A DNA stretch of 62,247 bases. It comes from Termitinemataceae bacterium (lineage in GTDB: Bacteria; Spirochaetota; Spirochaetia; Treponematales; Breznakiellaceae). The translations under genes were made by a program, and so were the position numbers. Below, piece by piece: positions 1 through 62,247 of the stretch; positions within the stretch are counted from its first letter, which is position 1; every line of letters starts with the position of its first letter. Below the pieces are notes generated by a model. It ran no database searches. It was given only the letters and a program-made list of their open reading frames with translations, and was not told the origin of the DNA. The stretch lies in assembly GCA_036245275.1 (NCBI GenBank), contig BTID01000001.1, forward strand, positions 1 through 62,247, given 5' to 3'.

Positions 1-1893
1 GCAGCCCATACACTAGCGCTTCCGTATCGTGATCCGCTTGCTCCGTCTCTTCCAAGGTCGCATTACTGTGTGTTTTGGAAAAGTGAAAAATTATTTTTAT
101 ATACTTATACAGAAGATTCAGATTTTAACGGCAGGATTGATAGAATTCGTTTACAAGTAGGATCACAAACCGATTCTAACTTCTCCGGTTTTTCTGTTGT
201 CGTAGACGGATATGAATTGGATACAGGAAAAGGTACTAATGGTTATCAAAAAATAAATACGGTTACCGGTGATACAGACGATACAGATTCAATTTATGTT
301 TATTTAAAAGAAAAAATATACAACGATACAGGTGAACGTCCCGAAGTTTATATTAGTAATTCAACTTTAACTGATGGTACTATCGATCATGTTATAATTG
401 TTGCTGATGCTCCTTATTTAATCCCTGCCGATACATCTCCGCCGCGCATTGCATATATGCTGGCAATACCAAACAATCCGCAAGTTTTTGTAAAAATGAC
501 GGAGCTTGTTAATAAATCAACTGTCGAAAGTCTTGTCGCTAAGACTATCGCAGGTAGAAATATTACAGGTGTATTATGTAATGATGTAGTAGTCCTTACT
601 GTTACAACATTCGATACAATTACAACCCCTCCTACAAGAATAGAGACACCTACAGAATTTGTTGGTGATTTTATTTTACAAATTGATAATGCATTTAGCG
701 CAGACGAATTAGTTAATGGTATTCCATTTGATGTTTCTATATTTGCTGATATAGAAGATGCTGCTTATGCTTATCTTGTAATTAATCCTACAGGCGGATC
801 GGCAAGTACATTGCCTAAATACCCTCATAACTATGACTTTACAAAAGAAGATTTAGGATCTTCGTTCGGCATTCATGTCTATTGGTATAGAGATGATGAT
901 GACAGTGATCCTAATCGTTTTCCTTTGCCGCACAATTATGATTGGCCTAAAAAAATTGAATTGCCAAATAAGTTTGCATCTCATATACAGCCGACTCGTC
1001 CTGTGCAAGGCTTACGCCGTGTTTCAGATCTATTGATTATGGAACATCCTTCATCAAGTGATGATCCTTATCTTTCATTTTGGCCGCTTTATGCGCGTGA
1101 TATTGCCGGTATAGAAAATGTTCGTCTAGGTATGGCGCAGATTTATGACGGCAGCGAAAAAATTCAGCTTACTGATATTGCTGTAGAAAATATTTTGCAA
1201 AACGATGTTACACTAACAGACGGTCAAAGTCCGCAGTTGATATTCGATTCAAACATACCGAATGAATACAAAGCTAAAGCAGAAGATCGCCTTGACAATG
1301 TTGGTTTATGGCTGCCTGAAACGCTAAATATGATTCCGCTGCCATACACAGGCGGCAATATAATTCTACCTGAATCAGAGGGTAATCATCATTATTACTA
1401 CAAAATATTAAAAGATAAAATTAAAAACAATTCAGTAGTTGAATTTATATTTTCTATTCCGCAGCCTATGCAAAATGCCGCTGCAGGTTTAGATACTGAT
1501 GTCCCTCTATACTGTGTGCGTCTTGATTCAGCACCCGGTGATATACCTGCAGACTGGTACAAAAAATTAAGACCATTTGTGTTAAACGCAAAAAATATAT
1601 ACTATCAACGTTCAGGTGCTACGATTTTAAATAACGTAATAAATCCATTGCAAGGTGAGCAAGCTGTGCTTAACTATATTTTAACAAAGCCCGGTCAAGT
1701 TACCGTTCAAGTATTTACAATGGACGGCACAGTTGTAAAGGTTCTTTACCGCGGACACCGCGAGCCGGGCGAATACGCAGCCCAATGGGATGGCAAAAAT
1801 AACGGAGGAAACCCCGTAGCACGCGGCATGTACTTTGTCCGCATAGTAGCACCTGACATAGACGAAATAAGAAAAGTGATGATTGTAAAGTAA
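1..1893 (+). CDS. Large secreted/surface protein, 5'-truncated by the window edge; C-terminal FlgD-Ig-like / sorting-tail-like beta-sandwich domain
   Basis: Frame 1 is open from nt 1; the ORF-track start at 70 is a GTG inside an open frame. Stop TAA is at 1891-1893. The last ~70 aa (GQVTVQVFTMDGTVVKVLYRG...GMYFVRIVAPD) fit the FlgD Ig-like domain pattern. I recognise no motif in the rest. Confidence 0.5.
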   Translation, partial: AAHTLALPYRDPLAPSLPRSHYCVFWKSEKLFLYTYTEDSDFNGRIDRIRLQVGSQTDSNFSGFSVVVDGYELDTGKGTNGYQKINTVTGDTDDTDSIYVYLKEKIYNDTGERPEVYISNSTLTDGTIDHVIIVADAPYLIPADTSPPRIAYMLAIPNNPQVFVKMTELVNKSTVESLVAKTIAGRNITGVLCNDVVVLTVTTFDTITTPPTRIETPTEFVGDFILQIDNAFSADELVNGIPFDVSIFADIEDAAYAYLVINPTGGSASTLPKYPHNYDFTKEDLGSSFGIHVYWYRDDDDSDPNRFPLPHNYDWPKKIELPNKFASHIQPTRPVQGLRRVSDLLIMEHPSSSDDPYLSFWPLYARDIAGIENVRLGMAQIYDGSEKIQLTDIAVENILQNDVTLTDGQSPQLIFDSNIPNEYKAKAEDRLDNVGLWLPETLNMIPLPYTGGNIILPESEGNHHYYYKILKDKIKNNSVVEFIFSIPQPMQNAAAGLDTDVPLYCVRLDSAPGDIPADWYKKLRPFVLNAKNIYYQRSGATILNNVINPLQGEQAVLNYILTKPGQVTVQVFTMDGTVVKVLYRGHREPGEYAAQWDGKNNGGNPVARGMYFVRIVAPDIDEIRKVMIVK

Positions 1894-1996
1894 AGGGCAC
1901 CTAAAAATTAAAACAGCACCTTTTCAGTAGGCACTTCTTAATGTATCATTAAGGTATATTGCACTAAGGTATATTGCAACAGATAGGAGGAATGGT

Positions 1997-2980
1997 ATGA
2001 AGAATCTTTTTGTTTTTGTTATGATTTGCAGTGTGCTGCCTTCGGCTTTTGCTCAGGGTAAAGAAGTAAAAATCGGCATATCAAAAATTGTACAGCATGT
2101 AGCGCTTGACGCTGTGGAAAAAGGTATACAAGATGGTTTAAAAGCAAAAGGTGTTAATGCTGTTTACGATCTGCAAAATGCAAACGGCGATATGAGTACT
2201 GCCTCACAGATTGCAGCAAAATTTAAAAACGAAAAAGTAAATATTGCAGTTGGTATCGCAACTCCAACTGCTCAGGCTTTGGCAAATTCCATAAAGGATA
2301 TTCCTGTTGTTTTTGCAACTGTTACAGATCCTGTAGGTGCAGGTTTAGTTAGAACGCTCACCCATGGCGAAGGCAACGTTACAGGATTGTCAGATGCTAT
2401 TCCAACTGTACAGCACATAACACTTTTTAAAGAGATAGCCGGAATAAAAACATTAGGCTACATTTATACATCTGCAGAGGCAAACTCGCTTTCTGCATTA
2501 AGGCAGGTAGAAGCCGGCTGCAAGAAAAATAACATAAAACTTGTTACACAATCTATCAATACATCTGCAGAAATAAAACAAGCTGCACAAGCAATTATAG
2601 ATAGAGTTGACGGACTTTATCTTACAACCGACAACACTGTATTTTCAGGATTACAGGCATTGATTAGCGTTTTTAAGACTGCAAAAAAACCGATATTTTC
2701 CGGTGATGTTACAGGCGCTGTAGACGGCGGCTGCCTTATAGCTTCCGGTTTTGATTACTATAAAGCAGGTATTGCATGTTCTGACATAATCTTTCAAATT
2801 ATAAACGGAAAAAAACCGGCGGACATACCGGTAAAACTAATCACCGATCCGTCAGAGTCAGATTTTTTGATCGACCTTGATGCCGCAAAAAATTGCAATA
2901 TAAAAATTCCGGAAAAATATATAAAGCAGGCTAATAAAATTTTTCAGAACGGAAAACTAAGTGTTAATAGGAATATGTAG
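1997..2980 (+). CDS. ABC transporter substrate-binding protein (ABC_sub_bind / BMP-like family), signal peptide
   Basis: SD GGAGG lies 8 nt upstream. The N-terminal signal is MKNLFVFVMICSVLPSAFAQ. The KIGISKIVQHVALD...GIATPTAQA...FATVTDPV pattern is typical of this periplasmic binding family. Confidence 0.7.
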   Translation: MKNLFVFVMICSVLPSAFAQGKEVKIGISKIVQHVALDAVEKGIQDGLKAKGVNAVYDLQNANGDMSTASQIAAKFKNEKVNIAVGIATPTAQALANSIKDIPVVFATVTDPVGAGLVRTLTHGEGNVTGLSDAIPTVQHITLFKEIAGIKTLGYIYTSAEANSLSALRQVEAGCKKNNIKLVTQSINTSAEIKQAAQAIIDRVDGLYLTTDNTVFSGLQALISVFKTAKKPIFSGDVTGAVDGGCLIASGFDYYKAGIACSDIIFQIINGKKPADIPVKLITDPSESDFLIDLDAAKNCNIKIPEKYIKQANKIFQNGKLSVNRNM

Positions 2981-2989
2981 GAGCATAAT

Positions 2990-3853
2990 GTGTTTGATTG
3001 GTTAACACCGTTAAGTGCAATTTATGATTATATACGTCCTGTGTTGGATGTTCTTGTACTTGCATTTTTGTTGTACAAAGCTTACGAGCTTTTAGCAAAG
3101 ACGCAGGCATTTCAATTGGTAAAGGGTGCAGGTTTACTTGCACTTGTTTTTGTTGTTGCTTATGTTTTAAAGCTGTCAACATTATTGTGGCTGCTTAAAC
3201 TCTTAGCTCCCGGACTTCTTGCAGTAATAGTTATTGTGTTCCAGCCGGAATTACGGAAAATTATTATAAGCTTAGGTCTTACAGAAATTTTTAAGCCTGA
3301 TCAAAAGCCGCGTTTGGGACAGCTTGAATCTGTTATAACGGCTGCAGAGATACTCTCTGAACAGCGGCGCGGCATGCTTGTTGTTTTTCCGCGCAGGACA
3401 AATATACGCAATATCATAGAAACAGGAACAAGAATTAACGGTGAAATTTCTTCTACATTGATTGTTACTGTTTTTCAGTTTGACGGTCCATTGCATGATG
3501 GTGCCATGATCATACAGAACGGAAAAATTGTTGCCTCAGGTTGTTTCTTGCCGCTTTCCGAACAACAGCATATTAAAAAAAGTTTTGGAACGCGTCACCG
3601 TGCAGCACTTGGTATGAGCGAAAACTCTGATGCTGTGGTTCTTGTGGTTTCAGAAGAAACCGGAGCTATTTCCATAGCTTACGAAGGCAAAATTTACTAC
3701 GATTTAAAACCTGAAGAAATACAAAATAAATTACATGATCTATTGGATCGCGGTGCACGCGGGGAGGCAAAATCAACGGAACAAAATATTAACAAAGCTG
3801 AAGCTGCAGATATTACACCTATAGGTTCCGCTGACGAGGTGTTAAAAAAATGA
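2990..3853 (+). CDS. cdaA: Diadenylate cyclase CdaA (c-di-AMP synthase), 3 N-terminal TM helices + DAC domain
   Basis: GTG start follows AGGAG. DAC-domain motifs are present: DGAMII, RHRAALGMSE and DAVVLVVSEETGAISIA. Stop TGA 3851-3853 overlaps the next start (ATGA). Confidence 0.9.
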   Translation: MFDWLTPLSAIYDYIRPVLDVLVLAFLLYKAYELLAKTQAFQLVKGAGLLALVFVVAYVLKLSTLLWLLKLLAPGLLAVIVIVFQPELRKIIISLGLTEIFKPDQKPRLGQLESVITAAEILSEQRRGMLVVFPRRTNIRNIIETGTRINGEISSTLIVTVFQFDGPLHDGAMIIQNGKIVASGCFLPLSEQQHIKKSFGTRHRAALGMSENSDAVVLVVSEETGAISIAYEGKIYYDLKPEEIQNKLHDLLDRGARGEAKSTEQNINKAEAADITPIGSADEVLKK

Positions 3854-4797
3854 ACATCAATAAATTAAAAGAAAGTATTACACATAACTGGCCTGCAAAA
3901 ACAATTTCACTGGCAATCGCTCTTATTATTTTTGTGTTCAACCGGTTTTCTTCGTTGGAAACAAAAAAGATAACCGTAAGTTTAAATCCGCCGGAAGTAA
4001 ACAGTCTTATTATTACAAATAGTATTCCGCAAAAAATAACTATACAGTTGCGGGGAATACGCGGCGAAATTTCTGCAATAAACGAAAATGATATTATAGC
4101 TTATATCGATACAGATAGTTTTTCAGGTATCGGAAAGTATGAAGTTCCTGTTTCAATTAGAAAACTTGGTTCTGCCTTGCAGGTTGATACATTAGAAATA
4201 GATATTAATCCGCCTGTTATTGCTGTTGAGCTTGATAATAGAGTTTTAAAAACTGTTATTGTAACACCTTCAATTTTAGGTAAACCTCCTCAAGGTTTTG
4301 AATTAAAGAATCAAATTGTAAATCCGGCTAAAATAGAAATAGAAGGACCTGAAAATTTTCTTACAAGACTAAGTACTATTTCTACAGAACAAATTAATTT
4401 AAGTCAGCGCAGCGAAAGCTTTACACGTAATATCAAAATTAAGGTGCCTGAGCTTGTAAAAATTCGCGGCTCTGATTCTGTTGAGTGTACTTTGAACATT
4501 GAGCCTATACAAATTACAAAAGATATATCAAACATAGCAGTTAGCATTATCAATTTGGATCCTGCTTTTAAAGTAGAACAGGAGCAAAATTCAGTAAACC
4601 TGCGCTTGCAAGGATATTACACAGCTATCGAAACAATTGACTTTCAGAATAATATATTATATTTAGATTGTTCAACGGTTACTAAAACCGGTGTTTATGA
4701 ATTAAAAGTTTTAGAATCGTTGCCGGATGATGTTACTGTAATGTCTATTGAACCTGATAATATTCAGATAACTGTTTTAAGCACCGAGGTAAATTAA
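3850..4797 (+). CDS. cdaR: CdaR / YbbR-domain regulator of CdaA
   Basis: It has a 4-nt overlap with cdaA, an N-terminal TM helix, and repeated YbbR-like beta-rich modules. Its position is the canonical one downstream of cdaA. Confidence 0.8.
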   Translation: MNINKLKESITHNWPAKTISLAIALIIFVFNRFSSLETKKITVSLNPPEVNSLIITNSIPQKITIQLRGIRGEISAINENDIIAYIDTDSFSGIGKYEVPVSIRKLGSALQVDTLEIDINPPVIAVELDNRVLKTVIVTPSILGKPPQGFELKNQIVNPAKIEIEGPENFLTRLSTISTEQINLSQRSESFTRNIKIKVPELVKIRGSDSVECTLNIEPIQITKDISNIAVSIINLDPAFKVEQEQNSVNLRLQGYYTAIETIDFQNNILYLDCSTVTKTGVYELKVLESLPDDVTVMSIEPDNIQITVLSTEVN

Positions 4798-5663
4798 TGG
4801 CAAAACCGGCAAAAGATGCTCCTTTAAAAATATCGTATCAAGCAAAAGAAAGTACTTCATGTCCTGTGTGCGAAACTGCATTCCACCGCGAAGAATTATT
4901 ATCAGGCAGCGGACGCTTAATTGCCGGTGAACTTACAGATGAGCTGCACAGACTTTACGAGCCGTCTGCAAAATACGGAAGTTTGTATCCGCTTGCATAT
5001 CTTGCTACCGTATGTCCTATTTGCTGGTTTGCTTCGATGGATGCCGATTTTTTAAAACTGCCTAGCGATAAAATAGACGCAGCAGGAAATGATACAGCGG
5101 CACGGAAAAAAGAAGTTGAAATGTTACATCCTAATGTTGACTTTGAGTCACCGCGTGATCTTGTTTCCGGTATGGTTTCGCAATATCTTGTTATGCGCTG
5201 TTATGATTATTATACGCCGCAATTTTCACCGACTATAAAGCAAGCCTTAGCCGCATTAAGGGCAGGTTGGCTTTTGGATCATCTGGATAAAGCAGAAAGC
5301 GGTCAACATTACGACTGGCTTGCCGTTTTGCTAAAAAAGAAAGCTCGTTTTTTTTATTCCGAAGCACTTAAAAAAGAACAAACCGGCAAGGAATCATTGT
5401 CTGCACTTGGCAACTTGGGTCCAGACACAGATAAAAATTATGGTTATGAAGGCGTGCTTTATCTTAACGGATATTTAGAATATAAATTCGGCGATACAAA
5501 CGATCCTGACATACGCAAAGATGCGCTTGCAAATGCAAAACGTACTCTTGCAAAAATGTTCGGTATGGGCAAATCATCAAAAAGCAGACCTGGTCCGCTT
5601 ATGGAAAAGTCCCGCGCTCTTTACGATATGTTCGCAAAAGAGTTAGGCGAATTCGATGAATAA
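4797..5663 (+). CDS. DUF2225-like protein (N-terminal CxxC...CxxC zinc-ribbon, helical C-terminus)
   Basis: TAATG 1-nt overlap with cdaR. CPVCETAF...CPICWF is a zinc-ribbon pair. The family assignment is from memory only. Confidence 0.5.
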   Translation: MAKPAKDAPLKISYQAKESTSCPVCETAFHREELLSGSGRLIAGELTDELHRLYEPSAKYGSLYPLAYLATVCPICWFASMDADFLKLPSDKIDAAGNDTAARKKEVEMLHPNVDFESPRDLVSGMVSQYLVMRCYDYYTPQFSPTIKQALAALRAGWLLDHLDKAESGQHYDWLAVLLKKKARFFYSEALKKEQTGKESLSALGNLGPDTDKNYGYEGVLYLNGYLEYKFGDTNDPDIRKDALANAKRTLAKMFGMGKSSKSRPGPLMEKSRALYDMFAKELGEFDE

Positions 5664-5671
5664 AAAATATG

Positions 5672-6997
5672 CTATAAATCTTCTGCGGTTTTGTATATGG
5701 TGTTAAATACCGGAATGATGTCCGATTGTTCCATAGCGGCGAATGCTACGCGCAGGTATTTATTTTCTAGGGATACTGTGCCTATGCCGTGTTTATGCAA
5801 TAGTTCCAAGCGCAGTTGTTCGGCATTGTTTTTTTTGCAGCACAATGTCATAAAATAGCCGGAGTTAAACGGTAAGGGTGTAAGCGCTGTAGATCCGGAA
5901 TGCTCGGCAATCACTTTTTTTACGGTTAGGTATCTGGTTTTTAAAAGGTTAAAAAGGTCTTGCTTTTCGGCTGCTGTATTTTCATCTTTGTATGTTTTAA
6001 TCAAAAAGTTTTGCGACGGTGTATTCGAGCATGAAACTGAGGAACGTATTGTTCCCATAAACTTTGTTGTAAGTGCATCAAACTGTTCTGTGTTCATTCC
6101 GGCAGAACCGAAAGTTACCATAGCCAGACGGAAGCCCCAACTGTAATCCTCTTTTGTAGGACCATCGGCTTTTACAGCAAGAATATTTTTATGGGCATTA
6201 CAGAGGCGGCTGAATATTGATTCTTTGCAGGTTTCCTCTTCATAAAAAAGTCCAAAGTAGGCATCATCGCTTATAACTAGGACATCAGCTCCCTTATCTG
6301 CTGCCTCAACAATGCAATCAACAAGGGCATCCTCTTCTGCATTATTAGGTGCATAGCCGGAAGGATTGTTGGGAAAATTCAAAATAATCCGCACCACGCC
6401 GCGTTTTGCCTCATCCTTTATGATTCTGGTGATGTTTTTTATATCCAAACCGGCATTATCACCTGCAGATGTGTCAAAAAGCGGTATTCCGCGTAAATAT
6501 CCGCCGCGGCGTTCTTCAAAAATCAACTTGTAATTATCCCAAGAGGGGGCTCCTGCTAAAAAAGTGCAGTCTTCATCAAGAAAAAGGTCGGCGGTAAACG
6601 AAATTCCAGCCGTAATACCTGGCACAACCACCGGTAATGAAATCAAATTGCTGTCTAGCGAAGGATTTTTTTCCAAAATCAGCTTTTTCCAAAGCTCACG
6701 AACCTCAGGAATACCGGCTGTGGGGGCGTAAGCAACCATCTCGGCAGAAGTAAGCGTGGGCATAAGACGGGTAAACGCGGAAAGCATCAATGGTCTACCG
6801 ACATTGTAAGCCATACCGATTGTCGCATTGGCAAAAGTAGCAGCCTTCTTTGCCTCAAAACCTTGTGCAATGATTCCTTTTGGAAAATAAATGCGCCGTC
6901 CGAATTTCGACAAAAGTCTTCCGGCAACGCATCCGTCAAGAATCTCATTTAATTGAATTGCCAGCATGTCCATAATTTTATGATACCGTATTAGCAC
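5672..6997 (-). CDS. Class I/II PLP-dependent aminotransferase (aspartate aminotransferase-like)
   Basis: NFPNNPSGY motif, overall length and fold-type I pattern. Confidence 0.75.
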   Translation of the reverse strand: MLIRYHKIMDMLAIQLNEILDGCVAGRLLSKFGRRIYFPKGIIAQGFEAKKAATFANATIGMAYNVGRPLMLSAFTRLMPTLTSAEMVAYAPTAGIPEVRELWKKLILEKNPSLDSNLISLPVVVPGITAGISFTADLFLDEDCTFLAGAPSWDNYKLIFEERRGGYLRGIPLFDTSAGDNAGLDIKNITRIIKDEAKRGVVRIILNFPNNPSGYAPNNAEEDALVDCIVEAADKGADVLVISDDAYFGLFYEEETCKESIFSRLCNAHKNILAVKADGPTKEDYSWGFRLAMVTFGSAGMNTEQFDALTTKFMGTIRSSVSCSNTPSQNFLIKTYKDENTAAEKQDLFNLLKTRYLTVKKVIAEHSGSTALTPLPFNSGYFMTLCCKKNNAEQLRLELLHKHGIGTVSLENKYLRVAFAAMEQSDIIPVFNTIYKTAEDL

Positions 6998-7023
6998 ACA
7001 GTTTGTAAGGTCATAAATCTACA

Positions 7024-8730
7024 TCAATCTACATTATCAATATTTTTAATTTCATCAACAAGAATTATCATTTCTTGTAATTTTTTTAAGCCGCTTGTCA
7101 TACCGTCCATAAATGTGGTTCCCTTGCCGCAAATCACGGGCAAGTTGGTAAGAGATTCATATTTTTTATCAGGCTTATCATTAAGAATCCCCCGTAAAAC
7201 ACGTTCCATACAAGTTAACTGCTCGCTGGTTTCGCTAATAATATTTCCCACAATGCCTCTTATTTCTTCAAATAATATTTGCGACTTTCTTCGCCGTATT
7301 GCTACCGACTGTACATCTGATGTCAATTGTTCCCAGCGTTTTCCAAATTCACCGCCCTCTAAAAGTTTTGTTGTAAAATTTTTTATCGTGTCATCAAGTT
7401 TTATAAGAACATTGTAGCTTTCTGTAAATTCAACACGGTTTTCTTTTTTTTCAAATTCTCCATTTATAAGTATGGGGCGCAGTACAATATTTATTTCCGG
7501 CATAAATATTTTTTTATGGAATGCTAAAAGTATTGATATGTTTTGTATTTCATCAACAGGTACACCTTCATCTTGTTCATTTGTTTGAACATTTTCAAAA
7601 GGTTCGATTTTAAAATCGCCAAACAAATTTTTATACAGTTTAGAAATATGTTCTCTGCGATTGTCAATAATATACTTATTAAACTGCTCGCTTACTTTTT
7701 TTAACCAACTATCACGATACTTTGCAAACCAGTCTTCTCCGCCGGAAATCTCAACAGGCTGCAAGCTCATATCTCTAGTTGCACAACGAAGTATACGTGT
7801 AATAGGTATACGTCTGTTGAATGTACGTATTACATCAAGTGATTTTTCTGCACGCTCTGTAAACTTTTGCATTTCCAAATTAACCTCAAAACCATCTTCG
7901 CCTTCGTGTTCCTGCATAATAAAAATAAACATAGAACTTAGCAATGTTATAGAAGGCGTTGTCTTTAACGAAAATAAAATATTATTTAGCGTTATTAAAA
8001 GACTCTTAATAGGATTAACAGGACATGCTATTCCTGCCTCAGGGTTATGGTTGTTAAACGAAAGTATAAGTCTGTCAAATAAAAAAGATGATAATTGTCT
8101 TAAACAAATTAACTGCCTTGCATTTTGATACATTGTGTTGCGGTGATCATCAGAAATAGCTCCAACTGTTGATTCAACAAATTCCAATGCATTGCGGCGC
8201 AGTTTTGTAATGGGAATATCAGGCTGTTCTGCGCAATAAACAGAAGGGTCTGTACCTTCTGCCAATGCTTTATCAATCTCCGGCATTTCCGCCGCACCCA
8301 AAAAAACAAAAAAATCACCGCTTGCTTTATTGACACTTGAATCCAGCGCAGAATAAAAAAATCTGACCGCTTCTTTTAATTTGATAAGCTCTGATTGAAA
8401 ATCTTGTTTAAGCAGTGTGTGTTGATAGTCGTACATTCCGGGGTATGCCGCATCAATTGCGCGGCCTTCTGCTGCAATCAATGAATCGGAAAAAACAGAC
8501 TGGGAATTTTTTCCTTTAAAAAAAGCAATTATGATATAGATAATTTTTTTAAACCAAGAAAGACGTTGAAAAAGCGCATCTGTTGTTTCTGCAGGCTGTA
8601 CTTCAGCATGTTCGTCTAACAAAGAACGTTGCGGCAGTTCGGTACGCGCCATTATTTTTTCTAGCAATTTTAACTTATCGTCTTGCACCATAGATGAAGT
8701 TAAACTTTCAAACGTGTCTTTTTTTGCCAT
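7024..8730 (-). CDS. Hypothetical protein, translationally coupled to smc
   Basis: Long ORF of 568 aa. Its start ATG 8728-8730 overlaps the smc stop by 1 nt (TAATG). There is one hydrophobic segment (IIYIIIAFF). No recognisable domain. Confidence 0.55.
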   Translation of the reverse strand: MAKKDTFESLTSSMVQDDKLKLLEKIMARTELPQRSLLDEHAEVQPAETTDALFQRLSWFKKIIYIIIAFFKGKNSQSVFSDSLIAAEGRAIDAAYPGMYDYQHTLLKQDFQSELIKLKEAVRFFYSALDSSVNKASGDFFVFLGAAEMPEIDKALAEGTDPSVYCAEQPDIPITKLRRNALEFVESTVGAISDDHRNTMYQNARQLICLRQLSSFLFDRLILSFNNHNPEAGIACPVNPIKSLLITLNNILFSLKTTPSITLLSSMFIFIMQEHEGEDGFEVNLEMQKFTERAEKSLDVIRTFNRRIPITRILRCATRDMSLQPVEISGGEDWFAKYRDSWLKKVSEQFNKYIIDNRREHISKLYKNLFGDFKIEPFENVQTNEQDEGVPVDEIQNISILLAFHKKIFMPEINIVLRPILINGEFEKKENRVEFTESYNVLIKLDDTIKNFTTKLLEGGEFGKRWEQLTSDVQSVAIRRRKSQILFEEIRGIVGNIISETSEQLTCMERVLRGILNDKPDKKYESLTNLPVICGKGTTFMDGMTSGLKKLQEMIILVDEIKNIDNVD

Positions 8731-11654
8731 TATTTTATATTATCGGCGATTGGAGGCAGGTTTATATCATCAGGCGGGGCTTCTTCTTCCACAAAATCAA
8801 CATCAATGTATTCTGCATCCATATCCAAACCTTCGTTTTCGCCCATCTCGTTATTGCCTCTTCGTATTTTTAGGGCGACGGTTTTTGTAACGCCGTTTTC
8901 CATTGTAACACCCAACAGTGTAGATGCGCTGGTGCTTGTTTTTGTATTGTGAGTAATCACGATGAATTGGCTTTTCTTACCGAATTCCCGCAGCATTGCA
9001 ACAAAACGGCTTACGTTATCGGCATCAAGAGCGGCATCAATTTCGTCAAGAAAACAAAACGGTGAAGGTTTTACAAGGTATGTTGCGAACAAAAGAGCAA
9101 CCGCCGTCATTGTTTTTTCGCCGCCGGATAACAGACTGATGTTTTCAAGTTTTTTGCGCGGAGGCTGTGCAAAAATCTCAATGCCGGATTCCAAAACATT
9201 TTCGGCATCAACAAGACGCAAAATCCCCTGCCCGCCTCCAAAAAGCCGCCGGAACATATTATGAAAATTCTTTTTTATTTTTGCAAAACTTGACATAAAC
9301 ATATCCGAAGATTTTTGTCTGCTGATAGCCGCTACTTCTTCCATGTCGGATTTTGCTTTTTCCAAGTCTTCGATCTGTTTGCTCATAAAATCATAGCGTG
9401 TCTTGACTTCTTTAAATTCCTCCGGTGCCATATAGTTTATCTGCCCCATTTCGCGTTCTGCCGCTTTTTGTTTTGCTAAATCTTCGCGCAGTGCGGCTTG
9501 CGGAATTGTAATTTGATAAATACGCTCCTCGAATTCCAAAAGGTCGCGTGAATGTGTTTCGCGGAAATTTTCCTGAATATTATTAATCTCGTTTTCCGAC
9601 TGTGCTATTTCTAAAGTTAGTTTTTCTACTAAAAAACGCGCCTTATCCAGAGACTCTTTTTGTTTTATTTGCTTTGCCTGCTTGCCGGAAACTTCGCTGT
9701 TGCGCTTGGTAATATCCTTTTCCAACTTATCCAGCTTAACCAAAATCTCTTGTCCGCGTTTGGTAATATCAGCAATTTCTGATTCAGTATCTTCTATACG
9801 CTCGTTAATTTCTGAAAAACGTTTATTTTGAGCAAAGATTTCATCCTGTACCGCCTTTAATTGAGCTTCCTGTTCGGCAATTTGCCGCCTGATAAGCCTT
9901 GCTTTATCCTCAGCGGCAGCTTTTTCTGCAATCATGCGGGTGCGGTTCATCTGTAAATCGTGCAATGTTGCCTTGTATTCATCAATTTTGATGCTGATTT
10001 TTTCGTTTTCGCCGCGTAGTTCGATAATTTGCTGCCTTTTTGCGGCAACCTGCTCTTTACAAGATCTAATTTCCGCATCAAAGCTGCGTTTTTGGGTGAT
10101 AATACCTTCAGGAGCCAAGAATTCGTCAATAAATGTAGGAGTACTTGCCTTGTAAGCGGCAAATAATGTGTTTATATCGCGTACAAAAGCAGCACTTTCA
10201 CCAAAAGCTTCAGCTAGAGTTTGGGCAATTTGCTTGGTTTGATTGGGGTTTAAAGGATTGCCTGATGCTGCCCTATCTGCTGCGTCTACAAGGTCGCGCA
10301 ATAAAACTTCCCTGCCTTTTAACAAAGTTTCCAGTTTTTTAAGTGCTTCTTCCAAGCTTTCTTGATTTTTTACGCGCTCTCCAGCAGAATAACCGGCATT
10401 TTTTAGACCGGCATCAAGCGCCGCGACAATATCATCAGTAATTGATTCAAGTTTTGTCTCTGTTTCGCCTCGTTTTGTCTCCAAATTGACAATATCAGCC
10501 TCGCAATCCTTGATAGTTTCGTCATTTTCTGTTGATTTTGATGCTGCAACATTGATTTGTTCGGTAAAAGAAGTGATATTTTCTTCGTAACTCTGCACTT
10601 TCTTCTGTAAATCGCGGACAACACCGTCTTGCTCGTCAGCATCTTCGTTAAGTTCTTCGATTTTTAGAGTAATTGACTGCAACCGTGATTCGATCAATGC
10701 AATTTGCCCGCTAATTTGGGTGCGCTGCTCGGTTAAAAGACCCACTTCATTTTCTTTGTTTGTTTTATCTTTTTGTAAAGATAAGCCTTCAAGCTGGCAG
10801 GCGGAAAGTTGATTTTGCAGAGCGGCAACTTCGTCAACAAAATCGTCCAGCGTTTTGGAAGTTTCTTCAAGCTCCTTTTGCAGGCCATCGCGTTCTGTTA
10901 TGCGGTTTTTTAAGGTTTCGCCGCGGGCATCCCGCTCGTCACGAAATTGTTTAAGGCGTAACAACTGAATATCACGTTCAAGACCGAAAATTTCATCTTT
11001 TAAGGCACGATAACGGATAGTTTTTGCCGCCTGAACCTCTAGTGTATCATAATTACGCTTTATTTCCTTGATTAAAGCCTCTACTTGCTTAATATTTTCC
11101 TCAGTTCTGGCAATTTTTAGCTCTGCTTCGCGTGTTTTTGCCTTATAACTTGTAATTCCTGCGGCTTCTTCGAATAAATACCGCCTATCCTCCGGCTTGG
11201 AAGATAAAACTTGATCTATTTTGCCCTGTTCCATCACGGAATACGCCGCTTTTCCAACGCCTGTATCCATAAAAAGTTCGCGGACATCTTTTAATTTTTT
11301 TTCCTGCGAATTTATTGAATATTCACTTTCACCTGAGCGGTAAAGACGGCGGCGGATCTGCACTTCCGGCATATCAATAGGCAGCAAACCTGTTTCGTTA
11401 GCAAGAGTTAAGGTAACTTCTGCCACACTAAGCGCCTTTCGCGATTCTGTACCGTTAAAAATAACGTCTTCCATTTTGTCGGCACGCAGCGCGCCTGTTT
11501 TTTGCTCGCCTAGAACCCACTTTATCGCGTCAACCACATTCGATTTACCGCAGCCGTTGGGTCCCAAGAGTGCGGTAATCCCATCGGCAAATTCAATGCG
11601 CGTTTTGTCTGCAAACGACTTAAAACCAAAAATGTCCAAACTTTTTAAAAACAA
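8730..11654 (-). CDS. smc: Chromosome partition protein SMC
   Basis: N-terminal Walker A is FKSFADKTRIEFADGITALLGPNGCGKSN. There are long coiled coils and a hinge. The C-terminal signature LSGGEKTMTAVALLFA and Walker B CFLDEIDAALD are present. Confidence 0.95.
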   Translation of the reverse strand: MFLKSLDIFGFKSFADKTRIEFADGITALLGPNGCGKSNVVDAIKWVLGEQKTGALRADKMEDVIFNGTESRKALSVAEVTLTLANETGLLPIDMPEVQIRRRLYRSGESEYSINSQEKKLKDVRELFMDTGVGKAAYSVMEQGKIDQVLSSKPEDRRYLFEEAAGITSYKAKTREAELKIARTEENIKQVEALIKEIKRNYDTLEVQAAKTIRYRALKDEIFGLERDIQLLRLKQFRDERDARGETLKNRITERDGLQKELEETSKTLDDFVDEVAALQNQLSACQLEGLSLQKDKTNKENEVGLLTEQRTQISGQIALIESRLQSITLKIEELNEDADEQDGVVRDLQKKVQSYEENITSFTEQINVAASKSTENDETIKDCEADIVNLETKRGETETKLESITDDIVAALDAGLKNAGYSAGERVKNQESLEEALKKLETLLKGREVLLRDLVDAADRAASGNPLNPNQTKQIAQTLAEAFGESAAFVRDINTLFAAYKASTPTFIDEFLAPEGIITQKRSFDAEIRSCKEQVAAKRQQIIELRGENEKISIKIDEYKATLHDLQMNRTRMIAEKAAAEDKARLIRRQIAEQEAQLKAVQDEIFAQNKRFSEINERIEDTESEIADITKRGQEILVKLDKLEKDITKRNSEVSGKQAKQIKQKESLDKARFLVEKLTLEIAQSENEINNIQENFRETHSRDLLEFEERIYQITIPQAALREDLAKQKAAEREMGQINYMAPEEFKEVKTRYDFMSKQIEDLEKAKSDMEEVAAISRQKSSDMFMSSFAKIKKNFHNMFRRLFGGGQGILRLVDAENVLESGIEIFAQPPRKKLENISLLSGGEKTMTAVALLFATYLVKPSPFCFLDEIDAALDADNVSRFVAMLREFGKKSQFIVITHNTKTSTSASTLLGVTMENGVTKTVALKIRRGNNEMGENEGLDMDAEYIDVDFVEEEAPPDDINLPPIADNIK

Positions 11655-11746
11655 AGAAAACTCCCAGCTATGTCATAGTAGACTACCCTAAAAATTGTAA
11701 AGTTTCAAGGTAAAATAGGGTGCTTGTCAAGCCAAAGTGATCAAAT

Positions 11747-12092
11747 TGGAGATGGCGGGAGTTGAACCCGCGTCCTAATACGCGTTGTGTAAACTTCTAC
11801 AGGTTTAGCCGTGGATTGAATTGTCGAGGGTCACTTGGCTTCGCGGCACGCGGGGACCCCGTATTTTGGATTGTTCTTATCGCATAGCGTCCAAACACGC
11901 TAATTGACCAGCCCTGATTGCGACGCAGCATCCGTCCCTCAAGGCGGCGGGGCGGTGCCGCGCGATTATGCCGCTAAGGCGTAGTCGTAATTGCTAGTTT
12001 TGGCAATTAATTTTTTTGCCGAATATTAGGAGGTCGGCACTCCACCTGCAGCCTACACCCCGAACCGTACCAGTCGAAACCGGAACATCCCC
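11747..12092 (-). ncRNA. ssrA: tmRNA (SsrA)
   Basis: The minus-strand 5' end is GGGGATGTTCCGGTTTCGACTGG. The 3' T-arm/acceptor is GGACGCGGGTTCAACTCCCGCCATCTCCA. The internal tag reading frame GCC AAA ACT AGC AAT TAC GAC TAC GCC TTA GCG GCA TAA gives (A)KTSNYDYALAA*. Confidence 0.85.
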
Positions 12093-12108
12093 AGTGCAAA
12101 CTGTACGA

Positions 12109-12137
12109 AGATTAAACAATTTTTAGCTTTATGTCAA
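12109..12137 (-). promoter_or_regulatory. Putative sigma70 promoter of ssrA (TTGACA-17-TAATCT)
   Basis: On the minus strand TTGACA is at 12137-12132 and TAATCT at 12114-12109, with a 17-nt spacer. This lies ~17 nt upstream of the mature 5' end, so a short RNase P-processed leader is expected. Confidence 0.4.
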
Positions 12138-12163
12138 TAGGGCTGAAAAGTGTGTGCTGAAAT

Positions 12164-12254
12164 GGGTGCAAACAATTTTTAATGGCACATTTAAAGAATT
12201 TTAACACGGAGGCACACAGAGGAACACGGAGGAGAAGACGAGGAATAAGAATTT
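12164..12254. repeat. Half copy (one arm) of the palindromic MITE-like repeat family
   Basis: GGGTGCAAACAATTTTTAATGGCACATTTAAAGAATTTTAACACGGAGGCACACAGAGGAACACGGAGG...AGGAATAAGAATTT matches the left arm of the copies at 38688, 54633, 59979 and 61939. The second arm is absent. Confidence 0.65.
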
Positions 12255-12313
12255 AATAAAAACACCCCGCCTCAGAGCCTGCACGTAGGTTATGCTTTGG
12301 TCTTTGTTGATAG

Positions 12314-14317
<2,004 letters not shown>

Positions 14318-14320
14318 ACA

Positions 14321-15508
14321 ATGTCTCCAAAAAAATTCACCGTAACGGAGCTAACAGACCTTATAAAAAGGCAGCTTGAAAATACGTTCTCCGGTGTGCT
14401 TGTTGAAGGTGAGATTTCTAATTGCAAAATGTCCAGTTTGGGGCATCTTTATTGGACGCTAAAGGATACCGGCGCGGTAATTTCCGGCGTTATTTTTAAA
14501 GGCAGCTTGCGCTATCTGGACTTTCAGCCTAAAGACGGGATGTTTGTACGTGTTACCGGACGGATTTCGGTTTACGCGCCGCGCGGTGCCTATCAGCTTG
14601 TTGCAGAGGCTATGGAGGCTGCCGGCACAGGCGATATTCTTGCTATGCTGGAACGCCGAAAAAAGATGTTCGCTCTTGAGGGGCTGTTTGACGAGGCGCA
14701 CAAAAAACCAATTCCGCGTTTTCCTGAAAAACTTGCAATTATCACCTCGCACACCGGTGCGGCCCTGCGTGATATATTAAATATTCTAAAGCGCCGCGCA
14801 GCCGGTTTGGATGTCGTAATTCTGCCTACACCTGTGCAGGGTGAGGATGCAGCCGAATTTATAGCTGCCCGTATACGGCAGGTTAACCAATGGAAACTTG
14901 CTGATGTTATTATTTGCGGACGCGGCGGAGGATCACTGGAAGACCTGCTGCCGTTTTCCGATGATTGTGTTGTCCGTGCAGTTGCTGCCTCTGCAATACC
15001 GGTAATAAGTGCCGTTGGACACGAAACTGATATGTCGCTGCAGGATTTTGCCGCCGACTTGCGCGCCCCAACACCTTCTGCTGCGGCGGAATTGGTAAGC
15101 GAAAATTATGCCGACACCTTGAATGCAGTCCGCTCGTTTTCTGCTCAAATGCACCGCACAATCAGCGGACGTCTTGAACGCGCCGCCCTGTTGATTAAGC
15201 CTTTTAAAACAGATTATTTAGAACGAGCGTTCCGCTCAATTTTGCAGCCGCGCCTTATACGCCTTGATGATGCAAAAGAAAATCTTTTGTACGGACTAAA
15301 AGAAAAAATAACAGATATGCGCAGCCGCTATAACATCGCAAAAGCTACTTTAGAATCCTGCGACCCCGCAAAAATAATGCAGCGCGGATTTTCTGTCGTT
15401 GTAAATACACGCACAGGGAAAGTCCTACGCAAACCTCGTGATACAAAAAAAGGCGATGTTCTTGCAATACGTCTTTTAGAAGGCAGCGTAACAGCTAAGA
15501 CTCAGTGA
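14321..15508 (+). CDS. xseA: Exodeoxyribonuclease VII large subunit
   Basis: It starts 3 nt after the gyrB stop. It has the N-terminal OB fold (VLVEGEISNCK...GHLYWTLKD) and the catalytic-core pattern GRGGGSLEDLLPF...VGHETD. Confidence 0.9.
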   Translation: MSPKKFTVTELTDLIKRQLENTFSGVLVEGEISNCKMSSLGHLYWTLKDTGAVISGVIFKGSLRYLDFQPKDGMFVRVTGRISVYAPRGAYQLVAEAMEAAGTGDILAMLERRKKMFALEGLFDEAHKKPIPRFPEKLAIITSHTGAALRDILNILKRRAAGLDVVILPTPVQGEDAAEFIAARIRQVNQWKLADVIICGRGGGSLEDLLPFSDDCVVRAVAASAIPVISAVGHETDMSLQDFAADLRAPTPSAAAELVSENYADTLNAVRSFSAQMHRTISGRLERAALLIKPFKTDYLERAFRSILQPRLIRLDDAKENLLYGLKEKITDMRSRYNIAKATLESCDPAKIMQRGFSVVVNTRTGKVLRKPRDTKKGDVLAIRLLEGSVTAKTQ

Positions 15509-17051
15509 TAACAGTCTTTGTTTTTTTTCTTAAACGATTACTTTTTTTTGTGTCGAAAGTTTTTTGCAGTTTCCATGTAATTGTCCAAAGCCAGCTTGAA
15601 TCTTTTCCTGTGTTTGAACATTTTACATTTAGCCGTCCATATTTACCGGATATGCCTGCATAGAATGCAGCATTCCAAACATCCTCCAAATTATTCGAAT
15701 CATTTTCTTTTTCGCCAAATTTTGTTAACGATCCGCTTGCTTTTAAATTTATAAATATTTTTGACACCGGTATTGCAGTAGAAATAGCAGCGGTAAATTT
15801 TACAGATTCAAACTTATGATCATTTTGAAAATTTATATACGGAAAAATTTTATCGGTTTCTTGTGCAGTACTTGATTGTTTTATTGCTACATCGAATGAC
15901 GGGCGCACAGGCCCTGCATTAAAAAGTGATTTTATTGTCCATACATCACTTATCGCATAACGGTCATGCGCATTGTGATCCATCTCAAAACTTAAACGTG
16001 CAGGCGTAACAAGAAAATTTTTTATTACAGGAAATCTATAGTAAATAATACTTGAAGACTGATCAAAAAAATTATCTATGCCGGGACTTTTTAGTGTTGT
16101 GGAAATTTTAAAAAAAGAACTGCGCATACCAAACCATTCAAATTTTGCAGCACTCCGTAAACCGGCACCGACAATAGCTCCTGTACTTGAGCTGTAACGG
16201 CTTCCGCTAGCATCTACAGCCAGTGAAACACGCCATGGCGATGAACCTATGCGCAATGCGCCGTTGGCATAAATATCGGAACCCCAACTAAAAATTTGCG
16301 ACTGTGCAAAATCAAAAGCGGCACTTACATACGGATTAGTAAATACAAGACTGGCTGCATAATAACGCATATCTCTTTCTTGCAAATATATTTTATCGGA
16401 AAACCATCCGAGCGATTTTCGTTGCGGCAAAGTTTTTTGTGTCCAAAAAAATTCGCTGCGTATTGAGGAAGCCCTGCCGAAATTATAATTTACACCGGCT
16501 GTCCAATCTGTATTTTTATCTGCACTAACATGCGGTGCAAAGTAAGCATAAAAATTTTCAAGATTAAGTTTGCCGTTAAATATTTTTCGTCTAGGACTTA
16601 TCAACTGCGCATAGAATTCATTTTTTGCACTTTCAAGAGCAGTGGTTTTTAAGTCTGCATTTGATACTGTATGTGTTTCCAGCCATGGAGCCGAGTGCGA
16701 AAAGACATTTGCGCTCCGTTTGGAAAGTCCGCTTGTTTCTAAAGTACCGTAGAGAATTCTAGACCCTGTTTTTTGATGATACAAACCCAATCCAAAATTT
16801 ATATTGCCGTCTTTAAACTCACCTTTTGGCGGTACAGGAGCTTCGTGTGCAGATGTTAAGCGAAACATAAAACTAAGCGGCATATACAAGCGGACATTCA
16901 TACGGTTAGTAAGTGCCGATTGCTGCACAAAAGAACCGGATTCGTAAATGTCCAAAGTAACAGGTAGTTTTTTTTGCTCTTGTGCAAATACATTAAAAAA
17001 TATTGCGGCACAAAAGACAAAAACAAAAATTATTTTTTTTATTTTATTCAT
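15495..17051 (-). CDS. Hypothetical secreted / outer-membrane-associated protein
   Basis: Signal peptide MNKIKKIIFVFVFCAAIFFNVFAQ. Composition is beta-rich with alternating aromatic residues. No recognised domain. The 3' end overlaps xseA convergently by 14 nt. Confidence 0.5.
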   Translation of the reverse strand: MNKIKKIIFVFVFCAAIFFNVFAQEQKKLPVTLDIYESGSFVQQSALTNRMNVRLYMPLSFMFRLTSAHEAPVPPKGEFKDGNINFGLGLYHQKTGSRILYGTLETSGLSKRSANVFSHSAPWLETHTVSNADLKTTALESAKNEFYAQLISPRRKIFNGKLNLENFYAYFAPHVSADKNTDWTAGVNYNFGRASSIRSEFFWTQKTLPQRKSLGWFSDKIYLQERDMRYYAASLVFTNPYVSAAFDFAQSQIFSWGSDIYANGALRIGSSPWRVSLAVDASGSRYSSSTGAIVGAGLRSAAKFEWFGMRSSFFKISTTLKSPGIDNFFDQSSSIIYYRFPVIKNFLVTPARLSFEMDHNAHDRYAISDVWTIKSLFNAGPVRPSFDVAIKQSSTAQETDKIFPYINFQNDHKFESVKFTAAISTAIPVSKIFINLKASGSLTKFGEKENDSNNLEDVWNAAFYAGISGKYGRLNVKCSNTGKDSSWLWTITWKLQKTFDTKKSNRLRKKTKTVITES

Positions 17052-17262
17052 AACATGTAGTAAAGGGTCATCTTTGAATGACGCTTTACTTTTGGAAAAA
17101 ATAAATTAAATTTTTGTGAAGAATTCACTAACTCGTGATAAATTCACGAAAACAAAAAGAAAAGTAAAGCGCTATGCAAGGATCGCCTGTTATTATTACA
17201 TACGGTTATTTTTTTCCGTAGCGGCACTTTTTTGAGCCGTAACTTTTTTTGAAGAGGCTTTT

Positions 17263-17682
17263 ATGAACAACCTCAATTCTATTTTGATCGAAGGTAATTT
17301 GGTTAAAGATCCTGATTACCGGCAAACATCCAAGGGGACAGCACTTTGCACATTTTGCCTTGCTTCTAACCGTTTTTACAAACTTGATGACAACATGGAA
17401 AAAGAAGTAAGCTATTTTGATGTGGAAACATGGCAAAAGTTGGCAGAAAGTTGCAAAACACTGGGACGCAAAGGACGCGGTGTACGTGTCGTTGGACGTT
17501 TGAAACAAAGCCGTTGGAACTCAACGGACGGTGCCGCACATTCACGCATTACGATTGTAGCCGAGCATGTTGAATTCCGGCCTGACTTTAAAAAGGGGCA
17601 GGAATCTGCAGCGCAAAACATTTCTGATTTTCCGGAGATCAACAGACAACAGGAGGTGATGCCTAAAGCAGCAGCATTCTAA
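17263..17682 (+). CDS. ssb: Single-stranded DNA-binding protein (OB fold), atypical C-terminus
   Basis: SD GAAGAGG. MNNLNSILIEGNLVKDPDYRQTSKGTALCTFCLASNR...VRVVGRLKQSRW is a typical SSB OB fold. The C-terminus ...PKAAAF lacks the acidic DDD(I/L)PF tip. Confidence 0.85.
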   Translation: MNNLNSILIEGNLVKDPDYRQTSKGTALCTFCLASNRFYKLDDNMEKEVSYFDVETWQKLAESCKTLGRKGRGVRVVGRLKQSRWNSTDGAAHSRITIVAEHVEFRPDFKKGQESAAQNISDFPEINRQQEVMPKAAAF

Positions 17683-17691
17683 ATTGGTTTT

Positions 17692-17771
17692 AACTGACCG
17701 TCCCAATCCAAATAACCTCCTTTTACGACTTTTTATTTGGAACCTCCCAATTCCCTAAGAGACGGTCAGTT
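17692..17771 (+). terminator. Nested stem-loop after ssb (11-bp outer stem, 9-bp inner stem) followed by a T-rich run
   Basis: AACTGACCGTC (17692-17702) pairs with GACGGTCAGTT (17761-17771). The inner pair is TCCAAATAA/TTATTTGGA. It is followed by TTTATTTATTTATTTT. The large loop makes it a non-canonical terminator. Confidence 0.35.
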
Positions 17772-17794
17772 TTTATTTATTTATTTTCGATTTT

Positions 17795-18370
17795 TTAGGT
17801 TTTTATTTTTAATGGTAAACCGCATACCATAATTTCTACGGCATCGGCTTTTTGTGCAATGACTCTGTTTGCATGGGAGAGCATAAGGTTAAAGTTGCGT
17901 GTTAGCTCATCGCAGGGTATGTTACCAAAACCGGTTTCGTTACTAACAATAACAACATCATCTTTTTGTGCAGAGGCAACCGATAAAAAAGAATTCAGGA
18001 TTTTTTCAAAATCGGCTTCACGTTTATAATAAATAAGGTTGTTGATCCACATAACAACACAGTCAAAAATAACACGGCTGCTTGCCCTCTCTAATGCCTT
18101 GTCAATTTCCAATTGTTCTTCGATAGTAGAAAACCCATTCTGTGTACATTCTATTCCGCCGCATATACTGTGTCCGCATATTCCCAAGCCGCCGCGTGCC
18201 GCGCAAAATTGTGCCCGTTCTGTTTTATGATTTTCTACACGGCGGCGCATCTCATCATCAAGTGTAGAAGCTGTCGCTATAAATGTTATCGGAAACTGCC
18301 AAGCGGCGGTAATCTCCAAAGCGCGCCGCGACTTGCCTGATTTTACGCCGCCTGTAATTAAAGTGATCAT
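17795..18370 (-). CDS. cobU: Adenosylcobinamide kinase / adenosylcobinamide-phosphate guanylyltransferase (CobU/CobP family)
   Basis: The N-terminal P-loop MITLITGGVKSGKSRRALE is typical of CobU, and the size (~190 aa) fits. No other cob genes are adjacent. Confidence 0.75.
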   Translation of the reverse strand: MITLITGGVKSGKSRRALEITAAWQFPITFIATASTLDDEMRRRVENHKTERAQFCAARGGLGICGHSICGGIECTQNGFSTIEEQLEIDKALERASSRVIFDCVVMWINNLIYYKREADFEKILNSFLSVASAQKDDVVIVSNETGFGNIPCDELTRNFNLMLSHANRVIAQKADAVEIMVCGLPLKIKT

Positions 18371-18373
18371 CTT

Positions 18374-18976
18374 CTACCTTTTGCTATCAATTGAAACTGT
18401 TGCCCCCTGACCTGTACGTGCAGGAAGCTTTCTGAAAAAGCCGAAGATACTGCCGCAGAATCCGCCTATGATGTGTGCAAATTGCGCAACGCTATCCGGT
18501 GTTAATGCATTCACAAATTCATTGCCTATATAAAACACAACGACAAGAATAAACGTAAGCGGAATTTCACCTTTGCGGAAATTAGTAAATGATGCCAAAA
18601 GTATCATCATAAAAACTACACCGGATGCACCTAATAAGTTTGCCGGAGAAATTATTATGTTAGCAAGCCCTGTAACAAGGGCGGTTATTATTATCATAAA
18701 TAAAAGCGATACTGATCCGTAAATATCTTCCAGCATTGGACCTACTATTAACAGAATTAATAAATTTCCCGTTAGGTGATCCCATGATGAGTGCCCTAAA
18801 ATATGGGTAAAAAGATTTATCCAGTTACGCACACTATGCGAATCAAAATGACCTCTGCCCGGCACGGAAAATAACAGCTCCGTCAAATGCGGGAAAAATG
18901 TCTGTGTTAAAATTAAAATAACTGCACAGCCAAAAACAAACGACAGAATTACAGGTGAATTGTATTTTACTTTCAT
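18374..18976 (-). CDS. Rhomboid family intramembrane serine protease
   Basis: Six TM segments. The catalytic GASGVVF (GxSG) motif and the downstream HIIGGFCG histidine motif are present. Confidence 0.8.
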   Translation of the reverse strand: MKVKYNSPVILSFVFGCAVILILTQTFFPHLTELLFSVPGRGHFDSHSVRNWINLFTHILGHSSWDHLTGNLLILLIVGPMLEDIYGSVSLLFMIIITALVTGLANIIISPANLLGASGVVFMMILLASFTNFRKGEIPLTFILVVVFYIGNEFVNALTPDSVAQFAHIIGGFCGSIFGFFRKLPARTGQGATVSIDSKR

Positions 18977-18985
18977 AATATCCTC

Positions 18986-19762
18986 CTACTCGTATATAAT
19001 TTCTACGGGACAATGATCAGATCCCAAAACTTCAGGACGTATTTTTGAATCTTTTATAAAATTCACTGCGCCGCTATCTACACAAAAATAATCCAAACGC
19101 CACCCCACATTTCTAGCACGCGAGGCCGCACGGTATGACCACCATGAATACGCTGCAGCTTGTTCAGGATAAAAATGACGGAATGTATCAATGTAACCTG
19201 ATGCAATCCATTCATCCATCCATGCACGTTCTTCCGGTAAGTAACCGGCATTGCCTTCATTTTCTTTAGGACGAGCCAGATCTATTGGGTTATGTGCAAT
19301 ATTATAATCACCGCACAAAATGATATGTTTGCCTTCTTTTACAAGTGCGTTACACTTTTCTAAAATTGCATTGCAAAACCTAAGTTTGTATGGCAGACGC
19401 GCCCCTGCTTCCTGCGAGTTAGGAAAATATGCATTTATTAAAACAAATCTTTTGTAAAACGCAATAAGCACTCTGCCTTCATCATCAAATTCTTTTATAC
19501 CCATGTTGTGTACATCCAGTGGTTCTTCTTTTGAAAAAATTGCCGCTCCGGAATATCCTTTTTTTACAGCGCTTGCCCAAAAAGTTTTGTACACATTGTT
19601 ATCTTTATCTAAAGGATTGATTATTTCTTTTACCAGTTGTTCGGGATGTGCTTTAGTTTCTTGAATACAAAGAATATCCGGCGAATTAGTTTTTAGCCAT
19701 TCCAAAAAACCTTTCTCTGTAACAGAGCGCACTCCGTTTACATTCCACGATATTATTTTCAT
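18986..19762 (-). CDS. xth: Exodeoxyribonuclease III (AP endonuclease)
   Basis: MKIISWNVNGVRS...LCIQETK...GDYNIAHNPIDL...SDHCPVEI. I prefer the ATG at 19762 because the ORF-track start at 19789 is a TTG that adds 9 non-conserved residues. Confidence 0.9.
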   Translation of the reverse strand: MKIISWNVNGVRSVTEKGFLEWLKTNSPDILCIQETKAHPEQLVKEIINPLDKDNNVYKTFWASAVKKGYSGAAIFSKEEPLDVHNMGIKEFDDEGRVLIAFYKRFVLINAYFPNSQEAGARLPYKLRFCNAILEKCNALVKEGKHIILCGDYNIAHNPIDLARPKENEGNAGYLPEERAWMDEWIASGYIDTFRHFYPEQAAAYSWWSYRAASRARNVGWRLDYFCVDSGAVNFIKDSKIRPEVLGSDHCPVEIIYE

Positions 19763-19785
19763 ATTTCCAGTATACACAATTAAGA

Positions 19786-20217
19786 TCAAATAAAATACAT
19801 ATACGCAACTTCATCATCTTTACCGTTTGCAATGGAAGCAAGAGTTATACGATCGATCACCTCTGATATTTTTTTATTCAAAGGATCGTAAACCATACGC
19901 CGTATGCAGGATGCAATCGCAGTTTCTTTGCCGCCGGCACATATATCTGCAACAAGCATATCACCTTCTAAAGAGCGCAGAACATCACCTATCACAATTT
20001 CTTCGCAAGGGTGGTTAAGCGCATAACCGCCTGATGCACCTTTTACTGAGCGTATAAAAGATGCACGCCGCAGAATGATGGCAACCTGCTCCAAGTATCG
20101 CACAGAAATATCCAAACGTTGTGAAATACTAGATAGTGTAACACAATCTTCGTTTTCGTGTTCACTAAGATCCAACAAGAGCCTTATGCCATAGCGTCCC
20201 CTTGTTGATATTTTCAT
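19786..20217 (-). CDS. Rrf2 family transcriptional regulator (non-canonical Cys pattern)
   Basis: MKISTRGRYGIRLLLDL...VRYLEQVAIILRRASFIRSVKGASGGYAL is a winged-HTH of Rrf2 type. It overlaps the upstream Rrf2 gene by 4 nt. Confidence 0.85.
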   Translation of the reverse strand: MKISTRGRYGIRLLLDLSEHENEDCVTLSSISQRLDISVRYLEQVAIILRRASFIRSVKGASGGYALNHPCEEIVIGDVLRSLEGDMLVADICAGGKETAIASCIRRMVYDPLNKKISEVIDRITLASIANGKDDEVAYMYFI

Positions 20218-20657
20218 ATCGTATACTCCGCGCCGATATTTGTTTTGTAATCTTTTACCAAGTCTGCAATTGATACCGAATCAATACATTCTGTAATGGC
20301 ATTATACAGATCGCGCCATGTTGCATGCGAGGTGCAGTCATCTTCTTTTGGGCAATATTTTTCGTCAACGCAAGGTGCCGGTTTTAAAGAGGCTTCCACG
20401 CTGCGTAAAACTTCACCGGCACTTATTTGAGAGGCAGACTTTTTTAGTGTATACCCGCCTTGCGCTCCGCGTTCACTGTGAATAATTCCTGCTTTTCGCA
20501 GTGGTATAAAAAGTTGTTCTAAATAACCTTCGGAAATCCCTGTTTGTTCCGCTACCTCGCGCGCACTTATATGTTCATCTTTGCTGTTAAGAGCCAAAAA
20601 TAAAACAGCCTCTAATGAATACCGCCCTTTTGTTGAAATTCGCAATAAAATCTCCAT
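20214..20657 (-). CDS. Rrf2 family transcriptional regulator with IscR/NsrR-like C-x5-C-x5-C cluster-binding motif
   Basis: I place the start at MEILLRISTKGRYSLEAVLF (ATG 20657). The ORF-track extension to 20807 overlaps the upstream gene. CVDEKYCPKEDDC gives Cx5Cx5C. Confidence 0.85.
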   Translation of the reverse strand: MEILLRISTKGRYSLEAVLFLALNSKDEHISAREVAEQTGISEGYLEQLFIPLRKAGIIHSERGAQGGYTLKKSASQISAGEVLRSVEASLKPAPCVDEKYCPKEDDCTSHATWRDLYNAITECIDSVSIADLVKDYKTNIGAEYTI

Positions 20658-20695
20658 AAAATTGTTCACATGTTGTAAACAAATAGCAATATGCC

Positions 20696-21970
20696 CTATA
20701 TACAGCCTTTGATTGCGGCAGCTGCGGCGGAGGCTGGACTCATTAGGTGAACCATGCCGCCTGCACCCATGCGGCCGAAAAAGTTGCGGTTTGTAGTTGA
20801 TGCGCAAACTTCACCTTTCGCGAGAACACCGTTAGACATACCTAAACAGGCACCGCAGGTAGGGTTTGTAACACAAAAACCTGCATCCATAAAAATCTCT
20901 ATTAAATTTTCTTTAAGCGCCTGCGAATAGATTGCAGGTGTAGCAGGAGAGACAATAGCCCGCACTGTATCTGCAACTTTTTTACCTTTAATTATTTTTG
21001 CAGCCTCTCTTAAGTCTTCTATACGCCCGTTTGTACACGAACCTATATAAACCTGATCTATTTTTGTGCCGGACAATTCCTTAATCGTTTTAACCTGATC
21101 CGGTTTGTAGTCAACTGTTGCAAGCGGCTCAATTGTAGAAGCATCGATATCAATCACTTTTGCAAACTGAGCATCCGGATCGCTGTGCCACTTTTTAAAA
21201 TCGGCAAGCGCCTCCTCTTTTGTTTTATACGATTTATCGCCGTCCGGACCTATGAACTTCCACAAATATTCAAGTGTTACTTTGTCGGCGGGGCATATAC
21301 CGCTTGTAGCACCAGCTTCCACAGACATATTGCAGATTGTAAGCCGTCCTTCCATACTCATATTTTCGATTACAGGTCCGCTAAACTCTATTACATGGTC
21401 TGTAGCACCGTTTACGCCGATTTTTGCAATTACGGCAAGTATTACATCTTTTGGATAAACGCCGTTTTTTAGATTGCCTGTCAAATTTATTTTGATGCTT
21501 TTAGGCTGTTTAAACGCGCAAACACCCTTTAAAATGCCTACTTCAAGGTCTGTTGTACCTACACCGGCGGCAAACGCACCGAATGCACCGTGTGTGCAAG
21601 TGTGGCTATCACCCATAATGATTGTGTATCCGGGGCGCGCAAAGCCGTATTCAGGGAAGATCGCATGGCATACGCCGTTTTTGCCAATATCAAAAAAATC
21701 TTTTATATTTTGACGGCGCGCCCAATCACGCAGTACCTTGCCCTGCTCTGCAGTTTTGCTGTCCTTTGCCGGCGTTACATGGTCAATTACAGCTTTAATT
21801 TTTGTGTTGTCAAAAACCTTGTCCATACCGCGTGCTGCTAGATCATTTATAGCGATTGGCGTGGTAATTTCGTGGCAGAATACAGCATCAAGTTTTAACA
21901 CGAATGTATCATCTGCCGGTGTATCCACCAAGTGTGCGTCAAATATTTTTTGCGAAGTTGTCTTTCCCAT
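20696..21970 (-). CDS. Aconitase-family dehydratase large subunit (3-isopropylmalate/homoaconitate dehydratase LeuC/HacA-like)
   Basis: MGKTTSQKIFDAHLV..., the DSHTCTHGAFGAFA, GSCTNGR and CGACLGM motifs (Fe-S ligands), and the ~420 aa size. No small-subunit (LeuD-like) ORF flanks it. Confidence 0.8.
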   Translation of the reverse strand: MGKTTSQKIFDAHLVDTPADDTFVLKLDAVFCHEITTPIAINDLAARGMDKVFDNTKIKAVIDHVTPAKDSKTAEQGKVLRDWARRQNIKDFFDIGKNGVCHAIFPEYGFARPGYTIIMGDSHTCTHGAFGAFAAGVGTTDLEVGILKGVCAFKQPKSIKINLTGNLKNGVYPKDVILAVIAKIGVNGATDHVIEFSGPVIENMSMEGRLTICNMSVEAGATSGICPADKVTLEYLWKFIGPDGDKSYKTKEEALADFKKWHSDPDAQFAKVIDIDASTIEPLATVDYKPDQVKTIKELSGTKIDQVYIGSCTNGRIEDLREAAKIIKGKKVADTVRAIVSPATPAIYSQALKENLIEIFMDAGFCVTNPTCGACLGMSNGVLAKGEVCASTTNRNFFGRMGAGGMVHLMSPASAAAAAIKGCI

Positions 21971-21981
21971 ATTTTCTCCTG

Positions 21982-23490
21982 CTACTTTTTCCAGTACCTA
22001 AAGAATATTCCCATAACTCCCGGCACGGCAGCTATGCGGTTGAATAATGATGGTCCTGATAGGAAACTAACTATTGCGCGTACTCCCTTGTAGAGTTTTT
22101 TTGAGTAGGGCTGCCAGACCAAGCTGCGTTTAGAAAACGGCAGAATATCATCTACAACTACTTGTGCTTTAAGCATTTCTTGAAAGCCGATTTTTCCGTG
22201 TGTGCGTCCAATGCCTGAATCGCCAAAACCGCCCCATGGTGTTTCTGCAAGTGCATAGGACATTAAGTGATCGTTTATCATAACCGAACCTGCATTTATC
22301 TGTAAAGCAATTTTTTTTGCACGAGTATGATTTGCCGACCACACAGAACCAGACAAGCCGTAAGGGGAATCGTTAGCGATACTTATAGCGCAGGCAGCAT
22401 CATCTACAGGAATGACAGCTACAACCGGTCCGAATATTTCTTCTGTCATTACCGGCATAGAATTTTTTACATCGGTTAGAACGAGTGCCGGTGCAAAAAG
22501 AGTTTGATCATTTAAATCGCCGCCCTGACTTTTTGCTGCAATCTTTGCGCCGCCTGAAATGCATGCATCTATTTGCTCTTTGAACTTTTGTTTTTGGCGC
22601 TCGTTTACAAGAGGGCCGACATCGGAATCTAAATCATCACCTACGCGAAGTTTTTCAACAAGTATAGATAGTTTTTTTAAGAATTTTTCATACACTGATT
22701 TATAAACCAAAACACGCTGAATACCGCCGCAGATCTGTCCGGCACTTGAAAACCCTGCCCATATAATGCCTTTTGCAGCTTTATCTAAATTTGCATCTGC
22801 ACAGATTACGGCAGCATCTGCACCGCCTAATTCCAAAACAAGCGGCAGTAAACGCGGTGCTGCAAGAGCTGCCAATTCTTTACCTGTTTTAGCAGAGCCT
22901 GTAAAAAATATTTTATCTACGCCGCCGTCAATAAATGCCCTGCCGGCTTCTTCACCTTTTATTTCCACATAATTAAAAAGACCTTTTGGAAGATCGGCAG
23001 CTTCAAAAATTGCAGCAAGTGCGCGTCCTACATTAACAGTGTTGGAAGCTGTCTTTAGAATTACTGCATTGCCTGCTAAGAGTGCCATTACAACTTCTGA
23101 AAAGGGAATTGCAAGCGGAAAGTTCCATGGCGTGATAATTCCGATTACTCCAAAAGGCTTGTAAACCATGCGGCTGATTTTGTTGAACATAAGTATGCAC
23201 CCAAGACCGATACCGGTAGACCGCATAAATTTTTTGCCGTTGCTAATGTAGTATGAAAGCGACATCACTGCCGATAGAATTTCTGTGGACAAAATATCAT
23301 ATTTTAATTTGCCGTTATCCTTGTGAACGGTTTCTACAAGCTCATCAACATGCCGTCCTAAATAAGGACCGATTTTTTTTATGTGCTTTGCACGTTGCCC
23401 GTAAGACAACAGCGCCCATTCACTTTGCGCTTTACGCGCTTGCGCTGCAATCGTGCTTATATCATTTGATGTTACTTGAAAATTGCTCAT
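21982..23490 (-). CDS. Aldehyde dehydrogenase family protein (hydrophobic C-terminal tail)
   Basis: FTGS.KTG, ELGG and the catalytic Cys context (GQICGGIQRV), plus EEIFGPV. Confidence 0.85.
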   Translation of the reverse strand: MSNFQVTSNDISTIAAQARKAQSEWALLSYGQRAKHIKKIGPYLGRHVDELVETVHKDNGKLKYDILSTEILSAVMSLSYYISNGKKFMRSTGIGLGCILMFNKISRMVYKPFGVIGIITPWNFPLAIPFSEVVMALLAGNAVILKTASNTVNVGRALAAIFEAADLPKGLFNYVEIKGEEAGRAFIDGGVDKIFFTGSAKTGKELAALAAPRLLPLVLELGGADAAVICADANLDKAAKGIIWAGFSSAGQICGGIQRVLVYKSVYEKFLKKLSILVEKLRVGDDLDSDVGPLVNERQKQKFKEQIDACISGGAKIAAKSQGGDLNDQTLFAPALVLTDVKNSMPVMTEEIFGPVVAVIPVDDAACAISIANDSPYGLSGSVWSANHTRAKKIALQINAGSVMINDHLMSYALAETPWGGFGDSGIGRTHGKIGFQEMLKAQVVVDDILPFSKRSLVWQPYSKKLYKGVRAIVSFLSGPSLFNRIAAVPGVMGIFFRYWKK

Positions 23491-24302
23491 TAGTTTTTCC
23501 TGCCTGTAAATTTATCCATTGCCTTGTTCATACCCAAGAAGTCCGTAACTGCATCAAAAAATCCGACAGGAAATATGCGGCAAAGGTAAACCATATACAT
23601 AAATGCGGGAAGCACAAGACGTTTTTTATTTTTTAGGACTGCCTTAACAATTTGTTTTGCCATAAATGTTGCTTTATAAATTGGAACAAGAAATTCAAAA
23701 CGGATTTTTACACCGGCAAACATACCTGTGTCGATAAAACTTGGGCAGATTACCGTTGTCCGCACTTTACTTTTAAGGCGGCGTAATTCAAAACGGAGTG
23801 CCTCGTTATACGAAAATGCAGCAGCCTTGCTTGCCGAATAATCTGCTAAACCTGCAATTGCCACTATAGCTACAGCAGATGAAATAGTTACAATGTGACC
23901 GCTGTTACGTTTTATCATTGAAGGCAGAAATGCTTTGCCTGTCCAAAAAAGGGAAAGCACATTTACTGCCATCGTCTTTTCTATTTTTTCATCAGGTGTA
24001 TCCAAAAATTTGCTGCCTGAAACTATTCCCGCATTGTTGATAAGTATATCCAGAGGACCTACTTCATCTTCCAGCACCTTTGCTTGACGGTAAACTGCTT
24101 CGCGATCTGTAACATCGCAAACCATGCCTTTGATAAAGAAGCCCTTCTCGCGGCCTTCGTCTTCAAAACTTTTAAGGGTATCGGCATTAATGTCCCATAC
24201 TACAACCTTAGCGCCGCGCTGTGCAAAATCAAGACTCATTAAGCGTCCGATACCGCTGGCACCGCCGGTTACTAAAACAACATTGTCTTTTACATTCTTC
24301 AT
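23490..24302 (-). CDS. Short-chain dehydrogenase/reductase (SDR)
   Basis: VTGGASGIGR (TGxxxGxG), NNAG and YSASKAA (YxxxK). It has a 1-nt overlap with the downstream ALDH gene. Confidence 0.85.
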   Translation of the reverse strand: MKNVKDNVVLVTGGASGIGRLMSLDFAQRGAKVVVWDINADTLKSFEDEGREKGFFIKGMVCDVTDREAVYRQAKVLEDEVGPLDILINNAGIVSGSKFLDTPDEKIEKTMAVNVLSLFWTGKAFLPSMIKRNSGHIVTISSAVAIVAIAGLADYSASKAAAFSYNEALRFELRRLKSKVRTTVICPSFIDTGMFAGVKIRFEFLVPIYKATFMAKQIVKAVLKNKKRLVLPAFMYMVYLCRIFPVGFFDAVTDFLGMNKAMDKFTGRKN

Positions 24303-24336
24303 ATTACAGAAATCTCCTTTTCATAAAACAGCTTAA

Positions 24337-27300
24337 TTATAACATGCTGCTGCATGGCAATACTAGAGTATCAACATTATCATAAATCTTATCATCAATG
24401 TTAATGCAATGTCCGCTGCGTGTATAAAATAAATATGTTTTTATTGATTGTGCATATTCCGGAAAAATATCAGCGCATGCTTTTTTGTAAATTGAAAGTT
24501 GCACCGCATGGTTTTGCGGAACTTCTGACTTGTCGGTTTTGTAATCAACAATGTAGAGTGTGCCAGCGTGTGCAAAAAGTAAATCGATCTGTCCTGAAAC
24601 ATACATATTTTTTTTGTCTGTTTTAAACAACGACAAAAATGAATATTCAGTTTTTATTAAATTTGGTTTTGTTAGGCGAACTTCAGTTAGTAACTTATAT
24701 AGATCAGTATCTAAAAATTTACCGCTTAACTCTTTTGCAAAATCAATAATTTTTTCAAAATAATTATTGCTTGTTAAATGATGTAATGAGGGACTTAAAT
24801 GCACCGGAGCATCCTTTACAAGTGCTTCCATATAATTATGAACAACAATACCAAAATCGGCGGCACTAATTTCTGCTGAACGCAGCAATGCACTTAGCTC
24901 ATCTGTGCCGCTTTCAATTTCGCCGGAAAATAACAAATACTGCTTTTCTACTTGCTCATTGTGCTCCTGCAATTTACTTGCCTGCAAAAAATAATTATTT
25001 TGTAATGGAGGATTGTGCAGAACGGATTTTTCGTAAAGTTCAGAAGCTGTCGTTAGTTTTTCTTCAAATGCTGATGATGTTGTGCTGTATGTGTGTACAT
25101 TGCCGCATTTAGCAGTAATGTCATGCACTTCAGCTTTTGTGTATGCATGTAAATTGACGATCTTGTATATTTTGTTGCTTTTGTTTTCTACCAATGCAGG
25201 CAATAGTAAATCCAAAAAACTTGGAACTGTATAGTTTTCTTTAAGCGCATTTTTACGTTTTTCTATTAGCAGCGAACATCTTAAATTTATTTCTTCATCC
25301 GCATTCATAAGATCAATCTCAGGATGCATTTCTTTTTCTTTTTTTGTCAGCTTACTTAATGCGGCGCTTATAAAAAGTTTTGATTCTGCGCGTGTCATAG
25401 CAACGTATAATAAACGGCGTAACTCTGCAGTTTCCATAAGCTGCTCTTTATATTTTGCATCGTCAAAAAAATAATTCCGCACTTTTTTGATGCCGATTTT
25501 TTCATTGCTAATTAATTCTTCGCTTGCCGCAGGCAGATTAAAACATGGTCCAAAAAGGCTATCAAAATAAATCAAGTCAGAATTGCTTAATGCCTTTGCA
25601 TCTGCCGAACATCCAAAAACAAAAACAACAGGAAATTCCAAACCTTTACTTTTGTGAACAGACATCAAAGCTACACCTTCTTTTCGTTCAAGCGGCACAT
25701 CTAATTCATCACTTTTTGTTTTCATTGCGTCCATGTGATCAAGGAATTCCGATAAATTCTTTCCGCGATCATCGCAGTTTTTTGCCATCTCAAAAAGATA
25801 ATCATAAAGCTCGCCGTATATTTGCGACTGTGCACTGTTTAAAGTTTCGTGTTTATAACCATAATCTTCCCACAGTTTTGTAATTAATTCTTTTGTAGTT
25901 ATTTTTGCGGAAATCTCTTTTATTTTGTTGTAAAAATCTGCTGCATACCTAAAAGATTCAATTTCGTTTTCTTGCAATTCTGCTTCTACACTTTTAGAAA
26001 ACGGTATTTTTTGCAAGCTGTTTGTAAAATTAAACATGCAGCTAAGAAACATCTTGTCGTCAAAACGTACAAATGGCGACCGTAAAAATGCAGCATAAGA
26101 AAGGCTGTCGTGCGGGTAAACGATTAAACGGATAAGACTTAGCATATCGTTTACAACAGCTTCATAAAATAAGTCTTGAGTTTTTTCGGCGTTATACGGT
26201 ATGCCGAATGCCTTAAACTGTTTTTCCAAAACATTTTGATTACTGTAACTGCGTTGCAGTACGGCAAAATCTTTATACGTGCATGGAGTTTCGATAATGT
26301 CCGCACCAGAACGCCGCCTAACAGGGGTTTTTTCTTTTACCATTGTATAAATTGTTTTTGCAACAAAGACCGCTTCTGCATCATGACAGGAAACCTGATT
26401 TTCGTTGTCTTTTATATCATCCGATTTTAAAAAACATATATTTAAAGGCTGCTCTTTTGATTCATCAATGTTTTTTTTGGAATACAGTTTTGTAAAAACC
26501 GCTTCGTATAACGGCGTGTCTTTGCTATCTTTCAAAAAAACCGCATCAAACAGGTAGTTAAACGAATTGATCAATGCCGGATCTGATCGGTAGTTATGTG
26601 CCAGATTTATGTTGTCAGGTATCTCTTTAATCAATGAGCGGAAAACGGAAACATCAGCGCCGCGGAATTTATAAATAGATTGTTTTTCGTCTCCTACAAA
26701 AAATAATTTATTATTTATTAATTCACAAGCTTGCGCAGGCGATTTAATTTTGCGCTCCATATTTTCTGCCAATAAAAACAACAAGTTTTTTTGTAAGTTA
26801 TTGTTGTCTTGAAATTCATCGCACATAACTGCTTTAAATTGTCTTTTGTACATATCGCGTATGTCAGGATGTTCAATCAATGCCTTTAATGCAAGAGATG
26901 CAATGTCGTTGAATGTTAAAATCCCAGAGCTGCGTTTTTGTTTGTTAAAATGTTTTTGAAACTCGTCCATAAGACTAAAGATTTCTTTTACCAAATCAAA
27001 CTGAAAGTATGTATTGACTAGCGAAACAAGTTTTTGATGATACTCTCTGATATTTTTAAGATGACCTGAAATAATTTCTACAGGTTTGTCGTTTTTACTG
27101 CTTGGTAACTTTACAGAACAATAAGCACCGGTAATCTCCAAAAATTTAAATATATCTTCTTTCTTTAAGTCTTCTAAATTACCTATCTTGTAATCAAAAT
27201 TTTGATTTACAATGTTTTCCATTGCGGCATAGAACTGTGTCGTTTTACTTTTTATTAAAGGGCTGTTATGTTTTATGTTTTCTATAGCTTCAATTGTTTT

Positions 27301-27930
27301 ATCTTTATATTCCCGCCATGTTTGTAAAACTTTTTGTAACTGCTTTTCGTAATAAACATAGCAGTCTAATGGAGTTGTAATAGAACTTAATTCGTTTAGC
27401 ACAGATGCGGCAAAAATATTGTGCGCAATTTTTGTGATATTGTGTTCGCAAATAAGGTTTTGCAATGCGGTGTTTTCACGGTTTTTAAGCACAAACGGTA
27501 AAGCTGCATTCTGTGCAAGCTCTGCAACACCTTTGTTATCAACTGTAAAATCCGGCGCGATACCATATCTTGGAGCGGCAATACGTGCAACCTGAGTGCA
27601 AAACGAATCGAATGTTACAATGTTTGCTTTATTAAATTCTTCCACTGCTTTTCTTGCATGCGGATTATTTTTTTGTTCATACAATGTTTTATAAATTCGC
27701 TCCGACATCTCTGCGGCAGCTTTTTTTGTAAATGTCATAGTTAGAATTTCGTCTACGTTTAAACCGTCTTTTATAATTAGATATGCAAAACGTGCCGAGA
27801 GCACTTTTGTCTTACCGGAGCCTGCGCCTGCAGTAACAACAACATTGTTACCGGCTGTTACAGCCGCTCTCTGATCCGAATCAAACTGATTTTCTTTGTC
27901 TATAATGTGTAAAACTTCTTCGCTATTCAT
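24337..27930 (-). CDS. addA: AddA/RexA-like UvrD-family helicase with C-terminal PD-(D/E)XK nuclease
   Basis: Walker A is AGAGSGKTKVLSARF. UvrD motifs are present (CDEFQDNN, VGDEKQSIYKFRGA, MSVHKSKGLEF). The C-terminal nuclease motif is GQIDLLF...YIVDYKTDK. Confidence 0.8.
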   Translation of the reverse strand: MNSEEVLHIIDKENQFDSDQRAAVTAGNNVVVTAGAGSGKTKVLSARFAYLIIKDGLNVDEILTMTFTKKAAAEMSERIYKTLYEQKNNPHARKAVEEFNKANIVTFDSFCTQVARIAAPRYGIAPDFTVDNKGVAELAQNAALPFVLKNRENTALQNLICEHNITKIAHNIFAASVLNELSSITTPLDCYVYYEKQLQKVLQTWREYKDKTIEAIENIKHNSPLIKSKTTQFYAAMENIVNQNFDYKIGNLEDLKKEDIFKFLEITGAYCSVKLPSSKNDKPVEIISGHLKNIREYHQKLVSLVNTYFQFDLVKEIFSLMDEFQKHFNKQKRSSGILTFNDIASLALKALIEHPDIRDMYKRQFKAVMCDEFQDNNNLQKNLLFLLAENMERKIKSPAQACELINNKLFFVGDEKQSIYKFRGADVSVFRSLIKEIPDNINLAHNYRSDPALINSFNYLFDAVFLKDSKDTPLYEAVFTKLYSKKNIDESKEQPLNICFLKSDDIKDNENQVSCHDAEAVFVAKTIYTMVKEKTPVRRRSGADIIETPCTYKDFAVLQRSYSNQNVLEKQFKAFGIPYNAEKTQDLFYEAVVNDMLSLIRLIVYPHDSLSYAAFLRSPFVRFDDKMFLSCMFNFTNSLQKIPFSKSVEAELQENEIESFRYAADFYNKIKEISAKITTKELITKLWEDYGYKHETLNSAQSQIYGELYDYLFEMAKNCDDRGKNLSEFLDHMDAMKTKSDELDVPLERKEGVALMSVHKSKGLEFPVVFVFGCSADAKALSNSDLIYFDSLFGPCFNLPAASEELISNEKIGIKKVRNYFFDDAKYKEQLMETAELRRLLYVAMTRAESKLFISAALSKLTKKEKEMHPEIDLMNADEEINLRCSLLIEKRKNALKENYTVPSFLDLLLPALVENKSNKIYKIVNLHAYTKAEVHDITAKCGNVHTYSTTSSAFEEKLTTASELYEKSVLHNPPLQNNYFLQASKLQEHNEQVEKQYLLFSGEIESGTDELSALLRSAEISAADFGIVVHNYMEALVKDAPVHLSPSLHHLTSNNYFEKIIDFAKELSGKFLDTDLYKLLTEVRLTKPNLIKTEYSFLSLFKTDKKNMYVSGQIDLLFAHAGTLYIVDYKTDKSEVPQNHAVQLSIYKKACADIFPEYAQSIKTYLFYTRSGHCINIDDKIYDNVDTLVLPCSSML

Positions 27931-27933
27931 TTT

Positions 27934-30696
27934 TTATCCTGTATTCAAATGATATGTCTTTCTGCAAACAGTTTTGTAATCACAAGAATGGCATATAAAA
28001 GACGATACATCTTTTGTAGATAAATCATAGGCCAAAACTTTATCGTGATAAATCTTTAGATATTCTTCCAGAGCATACATTGTATTTTGATAAACAGCAC
28101 GGTCTTTTTTTGTTTCATCATCAATAATAGTTGTGTAGTCTCTGTCAACAAGGCTTGCAAAAACAGCAGAGGCGATTTTTTTATTTTTTAGATTTTCGTA
28201 TAACTTTACATAGACAGCCATTTGAAAGTTGAATAAATCGCCGTTCTCGTTTGCAGTGCAGTCCCTTATTGCCGGAGTGTTTTTTGTTTTGTAATCTATA
28301 ATGACAGGATTGTTTTTTTTATCAATGGAAACGCGGTCTATAAAACCTTTTAAAAGTATAGAGCCGCTAAGAGGCAATTCACAGTTTTGTTCAATATAAC
28401 ATTCCAATTCGTCTATTCCATAGCCGTCATATTTTTTAGATTCTGATACAAGATAGCTGCCTAGTATATTGCAAACAGATCGTGTTAACGGCACAACAAA
28501 AGGCTTAATTAAAACGCTTGGATGTTCATTCTGTGTCAAAAAATATTCACTGGTAATTTCAAACAACCACTCTTTGTATAGCGGAATATTTTTTGCAATA
28601 AATATCTTGTCTGTTTCTTTTATCTTTTTGTATAGTTTGCTTAGCACTAAATGAAGGATTAAACCTTTCGAATCGGCATCCAACATTTCCGCTTCCACTT
28701 TAAGCTCTTTTATATCAAGCAGCCTTCCGTATAACCATTTTTGCGGACACTCAAAAAAAATATTTAAGTCGCTTGCAGACACTTTTATACAACTATTTTC
28801 CTCGTTAGATGATATACCCAATACGTTATGATCTTTTTGCATAATCTTTTCTTTGTATTCAGGCAATATGATTTTTTGTTTGCCTTCTTTTGCATTTTGT
28901 TTTGATGCCGAATACACAGCGAACCAATTTTTAAAACTCATTTTTTGTGCAGGGTATAAGTTCACAGGGAATAGAGCTTCATCTGCCCACCATGATTTTT
29001 CCTCTGTGTATGAATCCGGTTGCGGTACGGCATTTTTAATTCTATCGTTCCAAAAACTGTGCGGCAATGACCATCCGGAAAACGCATGCAAAGAACAGCT
29101 TATATACTGGGCATTGTATGCTTTAAAATATTCTGCAGAAACAGAAATATCTTCTACATTAAGTGCTTTACGTTTGTCGTTATTTAAAAATTTTAAAGGT
29201 TTATACACTATACTTGCAGCATTCTGCGATACATTCATAATAAACCGGTATTTAAACGGCGATGCTGCAGCAACACGATATTCAAATATATGCACACCAT
29301 TATCTTCTCTTGCAGGAACATACTGTTTCTTTTTAAGCATAGAAATAAAAAAACTGTATGGATTTTCCGGCATAGGAATTGAATATTTTTTTTCGATATT
29401 TACCAAATTCCAAAGTTCTTCTATGCAGCGCGAAAGACTGTTTGAAAGTATTTTGTTTTCATAGCTCTCTTTATCTTCATCCTCATCTTTTGATTGTTCG
29501 CTAAAAAAATATTTTCTAAAATCAAAAAAGTTTTTGATCAGTATGGTAAACGATTTTGAATGTGTCATGCCGGTAACAGTTTTTTTTAGTTTTTTGTAAT
29601 ACTCGTGTAACAGAGTGTTTGGAGACAAAAACAATGCATTTTCCAGCACATCAACAAAACCGCTATCTTCATAATAACCGCACAGACAATTATTGTTTAT
29701 GGCAAAACGTATCAATTCCTGATTTATGTCAGGCATTTTCCATGGCAGATGATTATTGAATAGCAGTGCCTTTATCGACTTAAATGTCCAGTTGTTTTGC
29801 ACACATTCATCTGCCGCCTTCCAAAATCTGCCTGTTTCGTATTCGGCTAATGCCCTGCCGCTATGAGCATGCATCGGTATATCGTATAACGCAAATTCCC
29901 TTTTTATATAGGCTTCAATATTTTTAAGGTCAGGAACATTTACGGCAATATCCTCGTATGCAACGCCGTCTTCTTCGTATAATTTTTTTATCGATAATAT
30001 TATTCCGCGTAATTCAGTTCTTGCAGATTCATATAAATTTAAATTCGATTCAATCTTATCTTGTTGTATCTTAACAATTTTTACTTTGTCATTGTGTTCT
30101 AAAAAAATATCTTTATATATAGACCAGTCTTCTATAAGTTCAGGATAAAAAATAATATAGCAATTATCTGTTGCAGCAAATTCAAAACATATATCAGAAA
30201 TTTCGTAAGTATTAGTTGCACTCAAAAAATCATTGTATAACTTTTTTATTGTTAATAGATCAGTATCTTCGTTATCGGCATTACCTCCATTTGCAGCGTG
30301 CCTTTGCTGCCAATATGTCAAATACGGCAATGTAGCGGTAATGCTGTCTGCAAAAATTCCGCCGTCTTCTGCAAATTGTTTTGGTATTACAGAAATCAAC
30401 GGAAGCCCGTTATCTGTAATACCTGATGCAACGGCTTCTTTATTCCGCTTGATTAGATTTGTTGTAAACAAAAGACGTAACTCGGCACTCACAGGACGCA
30501 AACCGCCGTCCGTCTTGCACATCATCTCTTTAAACTTATCCCAGGCAAGAAAACGATCGCTAGCTACTGTATGCAGAAAATCGAATGTACACGATTTACG
30601 TCCCCACTGTTGTGCGTCAATATCACTAGGAAATACAAAATAGCAATTTTGGTTTTTTATATATTGACGAATATTTAATTCAATAACACTAGTCAT
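27934..30696 (-). CDS. addB: AddB/RexB-like PD-(D/E)XK nuclease subunit
   Basis: It lies immediately upstream of addA in the addB-addA order. The C-terminal nuclease motif is GFIDRVS...IIDYKTKN, followed by a Cys cluster (CHSCDYKTVC). It has no Walker A that I recognise. Confidence 0.7.
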   Translation of the reverse strand: MTSVIELNIRQYIKNQNCYFVFPSDIDAQQWGRKSCTFDFLHTVASDRFLAWDKFKEMMCKTDGGLRPVSAELRLLFTTNLIKRNKEAVASGITDNGLPLISVIPKQFAEDGGIFADSITATLPYLTYWQQRHAANGGNADNEDTDLLTIKKLYNDFLSATNTYEISDICFEFAATDNCYIIFYPELIEDWSIYKDIFLEHNDKVKIVKIQQDKIESNLNLYESARTELRGIILSIKKLYEEDGVAYEDIAVNVPDLKNIEAYIKREFALYDIPMHAHSGRALAEYETGRFWKAADECVQNNWTFKSIKALLFNNHLPWKMPDINQELIRFAINNNCLCGYYEDSGFVDVLENALFLSPNTLLHEYYKKLKKTVTGMTHSKSFTILIKNFFDFRKYFFSEQSKDEDEDKESYENKILSNSLSRCIEELWNLVNIEKKYSIPMPENPYSFFISMLKKKQYVPAREDNGVHIFEYRVAAASPFKYRFIMNVSQNAASIVYKPLKFLNNDKRKALNVEDISVSAEYFKAYNAQYISCSLHAFSGWSLPHSFWNDRIKNAVPQPDSYTEEKSWWADEALFPVNLYPAQKMSFKNWFAVYSASKQNAKEGKQKIILPEYKEKIMQKDHNVLGISSNEENSCIKVSASDLNIFFECPQKWLYGRLLDIKELKVEAEMLDADSKGLILHLVLSKLYKKIKETDKIFIAKNIPLYKEWLFEITSEYFLTQNEHPSVLIKPFVVPLTRSVCNILGSYLVSESKKYDGYGIDELECYIEQNCELPLSGSILLKGFIDRVSIDKKNNPVIIDYKTKNTPAIRDCTANENGDLFNFQMAVYVKLYENLKNKKIASAVFASLVDRDYTTIIDDETKKDRAVYQNTMYALEEYLKIYHDKVLAYDLSTKDVSSFICHSCDYKTVCRKTYHLNTG

Positions 30697-30779
30697 ATTT
30701 ACGGTGCCGTCTTAATTGTTTGTTAGCAACTTAAAACTATAACAAATATATCATTATGTCAATTATTGTTTTGCGCTAC

Positions 30780-30808
30780 TTGCAAGAAGCAGCATCAGTT
30801 TTTATACT
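30780..30808 (+). promoter_or_regulatory. Putative sigma70 promoter TTGCAA-17-TATACT ending 6 nt before the clpP ATG
   Basis: TTGCAA at 30780-30785 and TATACT at 30803-30808. The ATG is at 30815. No SD lies between. Confidence 0.4.
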
Positions 30809-30814
30809 ATATGT

Positions 30815-31456
30815 ATGAACAGCAATAATATTTTTAGCCATGCGATTTATGACGGCTTCCGTGCAGACTGCGATGATGACGAAGACTGCAAAGAAAAATC
30901 CAAAGATAAACAACAGGACAATCTTGCAGAAAAAATGCTTAAAACACGGACAATTCTGCTATCCGGCGAGGTAAACAAAGACCTTGCAGAAAAGACTATT
31001 AAACAGCTTTTGCTTATGGAAAATCTGAATGATGAGCCTATTCGGATTTTTATAGATTCACCTGGCGGGGATGCCGATGCCGGTTATGCTATTTTTGATA
31101 TGATCCGCTTTATTAAACCGCCGGTTTGGACGGTTGGTATGGGGCTTGTGGCAAGTGCCGCAGCTATTATTCAACTTGCTGCACCAAAAAATCGGCGTGT
31201 AGGACTTCCAAACAGTCATTATTTGATTCATCAGCCCTTATCAGGAATACGCGGTGTAGCTACAGACATCGAAATTCACGCCCGCGAACTGGAAAAACTT
31301 CGCGAAAAGATCAATGTGCTTATTTCAGAAGAAACAGGCAAGCCAAAAGATCAAGTGGAAAAAGATACCGACCGCGACTACTGGATGACTGCCGAAGAAT
31401 CAGTGCAATACGGGCTTTTGTCCGCAGTGATTACAAAACGCTCTGAATTAAAATGA
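30815..31456 (+). CDS. clpP: ATP-dependent Clp protease proteolytic subunit (ClpP paralog with acidic N-terminal extension)
   Basis: IDSPGGDADAGYAIFD, GLVASAAAIIQLA (catalytic Ser context) and IHQPLSGIRG (His), with a later Asp. Confidence 0.85.
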   Translation: MNSNNIFSHAIYDGFRADCDDDEDCKEKSKDKQQDNLAEKMLKTRTILLSGEVNKDLAEKTIKQLLLMENLNDEPIRIFIDSPGGDADAGYAIFDMIRFIKPPVWTVGMGLVASAAAIIQLAAPKNRRVGLPNSHYLIHQPLSGIRGVATDIEIHARELEKLREKINVLISEETGKPKDQVEKDTDRDYWMTAEESVQYGLLSAVITKRSELK

Positions 31457-31893
31457 GCCTTCCCAAAACCGGCAAAAAACCTTGCATAGTTGTTGTTGAT
31501 GGTATGGGCGGCGGTATAGGCGTTCAATTGGTCGGCAAATTGCGTGAACACTTTGCCGAAAATATTGAAATTATTGCGCTTGGGACAAATGCCATTGCTG
31601 TTGAACGCATGGTCAAAGCAGGGGCGGATCGCGGAGCTGCCGGCGAGAATGCAATTATTCAATCGGTAGGACTTGGGGACTTTGTTTTGGGTCCGATTGG
31701 TGTTATAATATCTAATAGTATGATGGGTGAAATAACATATAAAATGACTAATGCGATTTTGTCTGCCGCCGGTGAACGTATCGTGTTACCCCTGCAAAAC
31801 GATCACCTGACATTGGCAGGCGGCGATGGCATACCGCTTTCAAAAATGATAGAAAAAGCCGTCGATATTGTCAAAGAAAGACTTACTGCGTAA
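31453..31893 (+). CDS. DUF3842-like small protein
   Basis: It has a 4-nt overlap (ATGA) with clpP. The CIVVVDGMGGGIGVQLV N-terminus resembles the DUF3842 family (assignment from memory). Confidence 0.55.
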   Translation: MSLPKTGKKPCIVVVDGMGGGIGVQLVGKLREHFAENIEIIALGTNAIAVERMVKAGADRGAAGENAIIQSVGLGDFVLGPIGVIISNSMMGEITYKMTNAILSAAGERIVLPLQNDHLTLAGGDGIPLSKMIEKAVDIVKERLTA

Positions 31894-31923
31894 CAAAAAT
31901 ACTAAGCAAACAAGAAGGACATA

Positions 31924-33726
31924 TTGAATAACAAATTTTTGAATAACATTAGCCGTTTTTCTTTTTTAATCTGCACATTCTTAGCGTCAAATTCGGTCTT
32001 TGCACAGGCAGATTTTGGATATGCCGATGAATTTAGCGGCAATGAATATAATTCCTACGAAGAATATACTGATTTTGAAGCTCCATTTGGTAACGATAAC
32101 GACAATGACAACGATAACTACACTTATAACGAAGCCCTTGATAGTTTTGCAGGCGATTCTTTTGATAATTCTGATGCCGAAAGCTCTTTTGACGATTCTA
32201 TTGGCAACTCTATTGATAATTCTCTTGGCAGCCCTATTGATAATTCTATTGACGGCAATGATTATGAGCCTAAACCGCGAAAAAGAGATTCAAGACGCAA
32301 GATTGAATTTTTGGCACAAAGTTTAGATTTAGATACCGAAGCCGGCGAAACAGATATAAGCGAAGAAATATATGGCTCAGATGAAGAAACCACAGATGAT
32401 GGCAAGGAAGCTAAATCAAAAGTAAAAATAAAACCGTCAAAAAAAACAAAGAATATTGGAGATCCTAGTGCCCCTGAGCTTTGGGCAGGATTGCGGAAAA
32501 AGCGGTATTTTGAATTAGGAATAGTTGGTCTGGAAGCCGGTCTAGATAACTCAATTTTTACATTTAAAGAGGCGATAGGCGCTTTAAAAGAGGAAGCGTT
32601 TTTTGACCCAAACAATATTAAAGGTGATTTTACATTCAATCTGGATATTTTTACCAAGCCTATTTATTTTAAAATCAATTCTGCGCGTACTATTGATTTT
32701 GAATTTTTTACCGGTGCCGCTTTGCGTGTTTACGGTGATATAAGCGGTGATACAATTTCCTCGTTAAGAACACTGCAGGGTCTTACAGATACCTCTTTTA
32801 ATTTTGAGGACATTGATTATATTCAAAATCTGTTTCAAACCTTGCAAACTATTAACGGTTCAGTAAACGCTGCGGCAAGTTTTTTTGCAGAAATCGGCGT
32901 TTCCGGTGCTAAAACGATACTAAACAACAGGCTTTGGATAAAAGTGTCTCCCGCAGTGTTCTTTACGGCATATTATATGCCTAATGCCGGTGTGGAACTA
33001 AAAAGCTTTGGCGGCGATATGGGTAATCCTGAACGCTTTATGGGTATGCGCGGATCCGGTGCGATTGATATTTATTCGGCGTTTGATATTTCGTCTCACG
33101 ATTATGCAAGAATGCTTGCCAGCCCTGGTTTTGATATTTCGTTAGAGGGGCGTTTTGCACTTTTCCGCATCGTTGATATAGGATTGCTAGTGCAAAATAT
33201 TCCCATTTTTCCATCAACGACACACTACCGTTCAGGTGTAAATCTTGATGTTCAATTTAGTGTACCCAATCCTACTTATAAAGGCTGGACACCGGAAGAG
33301 CTTGCCCATTATTTATTAAGCGGTGTCGGTTTTGCAATACCTGATATAACAAGCATGGTGCAAGAGCCTATTGAGGAATCAAAACTTGTTCACCGTCCGG
33401 TACATATTAACAGCTACCTGTTATTTAAGCCTTTTAAAACTCACCTTTTTGTTATAAAACCTAATTTTGGTGTTTCGATAAACAGTGTTATAGCACCGTT
33501 GTTGTTTAACTACGGCTTGGAATTCCAGCTTAATCTGCCAAAGATTCTTTCAATCAATATAGGAAGCGGTGTAAACGAAAAAAATTGGCGCAATAAAGCT
33601 GTTTTTGAACTTGATTTTAGAGTGTTTGAATTTGATATAGGCGCAGCACTGCAAGGTCCTACTTTTGTTGATAGTTGGAAACGAAATGGATTAGCTGCCA
33701 TAGTTGGTTTTAAGTTTGGATATTAA
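31924..33726 (+). CDS. Putative outer-membrane beta-barrel protein with acidic low-complexity N-terminal region
   Basis: TTG start. The signal peptide ends ...SVFAQA. There are DNDNDNDN and (D/G)NS(I/L)D repeats. The C-terminal half is beta-rich and ends ...GFKFGY (an aromatic terminal residue typical of OMP beta-signals). Confidence 0.5.
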   Translation: MNNKFLNNISRFSFLICTFLASNSVFAQADFGYADEFSGNEYNSYEEYTDFEAPFGNDNDNDNDNYTYNEALDSFAGDSFDNSDAESSFDDSIGNSIDNSLGSPIDNSIDGNDYEPKPRKRDSRRKIEFLAQSLDLDTEAGETDISEEIYGSDEETTDDGKEAKSKVKIKPSKKTKNIGDPSAPELWAGLRKKRYFELGIVGLEAGLDNSIFTFKEAIGALKEEAFFDPNNIKGDFTFNLDIFTKPIYFKINSARTIDFEFFTGAALRVYGDISGDTISSLRTLQGLTDTSFNFEDIDYIQNLFQTLQTINGSVNAAASFFAEIGVSGAKTILNNRLWIKVSPAVFFTAYYMPNAGVELKSFGGDMGNPERFMGMRGSGAIDIYSAFDISSHDYARMLASPGFDISLEGRFALFRIVDIGLLVQNIPIFPSTTHYRSGVNLDVQFSVPNPTYKGWTPEELAHYLLSGVGFAIPDITSMVQEPIEESKLVHRPVHINSYLLFKPFKTHLFVIKPNFGVSINSVIAPLLFNYGLEFQLNLPKILSINIGSGVNEKNWRNKAVFELDFRVFEFDIGAALQGPTFVDSWKRNGLAAIVGFKFGY

Positions 33727-33784
33727 AGATCACCTCTAAACCCTTGCGCCAACCGTGTGTTAGGCGCAGTGCCGCATTTTTACA

Positions 33785-34171
33785 CTATTTTTTTCTTGAA
33801 TGTTTTTCATAAAATATTATTAATTCTTCTTTTTTTATTTCACTTTTTGCCACACCCATTATTTCATCGTATAATATTTCATCAGGACAACTAAATTTAT
33901 AATCATTAATATCAAGAAATACTAATGAACTTGCAAGTGCTACACGTTTATTTCCATCAATAAACGGATGATTTTGACAAAGATGATACGCATATGCGGC
34001 AGCCATTGCCGGTATTGTGTTATGTAAATATTGTCCATTAAAACCTGATTGTGGAACATATATCGCGGAGCTTAATAAATTCAAATCCCGTACACCATAT
34101 ACCCCACCATAATTCCTAATTTGGTCCTCTAATATTATTAAGATTTCAGATAAGGTCAGAAATTTGATCAT
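33785..34171 (-). CDS. doc: Doc (death-on-curing) Fic-domain toxin
   Basis: Fic/Doc motif HPFIDGNKRVA. Size is 128 aa. It abuts the upstream antitoxin gene with no gap. Confidence 0.85.
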   Translation of the reverse strand: MIKFLTLSEILIILEDQIRNYGGVYGVRDLNLLSSAIYVPQSGFNGQYLHNTIPAMAAAYAYHLCQNHPFIDGNKRVALASSLVFLDINDYKFSCPDEILYDEIMGVAKSEIKKEELIIFYEKHSRKK

Positions 34172-34414
34172 TTATTCTCCAAGTTTCCTTAAAACATTTG
34201 AATATTGTTTATTTATTTTCTCCAACGAAATGAGGATATTATTTTCCTGGATATATTCCATTTGAGGAGATAATATTATATTTTTCCCGTCCGTAGTCAA
34301 TTCTAAGGGTGTTTCATTGGTGATGTTTAACATTTCCAGAATTGGTTTATCAATGACAAGAGCAACGCTATTTCCGTGTTGAATTAATTTTTTGACCATT
34401 TGTTTACTCCTCAT
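34172..34414 (-). CDS. AbrB/SpoVT-fold antitoxin (Phd-equivalent partner of Doc)
   Basis: 80 aa. The LIQHGNSVALVIDKPILEML looped-hinge-helix pattern is present. It sits directly upstream of doc. Confidence 0.7.
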   Translation of the reverse strand: MRSKQMVKKLIQHGNSVALVIDKPILEMLNITNETPLELTTDGKNIILSPQMEYIQENNILISLEKINKQYSNVLRKLGE

Positions 34415-34543
34415 ATGTTATAATGTATGATTTATTATAACATATTATTCATTGTATACATAATGTTGATACTTGTCAATACTTTTTGATCAAAAATTAT
34501 AAAAACCATTGATATTGCCAAATATATTTGGTAATATGAAAAT

Positions 34544-34732
34544 ATGCCTTTAAGTGGTAAAGAAATGCTTCAGCAGTACAAAAAGGCTGGATGAGCTGAA
34601 CTTTCTCAAGTAGGTTCACACGTAAAAGTGGGCAAAGCTGGTTTACGTAAAACCATACCTATGCATAAGGAATTAAAGAAAGGCATTGAGCAAAAACTAT
34701 TGAAAAGGCTAAAGGAAGAAGTGGGAAAATAA
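34544..34732 (+). pseudogene. hicA: hicA toxin gene interrupted by an in-frame TGA at the conserved Trp codon
   Basis: ATG is at 34544. Codon 17 (34592-34594) is TGA where HicA proteins have the G-W motif (KKAG*). The same frame continues AELSQVGSHVKVGKAGLRKTIPMHKELKKG... (GSH motif) to TAA 30-32, which overlaps the hicB ATG (TAATG). Confidence 0.7.
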
Positions 34733-35160
34733 TGAATTATCACTTTAAAATGCATGAAGAAAAAAACGGCTATTGGGCCGAATGTGTAGAACTAGATGGT
34801 TGTGTAACTCAAGGGGATAATTTGGAAGAGTTATATAAAAATTGTAAAGAGGCATTAAATTTATTCCTCGAAGAACCGAACGGTTCGCAAATCATATTTC
34901 CCCTGCCTACCGATTCGTTAGATAATGAAAAAAACATTATAAAAGCATCGGTATATCCAGAAATTGCCTTGGCTGTATTATTGAGGAATTATAGGCTTAA
35001 TTCAAATATGACACAAAAACAAATAGCTGAAATGTTGGGAATGAAAAATATTTATAGTTATCAACGGTTGGAAAAAAAATCAAATCCAACATTAACAATT
35101 ATAAATAAAATACATACGATATTTCCAGAAATTAAGTTGAATTATTTATTCGAGCCGTAG
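34732..35160 (+). CDS. hicB: HicB antitoxin with C-terminal XRE-type HTH
   Basis: MNYHFKMHEEKNGYWAECVELDGCVTQGDNLEE is a HicB RNase-H-like fold N-terminus. NMTQKQIAEMLGMKNIYSYQRLE is the HTH. Confidence 0.8.
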   Translation: MNYHFKMHEEKNGYWAECVELDGCVTQGDNLEELYKNCKEALNLFLEEPNGSQIIFPLPTDSLDNEKNIIKASVYPEIALAVLLRNYRLNSNMTQKQIAEMLGMKNIYSYQRLEKKSNPTLTIINKIHTIFPEIKLNYLFEP

Positions 35161-35220
35161 GGTTTAATACCCACTGCACGCACGCACCTGCTACGTGCAG
35201 GCTCTGCGGCGGGGATTTTT

Positions 35221-35343
35221 ATTGGCTATGATTTGTCTGGAAATCCGATAGAAATCCTCTTCAATGAAATTGGGGAGAATTCTTATCATGTTTTTCATGC
35301 GATGAAATGTCGTAAACAGTTGCGGGAGATCGCAAATATTTAG
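35221..35343 (+). pseudogene. C-terminal remnant of a small toxin-like gene (no start codon)
   Basis: The frame reads IGYDLSGNPIEILFNEIGENSYHVFHAMKCRKQLREIANI*. It has no in-frame ATG/GTG with an SD and abuts a GC-rich repeat fragment (35170-35215). It sits 9 nt upstream of an RHH-type ORF. The family is not securely recognised. Confidence 0.3.
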
Positions 35344-35352
35344 GAGAACACT

Positions 35353-35610
35353 ATGGCAGCTATAATGACCGAAGAAGAAGCGAATGCCCTTGATGAGCTA
35401 TATACAAAAAAAATCCCTCCCATACGGATAGGCGTTGGGGGTCTTCTGACTCGTCAGCGGGATTTGTTGCGTTCTCTTGACGAAGTGGCTGCAAATTATC
35501 TTATTACAAAGGCAACATCCACTAATAAAACGGTATCACAACTCATTGGCGAACTGGTACGAGAAAAAATAAACTCCGATATACCGGAACCTGCAATACT
35601 GGGGAAATAG
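35353..35610 (+). CDS. Small ribbon-helix-helix/CopG-like antitoxin-type protein
   Basis: SD AGGAG. 85 aa. The C-terminal TVSQLIGELVREKI resembles RHH antitoxins. The assignment is tentative. Confidence 0.45.
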   Translation: MAAIMTEEEANALDELYTKKIPPIRIGVGGLLTRQRDLLRSLDEVAANYLITKATSTNKTVSQLIGELVREKINSDIPEPAILGK

Positions 35611-35708
35611 GGTATGAGAAGCAGTATAAATGTTTCCATAATTACGTTGTAGAAACTGTGTGTTATGTGCTGTTCGACCACTTACACAATTATTTTACTA
35701 GCATTTCA

Positions 35709-35957
35709 TTACCATTCCCATTCAAAAGAATCATCTTGAATTTGTTCTGAAAATAACAGATTGTCATCTTCTTCTTTGTGCATCTTTAAAAATGCTTCTT
35801 TCCATCCACTTCTTGGTGGTTTTTCAATTCGTTTTATTACAATTTCGTTATTATACACATTCATTTCGACTTCGTTTTCAATACTAAGTTCATTCAGAAT
35901 GTTTTTGGGTATTCTAATTCCCTTTGAATTACCTATTGGCACCACAGAAACAAGCAT
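35709..35957 (-). CDS. mazE: MazE/AbrB-SpoVT family antitoxin, orphan (no intact mazF downstream)
   Basis: MLVSVVPIGNSKGIRIPKNILNEL is a SpoVT-AbrB swapped hairpin, with an acidic C-terminal tail. The downstream frame after TAATG gives only M-K-C-stop. Confidence 0.7.
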   Translation of the reverse strand: MLVSVVPIGNSKGIRIPKNILNELSIENEVEMNVYNNEIVIKRIEKPPRSGWKEAFLKMHKEEDDNLLFSEQIQDDSFEWEW

Positions 35958-36193
35958 AGTTTCCTCCTTAAAAAGTAATTATTATGTAATTACAGGAATT
36001 TATCAAGAGATTTTTTGTTTTTTCAATAAAAATCCCTTTGTATGCTTTTTTATATATTTTGGTCGAATTGCACATAACACCCGGTTTGCGGTTCGGGGCT
36101 AATGTCCCTCCGGGTTCCGTTCGCCTAGTTCAGTCGCTGCGCCCTTCCTACGGCTCACTCCACCCACATTTTGTCGTGGCGTTTGCTTTGGGC

Positions 36194-36231
36194 AAAAAAA
36201 ACACCAACAACGGCTTGTGCCGCTGTTGGTG
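36194..36231 (-). terminator. Rho-independent terminator of the glycine-rich lipoprotein gene
   Basis: The minus strand reads CACCAACAGCGGC-ACAA-GCCGTTGTTGGTG (13-bp stem, one mismatch) followed by TTTTTTTT. It lies 32 nt after the stop. Confidence 0.65.
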
Positions 36232-36262
36232 ACTTCAAAATCACTCTTTGTGAATTCGCCCT

Positions 36263-38608
36263 TTAATCAGTGCCGCCAGTAATAACTGAATGAGTCCACT
36301 TTACGACAACGATCCCTGAACCGCCTGGTGCGCCATTTACGCCGCCGCCGCCGCCGCCGCCGTTACCGGTTTGAGGTGCGCCTACGGTAGGAGTGCCCTG
36401 ACCGCTCAAGTGGCTTCGTGCATATTCGCGCTCGGTTCCGGTTATATCAATCTTGATACCGCGTCCCCAGTCAGTGCCAGCCTGCCCATAGCCAGTTCTT
36501 GTCGATGTTGAAGGGCTTGAACCGGCTCCACCGCCTGCCCATGAACAATGTTTCAGATCACCGCTTCGGTGCGTCCTAACAACACCGGTATTGCCCCATG
36601 CCATTCCCGTCTTGGGTCTAAAATTTTCATCAACGGTTCCGTCGGGTTGACGGGAGGCTAAATTGTAATAGAAGTCTAAGAGCGGCGTATAAAGGTCCGG
36701 CATACTCTGGCTTCCGGCATTATCGCCCCTAGGATCACCTTCGGTACTTCCACCTGAACTTCCGCCTGAACCGCCGTATAATTTAGTTTGGTCGCTGTTA
36801 TTGGCACCTCCGCCCCCGCCTGGAGCAACTAATTTGTTTACATTAGGGTTCGTTAAACTAACGAATGATGAGTCGCCGCCTTTTTGCGCCGCCGCAATAG
36901 GTAAATCCAATCCGCTAAGGGTAAATGTATCATTCACGCCTTTTGCCAAGCCGCTGCCGCCGCCGGCTCCTACTTTAACGGTGTATTTATTGTCCGTAAT
37001 GGCAAATGTTTTCGTGTAAATAACACCGCCGGCTCCTCCTGAACCTGTTTTACTGTCCTTACGGCCGGAAATAAAGTTGCCGCCAGCCCCTCCGCCGCCT
37101 ACTAAAAGGATTTCAACCGTACTCGGTCTGTTTTCGGGGTTAAACTCCAATGTCCATGCCTTTTGTCCGCCGGTTTCTATGGTGTCTTTTGATGATAGAT
37201 AGAAAGTGTGGATTTCTGTAACTGTCGTGGTGTTGCCAACTTTAGTTTCATCAAAGTAGGTCGTTCCGCCTTTCGCTTTAGGATCATAGGTCGAAGGAAG
37301 GTTTGCAAGGCTAATTGTGTAAACCTTTGTCTTTGTATCATCTTCCGCCTGAACTGTTACGGTAAATTCTGCTTCGCTCTCGCCGCCCTTATAGGTAACA
37401 TCGCCGTAAGCACTGCCCATAGTAAAAGTCCCATTGTCAATTTTAACTCTTGAACCCGGATCATTTGTTTCCACAACAACCGATACTTCACTTGATCCAA
37501 ACGGAGGATATGCGTAAAATTGAACCGGATTGTAATCAGTCTGGGAAGTTCCGTAGGGTGCTACAGCGGCAACTAGTTTTTCCTGGCTGCCTTCAATTGT
37601 TTTTGTATAAATTTCGTTGACACCGGAAATGTTGACAGAGACCAAACGGGCATCTACAGTCGGAACAGCCCGTACAACCCTAAAGTGATAGACATTTTCT
37701 ACGGCTTGTTCATACATTTGCTGCACGGTTTTGCCGGTACCTATTACTGTTGCATTTTTGTCGGCATCAGAAACACCGGTTAATCCTGAAGGATACCTTA
37801 CTTTAACTTGCGGAATAACTTTTACATTGATAAGGAAGTATTCAACGGGCGGATCGTCACTTGTTGTTGATAACGAATTGTCCGTCGTATCTGTCCATGA
37901 AGATGTTGCGAATGTCCACGATGATCCGGCATACGAGTTTACGGGAAGCGGGGTTATATTTACGGTAGGATACCCTGAATAGGCAATATAAGCCCCATAA
38001 TATTTGTTGTTGTCATCGTCCGGAAACGATTTGGTAATAGGATTGGGTAAATTCAAGTCCACGGAACCGTTAGAAAAATCCAAGCTGTAAAGCTCATTTG
38101 TGTAATAGCTTGGTGATTTAAGAACATCCGAGGCATTGATATACACAATTGTTACCGCAACGGGACCTTCTGGCATTGTAAACTTGTTACTGGCACTCAA
38201 AGGGATATTTGAACCGTTTTCTGCAACAACTTTTGTTAAACCGGCGTCAACCGCATGATCTGCAAGAGCCGGTATGGTAACCGTTACGCTAGTGCCTTGT
38301 TTGGCTGCTGCTACACTGGTTGTTGGTACCGGAGCGGTAATTTCTTGCGGAAAATCAACAAGTTGCAGGGTTTCTACTCCGCTTCCTTCCCCAGTTTCGT
38401 CAATAAATTGAGCCAATTTTGCAACAATGGTTATAGGGTACGGCGTTTGAGGGTCATACTTCTTGCTAGATCCTCCCGATCCTCCTGCGGATTGTTCCAC
38501 TGAGCCGTCGCTCGACGGACAAGCTGTAACTAAAATACATGCTGCAATAGATGCAACAAAAAGCAAGAAAGATTTTCTTACATTTTTGTAATTTTTTTCT
38601 GTTTTCAT
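36263..38608 (-). CDS. Lipoprotein with Ig-like N-terminal half and C-terminal glycine-rich (phage-tail-fibre-like Gly-rich) domain
   Basis: Lipobox LVTAC. C-terminal blocks are LLVGGGGAGG...GSGGAGGVIY...YTVKVGAGGG...GGDSSF...APGGGGGAN...GGSGGSSGGS...GNGGGGGGGVNGAPGGSGIVVVKW. Confidence 0.6.
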   Translation of the reverse strand: MKTEKNYKNVRKSFLLFVASIAACILVTACPSSDGSVEQSAGGSGGSSKKYDPQTPYPITIVAKLAQFIDETGEGSGVETLQLVDFPQEITAPVPTTSVAAAKQGTSVTVTIPALADHAVDAGLTKVVAENGSNIPLSASNKFTMPEGPVAVTIVYINASDVLKSPSYYTNELYSLDFSNGSVDLNLPNPITKSFPDDDNNKYYGAYIAYSGYPTVNITPLPVNSYAGSSWTFATSSWTDTTDNSLSTTSDDPPVEYFLINVKVIPQVKVRYPSGLTGVSDADKNATVIGTGKTVQQMYEQAVENVYHFRVVRAVPTVDARLVSVNISGVNEIYTKTIEGSQEKLVAAVAPYGTSQTDYNPVQFYAYPPFGSSEVSVVVETNDPGSRVKIDNGTFTMGSAYGDVTYKGGESEAEFTVTVQAEDDTKTKVYTISLANLPSTYDPKAKGGTTYFDETKVGNTTTVTEIHTFYLSSKDTIETGGQKAWTLEFNPENRPSTVEILLVGGGGAGGNFISGRKDSKTGSGGAGGVIYTKTFAITDNKYTVKVGAGGGSGLAKGVNDTFTLSGLDLPIAAAQKGGDSSFVSLTNPNVNKLVAPGGGGGANNSDQTKLYGGSGGSSGGSTEGDPRGDNAGSQSMPDLYTPLLDFYYNLASRQPDGTVDENFRPKTGMAWGNTGVVRTHRSGDLKHCSWAGGGAGSSPSTSTRTGYGQAGTDWGRGIKIDITGTEREYARSHLSGQGTPTVGAPQTGNGGGGGGGVNGAPGGSGIVVVKWTHSVITGGTD

Positions 38609-38687
38609 AAAAATTCTCCTGTAAATATATTTGCTCGCACAACAAGCATACCATAAGTATATATAGGAAAAGAAAAAAAATCAAGGG

Positions 38688-38918
38688 GACGCAAACCGAG
38701 GGGGTGCAAAAATTTTTAATGGCACATTTAAAGAATTTTAACACAGAGTTCACAGAGGAACACAGAGAAGAAGATGAGGAATAAGAATTTAAGAATTTTT
38801 TGTTCTTCCTCCGAATTCCCTCCGTGTACCTCCTGTACCTCCGTGTTAAATTCGCCTTAGCAGTTTGCCTTAGCAATTTGCCATTATTTTTTGTTGGACG
38901 CAACCGAGGGGTGCAAAA
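38688..38918. mobile_element. Full palindromic MITE-like element (copy B) flanked by a 22-24 nt direct repeat
   Basis: Its arms are ...AATGGCACATTTAAAGAATTTTAACACAGAG... and ...CTCCGTGTTAAATTCGCC...TTGCCATT. The flanks GACGCAAACCGAGGGGGTGCAAAA (38688-38711) and GACGCAACCGAGGGGTGCAAAA (38897-38918) are direct repeats. It lies in the divergent promoter region between 38608 and 38982. Confidence 0.7.
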
Positions 38919-38981
38919 GGGGTGTCCGAAATTGGCACTTTCGCATATAGTACATGTAGGATTTAATCAAGCGAGGTAAAT

Positions 38982-39911
38982 ATGGGAATTAATTTAAAGG
39001 GCAGATCACTTTTAACATGGTTGGATTATTCGAAGGAAGAAATACTTTTTTTGCTGGAACTTTCAATAAAATTAAAGGCGGAAAAAAGACTCCGCCATTC
39101 GCGCTTTGCAGGAAAGTCTGTTGCGTTGATATTTGAAAAACGCTCTACACGGACACGCTGTGCGTTTGAAACAGCACTTGGCGAAGAAGGCGGGCATCCT
39201 GTATTTTTATCAACAGCCGACATACAGTTAGGCTCAAAGGAAACTGTGGAAGATACCGCCTGTGTACTAGGGCGTATGTTCAGTGCTATTGAATTCCGCG
39301 GATTTAAGCAGAGCACAGCAGAAGCGCTTGCAAAATATTCCGGTGTTCCTGTTTACAATGGGCTTACCGATCAGTTTCACCCAACGCAGGCACTTGCAGA
39401 CATCATGACGTTTCAGGAAGAGTTTGAAAAAATCGCAGGTAAAAAAATATGTTTTGTAGGGGACGGACGTAACAATGTGGCAAGATCACTTATTGTAATT
39501 TGTTCAAAGCTAGGCATCAATATCAGTATTGCAGCTCCTAAAGAATTGCACCCTGATAACGAGGTAATCGAAAAGTGTACACCGATTGCAAAAGAAACGG
39601 GCTGCACAATTACAATCAGCAGTAATTTAGATGAAGTTAAAGGTGCCCACGCTCTGTACACCGATGTGTGGGCATCAATGGGCGAAGAGGCTATAAAAGA
39701 AGAACGTGTTAAATTGTTAAAACCGTATCAAGTGAACAACGAGCTTATGGCAAGGACAGGATTGAGCGAAACAATTTTTATGCATTGTCTGCCTGCAATA
39801 CGCGGCGAAGAAGTAAGCACATCTGTTATAGACGGACAGGCAAGCAGAGTCTGGGACGAAGCAGAAAACCGCAAACATACTATCAAGGCAATTATGCTTG
39901 CCACATTATAA
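38982..39911 (+). CDS. argF: Ornithine carbamoyltransferase
   Basis: STRTRCAFE (carbamoyl-phosphate site), HPTQ, DVWASMGEE (DxxxSMG ornithine site) and HCLPA. Confidence 0.85.
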   Translation: MGINLKGRSLLTWLDYSKEEILFLLELSIKLKAEKRLRHSRFAGKSVALIFEKRSTRTRCAFETALGEEGGHPVFLSTADIQLGSKETVEDTACVLGRMFSAIEFRGFKQSTAEALAKYSGVPVYNGLTDQFHPTQALADIMTFQEEFEKIAGKKICFVGDGRNNVARSLIVICSKLGINISIAAPKELHPDNEVIEKCTPIAKETGCTITISSNLDEVKGAHALYTDVWASMGEEAIKEERVKLLKPYQVNNELMARTGLSETIFMHCLPAIRGEEVSTSVIDGQASRVWDEAENRKHTIKAIMLATL

Positions 39912-39916
39912 TCTGC

Positions 39917-42034
39917 ATGGATAATATTGAATTACTCGCCCCTGCAGGCGGCATGGAAGCCTTAAACGCAGCAGTTTCAGAAGGTGCAGATGCCGTCTAC
40001 CTTGGTTTAAAATCTTTTAACGCACGTATACGCGCAGGGAATTTTGCTTATTCAGAATTTGATGCAGTATTACGTGCTATGCACAAACAAAATAAAAAAA
40101 TCTATGTTGCTGTAAACACAGTTTTTGAACAACGCGAAGCGGACAGAATGTATCAACTGTTAAAATATCTTTGCGCAAGCGGTGTTGATGGAATTATTGT
40201 TCAAGATTTTGGTGTATTAAAAATGTGCAGCGATTATTTTCCGTCTATAAAAATACATGCCTCAACACAGATGAATGTATCAAGTGCTAAGGCTGCAAAC
40301 CTGCTGTCAAAGTTTGGTGTTAGCCGCTGTGTCCTGTCCCGTGAATTAAGTTATGAAGACTTAAAAGAAATTCGCGCACGCACAAACATCGAGCTTGAGA
40401 TTTTTGTACACGGGGCGTTATGCGTAAGTGCTTCCGGCTTGTGTTTGTTCTCAAGTTTTCTAGGCGGTAAGTCTGCAAATAGGGGAATGTGTACTCAGGG
40501 CTGCCGCAGATTATATGCAGCAGAAGATACAGAAGATAGCAAATATTATTTTAGTCCCAACGATTTACAGTTAATAGAAAAAATACCCAATCTTGTAAAA
40601 GCCGGTATCAATTCATTTAAAATAGAAGGCCGAATGAAAAGCGCAGAATACACAGGCGCTGTTGTCCGTGCATACCGGCATGTTATTGACAATTTAGACG
40701 GCAATATTTGCAGCGCAATTGAGGCAGCAAAACAAATGTTAAGCCTTGATTTTGCCCGTACAAAAACAACTTTTTTATTTGACAAACAGTCTTTTGACTG
40801 GTTAAACCCCGATCAAGACGGCGGAACAGGCATAAAACTAGGCAGTATTGAAGAATACTGCATTAATGCAAATGCAGAGAATGCAGTAGGTACAGCCGGA
40901 ATTCTTATAAGATGCAGAGTAAAAATACACATAGGCGATTCAATACGCATTCACCGCGCAGATGACAGCATGCGCAAATCATACAAAATAAAGCATGTGG
41001 AACAAAAACACAACGGCATAACACAGCTTATAGTTGAAATAGGATCAGATCCTGAGGTAACTACATTTCCGTTTAGAACCGGCGATACTTGTTATATCGT
41101 TCAAACAAAAGAGAATAGCAGGCGTTATGCGCAATTAGTTCCAAAAGATTTTATACATTCAAAGCGTAAGCCGGGTTTTGATCAAGCGCCGCCTATCCGC
41201 TACACCCCTGTAAATAAAGTTATGTTAAAAGAATTTCCGGCGGGTATTTATGTTGCAGTTTCTAATTTAAATGATATGTATGTTGTGCAGTCGATAAAGC
41301 CGCAGTTTTTAATAATCAACGGCAGCATCCGTACATTGGAAAAATTGCTAGCTGCAAAAAAAGCAATTCCATTTAAGACATCGGAAATAATAATTTCGCT
41401 AGATCCGTTTTTTCCTGAATCTGTAAATTCATCATTAAGCGGGATTGCAGAAAAATTACTTGATGCAGGATACGATCACTTTATAGTAAATAATTTAGGA
41501 CACATCACTATGCTGCAAAAAACAAATGCAACACTTATTGCAGGTCCGTATCTATACACATTCAACCGTTTTTCAGTTTCGTTTTTAGAAAAAAATAATT
41601 TGCAGTTTTTTGTAACACCGCATGAATTTTCCAGACAAAATTTAGAGCGCGTATTTGAAGCGCCAAGGTTTAAAGAGCCCTCTGAGCGCGAAGCGGCATT
41701 AGTCTGCGTGTTTTCATACCCGCCGCTTTTTAGAATACAATCTAATTTAAGCGGCTTTTATGATTTTTCTTATTTTGAAGACACCCGCGGCGAAAGTTTT
41801 AGACTTGCTACAGATGATAAGGGATCAATAGTGTACCCGCAAAGTCCGTTTAGCATAATCGACAAAATTCCTTTTCTAAAACAAGCAGGGTTTAAACGCT
41901 TTATAATCGATTTTTCCGGGACGACCTTAAAAAAGCACATATACAAAACCATAATTGATGCGGCAAACAAAGGCACACCCATCCCCGGCATATCAAGATT
42001 CAACTATAAAAACGGTTTTTTTACACAGGAATGA
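39917..42034 (+). CDS. Peptidase U32 family protein (long, two-module form)
   Basis: I place the start at MDNIELLAPAGGMEALNAAV (ATG 39917). The ORF-track extension overlaps argF. GADAVYLG...FNAR, ELEIFVHGALC, a Cys-rich GMCTQGCRR motif and FKIEGRMKS are present. Confidence 0.85.
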   Translation: MDNIELLAPAGGMEALNAAVSEGADAVYLGLKSFNARIRAGNFAYSEFDAVLRAMHKQNKKIYVAVNTVFEQREADRMYQLLKYLCASGVDGIIVQDFGVLKMCSDYFPSIKIHASTQMNVSSAKAANLLSKFGVSRCVLSRELSYEDLKEIRARTNIELEIFVHGALCVSASGLCLFSSFLGGKSANRGMCTQGCRRLYAAEDTEDSKYYFSPNDLQLIEKIPNLVKAGINSFKIEGRMKSAEYTGAVVRAYRHVIDNLDGNICSAIEAAKQMLSLDFARTKTTFLFDKQSFDWLNPDQDGGTGIKLGSIEEYCINANAENAVGTAGILIRCRVKIHIGDSIRIHRADDSMRKSYKIKHVEQKHNGITQLIVEIGSDPEVTTFPFRTGDTCYIVQTKENSRRYAQLVPKDFIHSKRKPGFDQAPPIRYTPVNKVMLKEFPAGIYVAVSNLNDMYVVQSIKPQFLIINGSIRTLEKLLAAKKAIPFKTSEIIISLDPFFPESVNSSLSGIAEKLLDAGYDHFIVNNLGHITMLQKTNATLIAGPYLYTFNRFSVSFLEKNNLQFFVTPHEFSRQNLERVFEAPRFKEPSEREAALVCVFSYPPLFRIQSNLSGFYDFSYFEDTRGESFRLATDDKGSIVYPQSPFSIIDKIPFLKQAGFKRFIIDFSGTTLKKHIYKTIIDAANKGTPIPGISRFNYKNGFFTQE

Positions 42035-42048
42035 ATCTGACGAATTCC
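41986..42048 (+). repeat. Direct repeat copy 1 (functional 3' end of the U32 gene)
   Basis: 63 nt CGGCATATCAAGATTCAACTATAAAAACGGTTTTTTTACACAGGAATGAATCTGACGAATTCC. It matches 43291-43353 at 61/63 positions. Confidence 0.9.
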
Positions 42049-42117
42049 CTGCTTTAATGATATTTTCCTTAAATAAGATTTTCAAAAGGAACTTTTATTT
42101 GTTTTTCTTTTTCTGCT

Positions 42118-42324
42118 TCAAATTTCTTTTTTGTTTTTTTCACGAAACTTCTTAACGTTTTGGCAAAAATCATCAAGAGACATATCTTTATACAGATCCC
42201 GTTGCCAAACTGTATAGTCAAATGGTTCTCTAAGTATAAGCGCAATAAAGCGTTCAGCTTCAACCATACCAAGTGACCGTGTCAATGATTCCATGCCTTT
42301 ACATTTTAGAATTGTGTCAGTCAT
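42118..42324 (-). CDS. Small antitoxin-like protein paired with the PIN toxin
   Basis: 68 aa. It has an 8-nt overlap with the PIN gene stop. LGMVEAERFIALILREPFDY has no confidently recognised family. An alternative overlapping ORF, 42069-42272, was judged spurious. Confidence 0.5.
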   Translation of the reverse strand: MTDTILKCKGMESLTRSLGMVEAERFIALILREPFDYTVWQRDLYKDMSLDDFCQNVKKFREKNKKEI

Positions 42325-42748
42325 TTAAATTCCTCCGTAAAAAATCTAGTGGATTAATAACAATTATATCTTTAATTTGCTTATTAAGAATCTTTTTATC
42401 AACAGTAATAAAATAATCAGTATTTGCATATATTGCACACGCGATATGCGATGCATCTTTTTGGCGTAACCCAAGAGTCATTAAGTTTCGTGCGTTTTCT
42501 ATAATTATATCATTCAATTCGATAATTGCAGATGCTAATTCTCGCCACTGTGCAATTTCAATTCGTCTTTCTTCAAATGGATTATCATTATTTTCAAAAT
42601 CAAGAACATCAGACCAAACCATTTCAAGAGTTTTATCTTTTATCATTTGTTGTATCATAAGTTTTCCCTCGGTTTCAACAAAATTAAAAATGCTACGTTG
42701 ATCATCATAAGGACGATTATAACAACAATTATCTAAATAAATTTTCAT
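42317..42748 (-). CDS. PIN-domain protein (VapC-like ribonuclease toxin)
   Basis: The ATG at 42748 is preceded by AAGGAG. MKIYLDNCCYNRPYDD (first acidic residue)...DASHIACAIYANTDYFITVDKK (C-terminal PIN acidic residue context). Confidence 0.7.
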   Translation of the reverse strand: MKIYLDNCCYNRPYDDQRSIFNFVETEGKLMIQQMIKDKTLEMVWSDVLDFENNDNPFEERRIEIAQWRELASAIIELNDIIIENARNLMTLGLRQKDASHIACAIYANTDYFITVDKKILNKQIKDIIVINPLDFLRRNLND

Positions 42749-42834
42749 TTTAACTCCTTGCAAGTAAAATTTACTATTATTAAAATAGTTTCTTTATCGA
42801 CATGACTATTTCCTGCTTTACAATAATTATATAA

Positions 42835-43056
42835 TTAGTTGTTGAAATCTGACCATGTTTTTATATTTCCAAAATTTCCTTGTTCAGAACGTATATAATT
42901 AATAATTGAATACATTGTCTGTGTCGTATCATCAATATTTGAAAATAACAGCTCTAAGTTGTATTTGTTAGTTTTAAAACTCTCACCGCTTGTTGCCTTT
43001 TCAATAAATTCTGTAATTTTCTGCATTTTTCCCTGTTTTGGCTGTATTTTAAACAA
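42835..43056 (-). CDS. Small hypothetical protein (downstream member of a second overlapping two-gene pair)
   Basis: 73 aa. It has an 8-nt overlap with the upstream 63-aa ORF, the same architecture as the PIN module. No recognised motif. Confidence 0.35.
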   Translation of the reverse strand: MFKIQPKQGKMQKITEFIEKATSGESFKTNKYNLELLFSNIDDTTQTMYSIINYIRSEQGNFGNIKTWSDFNN

Positions 43057-43240
43057 CCCCCTTTATTATATTACAAAAAAGGATTTGGTTAAATGTCTTT
43101 GTGTCGATTATTGCCTTAAAACCGAAGCGTATAAAGCAAGGGCAATCCGTTTTGCATAACTGTTCAATAACTACCTGTTTTATTCCTCTGCTATCAACAA
43201 TATATTCTTCAATGGAACTAATATTTGCATTTGTTATCAT
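43049..43240 (-). CDS. Small hypothetical protein (upstream member of the pair)
   Basis: 63 aa ORF, MITNANISSIEEYIVDSRGIKQVVIEQL... No recognised motif. Confidence 0.3.
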   Translation of the reverse strand: MITNANISSIEEYIVDSRGIKQVVIEQLCKTDCPCFIRFGFKAIIDTKTFNQILFCNIIKGVV

Positions 43241-43290
43241 TATTTGACCTTCATATAATACTGTGTAAATTTTCTCAATGGGTCATTTGA

Positions 43291-43353
43291 CGGCATATCA
43301 AGATTTAACTATAAAAACGGATTTTTTACACAGGAATGAATCTGACGAATTCC
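43291..43353 (+). repeat. Direct repeat copy 2 (displaced duplicate of the U32 3' end)
   Basis: It still encodes GISRFNYKNGFFTQE* in frame. The two differences from copy 1 (TTC>TTT, GGT>GGA) are synonymous. Confidence 0.9.
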
Positions 43354-43364
43354 TATAAACCCTA

Positions 43365-43393
43365 TTGACATACTAGGAATTATCTGGTAGTTT
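43365..43393 (+). promoter_or_regulatory. Putative promoter TTGACA-17-TAGTTT of the nitrogenase-like cluster, overlapped by an inverted repeat
   Basis: TTGACA at 43365-43370 and TAGTTT at 43388-43393. The ATG at 43400 is 6 nt downstream with no SD. The IR AATTCCTA (43348-43355) / TAGGAATT (43374-43381) brackets the -35. Confidence 0.4.
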
Positions 43394-43399
43394 TAATTT

Positions 43400-44665
43400 A
43401 TGACATTTAGTGCTGACTTTCGGTCGCAAAATTTGCAAAAATCTGCCGTGCATCCATGCTTTAACTCGTGCGGTGGTAAAAATGCTCGTATTCACTTGCC
43501 TGTGGCAGAAAATTGCAATATTCAGTGTAATTATTGCCGCCGCAAGTTTAGTTGTGTAAATGAAAGCCGCCCGGGTGTTACTTCTGCCGTGCTGACTCCG
43601 CACGAGGCGCAGGAACGTTGCCTAAAAGCACTGGAAAAGATTGAAAACCTAAGTGTTGTCGGTATCGCAGGGCCGGGTGATGCTCTTGCTTGCCCTGATA
43701 ACACTTTTGAAACGTTGCGTCTTGTGCGCGATGTGTGGAAGGAGGCAATTTTTTGCCTTTCAACGAACGGTCTTTTGCTGCCGGAATATGCGGATTCCCT
43801 TGCAGAATGTGGTGTTTCTCATATTACCGTTACAATAAATTCGCTAAAACCTGAAACAGCTAGGAAAATTTACCGCTATGCAGACTATCATGGTAGGCGT
43901 TTGACTGGTAGAGCGGCATCAGATCAGCTTATAGAGAACCAAATTGAGGGTCTTAGGCGAGCTTCGGCACTCGGAATTGTTTGTAAAGTGAATACAGTGT
44001 TCATAAATGGCCTAAATGACAGCGAAATTCCGCAAATTGCAGCCGCCGTTAAGGATGCCGGAGCAGATTTAATGAATATTATGCAGCTTATTCCTGTTCC
44101 GCACACTCTTTTTGAAGATATTCCCCTTGTCCGCAACGAATATATAAACGAAATGCGCACTAAATGTGAATCTATCCTGCCTCAGATGCGTCATTGCAAG
44201 CAGTGCCGCGCAGATGCTGTAGGAACACTGGATAATGATTTGTCGTTGGAGTTTACTGAATGTTTTACGGAAAAAACCAAAAGTTTGGCGGCAAAGGACG
44301 CAAGCGGCACGAACAAAAATAGCGGGCAAGTGCTTGTTTTTGCGGTTGCCAGCAAGAATGGAGTGCTTGTCGATGAGCATTTTGGGCATATAAGTGAGTT
44401 TTTGATATATGAATGGTGTAACGGCGGCATCCTGTTTAAGGAAAAGCGGCCTGTCAGTCAATTTTGCGGCGGAGGAAATTGCAGTGCGCATGAACGTTTG
44501 CCGCAAATTTATGATGTTTTAAAGGATTGTGCGGCAATTTTGGTGCTGCGCATTGGCGAAGTTCCACGTGCTTTTTTAGCCGAACGCGGAATTAAGGTTA
44601 TTATGACTTACGACTATGTGGAAACGGCGGTAAAAGAAGCGGCTGAAAATTTGATTAACAGATGA
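43400..44665 (+). CDS. NifB-like radical SAM protein with C-terminal NifX/NafY-like domain
   Basis: HPCFNSCGGKNARIHLPVAENCNIQCNYCRRKFSCVNESRPGV matches the NifB signature (HPC..., CxxxCxxC, NESRPGV). The C-terminal VFAVASKNGVLVDEHFGHISEFLIYE is a NifX-like domain. Confidence 0.85.
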   Translation: MTFSADFRSQNLQKSAVHPCFNSCGGKNARIHLPVAENCNIQCNYCRRKFSCVNESRPGVTSAVLTPHEAQERCLKALEKIENLSVVGIAGPGDALACPDNTFETLRLVRDVWKEAIFCLSTNGLLLPEYADSLAECGVSHITVTINSLKPETARKIYRYADYHGRRLTGRAASDQLIENQIEGLRRASALGIVCKVNTVFINGLNDSEIPQIAAAVKDAGADLMNIMQLIPVPHTLFEDIPLVRNEYINEMRTKCESILPQMRHCKQCRADAVGTLDNDLSLEFTECFTEKTKSLAAKDASGTNKNSGQVLVFAVASKNGVLVDEHFGHISEFLIYEWCNGGILFKEKRPVSQFCGGGNCSAHERLPQIYDVLKDCAAILVLRIGEVPRAFLAERGIKVIMTYDYVETAVKEAAENLINR

Positions 44666-44740
44666 AAAGGATTTTTTACGATACTAATTCCTAGTATTTT
44701 GATATGTTTTCTATGATTTTTATTTATATAGGAGTGTTTT

Positions 44741-45808
44741 ATGAAAAAAATTGGAAAAATTGTGCTTGCAGCGGTTTTATTCGGCATAGCGGCACTTGGC
44801 GGCTGCCAGAAAAAGGATGCGGCAAAGGCGGGTTTGGAAAAGATCAATATCATCTCGAATCCTGATTTGACTACCAGTCCGCTGTCGATTATTGCACGGG
44901 AGCGGGGGTATTTTACAGAGGAAGGGCTGGAACCCAACTTTATTTTTCTGCGTGACGGCCGCACAGAGGCGCTCAGTATGGGAAAGGGCGATCTTTACCT
45001 TACAGAGCTTATTCCGCCTCTTGTTTATGCTTCGCAGGGTGCGCCTATAAAAATTATAGGCGGTACGCTCTCCGGCGGTAACTATGTTATTGTAAAAAAA
45101 GAAAACGAGGAAAAATACAGTAAAATAGAAAACTGGAAGGGCGCAAAACTTGGAACGGTCAGGCTTTCTACTTCGGAAATGGTATCCCGTTATGCGCTAA
45201 GTCAAGCAGGAATTACAGACGATGTGCATTTTCAGGAAATCGACAATTACCCAAACATAATAGAGGCTGTGCGCAAAGGTCAAGTTGATATTGGCTTTAT
45301 TGCAGGCGGTCCGTTCCGATCAAGTGCTTTGGATTTGGGACTTTCAATTTTGTTTCCTATGAATGAGATGTCGCCTAACTATTTATGCTGCCGCTTGAAT
45401 GTCTATGCTCCGTCTTTGGAATCGCGGAGAGGAATTTTTGTAAACTTTATTGTTGCCTACCTACGGGCATACCGCGACTTTAATGATCCTGCGCAGCGCA
45501 ACGATATTACAAAAATATTTGCAGACATTACATCACAGAGTGAAGAATTTATTACAGAAACTGTTTTTGATTCAGAGCGCAATGGTCAGCGTTCCTACAA
45601 TCCTGATCCGGATTTACGACGCATCATCAATGTTTGGGACACTCTGGAATCTACTGAATATATACATCCAGATGGTATTGATGTCCGCAGTGTAGTTGAT
45701 ACTTCTGTGTATAAAGAAGCTTTGGACATTATAATCAAACGTTACCCTGACGATCAATTGTTTAGGGAGTTATCTGCATATTACGCAGAAAATGATTTAG
45801 ATGTTTAG
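44741..45808 (+). CDS. ABC transporter substrate-binding lipoprotein, NMT1/SsuA/TauA-like (sulfonate/taurine/nitrate family)
   Basis: SD AGGAG and lipobox LGGC. The size and sequence pattern fit the NitT/TauT-family SBP, and it is adjacent to the cognate ATPase and permease. Confidence 0.75.
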   Translation: MKKIGKIVLAAVLFGIAALGGCQKKDAAKAGLEKINIISNPDLTTSPLSIIARERGYFTEEGLEPNFIFLRDGRTEALSMGKGDLYLTELIPPLVYASQGAPIKIIGGTLSGGNYVIVKKENEEKYSKIENWKGAKLGTVRLSTSEMVSRYALSQAGITDDVHFQEIDNYPNIIEAVRKGQVDIGFIAGGPFRSSALDLGLSILFPMNEMSPNYLCCRLNVYAPSLESRRGIFVNFIVAYLRAYRDFNDPAQRNDITKIFADITSQSEEFITETVFDSERNGQRSYNPDPDLRRIINVWDTLESTEYIHPDGIDVRSVVDTSVYKEALDIIIKRYPDDQLFRELSAYYAENDLDV

Positions 45809-45826
45809 AACAAAATAGGTAAAAAA

Positions 45827-46627
45827 ATGGGTAGAATTGATATTGAAAACTTAAGCCTTGCCTTTAAAGAGGGCACTCATGAGTTTAAGGCACTAGACGG
45901 CGTGAATGCCGTTATAGAAGATGGTGAGTTTGTCTGCATAATAGGACCCTCCGGATGCGGTAAAAGCACACTTTTGGGCATTTTAGAAGGATTGACATTT
46001 CCTGATTCAGGGCGTGTCCTAATTGACAATGTGCCTATAACAGGACCGGGTCCGGAGCGGGCGGTGGTGTTTCAGCAGTATACTCTGTTTCCATGGATGT
46101 CTACAAAACAAAATGTAATTTTTGGTATGAAGCAGGTTATAAAGGATATGTCCGCAGGAACTTACGAAAAACAGGCAGAGGAATTCTTGAATAAGGTAGG
46201 TCTTACCGGTGTAGGCGACAAGTTGCCGGGGCAGCTTTCCGGAGGTATGCAGCAGCGTGTGGCGATTGCCCGTGCGCTTGCAGTTAGTCCGCAGATATTA
46301 TTGATGGACGAACCTTTTGGTGCTATTGATGCTAAAACCCGTGTATCGCTGCAGGAATTACTTTTGGAATTGTGGAGTGCAGACGAAAAAAAGAAAACTG
46401 TTGTCTTTGTTACGCACGATATTGATGAAGCACTGTTGTTGTCTGACAAAATTATTTTTATGAAGCCCGGAAAAATTTCAGAAATGATTCCTGTATCTCT
46501 GCCGCGTCCCCGCAACAAAGACGGACATCTGCAAGATAACGAAGAATACCGCAGACTGCGCTCAGCACTGGTTTCAAAATTCTATCAGGATGTTACAGAG
46601 AATATAGGTGCTGGGGTAGTGTTATGA
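45827..46627 (+). CDS. ABC transporter ATP-binding protein (NitT/TauT family, SsuB/TauB-like)
   Basis: [36 protein letters not shown] and [11 protein letters not shown]. Confidence 0.9.
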
Positions 46628-47568
46628 GAAATAAACCATTACCTTTTAATGTACTCCATAGAGTGTTTAATTTTCCGACATTGTTTTTTATTTTGATAAT
46701 TATACTATCAACAGCGGTTTCCGGTAAAATGAACGAGCGTTTTAAAATACAAAGTGCATATCCGTTTATTGCAGCATGTTTTTTATCTTGGATATTTTTT
46801 CAAATTAAACTACACAATGTTAAAGGCAGACAGGCGGCAAAAGATGTTGCCGGTATAGTGCTTGGCTTTCTTTTGATATGGGAAGTTTGCGTTACCAAAT
46901 TTGATCTATTACCTTATGTTTTTGTACCTGCACCGGAAAATGTTTTTGCAGTTTTTATACACGATTACAAAATGATACTGTCAGGTTTTGTGCGTTCAAT
47001 TTTCTTGCTTGTTACAGGATTTACCGCATCAATTATTGTAGGCATAGCTTTAGGCACTGCAGTTGGATGGATTCCGCGTTTGCGCACTGCGGTGTTTCCA
47101 ATCGCAAAAGCGATCAGTACGGTACCGGCGCTTATATACAGTCCATACCTTGTAGTTATAATGCCTACATTTACAAGCGCATCAATCTTTGTAATTTTTT
47201 GCGGTACATTTTGGATGTTATTTATGAATATGATACAGCGCGTAGGCACTATTGATGCGCGGATCATCAACACTGCAAAAATTCTAAATGTAAAAACAGG
47301 CACTATGATCTTTAAAATTATTTTGCCTTATTCACTGCCGCATATTTGGAATGATATGACAACTGTACTCTCTATTTCTGTAATGACACTTACTGTTGCA
47401 GAAATGCTTGGTGCGGATCGCGGCATGGGATTTTATGTACGCCGCTCGCTTGATTATGCAAACTATACACAGTCTATAGCCGGTATAATTTTTATTGCGT
47501 TAGTTATTACTGCGCTTAACGCACTTATTTCCGGTATTCGTAAAAAAGTTATCAAGTGGAGTTACTAA
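46624..47568 (+). CDS. ABC transporter permease (SsuC/TauC-like)
   Basis: It has a 4-nt overlap with the ATPase gene. It is a multi-TM protein with a binding-protein-dependent transport-system inner-membrane pattern. Confidence 0.85.
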
Positions 47569-47607
47569 AAAAAATAGTATTGGATAGTAAATATAAAAGG
47601 AAAAAAC

Positions 47608-48534
47608 ATGGCAGATATAAAAAAAGATCTTTCTGAATTGATAGGTAATACTCCGCTAATGGAACTTGCACGCATAGAAAAAAAACATGCCTCAGGTGCT
47701 AGGATATTGGCAAAGCTTGAATACTTTAATCCGGCGGGAAGCGTTAAAGATCGTATTGCCCGCGCGATGATCGAAGATGCCGAAGACAAGGGTTTAATAG
47801 GTCCAAATACCACAATTATAGAGCCTACAAGCGGTAATACAGGTTTGGGACTTGCTGCAGTTGCTGCATTCAAAGGACATCGCGTAATTATAGTGGTGCC
47901 GGATAATACATCGCAATCGTATCAGGCATTGCTGCGCGCTTATGGTGCAGAAGTAACATTAACCGATGGTTCTAAAGGCATGAGAGAGGCAATCGCAAAA
48001 GCAGAAATAATCGCAGATGAAATAAAAGACAGCTTTATACCTGGGCAGTTTGTAAATGCAGCAAACCCAAATGCGCACTTTGCAACAACAGGACCTGAGA
48101 TATGGCGTCAAACAGACGGCAAAGTTGATTTTTTTGTAGCAGGTGTTGGAACAGGAGGCACGATTTCCGGAGCCGGCGGATTTTTAAAATCTGTTAATCC
48201 GCAAATTAAAGTTATTGCTGTGGAGCCTGATTCATCACCATTTTTGTCGGAAGGTAAAAGCGGCGTTCACCGTATTCAAGGCATAGGTGCCGGATTTGCA
48301 CCGTCTGTACTTAATACACATATATACGATGAAGTGATCCGTGTGCATGATGACGATGCCTTTGAAACAGCACGCAGCATTGCAAGATACGAAGGCATAC
48401 TAGTTGGTTCTTCCTCCGGTGCTGCTGTTTGTGCGGCTTTGGAAATTGCTGCACGCGCAACAGCGCAAGGAAAAAATATTGTTGTGCTGTTACCGGATTC
48501 CGGCGAACGTTATGTGCTATCCGGTGCATTGTGA
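47608..48534 (+). CDS. cysK: Cysteine synthase A / O-acetylserine sulfhydrylase
   Basis: LIGNTPLMEL, NPAGSVKDRIA (PLP Lys), EPTSGNTG, GTGGTISG and SSGAA. Confidence 0.9.
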   Translation: MADIKKDLSELIGNTPLMELARIEKKHASGARILAKLEYFNPAGSVKDRIARAMIEDAEDKGLIGPNTTIIEPTSGNTGLGLAAVAAFKGHRVIIVVPDNTSQSYQALLRAYGAEVTLTDGSKGMREAIAKAEIIADEIKDSFIPGQFVNAANPNAHFATTGPEIWRQTDGKVDFFVAGVGTGGTISGAGGFLKSVNPQIKVIAVEPDSSPFLSEGKSGVHRIQGIGAGFAPSVLNTHIYDEVIRVHDDDAFETARSIARYEGILVGSSSGAAVCAALEIAARATAQGKNIVVLLPDSGERYVLSGAL

Positions 48535-48545
48535 CAGGAGGCATT

Positions 48546-50750
48546 GTGAACAATCTTTATGAAATTATAGATATTAAGAATCCCAGAGAATATGTTAATG
48601 AACCCGGAGCAATTGCAAAGGCCGGATCTTATGTTGCGCCTATTGCAAAAAAAGTGTTTGTTGTAGGAAGTCCTACTGCATTAAAGTTGGTAAAGGCTTT
48701 GTTTGCAAGTTTTGACTGTGAAAAAATTGTATACAAAGTGTACGAGTATTCAGGCTACCCTACCTATGACGAGGCAAAAAAAATTGCAAAACTTGCAAAT
48801 GAATTTGATTCAGGCGCAATTGTAGGAGTAGGCGGCGGGCGCATACTGGATCTTGCAAAAGCTTGCGGCGCTTATGCAAACTTGACCGTTATAGCTGTGC
48901 CTACACAGGCTGCCACTTGTGCATGCTGGGCGGCTGTTTCCATGATGTATACAGCAGAAGGTGTTTTGATCGAAGCTCTATTTAACAAACGTTCGCCTGA
49001 ATTGATCATAGCAGACACGGATATTATTATGCATGCACCATTGCGTTATCTGTGTGCAGGAATCGGCGATACACTTGCAAAATGGTACGAGTCGTATCCA
49101 AATTTAAAAACAAGTAATGATTTTTATCTGCGCCTTACAGCACGTTATGGGGAGTTCTCGCGTGATATACTTGAAACATTAGGCATCAAAGTTGTTAATG
49201 ATATAAGGCGCGGCATCTATGATATAGAAAATATAAAAGAAGTGATTAATTGTGTATTTTTGATTGCAGGAATGTGCGGTGCGATACATGGCATTAGCGA
49301 TACACAAGGTATAGCGCACCCGATCTACAATGCGGCATCTGCATTGCCAAAATTGCGAGATAAATTGCACGGCGAAAAGGTCGCATTCGGTTTAGTTGTG
49401 CAGGCAGCTCTTGAAGGCCGCGATGCCGGAGAAATTGCACACCGTGTAGAAATATTTAAAAAATTAAAACTGCCTATTACATTATCAGAACTGGGTTTGG
49501 ATTCTGATTTTGAAAAAAATTTTAAAACAATCAACGAAAATATAAAAAAAGAAAAGCCGGTATATCCGGGACTTTTGCGCCCATGGACTAGCGAAGAACT
49601 ACGTAAGGCTATAATGACAGCAGATGAGTATGCACGGTGCAAAAAAAAATATCCTGCAGAATTGCAAATCAAATATAAAAACGCACTGGATAAGATTGAG
49701 CCATTTAAAGCGGCACGTTCTATAGAAAGTGCAAAACGTGAATATGGGTTTTCCGGTGTTATAAAACTTGCAGGTAACGAAAATGTACACGGCGTATCAC
49801 CAAAGGTTACACAGGCGCTGTCAGTTTTACATAGCGAAATATCGTATTATCCTGATACGGCAGTTATGCAGCTTCGCGGTGCACTTAGTGAAAAACTTGG
49901 AATAGCCGGTAATGAATTATTATTCGGCAACGGATCATTTGAACTGATTAGCCTTACCGCTTTAGCTGTACTTGAACCTGATACAGAAGCTATAATTCCA
50001 ATGCCGTCATTCGGTTGGTATGCAATTGCAACACGCGCAGAAGGTGCAACACCGGTTTTTGTGCCGTTAAAAAATCACAAACTTGATCTTGATGCAATGC
50101 TTGCAGAAGTGACAATACAGACCCGCATTATTTGGATATGCAATCCAAATAATCCTACAGGCACTTATGTAAATGCCGCAGAGCTGGAGGACTTTATAAA
50201 AAAAGTGCCGCCTTCAATTCTTATAGTACTAGATGATGCATATATTGATTTTGCTCCAGAGGACTTTCCTAATACAATCGATCTAGTACACCAGTATAAC
50301 AATGTTATAAGCTTGCGCACTTTTTCAAAAGTATACGGACTAGCGTCACTGCGTATAGGGTATGCAATAGGTAATGCTGCACTTATCGCAAAAATATCAT
50401 CTGTGCGCGGGGCTGTAAATGTAAACACATTTGCACAAACTGCTGCCTTTGCCGCACTGCAAGATGATGACTTTTACAATAGGGTGTTAAACGAAAACGC
50501 AAAGGGAAAAGATATGTACTACAAAAAGCTGGATAGTCTGCATATTGAATACATACCTACAGCGTGTAACTTTATAATGATTAACACCGGTAAAGATGCA
50601 AACCTTGTAGAAGAAGAATATTTAAAGCGCGGTATTTTGATCCGCAACGGCAACGAGTTCGGAATGCCTACTTGGGTACGCATAACAATAGGCACAGAAG
50701 AACAAAATAAAAAAGTATTGGATATATTGGAGGATATAATATGTCATTAA
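48546..50750 (+). CDS. Fusion protein: iron-containing alcohol/glycerol dehydrogenase-like domain + HisC-family (class II) aminotransferase domain
   Basis: The GTG at 48546 lies 4 nt after AGGAGG. The N-terminal domain has GVGGGRILDLAK, AVPTQAATCA, GDTLAKWYE and HGEKVAFG. The C-terminal domain has GNENVHGVSP, NPNNPTGT and RTFSKVYGLASLRIGY. It is one uninterrupted frame. Confidence 0.8.
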   Translation: MNNLYEIIDIKNPREYVNEPGAIAKAGSYVAPIAKKVFVVGSPTALKLVKALFASFDCEKIVYKVYEYSGYPTYDEAKKIAKLANEFDSGAIVGVGGGRILDLAKACGAYANLTVIAVPTQAATCACWAAVSMMYTAEGVLIEALFNKRSPELIIADTDIIMHAPLRYLCAGIGDTLAKWYESYPNLKTSNDFYLRLTARYGEFSRDILETLGIKVVNDIRRGIYDIENIKEVINCVFLIAGMCGAIHGISDTQGIAHPIYNAASALPKLRDKLHGEKVAFGLVVQAALEGRDAGEIAHRVEIFKKLKLPITLSELGLDSDFEKNFKTINENIKKEKPVYPGLLRPWTSEELRKAIMTADEYARCKKKYPAELQIKYKNALDKIEPFKAARSIESAKREYGFSGVIKLAGNENVHGVSPKVTQALSVLHSEISYYPDTAVMQLRGALSEKLGIAGNELLFGNGSFELISLTALAVLEPDTEAIIPMPSFGWYAIATRAEGATPVFVPLKNHKLDLDAMLAEVTIQTRIIWICNPNNPTGTYVNAAELEDFIKKVPPSILIVLDDAYIDFAPEDFPNTIDLVHQYNNVISLRTFSKVYGLASLRIGYAIGNAALIAKISSVRGAVNVNTFAQTAAFAALQDDDFYNRVLNENAKGKDMYYKKLDSLHIEYIPTACNFIMINTGKDANLVEEEYLKRGILIRNGNEFGMPTWVRITIGTEEQNKKVLDILEDIICH

Positions 50751-52224
50751 AAAATGCAGCGTTTCCGGTAAGGGAAAACAGACTTGGTTCTATAACAGGA
50801 TACCAAGGTGTGTTAGGCGATTTGGTATCTAAATCATGCTGTGGTAATTTAAAAAACCGTGAACGGTGTTTTAGTCAATCAAGTTTATGTTTGTCGATGT
50901 GTGCATTAGGACAACTTATGGGAATACGCGATGCCGTTATTATTTACCATGCACCTTCAGGATGTCAGGCAAGTGCGGCAGGTACACAGGTGTTAGCAAA
51001 ACAGATTGCAGCGAGTATCGGTGTAAAAAATAATACTGTAATGATAGGCACAGATATGAATGAACGCGACACTGTATTCGGTGCGCTTGACGCCGTACGC
51101 GATATTGCAAAAAAGGCATACAATGATTATCACCCTAGTGTTATTTTTTTGGCAAGCTCTTGTGTTAGCGGTGTAATAGGCGAGGACATGGACAGCCTTG
51201 CCTCCGAACTAAGTGATGAATTACCGGTAACTGTAGAAAGTGTACATTGTGAAGGTTTTAAATCGCGTATATGGGCATCCGGTTTTGATATTGCAGACCA
51301 TGCAGTATTGCGTGCGATTGTTAAACCGCCAAAAGAAAAACGCAACGTAATCAATTTTAAAAATTTTTTTGAAAGTGAACGTAAACAAATTACAGAAATA
51401 TTTGCACGTCTTGGTGTTAAGACTCAATTTTTGTATATGAATTCAACAGTAGAAGAGTTGTCGCATATATCAGAATCGCTTGCTACAGTTTGTATCTGCG
51501 GTACACTTGGTACATATCTTGGAAACATGCTGGAAGAAAAATATAACGTGCCTTATATACGCACTATCAATCCGTTAGGGATACAAGGGTTTGATGCATG
51601 GCTTACAAAAATTGGCGAGACAATCGGTAAACAAAATGAAGTTGCAGAGTTTTTAAAAGAAGAACGCGAAAAATATTTGCCGGAAATAGAAAAAGTAAAA
51701 GTTGAATTAAAGGGCTTACGTGCTGTTATTGGGATGGGACCGGGTTATACTTACGAAGTTAGCCGTGTTCTGCAAGAACTTGGTATAGAAACTGTTTGGG
51801 CAGCCGCATGGCATTACGATTACAAATATGATAACGGTGATGTTCCTCCGGCTCTTACATGGCTAAAAGAAAATTCAAAAACCGACATCAATTTAAGTGT
51901 TGCCGACATGCAAAATTATGAAATATTAAATATCATCAACACACATAAACCGGATCTGTATTTTTCGCGTCATCCGGGCAGCACGGTGTGGGCGATAAAA
52001 CAAGGTGTTGCTGCCGTTTATGTTGCGGATGAATATATGATCTTTGGATATAAGGGCATGCTGAACTTTGCACGTTATGTTGCTGATACAATCCGTAACC
52101 GCAGCTTTGAAAAAAATCTTGCTGCCCGCATAAAACTTCCGTACACAAAATGGTGGTATACTCAACAAAATGATGCAATGTTGTTACCTGAAAAACAATC
52201 AACGGTAAAGGCGGCGGCAGTATA

Positions 52225-52225
<1 letters not shown>
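50741..52225 (+). CDS. Nitrogenase component-1 alpha-like protein (NifD/NifE-like, group IV-type)
   Basis: GGAGG SD. It has a 10-nt overlap with the upstream gene. The HAPSGC, TDMNERDTVFG, ASSCVSGVIGEDMD and ICGTLGTYLGNMLEEKYNVPY blocks parallel NifD/E conserved blocks. Confidence 0.8.
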
Positions 52226-54413
<2,188 letters not shown>

Positions 54414-54499
54414 AATTCGGCATTACGTTTTGATGTGCTGCATCTTTTTTTGATTAAAATTGATGTTGACATTGATGTCAAATTTGATGTTAAAATTGA

Positions 54500-54528
54500 T
54501 TGACATTATTCATAATTTTTTGTACACT
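54500..54528 (+). promoter_or_regulatory. Putative promoter of tRNA-Phe (TTGACA-17-TACACT)
   Basis: TTGACA at 54500-54505 and TACACT at 54523-54528. It lies ~17 nt upstream of the tRNA 5' end. Confidence 0.4.
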
Positions 54529-54545
54529 GATACAAGATGTTAATA

Positions 54546-54618
54546 GCCGCTGTAGCTCAGTCGGTAGAGCAAAGGACTGAAAATCCTTGTGTCGAGGGTT
54601 CGATTCCCTCTGGCGGCA
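54546..54618 (+). tRNA. tRNA-Phe (GAA)
   Basis: GCCGCTGTAGCTCAGTCGGTAGAGCAAAGGACTGAAAATCCTTGTGTCGAGGGTTCGATTCCCTCTGGCGGCA folds as a cloverleaf. The anticodon loop is CTGAAAA and the T-loop GGTTCGATTCC. CCA is not encoded. Confidence 0.9.
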
Positions 54619-54632
54619 AAAAACCCATAAAC

Positions 54633-54787
54633 GGGTGCAACAAAAAATAATGGCAAATTTAACACAGAGTAAAAGGAGGTGCACAGAGAGGGGGCAATTT
54701 GTTAATTTGCTTCAAGTTCTCTCTGTGTTCCTCTGTGTGCCTCCGTGTTAAAATTCTTTAAATGTGCCATTAAAAATTGTTGCACCC
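54633..54787. mobile_element. Palindromic MITE-like element (copy C) with 9-bp target-site duplication
   Basis: Termini are GGGTGCAACAAAAAATAATGGCA... and ...TGCCATTAAAAATTGTTGCACCC. CCCATAAAC occurs immediately on both sides (54624-54632 and 54789-54797). Confidence 0.75.
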
Positions 54788-54844
54788 CCCCATAAACCAC
54801 GCACACTTGGTTTTTTTTTGTATATATCGTATACTCAATCCATT

Positions 54845-55228
54845 ATGGATAAGAAAACTATTTTAGCTATTGATGATTCGGCAGTTGGGCTTAGGGCATT
54901 AAAGACGATTTTAGAGGAATCCTATGATGTCCGCATAGCAAAAACGACTGCACTGGCGGCTAGTGTCTTAAAAAGCCAGCATATAGACCTGATTTTGCTT
55001 GATATAGAAATGCCCGGTGATATGTCCGGTGTAGACTACCTAAAGGTGCTTAAAGCAGATGCGGCTACAAAGGATATTCCTGTTATTATAGTAACTGGGC
55101 ATACGGCACTAAAGATTATTATGGATTCAACTATAGCCGGCGCGATTGACTATGTCATAAAGCCGCTTGCTGCAGATATGCTTTGCGAAAAAATAGCTGC
55201 GGCTCTAGATCAGCCAAAAAAAACATAA
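54845..55228 (+). CDS. CheY-like single-domain response regulator
   Basis: I place the start at MDKKTILAIDDS. The ORF-track start at 54764 lies inside the MITE. DLILLDIEMPG (phospho-Asp) and a later conserved Lys (VIKP) are present. Confidence 0.85.
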   Translation: MDKKTILAIDDSAVGLRALKTILEESYDVRIAKTTALAASVLKSQHIDLILLDIEMPGDMSGVDYLKVLKADAATKDIPVIIVTGHTALKIIMDSTIAGAIDYVIKPLAADMLCEKIAAALDQPKKT

Positions 55229-55252
55229 AAAGCACAGGAAAACAGCAACAAG

Positions 55253-57865
55253 ATGGAACAGAAACGCTATAGTAATGCAGTTTTTTTGGTAACATGCGTG
55301 TTTTCTGTTTTAGTTTCATTTTCTGCCGGCTCTGTAATCTACTTTCAACATATCGCTTTTGTTGAATCTTCTGTTGAAAAAACATTAAACCGTGCGTCGC
55401 TTATGATCGAAGCGCAGTGTCCGCTCCTGAATGATCCATGGGAAATAAAATCATTATTACTGCAAAATTCGCCTGATTACTGGGAAATTCAGCAAATATT
55501 TAGCAAACTGCAGCAATCTATGGGGGTCTCTTACGTCTATATACTGGTAAAACAGGACCATAAAGGTAAATCCATAAATGAAAACTGGTATTTTTTGGTG
55601 TCGTCTTTCTACAAAAAAGAAATCACGGAAAGCATGGCGGAGCGTATGGGAACTAGTTTATCTGAAGTGATAATGTCTGAATATATCCCTTTTTCTTCCG
55701 ACAGGGAATTAAACAGGACATGGACTGATCAGGTGCAAACCTACTTTAACGCAAGCGATAAGTGGGGCAATTTTATGTCTACATTGCGTCCGGTTGTAGT
55801 GGACGGCGAAACAAAATGTCTAATTGGTGCTGAATTCGATTTAGCTTATGTTCAGAGTTTAAAACGTCCTGCCCTTATTGCGCTTATTGTTTCGCTTGCT
55901 GCAGCTATTGCGTTTTCAGTAATGATAGCTGCAAAACTGCGTCAATCTGTGCTGCGTTTAGAGATAGGTGTTATGGAGCGGACAAAAGAGCTTGCAGAGC
56001 AAACACGTCTTGCACAAAGTGCCTCGGAAGCAAAAAGCCGTTTTCTTGCATCTATGAGTCACGAAATCCGCACGCCAATGAACGCGATTATCGGTATGAG
56101 TGAGCTTATGCCTTTGGTTAATTTAAACGCGACACAAAAACAATATTTTAACGGCATAAAAAAAATGTCGCATTCTCTGCTGCAAATTATAAATGAGATT
56201 CTTGATGTTTCAAAAATCGAATCAGGCAAGATGGATCTGGTTCCTGTTGATTATGACATAGGTGTGTTATACGAAAACATTTGTTCAATCGGCAAGTTTT
56301 CAGCCGGTAGAAAATCGCTTGATTTTAGAAATTCGTTTTCAAAAAGTCTGCCGCGTATATTATATGGTGATGACACCCGCGTTAGACAAATTGTTACAAA
56401 CCTGCTTAATAATGCCATCAAATACACGCGGGAAGGCTTTGTCAAGCTATCATTTTCCGACGAGCATATTGGGGAGCGTGATATGCTGGTAATTACTGTG
56501 GAAGATTCCGGCATCGGTATAGAAAAAGAAAATATACCAAGGTTATTTTTGCAGTTTCAACAATTTGATGTTATGCAAAACCGCGGAATAATCGGCACAG
56601 GTTTAGGTCTTTCAATTGCAAAAGAGCTTGCAACGATGATGGACGGTGAAATTTTTGTAGAAAGTGTTTACGGCTGCGGATCTACTTTTACTGTTAAGCT
56701 TCCTATTGTAAAAGGTAATCCTCTTAATATTTTTAAAGAAGAGTCAAAAAAGATTTTTGCTGCAAAAGATACACGTGTGCTTGTTGTTGACGATAATTCC
56801 ATGAACTGTACAGTTGCTATAGGATTTTTGGCAACCCACCGCATATACCCTGATACAGCTGAAAGCGGGGCGGAGGCGATTGAAAAAATAAAAGATATTA
56901 AATACGACATTGTATTTATGGATCACATGATGCCGGAAATGGACGGCACAGTTGCTTGCGAGATTGTCCGAAATTTAGACGGCGAATATTTTCAAAAGCT
57001 GCCTATCATAGCTCTTTCTGCTAATGCAATAGAAGGTGCAAAGGATATATTTTTAAGCTCCGGCATGAATGATTTTATTCCCAAACCAATTGAAGAACAG
57101 GAATTAAACCGTGTACTTGCAAAGTGGCTGCCGCCGGAAAAAATTACTTCGGGGGATGACACGGATAATATTGAAGCAGCACGGCAAGCTAAACTTGAAG
57201 CCTTCGAGCTATTGCCTCTTTTTGATGATTTACTGGAAGTAAGCTGGCTGGATGTTGACGCGGGGCTGGCACATTCAGGCGGACGGCGTAAAGGTTATGT
57301 TGCTATTTTAAAGCAGTTCTGCACCGAAGCAGAAAAAGATATTGCAGCGATAACAGAATTCCTAAAAAATCAGAATCTTAAAGAATATTGCACTAGGGTT
57401 CACGCCCTAAAAAGCTCCCTTGCAAATATCGGTGCTACTAACTTGTCAGCGCGGGCAAAGTCTTTGGAAGATGCCTCGCGGGATAGTAAGCAAGCTTATT
57501 GTGTCGGCCGTACTGAAGGTCTTTGTGCTGATGTACAACAGTTAAAAGATCAGATTGCAGATATAATTCAACACCATGAAAAGCACAATGCAAAACCTGA
57601 CGCAGAAAAACAAAGCATAGATCAAATTGCGCTTGGCAAGTTGCTTACTGCATTGCGCGAAGCCTGCATAAAAGGCGACAGTAAAATTGCAGAAGATATA
57701 TCTGCCGGACTTCTTCTTGTTAAACTTGGCGGCGGAAACCCTAGCGCGGCAGAAATCGAAACAAACTTAAAACTTAGCGAAATCCGCGCCGCCATTGATG
57801 CCTTTGACTACGATATTGTAATTCAAAAAATCGACGCTGTTTTCAACAACAGTTTTAATAACTAA
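55253..57865 (+). CDS. Hybrid sensor histidine kinase/response regulator with C-terminal HPt domain
   Basis: It has two TM segments flanking a ~190-aa sensor region. The H-box is FLASMSHEIRTPMN, with an N-box NLLNNAIKYT and G-boxes DSGIGI/GTGLGLSI. The receiver is VLVVDDNSMN...VFMDHMMPEMDG...KP. The HPt motif is RVHALKSSLANIGA. Confidence 0.85.
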   Translation: MEQKRYSNAVFLVTCVFSVLVSFSAGSVIYFQHIAFVESSVEKTLNRASLMIEAQCPLLNDPWEIKSLLLQNSPDYWEIQQIFSKLQQSMGVSYVYILVKQDHKGKSINENWYFLVSSFYKKEITESMAERMGTSLSEVIMSEYIPFSSDRELNRTWTDQVQTYFNASDKWGNFMSTLRPVVVDGETKCLIGAEFDLAYVQSLKRPALIALIVSLAAAIAFSVMIAAKLRQSVLRLEIGVMERTKELAEQTRLAQSASEAKSRFLASMSHEIRTPMNAIIGMSELMPLVNLNATQKQYFNGIKKMSHSLLQIINEILDVSKIESGKMDLVPVDYDIGVLYENICSIGKFSAGRKSLDFRNSFSKSLPRILYGDDTRVRQIVTNLLNNAIKYTREGFVKLSFSDEHIGERDMLVITVEDSGIGIEKENIPRLFLQFQQFDVMQNRGIIGTGLGLSIAKELATMMDGEIFVESVYGCGSTFTVKLPIVKGNPLNIFKEESKKIFAAKDTRVLVVDDNSMNCTVAIGFLATHRIYPDTAESGAEAIEKIKDIKYDIVFMDHMMPEMDGTVACEIVRNLDGEYFQKLPIIALSANAIEGAKDIFLSSGMNDFIPKPIEEQELNRVLAKWLPPEKITSGDDTDNIEAARQAKLEAFELLPLFDDLLEVSWLDVDAGLAHSGGRRKGYVAILKQFCTEAEKDIAAITEFLKNQNLKEYCTRVHALKSSLANIGATNLSARAKSLEDASRDSKQAYCVGRTEGLCADVQQLKDQIADIIQHHEKHNAKPDAEKQSIDQIALGKLLTALREACIKGDSKIAEDISAGLLLVKLGGGNPSAAEIETNLKLSEIRAAIDAFDYDIVIQKIDAVFNNSFNN

Positions 57866-58027
57866 GGGCAACTCTAAATACTAGTGGCACGCAAGATTGT
57901 GTTGGATTTTGTCGCAGATTGAAGGCGAAAAGCGCAAGCAAAATGGGTTTTTGTTGAGCATTTGAGCCGAAAAGATGCGGAAAAAGGCAATGCAAGATTG
58001 CGGCGAATGAGTATTTAGAGGTGCCCT
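57865..58027. repeat. 163-bp palindromic intergenic element between convergent genes
   Basis: AGGGCAACTCTAAATACT (57865-57882) is the inverted complement of AGTATTTAGAGGTGCCCT (58010-58027), matching 17/18. It starts at the last base of one stop codon and ends 2 nt before the other. Confidence 0.6.
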
Positions 58028-58029
58028 AA

Positions 58030-59841
58030 CTATTCTATCGTGCCTTCGTAAATGATCTTTTCAAAGCCGTCCAGTGTTACTGTTAAATGATTTTCCAAGC
58101 GGCTCATAGCTGCGCTAACTTGACCTACAAAAACAATATTCGGATTTATTGTCAGCAACTGATCACGGGAGAATTCCGACGAACCTTCCATAATTATTCC
58201 ATTTGCTATGCGGATGATCGGGATAAACGAATTATCCAGTGTATGGGTTAAAAGAATTTCGCCGCCTTTGTTGCGCAGGATTGTAGCGGCCTCGTCAAGT
58301 GTTTGGGCTCGTACTATTCTGCCGGTGCAATGCCCGCCAAAGCCGCGCTGTCCGCGTGCCAAAATATTACCTATCACATTTATTCGGATCGTGTTTGTAG
58401 TGAATGGCGAATTTACAGGGAAGCCTGCTGCAAACACTACTTTGTCGGAAACCTTTGCAAAGCCCTCTTTTATCGCTGCGCTCTGGGCACCTTGTATCAT
58501 AGCTTCGCTGTCAGACTCACTTTCTACAAGCAGCGGTATAATGCCATGGTTGATTATGAGCCGCCGCCGGATTTTTTCAAAAGGTGATGTGGCAAGCACC
58601 GGAATACATGGCAAAAATTTAGCAACCAAGCGGGCTGTGTTGCCGGAAATTGTAGGGGCTATAATGCAGGCCGCTCCTATTTTATCTGCCATAAGCACTG
58701 CAGCCTGAGCAATAGCTTGTGCGCTGTCTCCGCCTGTGTGCAGACGTTTTTGCCTAAGTTTAAGGGTCTTGTGGTAAATATCCGATCTTTCCACAGTGCG
58801 GGCTATTTGATCCATCATTTCAACTGCCTCCGGTGCGTATGCTCCGTTTGCCGTTTCGCCTGACAGCATAACACAATCTGTGCCGTCCAAAATTGCATTT
58901 GCCACATCGCCGGATTCAGCCCTTGTAGGACGCGGATTGTGAATCATTGAATCTAACATCTGTGTTGCCGTAATAACCGGTTTACCTTCTGCATTGCACA
59001 AATCAATAATCTTTTTTTGTGCAAGCGGCACTTCTTCCGGCGGAATCTGAACACCCAAATCGCCGCGGGCAACCATAATCCCGCCTGAAACACGTATAAT
59101 TTCTACGATGTTTGAAAGTCCTTCATCGTCTTCAATTTTTGAAATAACAGGCATGTCAGAACCTATTGACGCAAGATATTTTTGTATGGCGATAACATCC
59201 TGCGCCTTGCGGATAAAAGATGCTGCGACAAAATCCATTCCTTGTTCGTGACCGAATTTTAAATCCGCCATATCTTGTTCTGACATAGCAGGCAGACGTG
59301 TATGCACACCAAGAACATTCACATTTTTACGGCTGCCAAGTTCGCCGCCTGAATCCACTGTACATTTTATGATGCGCCCTTCCAGTTTTACAAATTGTAA
59401 CGCGATAAGACCATCGGCAATTAAAATCCGCGCCCCCTCTTTTATATCATCTGCCAGAAATTGATAACTTACGATGATGCGTGTTGTGCCGTCAATTTTT
59501 TGAGTAAAATATTGATCCGCACCCAAAATTTCTTTTGCATCTTTTTCTGAAATAACATCAACCGGCTCACCTTTAGAAAGAAGCAGCGGCTTATCATCTT
59601 TTAGGACACCTGTGCGGATCTCAGGTCCCTTTGTATCCAGCAAGAGTGCAACAACCGCACCCTCTGCCGCTGCCGCTTCGCGCACACGTTCAATTCCTGC
59701 CCCATGATATTCATGCGATCCGTGCGAAAAATTAAAACGCGCCACATTCATTCCATTGCGGATTAACACGCGCACTTTTTCTACAGACTCAACAGCAGGC
59801 CCCATCGTACAAATGATTTTAGTATTTCTAATAGCTTTCAT
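58030..59841 (-). CDS. pyk: Pyruvate kinase with C-terminal PEP-utilizer-like extra domain
   Basis: TKIICTMGPA, NVARFNFSHG, LLDTKGPEIRTG, MVARGDLGV and the ATQMLDSM...PTRAE motifs. An extra ~110 aa C-terminal domain resembles the PEP-utilizing mobile domain. Confidence 0.9.
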   Translation of the reverse strand: MKAIRNTKIICTMGPAVESVEKVRVLIRNGMNVARFNFSHGSHEYHGAGIERVREAAAAEGAVVALLLDTKGPEIRTGVLKDDKPLLLSKGEPVDVISEKDAKEILGADQYFTQKIDGTTRIIVSYQFLADDIKEGARILIADGLIALQFVKLEGRIIKCTVDSGGELGSRKNVNVLGVHTRLPAMSEQDMADLKFGHEQGMDFVAASFIRKAQDVIAIQKYLASIGSDMPVISKIEDDEGLSNIVEIIRVSGGIMVARGDLGVQIPPEEVPLAQKKIIDLCNAEGKPVITATQMLDSMIHNPRPTRAESGDVANAILDGTDCVMLSGETANGAYAPEAVEMMDQIARTVERSDIYHKTLKLRQKRLHTGGDSAQAIAQAAVLMADKIGAACIIAPTISGNTARLVAKFLPCIPVLATSPFEKIRRRLIINHGIIPLLVESESDSEAMIQGAQSAAIKEGFAKVSDKVVFAAGFPVNSPFTTNTIRINVIGNILARGQRGFGGHCTGRIVRAQTLDEAATILRNKGGEILLTHTLDNSFIPIIRIANGIIMEGSSEFSRDQLLTINPNIVFVGQVSAAMSRLENHLTVTLDGFEKIIYEGTIE

Positions 59842-59978
59842 TATTTAAGTGTATCACAAAAAAGAAGATAAGCATATTACAATCTCACATAAGGGCGCAT
59901 CCCACCTACGGTGGGTCGGGCTATCCGCTTTATCTTTTTGTTTCACAAAAAGTATACCGCTTCTATCCCTTGCGCGTT

Positions 59979-60157
59979 GGGTGCAAAGCTGCACTCAAAA
60001 GAATTTTAACACGGAGGCGCACAGAGAAACACAGAGGAAAAACACAGAGAAAGAAAAGATCACCAAATCTTGTCTCCTCCGTGTACCTCCCGTACCTCGA
60101 CTTTTCCATTCTGTGGATGGAAAAGTGTTAAATTTGCCTTAATTTTTTGCCGCACCC
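59979..60157. mobile_element. Palindromic MITE-like element (copy D, divergent centre)
   Basis: Termini are GGGTGCAAAGC...TTTTAACACGGAGGCGCACAGAG... and ...CTCCGTGTACCTCC...GTGTTAAATTTGCC...GCCGCACCC. No clear target duplication. Confidence 0.7.
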
Positions 60158-60220
60158 ACATAAATTCTTCCCCTTGACACTCCGCTCAAAAACCATATAC
60201 ACTGACTGGATGATTAAAAT

Positions 60221-60297
60221 AGCAACAAGCAACAAGCAACAAGCAACAAGCAACAAGCAACAAGCAACAAGCAACAAGCAACAAGCAACAAGCAACA
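60221..60297. repeat. Perfect heptanucleotide tandem repeat (AGCAACA)x11
   Basis: Direct count gives 77 nt with no interruptions. It is preceded by ATGATTAAAAT and followed by ACTGA. Confidence 0.97.
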
Positions 60298-60574
60298 ACT
60301 GATTATGCTCATTTAGACTCTTTTGTCAAGGGGGCGAATCGTCATCCCCTAGCGTACGCCTGCGGCGTGCGAACGTTAACCAAAGAAAATTTAATATCAT
60401 TCTTATTTTTTAAAAACAAGTGCTTTGCTTGGGTCAAAACTCCCGCGCAGGTGCTTTTTTTTATATATTACAAGAACGTTTGTTCGTGTATTATGGAGTA
60501 ATGTGCCAAAAAAACGCATAACTGATTGCGGTTAGGCAAATCTAAACATTATTCCTAAATTAAGGAATGTAGTT

Positions 60575-61177
60575 ATGAGAAAAAACTACAAAGGCGGAAA
60601 CACCGTCACGGTTATGGTACTATTGACAGTATTATTTTTAGTAATGGCTTGTACTAAAGCAAAAGCACAGTCAAATGATTCGCTTGAACCAATTGCAGAA
60701 GTTGCCGATGCTTCTAACACTAATAAAGCAACCAATATTGTTGATTTTCCAAAAAATTGGATTTCCGAAATGGTGAAATATTTTGGTAAAACAAGTATAG
60801 AATTACCAGATTCATACATTAAAAAATATGATGGTAGTTACGCGAAAAGCATATCTAATGGTGTTACTGAAGGTTTTATATTGAAAAAAGGCACAATTGA
60901 ACAGTCAGTATGGATGTATGAACCTGATAAAAGAAGTCTCCTGTCTACTGAATTTAATTTAGTTCTTAAAGTGTTAGAAAAACAACTGGGAGATCCACTA
61001 ATTGTTGATGGATATACGCGTTGTTGGAAATTGAATTCAGACTTTTTGATTATTCTAATGTTAGATGAGAATATCGAAAGTGTAACTGTTTCAGTACTTT
61101 CATTTGGGAAAGGAATTGAATATTCGGAACAAGATTTTGATAAACGAGTAAAAGAAATGAATGAAGGACATAAATGA
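60575..61177 (+). CDS. Hypothetical lipoprotein
   Basis: SD AAGGAA. The signal is followed by lipobox LVMAC. No recognised domain. Confidence 0.55.
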   Translation: MRKNYKGGNTVTVMVLLTVLFLVMACTKAKAQSNDSLEPIAEVADASNTNKATNIVDFPKNWISEMVKYFGKTSIELPDSYIKKYDGSYAKSISNGVTEGFILKKGTIEQSVWMYEPDKRSLLSTEFNLVLKVLEKQLGDPLIVDGYTRCWKLNSDFLIILMLDENIESVTVSVLSFGKGIEYSEQDFDKRVKEMNEGHK

Positions 61178-61222
61178 AATATATTACAAAATCACTTACC
61201 GGAACTGTAAAATATAGTAGGA

Positions 61223-61864
61223 GTGTGTATGTTATTTGATGAAAATGATTTTGAAAAACGCATGAGATTATTAGTAGATTCCGCATGGCATATTTTTCAA
61301 CGCAAGATAGGAAATAATCTAATAAATATAAATAAAGAAGCTTCGATGCAATTACATTTTGCCTATATTTTGCAAGCCTTAGTGCCGCTTATAATTTATG
61401 AAAATAACGAGCAAATTGAAATTGAATTAGAAAAGACTGTCAAATTAAATAACGGATCGACATGTGAAGTTGATGTGTTTATAACCGGTAATAAAGAAAA
61501 ACTTACTCGCAAGATTGCAATAGAAATGAAATGCTATAAAGAGTTTGCATCATCCGGTGGAAAACGCGGGGCATTAGATATTTTTATGAAAGATGTATAT
61601 TCTGATATTGAGGTATTAGAAAAATATAGATCAGAGCAAATCTGTAATGAGAGTGTCTTTCTTGCTTTAACTGATTATCAACATATAATTTGTCCTGAGA
61701 AGAAAACAGGCAAGTGCTGGGATTATGATATTTCTGCCAACTATAAATTAACCCCAAAAACAATTAATATACCAATAGGCGGAAAAGAACAAAGTATTAA
61801 AATAAATGGCACATATACATTTGATTGGCAACAACAAGGGGAATTTTATTTCTTGGAGTTGTGA
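61223..61864 (+). CDS. Hypothetical protein with possible PD-(D/E)XK nuclease-like core
   Basis: SD AGGAG. CEVDVFITG...(13 aa)...IAIEMKCYK fits the D...E-x-K spacing of restriction-endonuclease-like folds. The domain call is tentative. Confidence 0.45.
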   Translation: MCMLFDENDFEKRMRLLVDSAWHIFQRKIGNNLININKEASMQLHFAYILQALVPLIIYENNEQIEIELEKTVKLNNGSTCEVDVFITGNKEKLTRKIAIEMKCYKEFASSGGKRGALDIFMKDVYSDIEVLEKYRSEQICNESVFLALTDYQHIICPEKKTGKCWDYDISANYKLTPKTINIPIGGKEQSIKINGTYTFDWQQQGEFYFLEL

Positions 61865-61938
61865 GGTGTTGCAAAACTCTTAAATGCGCTCACACTGTGG
61901 TCATATCTCACGGTCAGACCGCTCGTTCCCTATAGCAT

Positions 61939-62093
61939 ATTTAAATAATTTTAACACGGAGGCGCACAGAGGAACACGGAGGGAAGATGGGGAATAAGAA
62001 TTTTTTGTTCTTCCTCCGAATTTCCTCTGTGTACCTCCTGTACCTCCGTGTTAAATTTGCCTTAGCAATTTTCCATTGTTTTTTGTTGCACCC
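61939..62093. mobile_element. Palindromic MITE-like element (copy E, left terminus missing)
   Basis: ATTTAAATAATTTTAACACGGAGGCGCACAGAGGAACACGGAGG...CCTCTGTGTACCTCCTGTACCTCCGTGTTAAATTTGCCTTAGCAATTTTCCATTGTTTTTTGTTGCACCC. Confidence 0.7.
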
Positions 62094-62161
62094 AAAACAT
62101 ACAAAAAGTCTCGCTAGCCCCAGCAATTCAAAGTTTAAAAAAAATATGATAGAATAGAAGT

Positions 62162-62247
62162 ATGGATGGGGACATATTTAATAGGCTTACGAGCCAAATT
62201 GGGAAATACGGGGCAAAAGCACCGGATAGTCGGCATGGAAATGATCA
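62162..62247 (+). CDS. Start of an unidentified ORF running off the window
   Basis: The ATG at 62162 gives MDGDIFNRLTSQIGKYGAKAPDSRHGND..., open to the window end. It is too short to classify. Confidence 0.25.
   Translation, partial: MDGDIFNRLTSQIGKYGAKAPDSRHGND

Follow-up and report, generated by a model that had tools for sequence, protein, structure and literature searches.

A dehydrogenase-aminotransferase fusion next to nitrogenase-like genes in a Termitinemataceae bacterium and its possible role in the conversion of thioether amino acids

The window analysed here, 62,247 nucleotides of DNA from a Termitinemataceae bacterium, carries a gene that joins a dehydrogenase and an aminotransferase in one polypeptide, immediately upstream of nitrogenase-like genes. 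Is this fusion genuine, what does it convert, and does its product serve the reductase encoded next to it?

The fusion gene and its operon

The fusion is encoded on the forward strand (48546-50750) as one unbroken frame of 734 amino acids, with a GTG start at 48546, an AGGAGG 7-12 nt 5' of it and a TAA stop at 50750. The first-pass annotation described a 734-codon frame with the complete motif sets of both families, and every motif it quoted is present in the uninterrupted ORF: GGGRILDLAK (residues 96-105), GDTLAKWYE (174-182) and HGEKVAFG (275-282) for the dehydrogenase, and GNENVHGVSP (410-419), NPNNPTGT (533-540) and RTFSK (591-595) for the aminotransferase. Pfam places Fe-ADH at residues 13-158 (E 3e-23) and Aminotran_1_2 at 404-727 (E 2e-54). 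The NCBIfam glycerol dehydrogenase model PRK09423 matches residues 10-367 with 220 bits, below its cutoff of 336, and the hisC model TIGR01141 matches residues 380-731 with 317 bits, above its cutoff of 276.6.

In brief, residues 1-370 (48546..49655) form a metal-dependent NAD(P) dehydrogenase of the GldA/HcxA family, as judged from profile matches, solved relatives, alignment with E. coli GldA and HcxA and a confident AlphaFold fold. Residues 371-391 (49656..49718) form an inter-domain linker, recognised from the alignment of fused orthologues and from pLDDT values below 50. Residues 392-734 with the stop codon (49719..50750) form an aminotransferase of subfamily I-beta (HisC/ArAT type), as judged from profile matches and solved relatives, with residue roles taken from PMC4703992.

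All genes of the operon lie on the forward strand. The first (43400..44665) encodes a NifB-like radical SAM cofactor maturase with a C-terminal NifX-like domain (Pfam Radical_SAM and Nitro_FeMo-Co; TIGR01290 nifB, 393 bits, cutoff 344), and no known riboswitch was found in the 640-bp gap 5' of it. The following genes encode an ABC importer: an NMT1/SsuA-type periplasmic substrate-binding protein (44741..45808; Pfam NMT1, NMT1_2 and Phosphonate-bd; SsuA_fam 45 bits, below cutoff), which had no informative relative among solved structures, an ATPase of the nitrate/sulfonate/taurine type (45827..46627; ABC_tran; best NCBIfam models ntrCD, SaoA and taurine ATPase, all below cutoff) and a permease of the TauC/SsuC/NtrB type (46624..47568; BPD_transp_1; NCBIfam NtrB, SaoP and TauC, all below cutoff). 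Between importer and fusion lies cysK, encoding O-acetylserine sulfhydrylase (cysteine synthase A) (47608..48534; TIGR01139 cysK, 396 bits, cutoff 351). Downstream of the fusion are genes for a MarD-related, NifD-like catalytic subunit (50741..52225; Oxidored_nitro), a NifK-like subunit with three conserved Cys, C12, C36 and C95 (52225..53538; profile matches and Cys comparison), and a NifH-like ATP-dependent Fe protein (53568..54413; Fer4_NifH; TIGR01287, 449 bits), the last gene of the operon, with a tRNA 3' of it (54546-54618). The NifD-like ATG at 50741 gives a 10-nt overlap with the stop of the fusion, as reported in the first pass.

Authenticity and rarity of the fusion

The join had been placed around residues 365-385 and is seen at approximately 365-391. 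The linker of about 20 aa is predicted to be disordered and is flanked by two confident domains; it differs in length and sequence between fused orthologues. Substrate channelling, which the first-pass annotation had suggested, finds no support here, since the linker is disordered, the AlphaFold model of the fusion (pTM 0.61) has no defined interface between the domains and most homologues are two separate proteins.

An A9 homopolymer (49641..49649, codons KKK 366-368) falls exactly within the linker and is a possible site of sequencing error. With A8 or A10 there would be two overlapping ORFs: the dehydrogenase would end at residue 378-393 and the aminotransferase frame would stay open. The fusion in this contig could thus be a sequencing error that hides two overlapping genes, which would leave the function of the pair unaffected, and the split state is indeed commoner among relatives. 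We nevertheless consider this very unlikely. The nearest homologues (P0002-P0007, 57-69% identity) were assembled independently and each is fused at the same position, and in three fused orthologues (L004, L006 and L007) the junctions are in-frame and without a homopolymer of six or more. Because fused orthologues of 39-69% identity occur in independent assemblies and these three junctions are homopolymer-free, the fused architecture is real in the lineage of this bacterium and not an artefact, with the A9 junction of this contig as a caveat. The earlier proposal of a genuine fusion, with both Pfam domains in a single ORF, is thereby borne out.

The architecture is rare, with approximately 7 clusters among 1.84 billion representatives. 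There are two independent fusion clades, the fusion having arisen at least twice, and the trees of the dehydrogenase and aminotransferase halves are congruent: the halves have co-evolved. Outside the fused clades the halves are encoded by separate adjacent genes, in either order, for example in Anaerocolumna xylanovorans DSM 12503 and [Clostridium] fimetarium DSM 9179; we refer to the fused and unfused forms together as pair type. No description of a dehydrogenase-aminotransferase fusion was found in the literature searched, in line with the first-pass remark that the architecture is uncharacterised.

The dehydrogenase half

The dehydrogenase half retains the metal ligands D175, H258 and H275 and the GGGR NAD-binding loop (96-99). 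Its motifs AATCACWA (122-129) and GIGDTLAKWYE (172-182) match those of E. coli HcxA, hydroxycarboxylate dehydrogenase A (PTIAATCAAW and GIGDTLAKWYE), and not those of GldA. The corresponding GldA features are absent: PTIASTDAP is replaced by ATCACWA and DALATWFE by DTLAKWYE. As the Asp of the PTIASTDAP motif, which presumably binds glycerol, is missing and HcxA motifs are present, the label "glycerol-dehydrogenase type" given in the first pass does not hold as a function. The position of the NAD-specifying Asp37 of E. coli GldA is occupied by Ser or Gly in pair-type dehydrogenases, and this one position suggests both the cofactor and the direction of the reaction. We propose that the enzyme is probably an HcxA-type metal-dependent 2-hydroxy-acid dehydrogenase/2-oxo-acid reductase that uses NADP(H).

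The half does not reach the cutoff of the curated YbdH model NF007880 (152 bits, cutoff 429). A rough NJ tree with GldA as root places HcxA next to the pair-type dehydrogenase clade. Judged by sequence, the half belongs to a clade related to HcxA/YbdH and is not an orthologue. It should be noted that hcxA of E. coli lies next to ybdL/mtnE, a methionine transaminase gene, in divergent orientation, is repressed by MetJ and co-occurs with methionine-salvage genes; MtnE converts the 2-oxo acid to methionine.

The aminotransferase half

In the aminotransferase half we identified the PLP lysine Lys595, the PLP-binding set N536, D563, Y566, T592, S594 and R603, the anion-binding arginines R700 and R712 and a hydrophobic specificity tetrad, F465, F489, W491 and V624. 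In E. coli HisC numbering, the PLP set (Asn157, Asp184, Tyr187, Thr211, Ser213, Lys214 and Arg222) and Arg335 are kept in all 36 pair-type sequences and Arg322 in 35 of them. The hydrophilic imidazole-binding tetrad, Asp85/Tyr110/Met112/Tyr243 in E. coli, is absent from the pair type and replaced by Phe/Phe/Trp/(Ile, Val or Leu). At position 85 all 36 pair-type sequences have Phe, versus Asp in 40 of 50 lone HisC, and the other positions are Phe (110), Trp (112, 35/36) and Ile, Val or Leu (243). In the histidinol-phosphate aminotransferase HspAT, the tetrad contacting the imidazole and amino groups is Asn103/Tyr127/Met129/Tyr261 (mHspAT), whereas a hydrophobic tetrad at these positions in the M. 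tuberculosis ArAT confers amino-acid specificity and leaves no histidinol-phosphate activity; the two arginines bind carboxylates (PMC4703992). The pair-type enzymes combine the hydrophobic tetrad with the retained carboxylate Arg pair, as ArAT does, and the ArAT structure 4R2N is the third-best solved relative of this half (E 3e-51). The Asp85 to Phe exchange in 36/36 sequences and the ArAT-like hydrophobic pocket thus indicate, by sequence, a subfamily I-beta enzyme with a narrow hydrophobic side-chain pocket, not a histidinol-phosphate enzyme, and "HisC type" in the first pass describes family and not function.

The residues of both halves also bear on the plainest reading, a housekeeping histidinol-phosphate aminotransferase and a glycerol dehydrogenase fused by chance. 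The hisC score above cutoff, glycerol dehydrogenase as the top NCBIfam hit for the N-terminal half and the public annotation of homologues as histidinol-phosphate transaminase speak for it. It is contradicted by the residue tests (Phe at position 85 and a hydrophobic tetrad; substrate and NAD Asp of GldA absent), the GldA model stays below cutoff, the gene was found in no his operon and lone HisC falls outside the clade of the pair-type aminotransferases. We give this reading next to no chance.

The neighbouring nitrogenase-like reductase

The best solved relative of the NifD-like protein is MarD (9FMG_A, E 3.5e-86, versus approximately 1e-30 for true NifD). The P-cluster Cys and the L-cluster ligands of MarD (Cys270/His429) are conserved, with C253 and a His of the NifD-like protein aligning. 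In the pocket, W195, F199 and H375 of Rhodospirillum rubrum MarD are kept and H194, S196 and F374 are replaced by Ile, Ala and Trp, respectively; the four channel residues M70, C73, Y98 and I101 are C, G, T and L here, so that all four differ. The Cys divergence of Isr-type reductases (group IV-F), for which we relied on a review description, was not seen, and the Cys pattern is kept in the three NFL clades found near the pair. By sequence, the NifDK-like neighbour is Mar-related and not Isr-like. With only 33% identity to MarD and changed pocket and channel residues, 2-(methylthio)ethanol cannot be assumed to be its substrate.

Genomic neighbourhoods and regulatory RNAs

Mar-related NifDK-like genes, from three NFL clades, are located near the pair in 21 of 34 non-redundant pair-bearing loci, and an NMT1/SsuA-type ABC importer adjoins it in nearly all 34. 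Among the other neighbours, Cys/Met PLP enzymes, amino-acid SBPs, NifX and GNATs are over-represented, and neighbours at single loci include MetI-like, PatB, SufS-like, LanC-like and ThiF-rhodanese proteins. The census of pair-bearing loci contained sulfur genes and no his genes. The first-pass annotation had asked whether orthologues are linked to histidine or cobalamin biosynthesis or to Nif-like genes; the linkage is to NifDK-like genes, SsuA-type transporters and CysK.

The two-gene aminotransferase-dehydrogenase unit of L038 is immediately preceded by a SAM riboswitch, the only riboswitch in direct control of the pair; T-boxes adjoin the pair in L022 and L025, one for Cys (UGC) and one for Met (AUG). 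The gene order in L017 is NifH-fusion-NifD. The L006 operon encodes a double-cubane reductase with its activase, which is ATP-driven and non-homologous to the NifDK-like partners, and no importer. This partner passes the double-cubane reductase model (525 bits) and fails the dehydratase model (120 bits); its superfamily also includes 2-hydroxyacyl-CoA dehydratases. Erwinia has a stand-alone five-gene cassette (SBP, permease, ATPase, dehydrogenase, aminotransferase) without a reductase, with similar arrangements in L016, L027, L040 and L051. The pair occurs without a nearby reductase in Erwinia, Paenibacillus, Synergistaceae and Bacteroidales loci.

Proposed function

We suggest that the ORF is the fused form of a conserved two-enzyme module, an HcxA-type dehydrogenase plus a subfamily I-beta aminotransferase, that would convert an alpha-amino acid and the corresponding 2-oxo and 2-hydroxy acids into one another. 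The likeliest substrate would be a sulfur amino acid with a thioether side chain, of the methionine or S-alkylcysteine type. The setting would be that of an SsuA/NMT1-type importer and of operons wired to Cys/Met/SAM status, with a reductase partner that is usually Mar-related and nitrogenase-like and once a double-cubane reductase; the latter is expected if the module feeds a low-potential reductase. In the favoured direction the amino acid would become the 2-oxo acid and then the 2-hydroxy acid. This hydroxy-thioether acid, which would correspond to 2-(methylthio)ethanol with an added carboxylate, would undergo reductive C-S cleavage by the NifHDK-like enzyme, and CysK or MetY-type enzymes would assimilate the freed thiol or sulfide. 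We infer substrate class, cofactor, direction and hand-over to the reductase, the first from pocket hydrophobicity and context, and give the proposal as a whole somewhat less than an even chance. The first-pass idea of a two-step conversion serving a C-S-cleaving nitrogenase-like enzyme is thus kept as reasonable general logic; its substrates are disfavoured by the HcxA motifs and the hydrophobic tetrad.

Several observations speak against the proposal. The binding protein of the importer is of the sulfonate/NMT1 type and suits import of a non-amino compound better than that of an amino acid, and at loci without a nearby reductase nothing obvious would consume the 2-hydroxy acid formed at the end. 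The occurrence of three NFL clades could reflect mere co-regulation in sulfur-starvation islands and not a sequential pathway. Were the substrate methionine itself, control by a SAM riboswitch would be illogical for a degradative direction, and no more than one riboswitch controls the pair directly. Cofactor and direction are read from a single sequence position, and the predicted structure gives no defined interface between the domains.

In a wider form, which we regard as possible and on the unlikely side, the module would define on what class of substrate a whole set of orphan ATP-driven metallocluster reductases acts in the cell, namely several Mar-related nitrogenase-like clades and at least one double-cubane reductase. 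Anaerobes would turn thioether amino acids, such as S-alkylcysteines or compounds of the methionine type derived from plants or hosts, into 2-hydroxy thioether acids, whose C-S bond the reductases would cleave. In the boldest form, "mask, cleave, unmask", the module would act twice, replacing the amine by a hydroxyl before cleavage and converting the mercapto-hydroxy acid to cysteine or homocysteine afterwards, with zero net use of redox cofactor or nitrogen. If true, the wider form would be an oxygen-independent counterpart to aerobic S-alkylcysteine salvage pathways. The two enzymes are encoded by adjacent genes next to such operons in many anaerobes and so offer a testable clue to the substrates of these poorly understood reductases.

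Alternative explanations

The same chemistry could run in reverse and independently of the reductase: an imported 2-hydroxy or 2-oxo analogue of a sulfur amino acid, e.g. 2-hydroxy-4-(methylthio)butyrate, would be oxidised by the dehydrogenase and then converted by the aminotransferase to the amino acid (methionine), and the nitrogenase-like genes would share only a sulfur-starvation regulon. The cassettes of Erwinia and the four similar loci, the non-amino-acid type of the SBP, the SAM riboswitch, which suits methionine production, the E. coli precedent, with MtnE producing methionine from the 2-oxo acid, and the linkage to three NFL clades instead of one are all in keeping with this. However, the NAD-specifying Asp is lost, presumably as in reductive NADPH enzymes, and coupling to the reductase is tight in the fused clades (the 10-nt overlap here, the gene order in L017). 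Also, the L006 operon has a reductase and no importer, and a natural supply of hydroxy analogues in the termite gut or rumen would be required. We think the reverse direction unlikely, though it deserves serious attention. A more doubtful alternative is a role outside sulfur metabolism, in which aromatic or branched-chain amino acids would be converted to 2-hydroxy acids (aryl-lactate or Stickland type) and the sulfur link would be incidental. Pairs of an aminotransferase and a 2-hydroxy-acid dehydrogenase are known for aryl-lactate formation, and the ArAT-like pocket, the rank of 4R2N and the superfamily of the L006 partner would fit, yet the neighbours are consistently sulfur-related (CysK, SsuA-type importers, MetI/PatB, SufS-like proteins, Cys/Met T-boxes, the SAM riboswitch), the L006 protein fails the dehydratase model and, with Phe in place of Val86 and Trp in place of Leu112, the pocket is tighter than that of ArAT. 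We consider such a role quite improbable.

The route put forward in the first pass, amine to aldehyde to alcohol, would start from taurine, or another carboxylate-free amino-sulfonate or amino-thioether, and end in isethionate or 2-(methylthio)ethanol, on which Isr and Mar are known to act. Known taurine transaminases (Tpa) are class III (omega) aminotransferases, a different class; the enzymes here are a class I/II aminotransferase (PF00155) and a GldA/HcxA-type dehydrogenase, not of Tpa and SarD type. The dehydrogenase carries hydroxycarboxylate-dehydrogenase motifs of HcxA and not those of Fe-ADH sulfoacetaldehyde reductases, the reductase has retained the Cys ligands of Mar enzymes, unlike the Cys-divergent Isr type, and the strict conservation of the hydrophobic tetrad speaks for binding of a hydrophobic side chain. 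The features point instead to alpha-amino acid, 2-oxo acid and 2-hydroxy acid, and we judge the taurine route improbable, although an SsuA/TauA-type importer is nearly always linked to the pair, the two sulfur NFL substrates known so far are both 2-hydroxyethyl-S compounds and bulky Phe and Trp could occupy the pocket for a substrate without a side chain. In addition, HisC-type enzymes accept a non-carboxylate amine, and the sulfonate of MES occupies the anion site of M. tuberculosis HspAT (PMC4703992).

Comparison with known systems

E. coli HcxA (YbdH) and YbdL/MtnE share with the module the PT.AATCA.W and GIGDTLAKWYE motifs, the metal ligands, the pairing of a dehydrogenase with an aminotransferase and methionine-responsive control, by MetJ there and by a SAM riboswitch in L038. 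Unlike here, the E. coli genes are divergent, neither co-oriented nor fused, YbdL is not a HisC-type (I-beta) enzyme, and there is no ABC importer or nitrogenase-like partner. GldA shares the overall fold, the best full-length profile match and the Asp/His/His Zn ligands; it differs in STDAP (here ATCA.W), in DALATWFE (here DTLAKWYE) and in its NAD-specifying Asp, lost here, and the score stays below the model cutoff.

The aminotransferase half has the fold of HisC (TIGR01141), its PLP-binding residues and both of its arginines, and scores above the cutoff of the model, whereas here hydrophobic residues replace the imidazole pocket, the gene lies outside a his operon and the clade is separate from lone HisC. 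M. tuberculosis ArAT (Rv3772, PDB 4R2N) is also of subfamily I-beta, with a hydrophobic tetrad, the Arg pair and the loss of histidinol-phosphate activity that is predicted here. Its tetrad is Val/Phe/Leu/Phe versus Phe/Phe/Trp/(Ile, Val or Leu), which makes the pocket differently shaped and probably narrower here, and the enzyme of the window is fused to a dehydrogenase in a sulfur context.

Tpa with SarD, TauF or IsfD, feeding IslAB or IsrBHDK, likewise combines a transaminase and a reductase that make a hydroxy-organosulfur substrate for C-S cleavage; the enzyme families are different, the intermediate there is an aldehyde and would be a 2-oxo acid here, and the reductase here is not Isr-type. 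MarBHDK of Rhodospirillum rubrum and Rhodopseudomonas palustris provides the best solved relative of the NifD-like protein, conserved cluster ligands, a NifB-like maturase and a sulfur-gene neighbourhood with "sulfonate" transporters and metY/metC. It differs in being only 33% identical, in H194 and S196 (Ile and Ala here) and in the four channel residues. R. rubrum MarB is without the NifX-like domain carried by the NifB-like protein of the window, and the consulted parts of the proteobacterial Mar papers mention no dehydrogenase-aminotransferase partner.

The fusion and its split relatives

The fusion is encoded by an unbroken reading frame of 734 codons (48546-50750 on the forward strand), with a GTG start after an AGGAGG sequence and a TAA stop. 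In Pfam it matches Fe-ADH at residues 13-158 and Aminotran_1_2 at residues 404-727. The NCBIfam glycerol dehydrogenase model matches residues 10-367 with 220 bits, under its cutoff of 336, and the hisC equivalog matches residues 380-731 with 317 bits, over its cutoff of 276.6. The motifs quoted for both families in the first-pass annotation are all found in the translation at the positions given, and the 10-nt overlap of the fusion stop with the next gene also holds, the ATG of the NifD-like gene being at 50741. An AlphaFold2 model built from a nine-sequence alignment has two confident domains (mean pLDDT 82) with residues 371-391 disordered between them. The prediction defines no inter-domain geometry (pTM 0.61) and thus allows no statement on channelling.

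A run of nine A at 49641-49649 lies in the linker. With eight or ten A instead, the dehydrogenase would stop at residue 378-393 and the aminotransferase would follow in an ORF that overlaps it; a homopolymer error is therefore conceivable and, judged from this contig's sequence alone, may explain the fusion. Against this, eight more full-length fusions (39-69% identity) come from separate metagenome assemblies, including Spirochaetaceae and Treponema MAGs. They are collinear, their linkers vary in length with the frame always kept, and the junctions at loci L004, L006 and L007 have no homopolymer of at least six. Dehydrogenase-aminotransferase fusions, for which the first-pass annotation suggested a domain-architecture search, form only about seven clusters among 1.84 billion representative proteins searched exhaustively with HMMER; the remaining several thousand strong matches (4,140 at E <= 1e-30) are apparently single-domain. 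As an architecture, the fusion is real yet rare. Three remoter fusions (P0020, P0022 and P0025; 751-807 aa, 33-38% identity) do not have the Phe/Trp aminotransferase signature and may be additional independent fusions of other specificity.

Split pairs were surveyed by scanning GTDB species representatives; the window proteins were then compared by BLASTP with every ORF in the loci obtained, where genes are simple ORF calls. A word-indexed protein search (16 matches) had suggested a family restricted to spirochaetes, which the genome scan overturned. The halves are separate neighbouring genes in Lachnospiraceae (Butyrivibrio, Anaerocolumna xylanovorans, strains MC2017 and MA2020), and separate and adjacent in Clostridium species, [Clostridium] fimetarium, Oscillospiraceae, Synergistaceae, one Bacteroidales genome, other Treponema and one Erwinia. 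The dehydrogenase precedes the aminotransferase at 17 loci and follows it at 8. The fusion is a joined form of this widespread gene pair.

Quick neighbour-joining trees of the dehydrogenase and aminotransferase halves agree, indicating that the pair evolves as a unit. One fused clade holds the window and loci L001, L002, L004, L013 and L006, with a split Synergistaceae pair as sister; the other, L007 (417-2615) and L017 (820-3009), is nested within split Treponema pairs. Both halves give this two-clade topology, according to which fusion occurred at least twice, each time from the dehydrogenase-first order. Independent fusion on two occasions is a classical sign of cooperation between the two activities.

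The dehydrogenase and aminotransferase halves

The dehydrogenase half keeps the Zn/Fe ligands D175, H258 and H275 and the GGG loop. Its substrate-site motifs are those of Escherichia coli HcxA/YbdH, named hydroxycarboxylate dehydrogenase A in RefSeq. The first reads PTQAATCACW in the window, PTIAATCAAW in HcxA and PTIASTDAPC in E. coli GldA; the second is GIGDTLAKWYE in both the window and HcxA and GIGDALATWFE in GldA. Gly/Ser stands in place of the NAD-specifying Asp37 of E. coli GldA, as it does in HcxA. Loss of this Asp in a GldA-type fold suggests use of NADP(H); judged from this one position, the dehydrogenase would hence be reductive in vivo.

In E. coli K-12, hcxA and the methionine transaminase gene ybdL/mtnE are divergent neighbours (L095:3390-5747). 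According to a comparative-genomics study, ybdH co-occurs with methionine-salvage genes and is tightly repressed by MetJ via metboxes common to mtnE. This is a precedent for an HcxA-type dehydrogenase beside an aminotransferase acting on a methylthio 2-oxo acid, the role of HcxA itself being putative.

The PLP-binding residues and both anion-binding arginines are all kept in the aminotransferase half when aligned to E. coli HisC. Specificity in subfamily I-beta has been shown experimentally to be set by a tetrad in the substrate pocket (Nasir et al., PMC4703992): HspAT binds imidazole with a hydrophilic tetrad, and the ArAT of Mycobacterium tuberculosis, with the hydrophobic tetrad Val86/Phe110/Leu112/Phe246, uses hydrophobic amino acids and not histidinol phosphate. 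The same study assigns the binding of carboxylates, those of the dicarboxylate co-substrate included, to the two arginines, and finds that sulfonates are able to occupy the anion site. At HisC position 85, all 36 pair-type and fused sequences have Phe, whereas 40 of 50 stand-alone HisC proteins (whichever ones the same genome scan returned) have Asp. Position 112 is Trp in 35 of the 36 and Arg/Gln in the stand-alone proteins, position 243 is Ile/Val/Leu as against Phe, and position 110 is Phe in the pair and mostly Phe in the others. By the criterion of PMC4703992, this hydrophobic tetrad means that the domain is not a histidinol-phosphate enzyme, though it passes the hisC model. Compared with the M. 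tuberculosis tetrad, Phe/Phe/Trp/(Ile, Val or Leu) describes a pocket that is ArAT-like and fit for a slim hydrophobic side chain, and that is probably narrower than that of ArAT. Annotations as 'histidinol-phosphate transaminase' or 'glycerol dehydrogenase', which run to thousands in pair loci, are probably wrong.

Genomic context

The fusion is the sixth of nine tightly spaced, co-directional genes (43400-54413) encoding, in order, a NifB-like protein, an NMT1/SsuA-type binding protein, an ABC ATPase, a permease, CysK, the fusion and NifD-, NifK- and NifH-like proteins. Unrelated genes lie 5' of this operon and a tRNA gene 3' of it (54546-54618, forward strand). The NifB-like maturase (43400-44665) carries a C-terminal NifX-like domain at residues 323-414. 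No NifEN-like genes were found in the window.

NifDK-like genes lie within the retrieved DNA at 21 of 34 non-redundant pair-bearing loci and NifB alone at one. The other 12 have neither; these are mostly short contigs, but include Erwinia and Paenibacillus. An NMT1/SsuA-type ABC importer adjoins the pair at nearly all 34 loci, and in Erwinia a bare five-gene cassette (binding protein, permease, ATPase, dehydrogenase, aminotransferase) sits beside a transposase gene. A search of solved structures gave no usable relative for the specificity of the binding protein. Judging from record titles, the pair occurs in termite gut, rumen and plant-degrading anaerobes.

Pfam searches of 148 other ORFs at most 5.5 kb from the pair gave 21 ABC permeases, 16 NMT1 binding proteins, eight PLP enzymes of Cys/Met metabolism, eight amino-acid-type binding proteins, six NifX-like proteins, four GNAT acetyltransferases and three Ldh_2 2-hydroxy-acid dehydrogenases. 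Neighbours include a MetI-like cystathionine synthase/lyase, a PatB C-S lyase and a SufS-like desulfurase. The first-pass annotation had considered that orthologues might always be linked to histidine or cobalamin biosynthesis; this is not so, and no such genes were seen around the pair in this census or among the named neighbours. Single loci also encode a LanC-like (lanthionine/thioether) protein directly 3' of the pair (L026:6936-8276), a ThiF-rhodanese sulfur-transfer protein near it (L040:12604-13782) and, at the fused locus L017, an Ldh_2 family 2-hydroxy-acid dehydrogenase (8300-9358).

Neighbouring reductases

Among solved structures, the best match of the window's NifD-like protein is Rhodospirillum rubrum MarD (PDB 9FMG; E 3.5e-86, 33% identity over 472 residues), as against about 1e-30 for true nitrogenases. 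Active-site and channel residues were compared using the list published for R. palustris Mar. W195, F199 and H375 are kept, and so are the P-cluster cysteines and both L-cluster ligands, Cys270 and His429; H194, S196 and F374 are replaced by Ile, Ala and Trp, and all four channel residues M70/C73/Y98/I101 by Cys/Gly/Thr/Leu. Two further NifDK clades occur beside the pair, one with 26-32% identity to that of the window and likewise MarD as best match, the other with 40-50% identity, and the same cysteines are kept in all three. They are thus group IV enzymes related to Mar, with substrate pockets of their own. An Isr-like nature of the 'type 2' NifDK was rejected because of cysteine conservation and MarD similarity. 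The type-2 NifD-like gene directly 3' of the pair in Anaerocolumna xylanovorans (L015:12224-13702) is split into two ORFs of 202 and 290 aa; a frameshift, decay to a pseudogene or faulty sequencing may be the cause.

At locus L006, a fusion with 48% identity to that of the window closes an operon of another kind (285-6318), which by NCBIfam encodes a double-cubane-cluster anaerobic reductase, its ATP-dependent activase, a GST-C-like protein, a GNAT protein and the fusion. The reductase matches NF040772 with 525 bits (cutoff 350), ruling out the 2-hydroxyacyl-CoA dehydratase suggested by Pfam HGD-D. At this single locus an unrelated ATP-driven [Fe8S9] reductase apparently takes the NifHDK-like place by non-orthologous replacement, the arrangement expected if the product of the pair goes to a very low-potential reductase. 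We know of no natural substrate of double-cubane reductases, and this operon is a possible lead to one.

Regulation

Rfam searches revealed one case of direct riboswitch control of the pair. In Ca. Clostridium eludens a SAM (S-box) riboswitch (L038:9706-9810) lies directly 5' of an aminotransferase-dehydrogenase two-gene unit, just 3' of nflDK-nifX. Directly 3' of the pair, T-boxes precede another (third) NifDK-like set (L022:12362-12587, specifier UGC, Cys) and metI-like and patB genes (L025:12273-12493, specifier AUG, Met), the specifiers being read by eye in cmscan alignments. A T-box with specifier CCU (Pro; L031:3995-4194) is 6 kb off the pair and probably unrelated. The Cys and Met T-boxes and the SAM riboswitch indicate that these loci respond to cysteine, methionine and SAM status.

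Rfam gave no riboswitch in the leader of the window operon at the gathering threshold or at E <= 1, and promoter and terminator scans were at chance level. At 19 additional loci, Rfam found nothing beside the pair but a Paenibacillus TPP riboswitch 3' of the aminotransferase (L037:11195-11297 and L039:11184-11286). The riboswitch controls the ABC transporter that follows it, whose binding protein is strongly NMT1/ThiY-like (234 bits); this operon probably serves thiamine-pyrimidine salvage, is judged unrelated to the pair and just happens to adjoin the cassette. A role of the pair in such salvage (aminomethyl to formyl to hydroxymethyl pyrimidine) was dropped, as the TPP adjacency occurs in one genus only. 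The window also has a tmRNA gene (11744-12092, reverse strand) and a borderline 'Flavo-1' sRNA match (59910-59986, reverse strand; 45.8 bits, gathering score 42), which is odd in a spirochaete-like contig and may be due to chance.

Proposed function

We suggest that the pair converts an alpha-amino acid to the corresponding 2-oxo and 2-hydroxy acids, or back. Given the hydrophobic pocket, the regulation and surroundings centred on sulfur, the substrate is most likely a thioether amino acid similar to methionine or an S-alkylcysteine. We favour the direction amino to oxo to hydroxy, because the dehydrogenase probably depends on NADPH, because the pair is tightly coupled to reductase genes and because of the L006 operon. 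This would yield a hydroxy-thioether acid similar to 2-(methylthio)ethanol, a substrate of Mar. Reductive cleavage by the NifHDK-like enzyme would follow, with the released sulfur species taken up by CysK or MetY-type enzymes. As a whole, this sequence-derived scheme is put forward tentatively, with somewhat less than an even chance of being right.

The main rival is the reverse chemistry, independent of the reductase, in which an imported hydroxy or oxo analogue is turned into methionine. Such methionine synthesis accounts better than supply of a reductase for the S-box, for cassettes that stand alone and for a binding protein of non-amino-acid type; we regard it as rather unlikely, though ahead of the other alternatives. 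The route from taurine via sulfoacetaldehyde to isethionate, proposed in the first-pass annotation, is compatible with an anion site that can hold sulfonates (PMC4703992), but a dehydrogenase of HcxA type, a conserved pocket that is hydrophobic and a reductase of Mar type disfavour it and make it improbable. HcxA motifs and the hydrophobic pocket also oppose a cysteinolate/DHPS role, with GldA acting on a glycerol-like sulfonate and HisC on an amino-alcohol sulfonate, and the published cysteinolate pathway, which uses different enzymes, speaks against it too. Slightly less probable again than the taurine route is a non-sulfur role on aryl- or alkyl-lactates, and we give almost no credence to a housekeeping HisC/GldA function.

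If supply of a C-S cleaving reductase is correct, termite-gut, rumen and plant-degrading communities would have an additional anaerobic sulfur-scavenging route, with hydrocarbon or alkene by-products possible. The search for the substrate narrows to a few compounds that can be bought, namely thioether amino, oxo and hydroxy acids, and cultured hosts bearing the pair are at hand in Anaerocolumna xylanovorans, [Clostridium] fimetarium and Butyrivibrio.

Comparison with known systems

Nitrogenase-like (group IV) enzymes are widespread in anaerobes, and to our knowledge sulfur substrates among them are known for Mar and Isr alone. The pair, whose halves co-evolve, repeatedly accompanies three Mar-related clades and, at one locus, the non-homologous double-cubane reductase. 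Its domains belong to known families; new are the module, the repeated fusion, the link to several orphan reductase clades and the residue signature, for which Phe at HisC position 85, Trp at 112 and HcxA-type dehydrogenase motifs are diagnostic. Full-text searches gave nothing relevant on the gene pair beside nitrogenase or nitrogenase-like genes, or on bacterial enzymes for the methionine hydroxy-analogue. No such partner is mentioned in the sections consulted of four publications: the paper on the Mar structure, that on Isr, the 2026 R. palustris preprint and a 2026 Chemical Reviews article. According to the last of these, genetic context has done little so far to reveal group IV substrates.

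Compared with the characterized systems, the NifB-like maturase of the window has a NifX-like domain, whereas R. rubrum MarB reportedly has none. The Isr group is Cys-divergent according to the review, and none of the three pair-linked NifDK clades looks so. In the R. palustris Mar study, NflDK3 (about 52-56% identity) is left without an assigned substrate, and Mar2, with about 65% identity to Mar1, already has a shifted substrate range.
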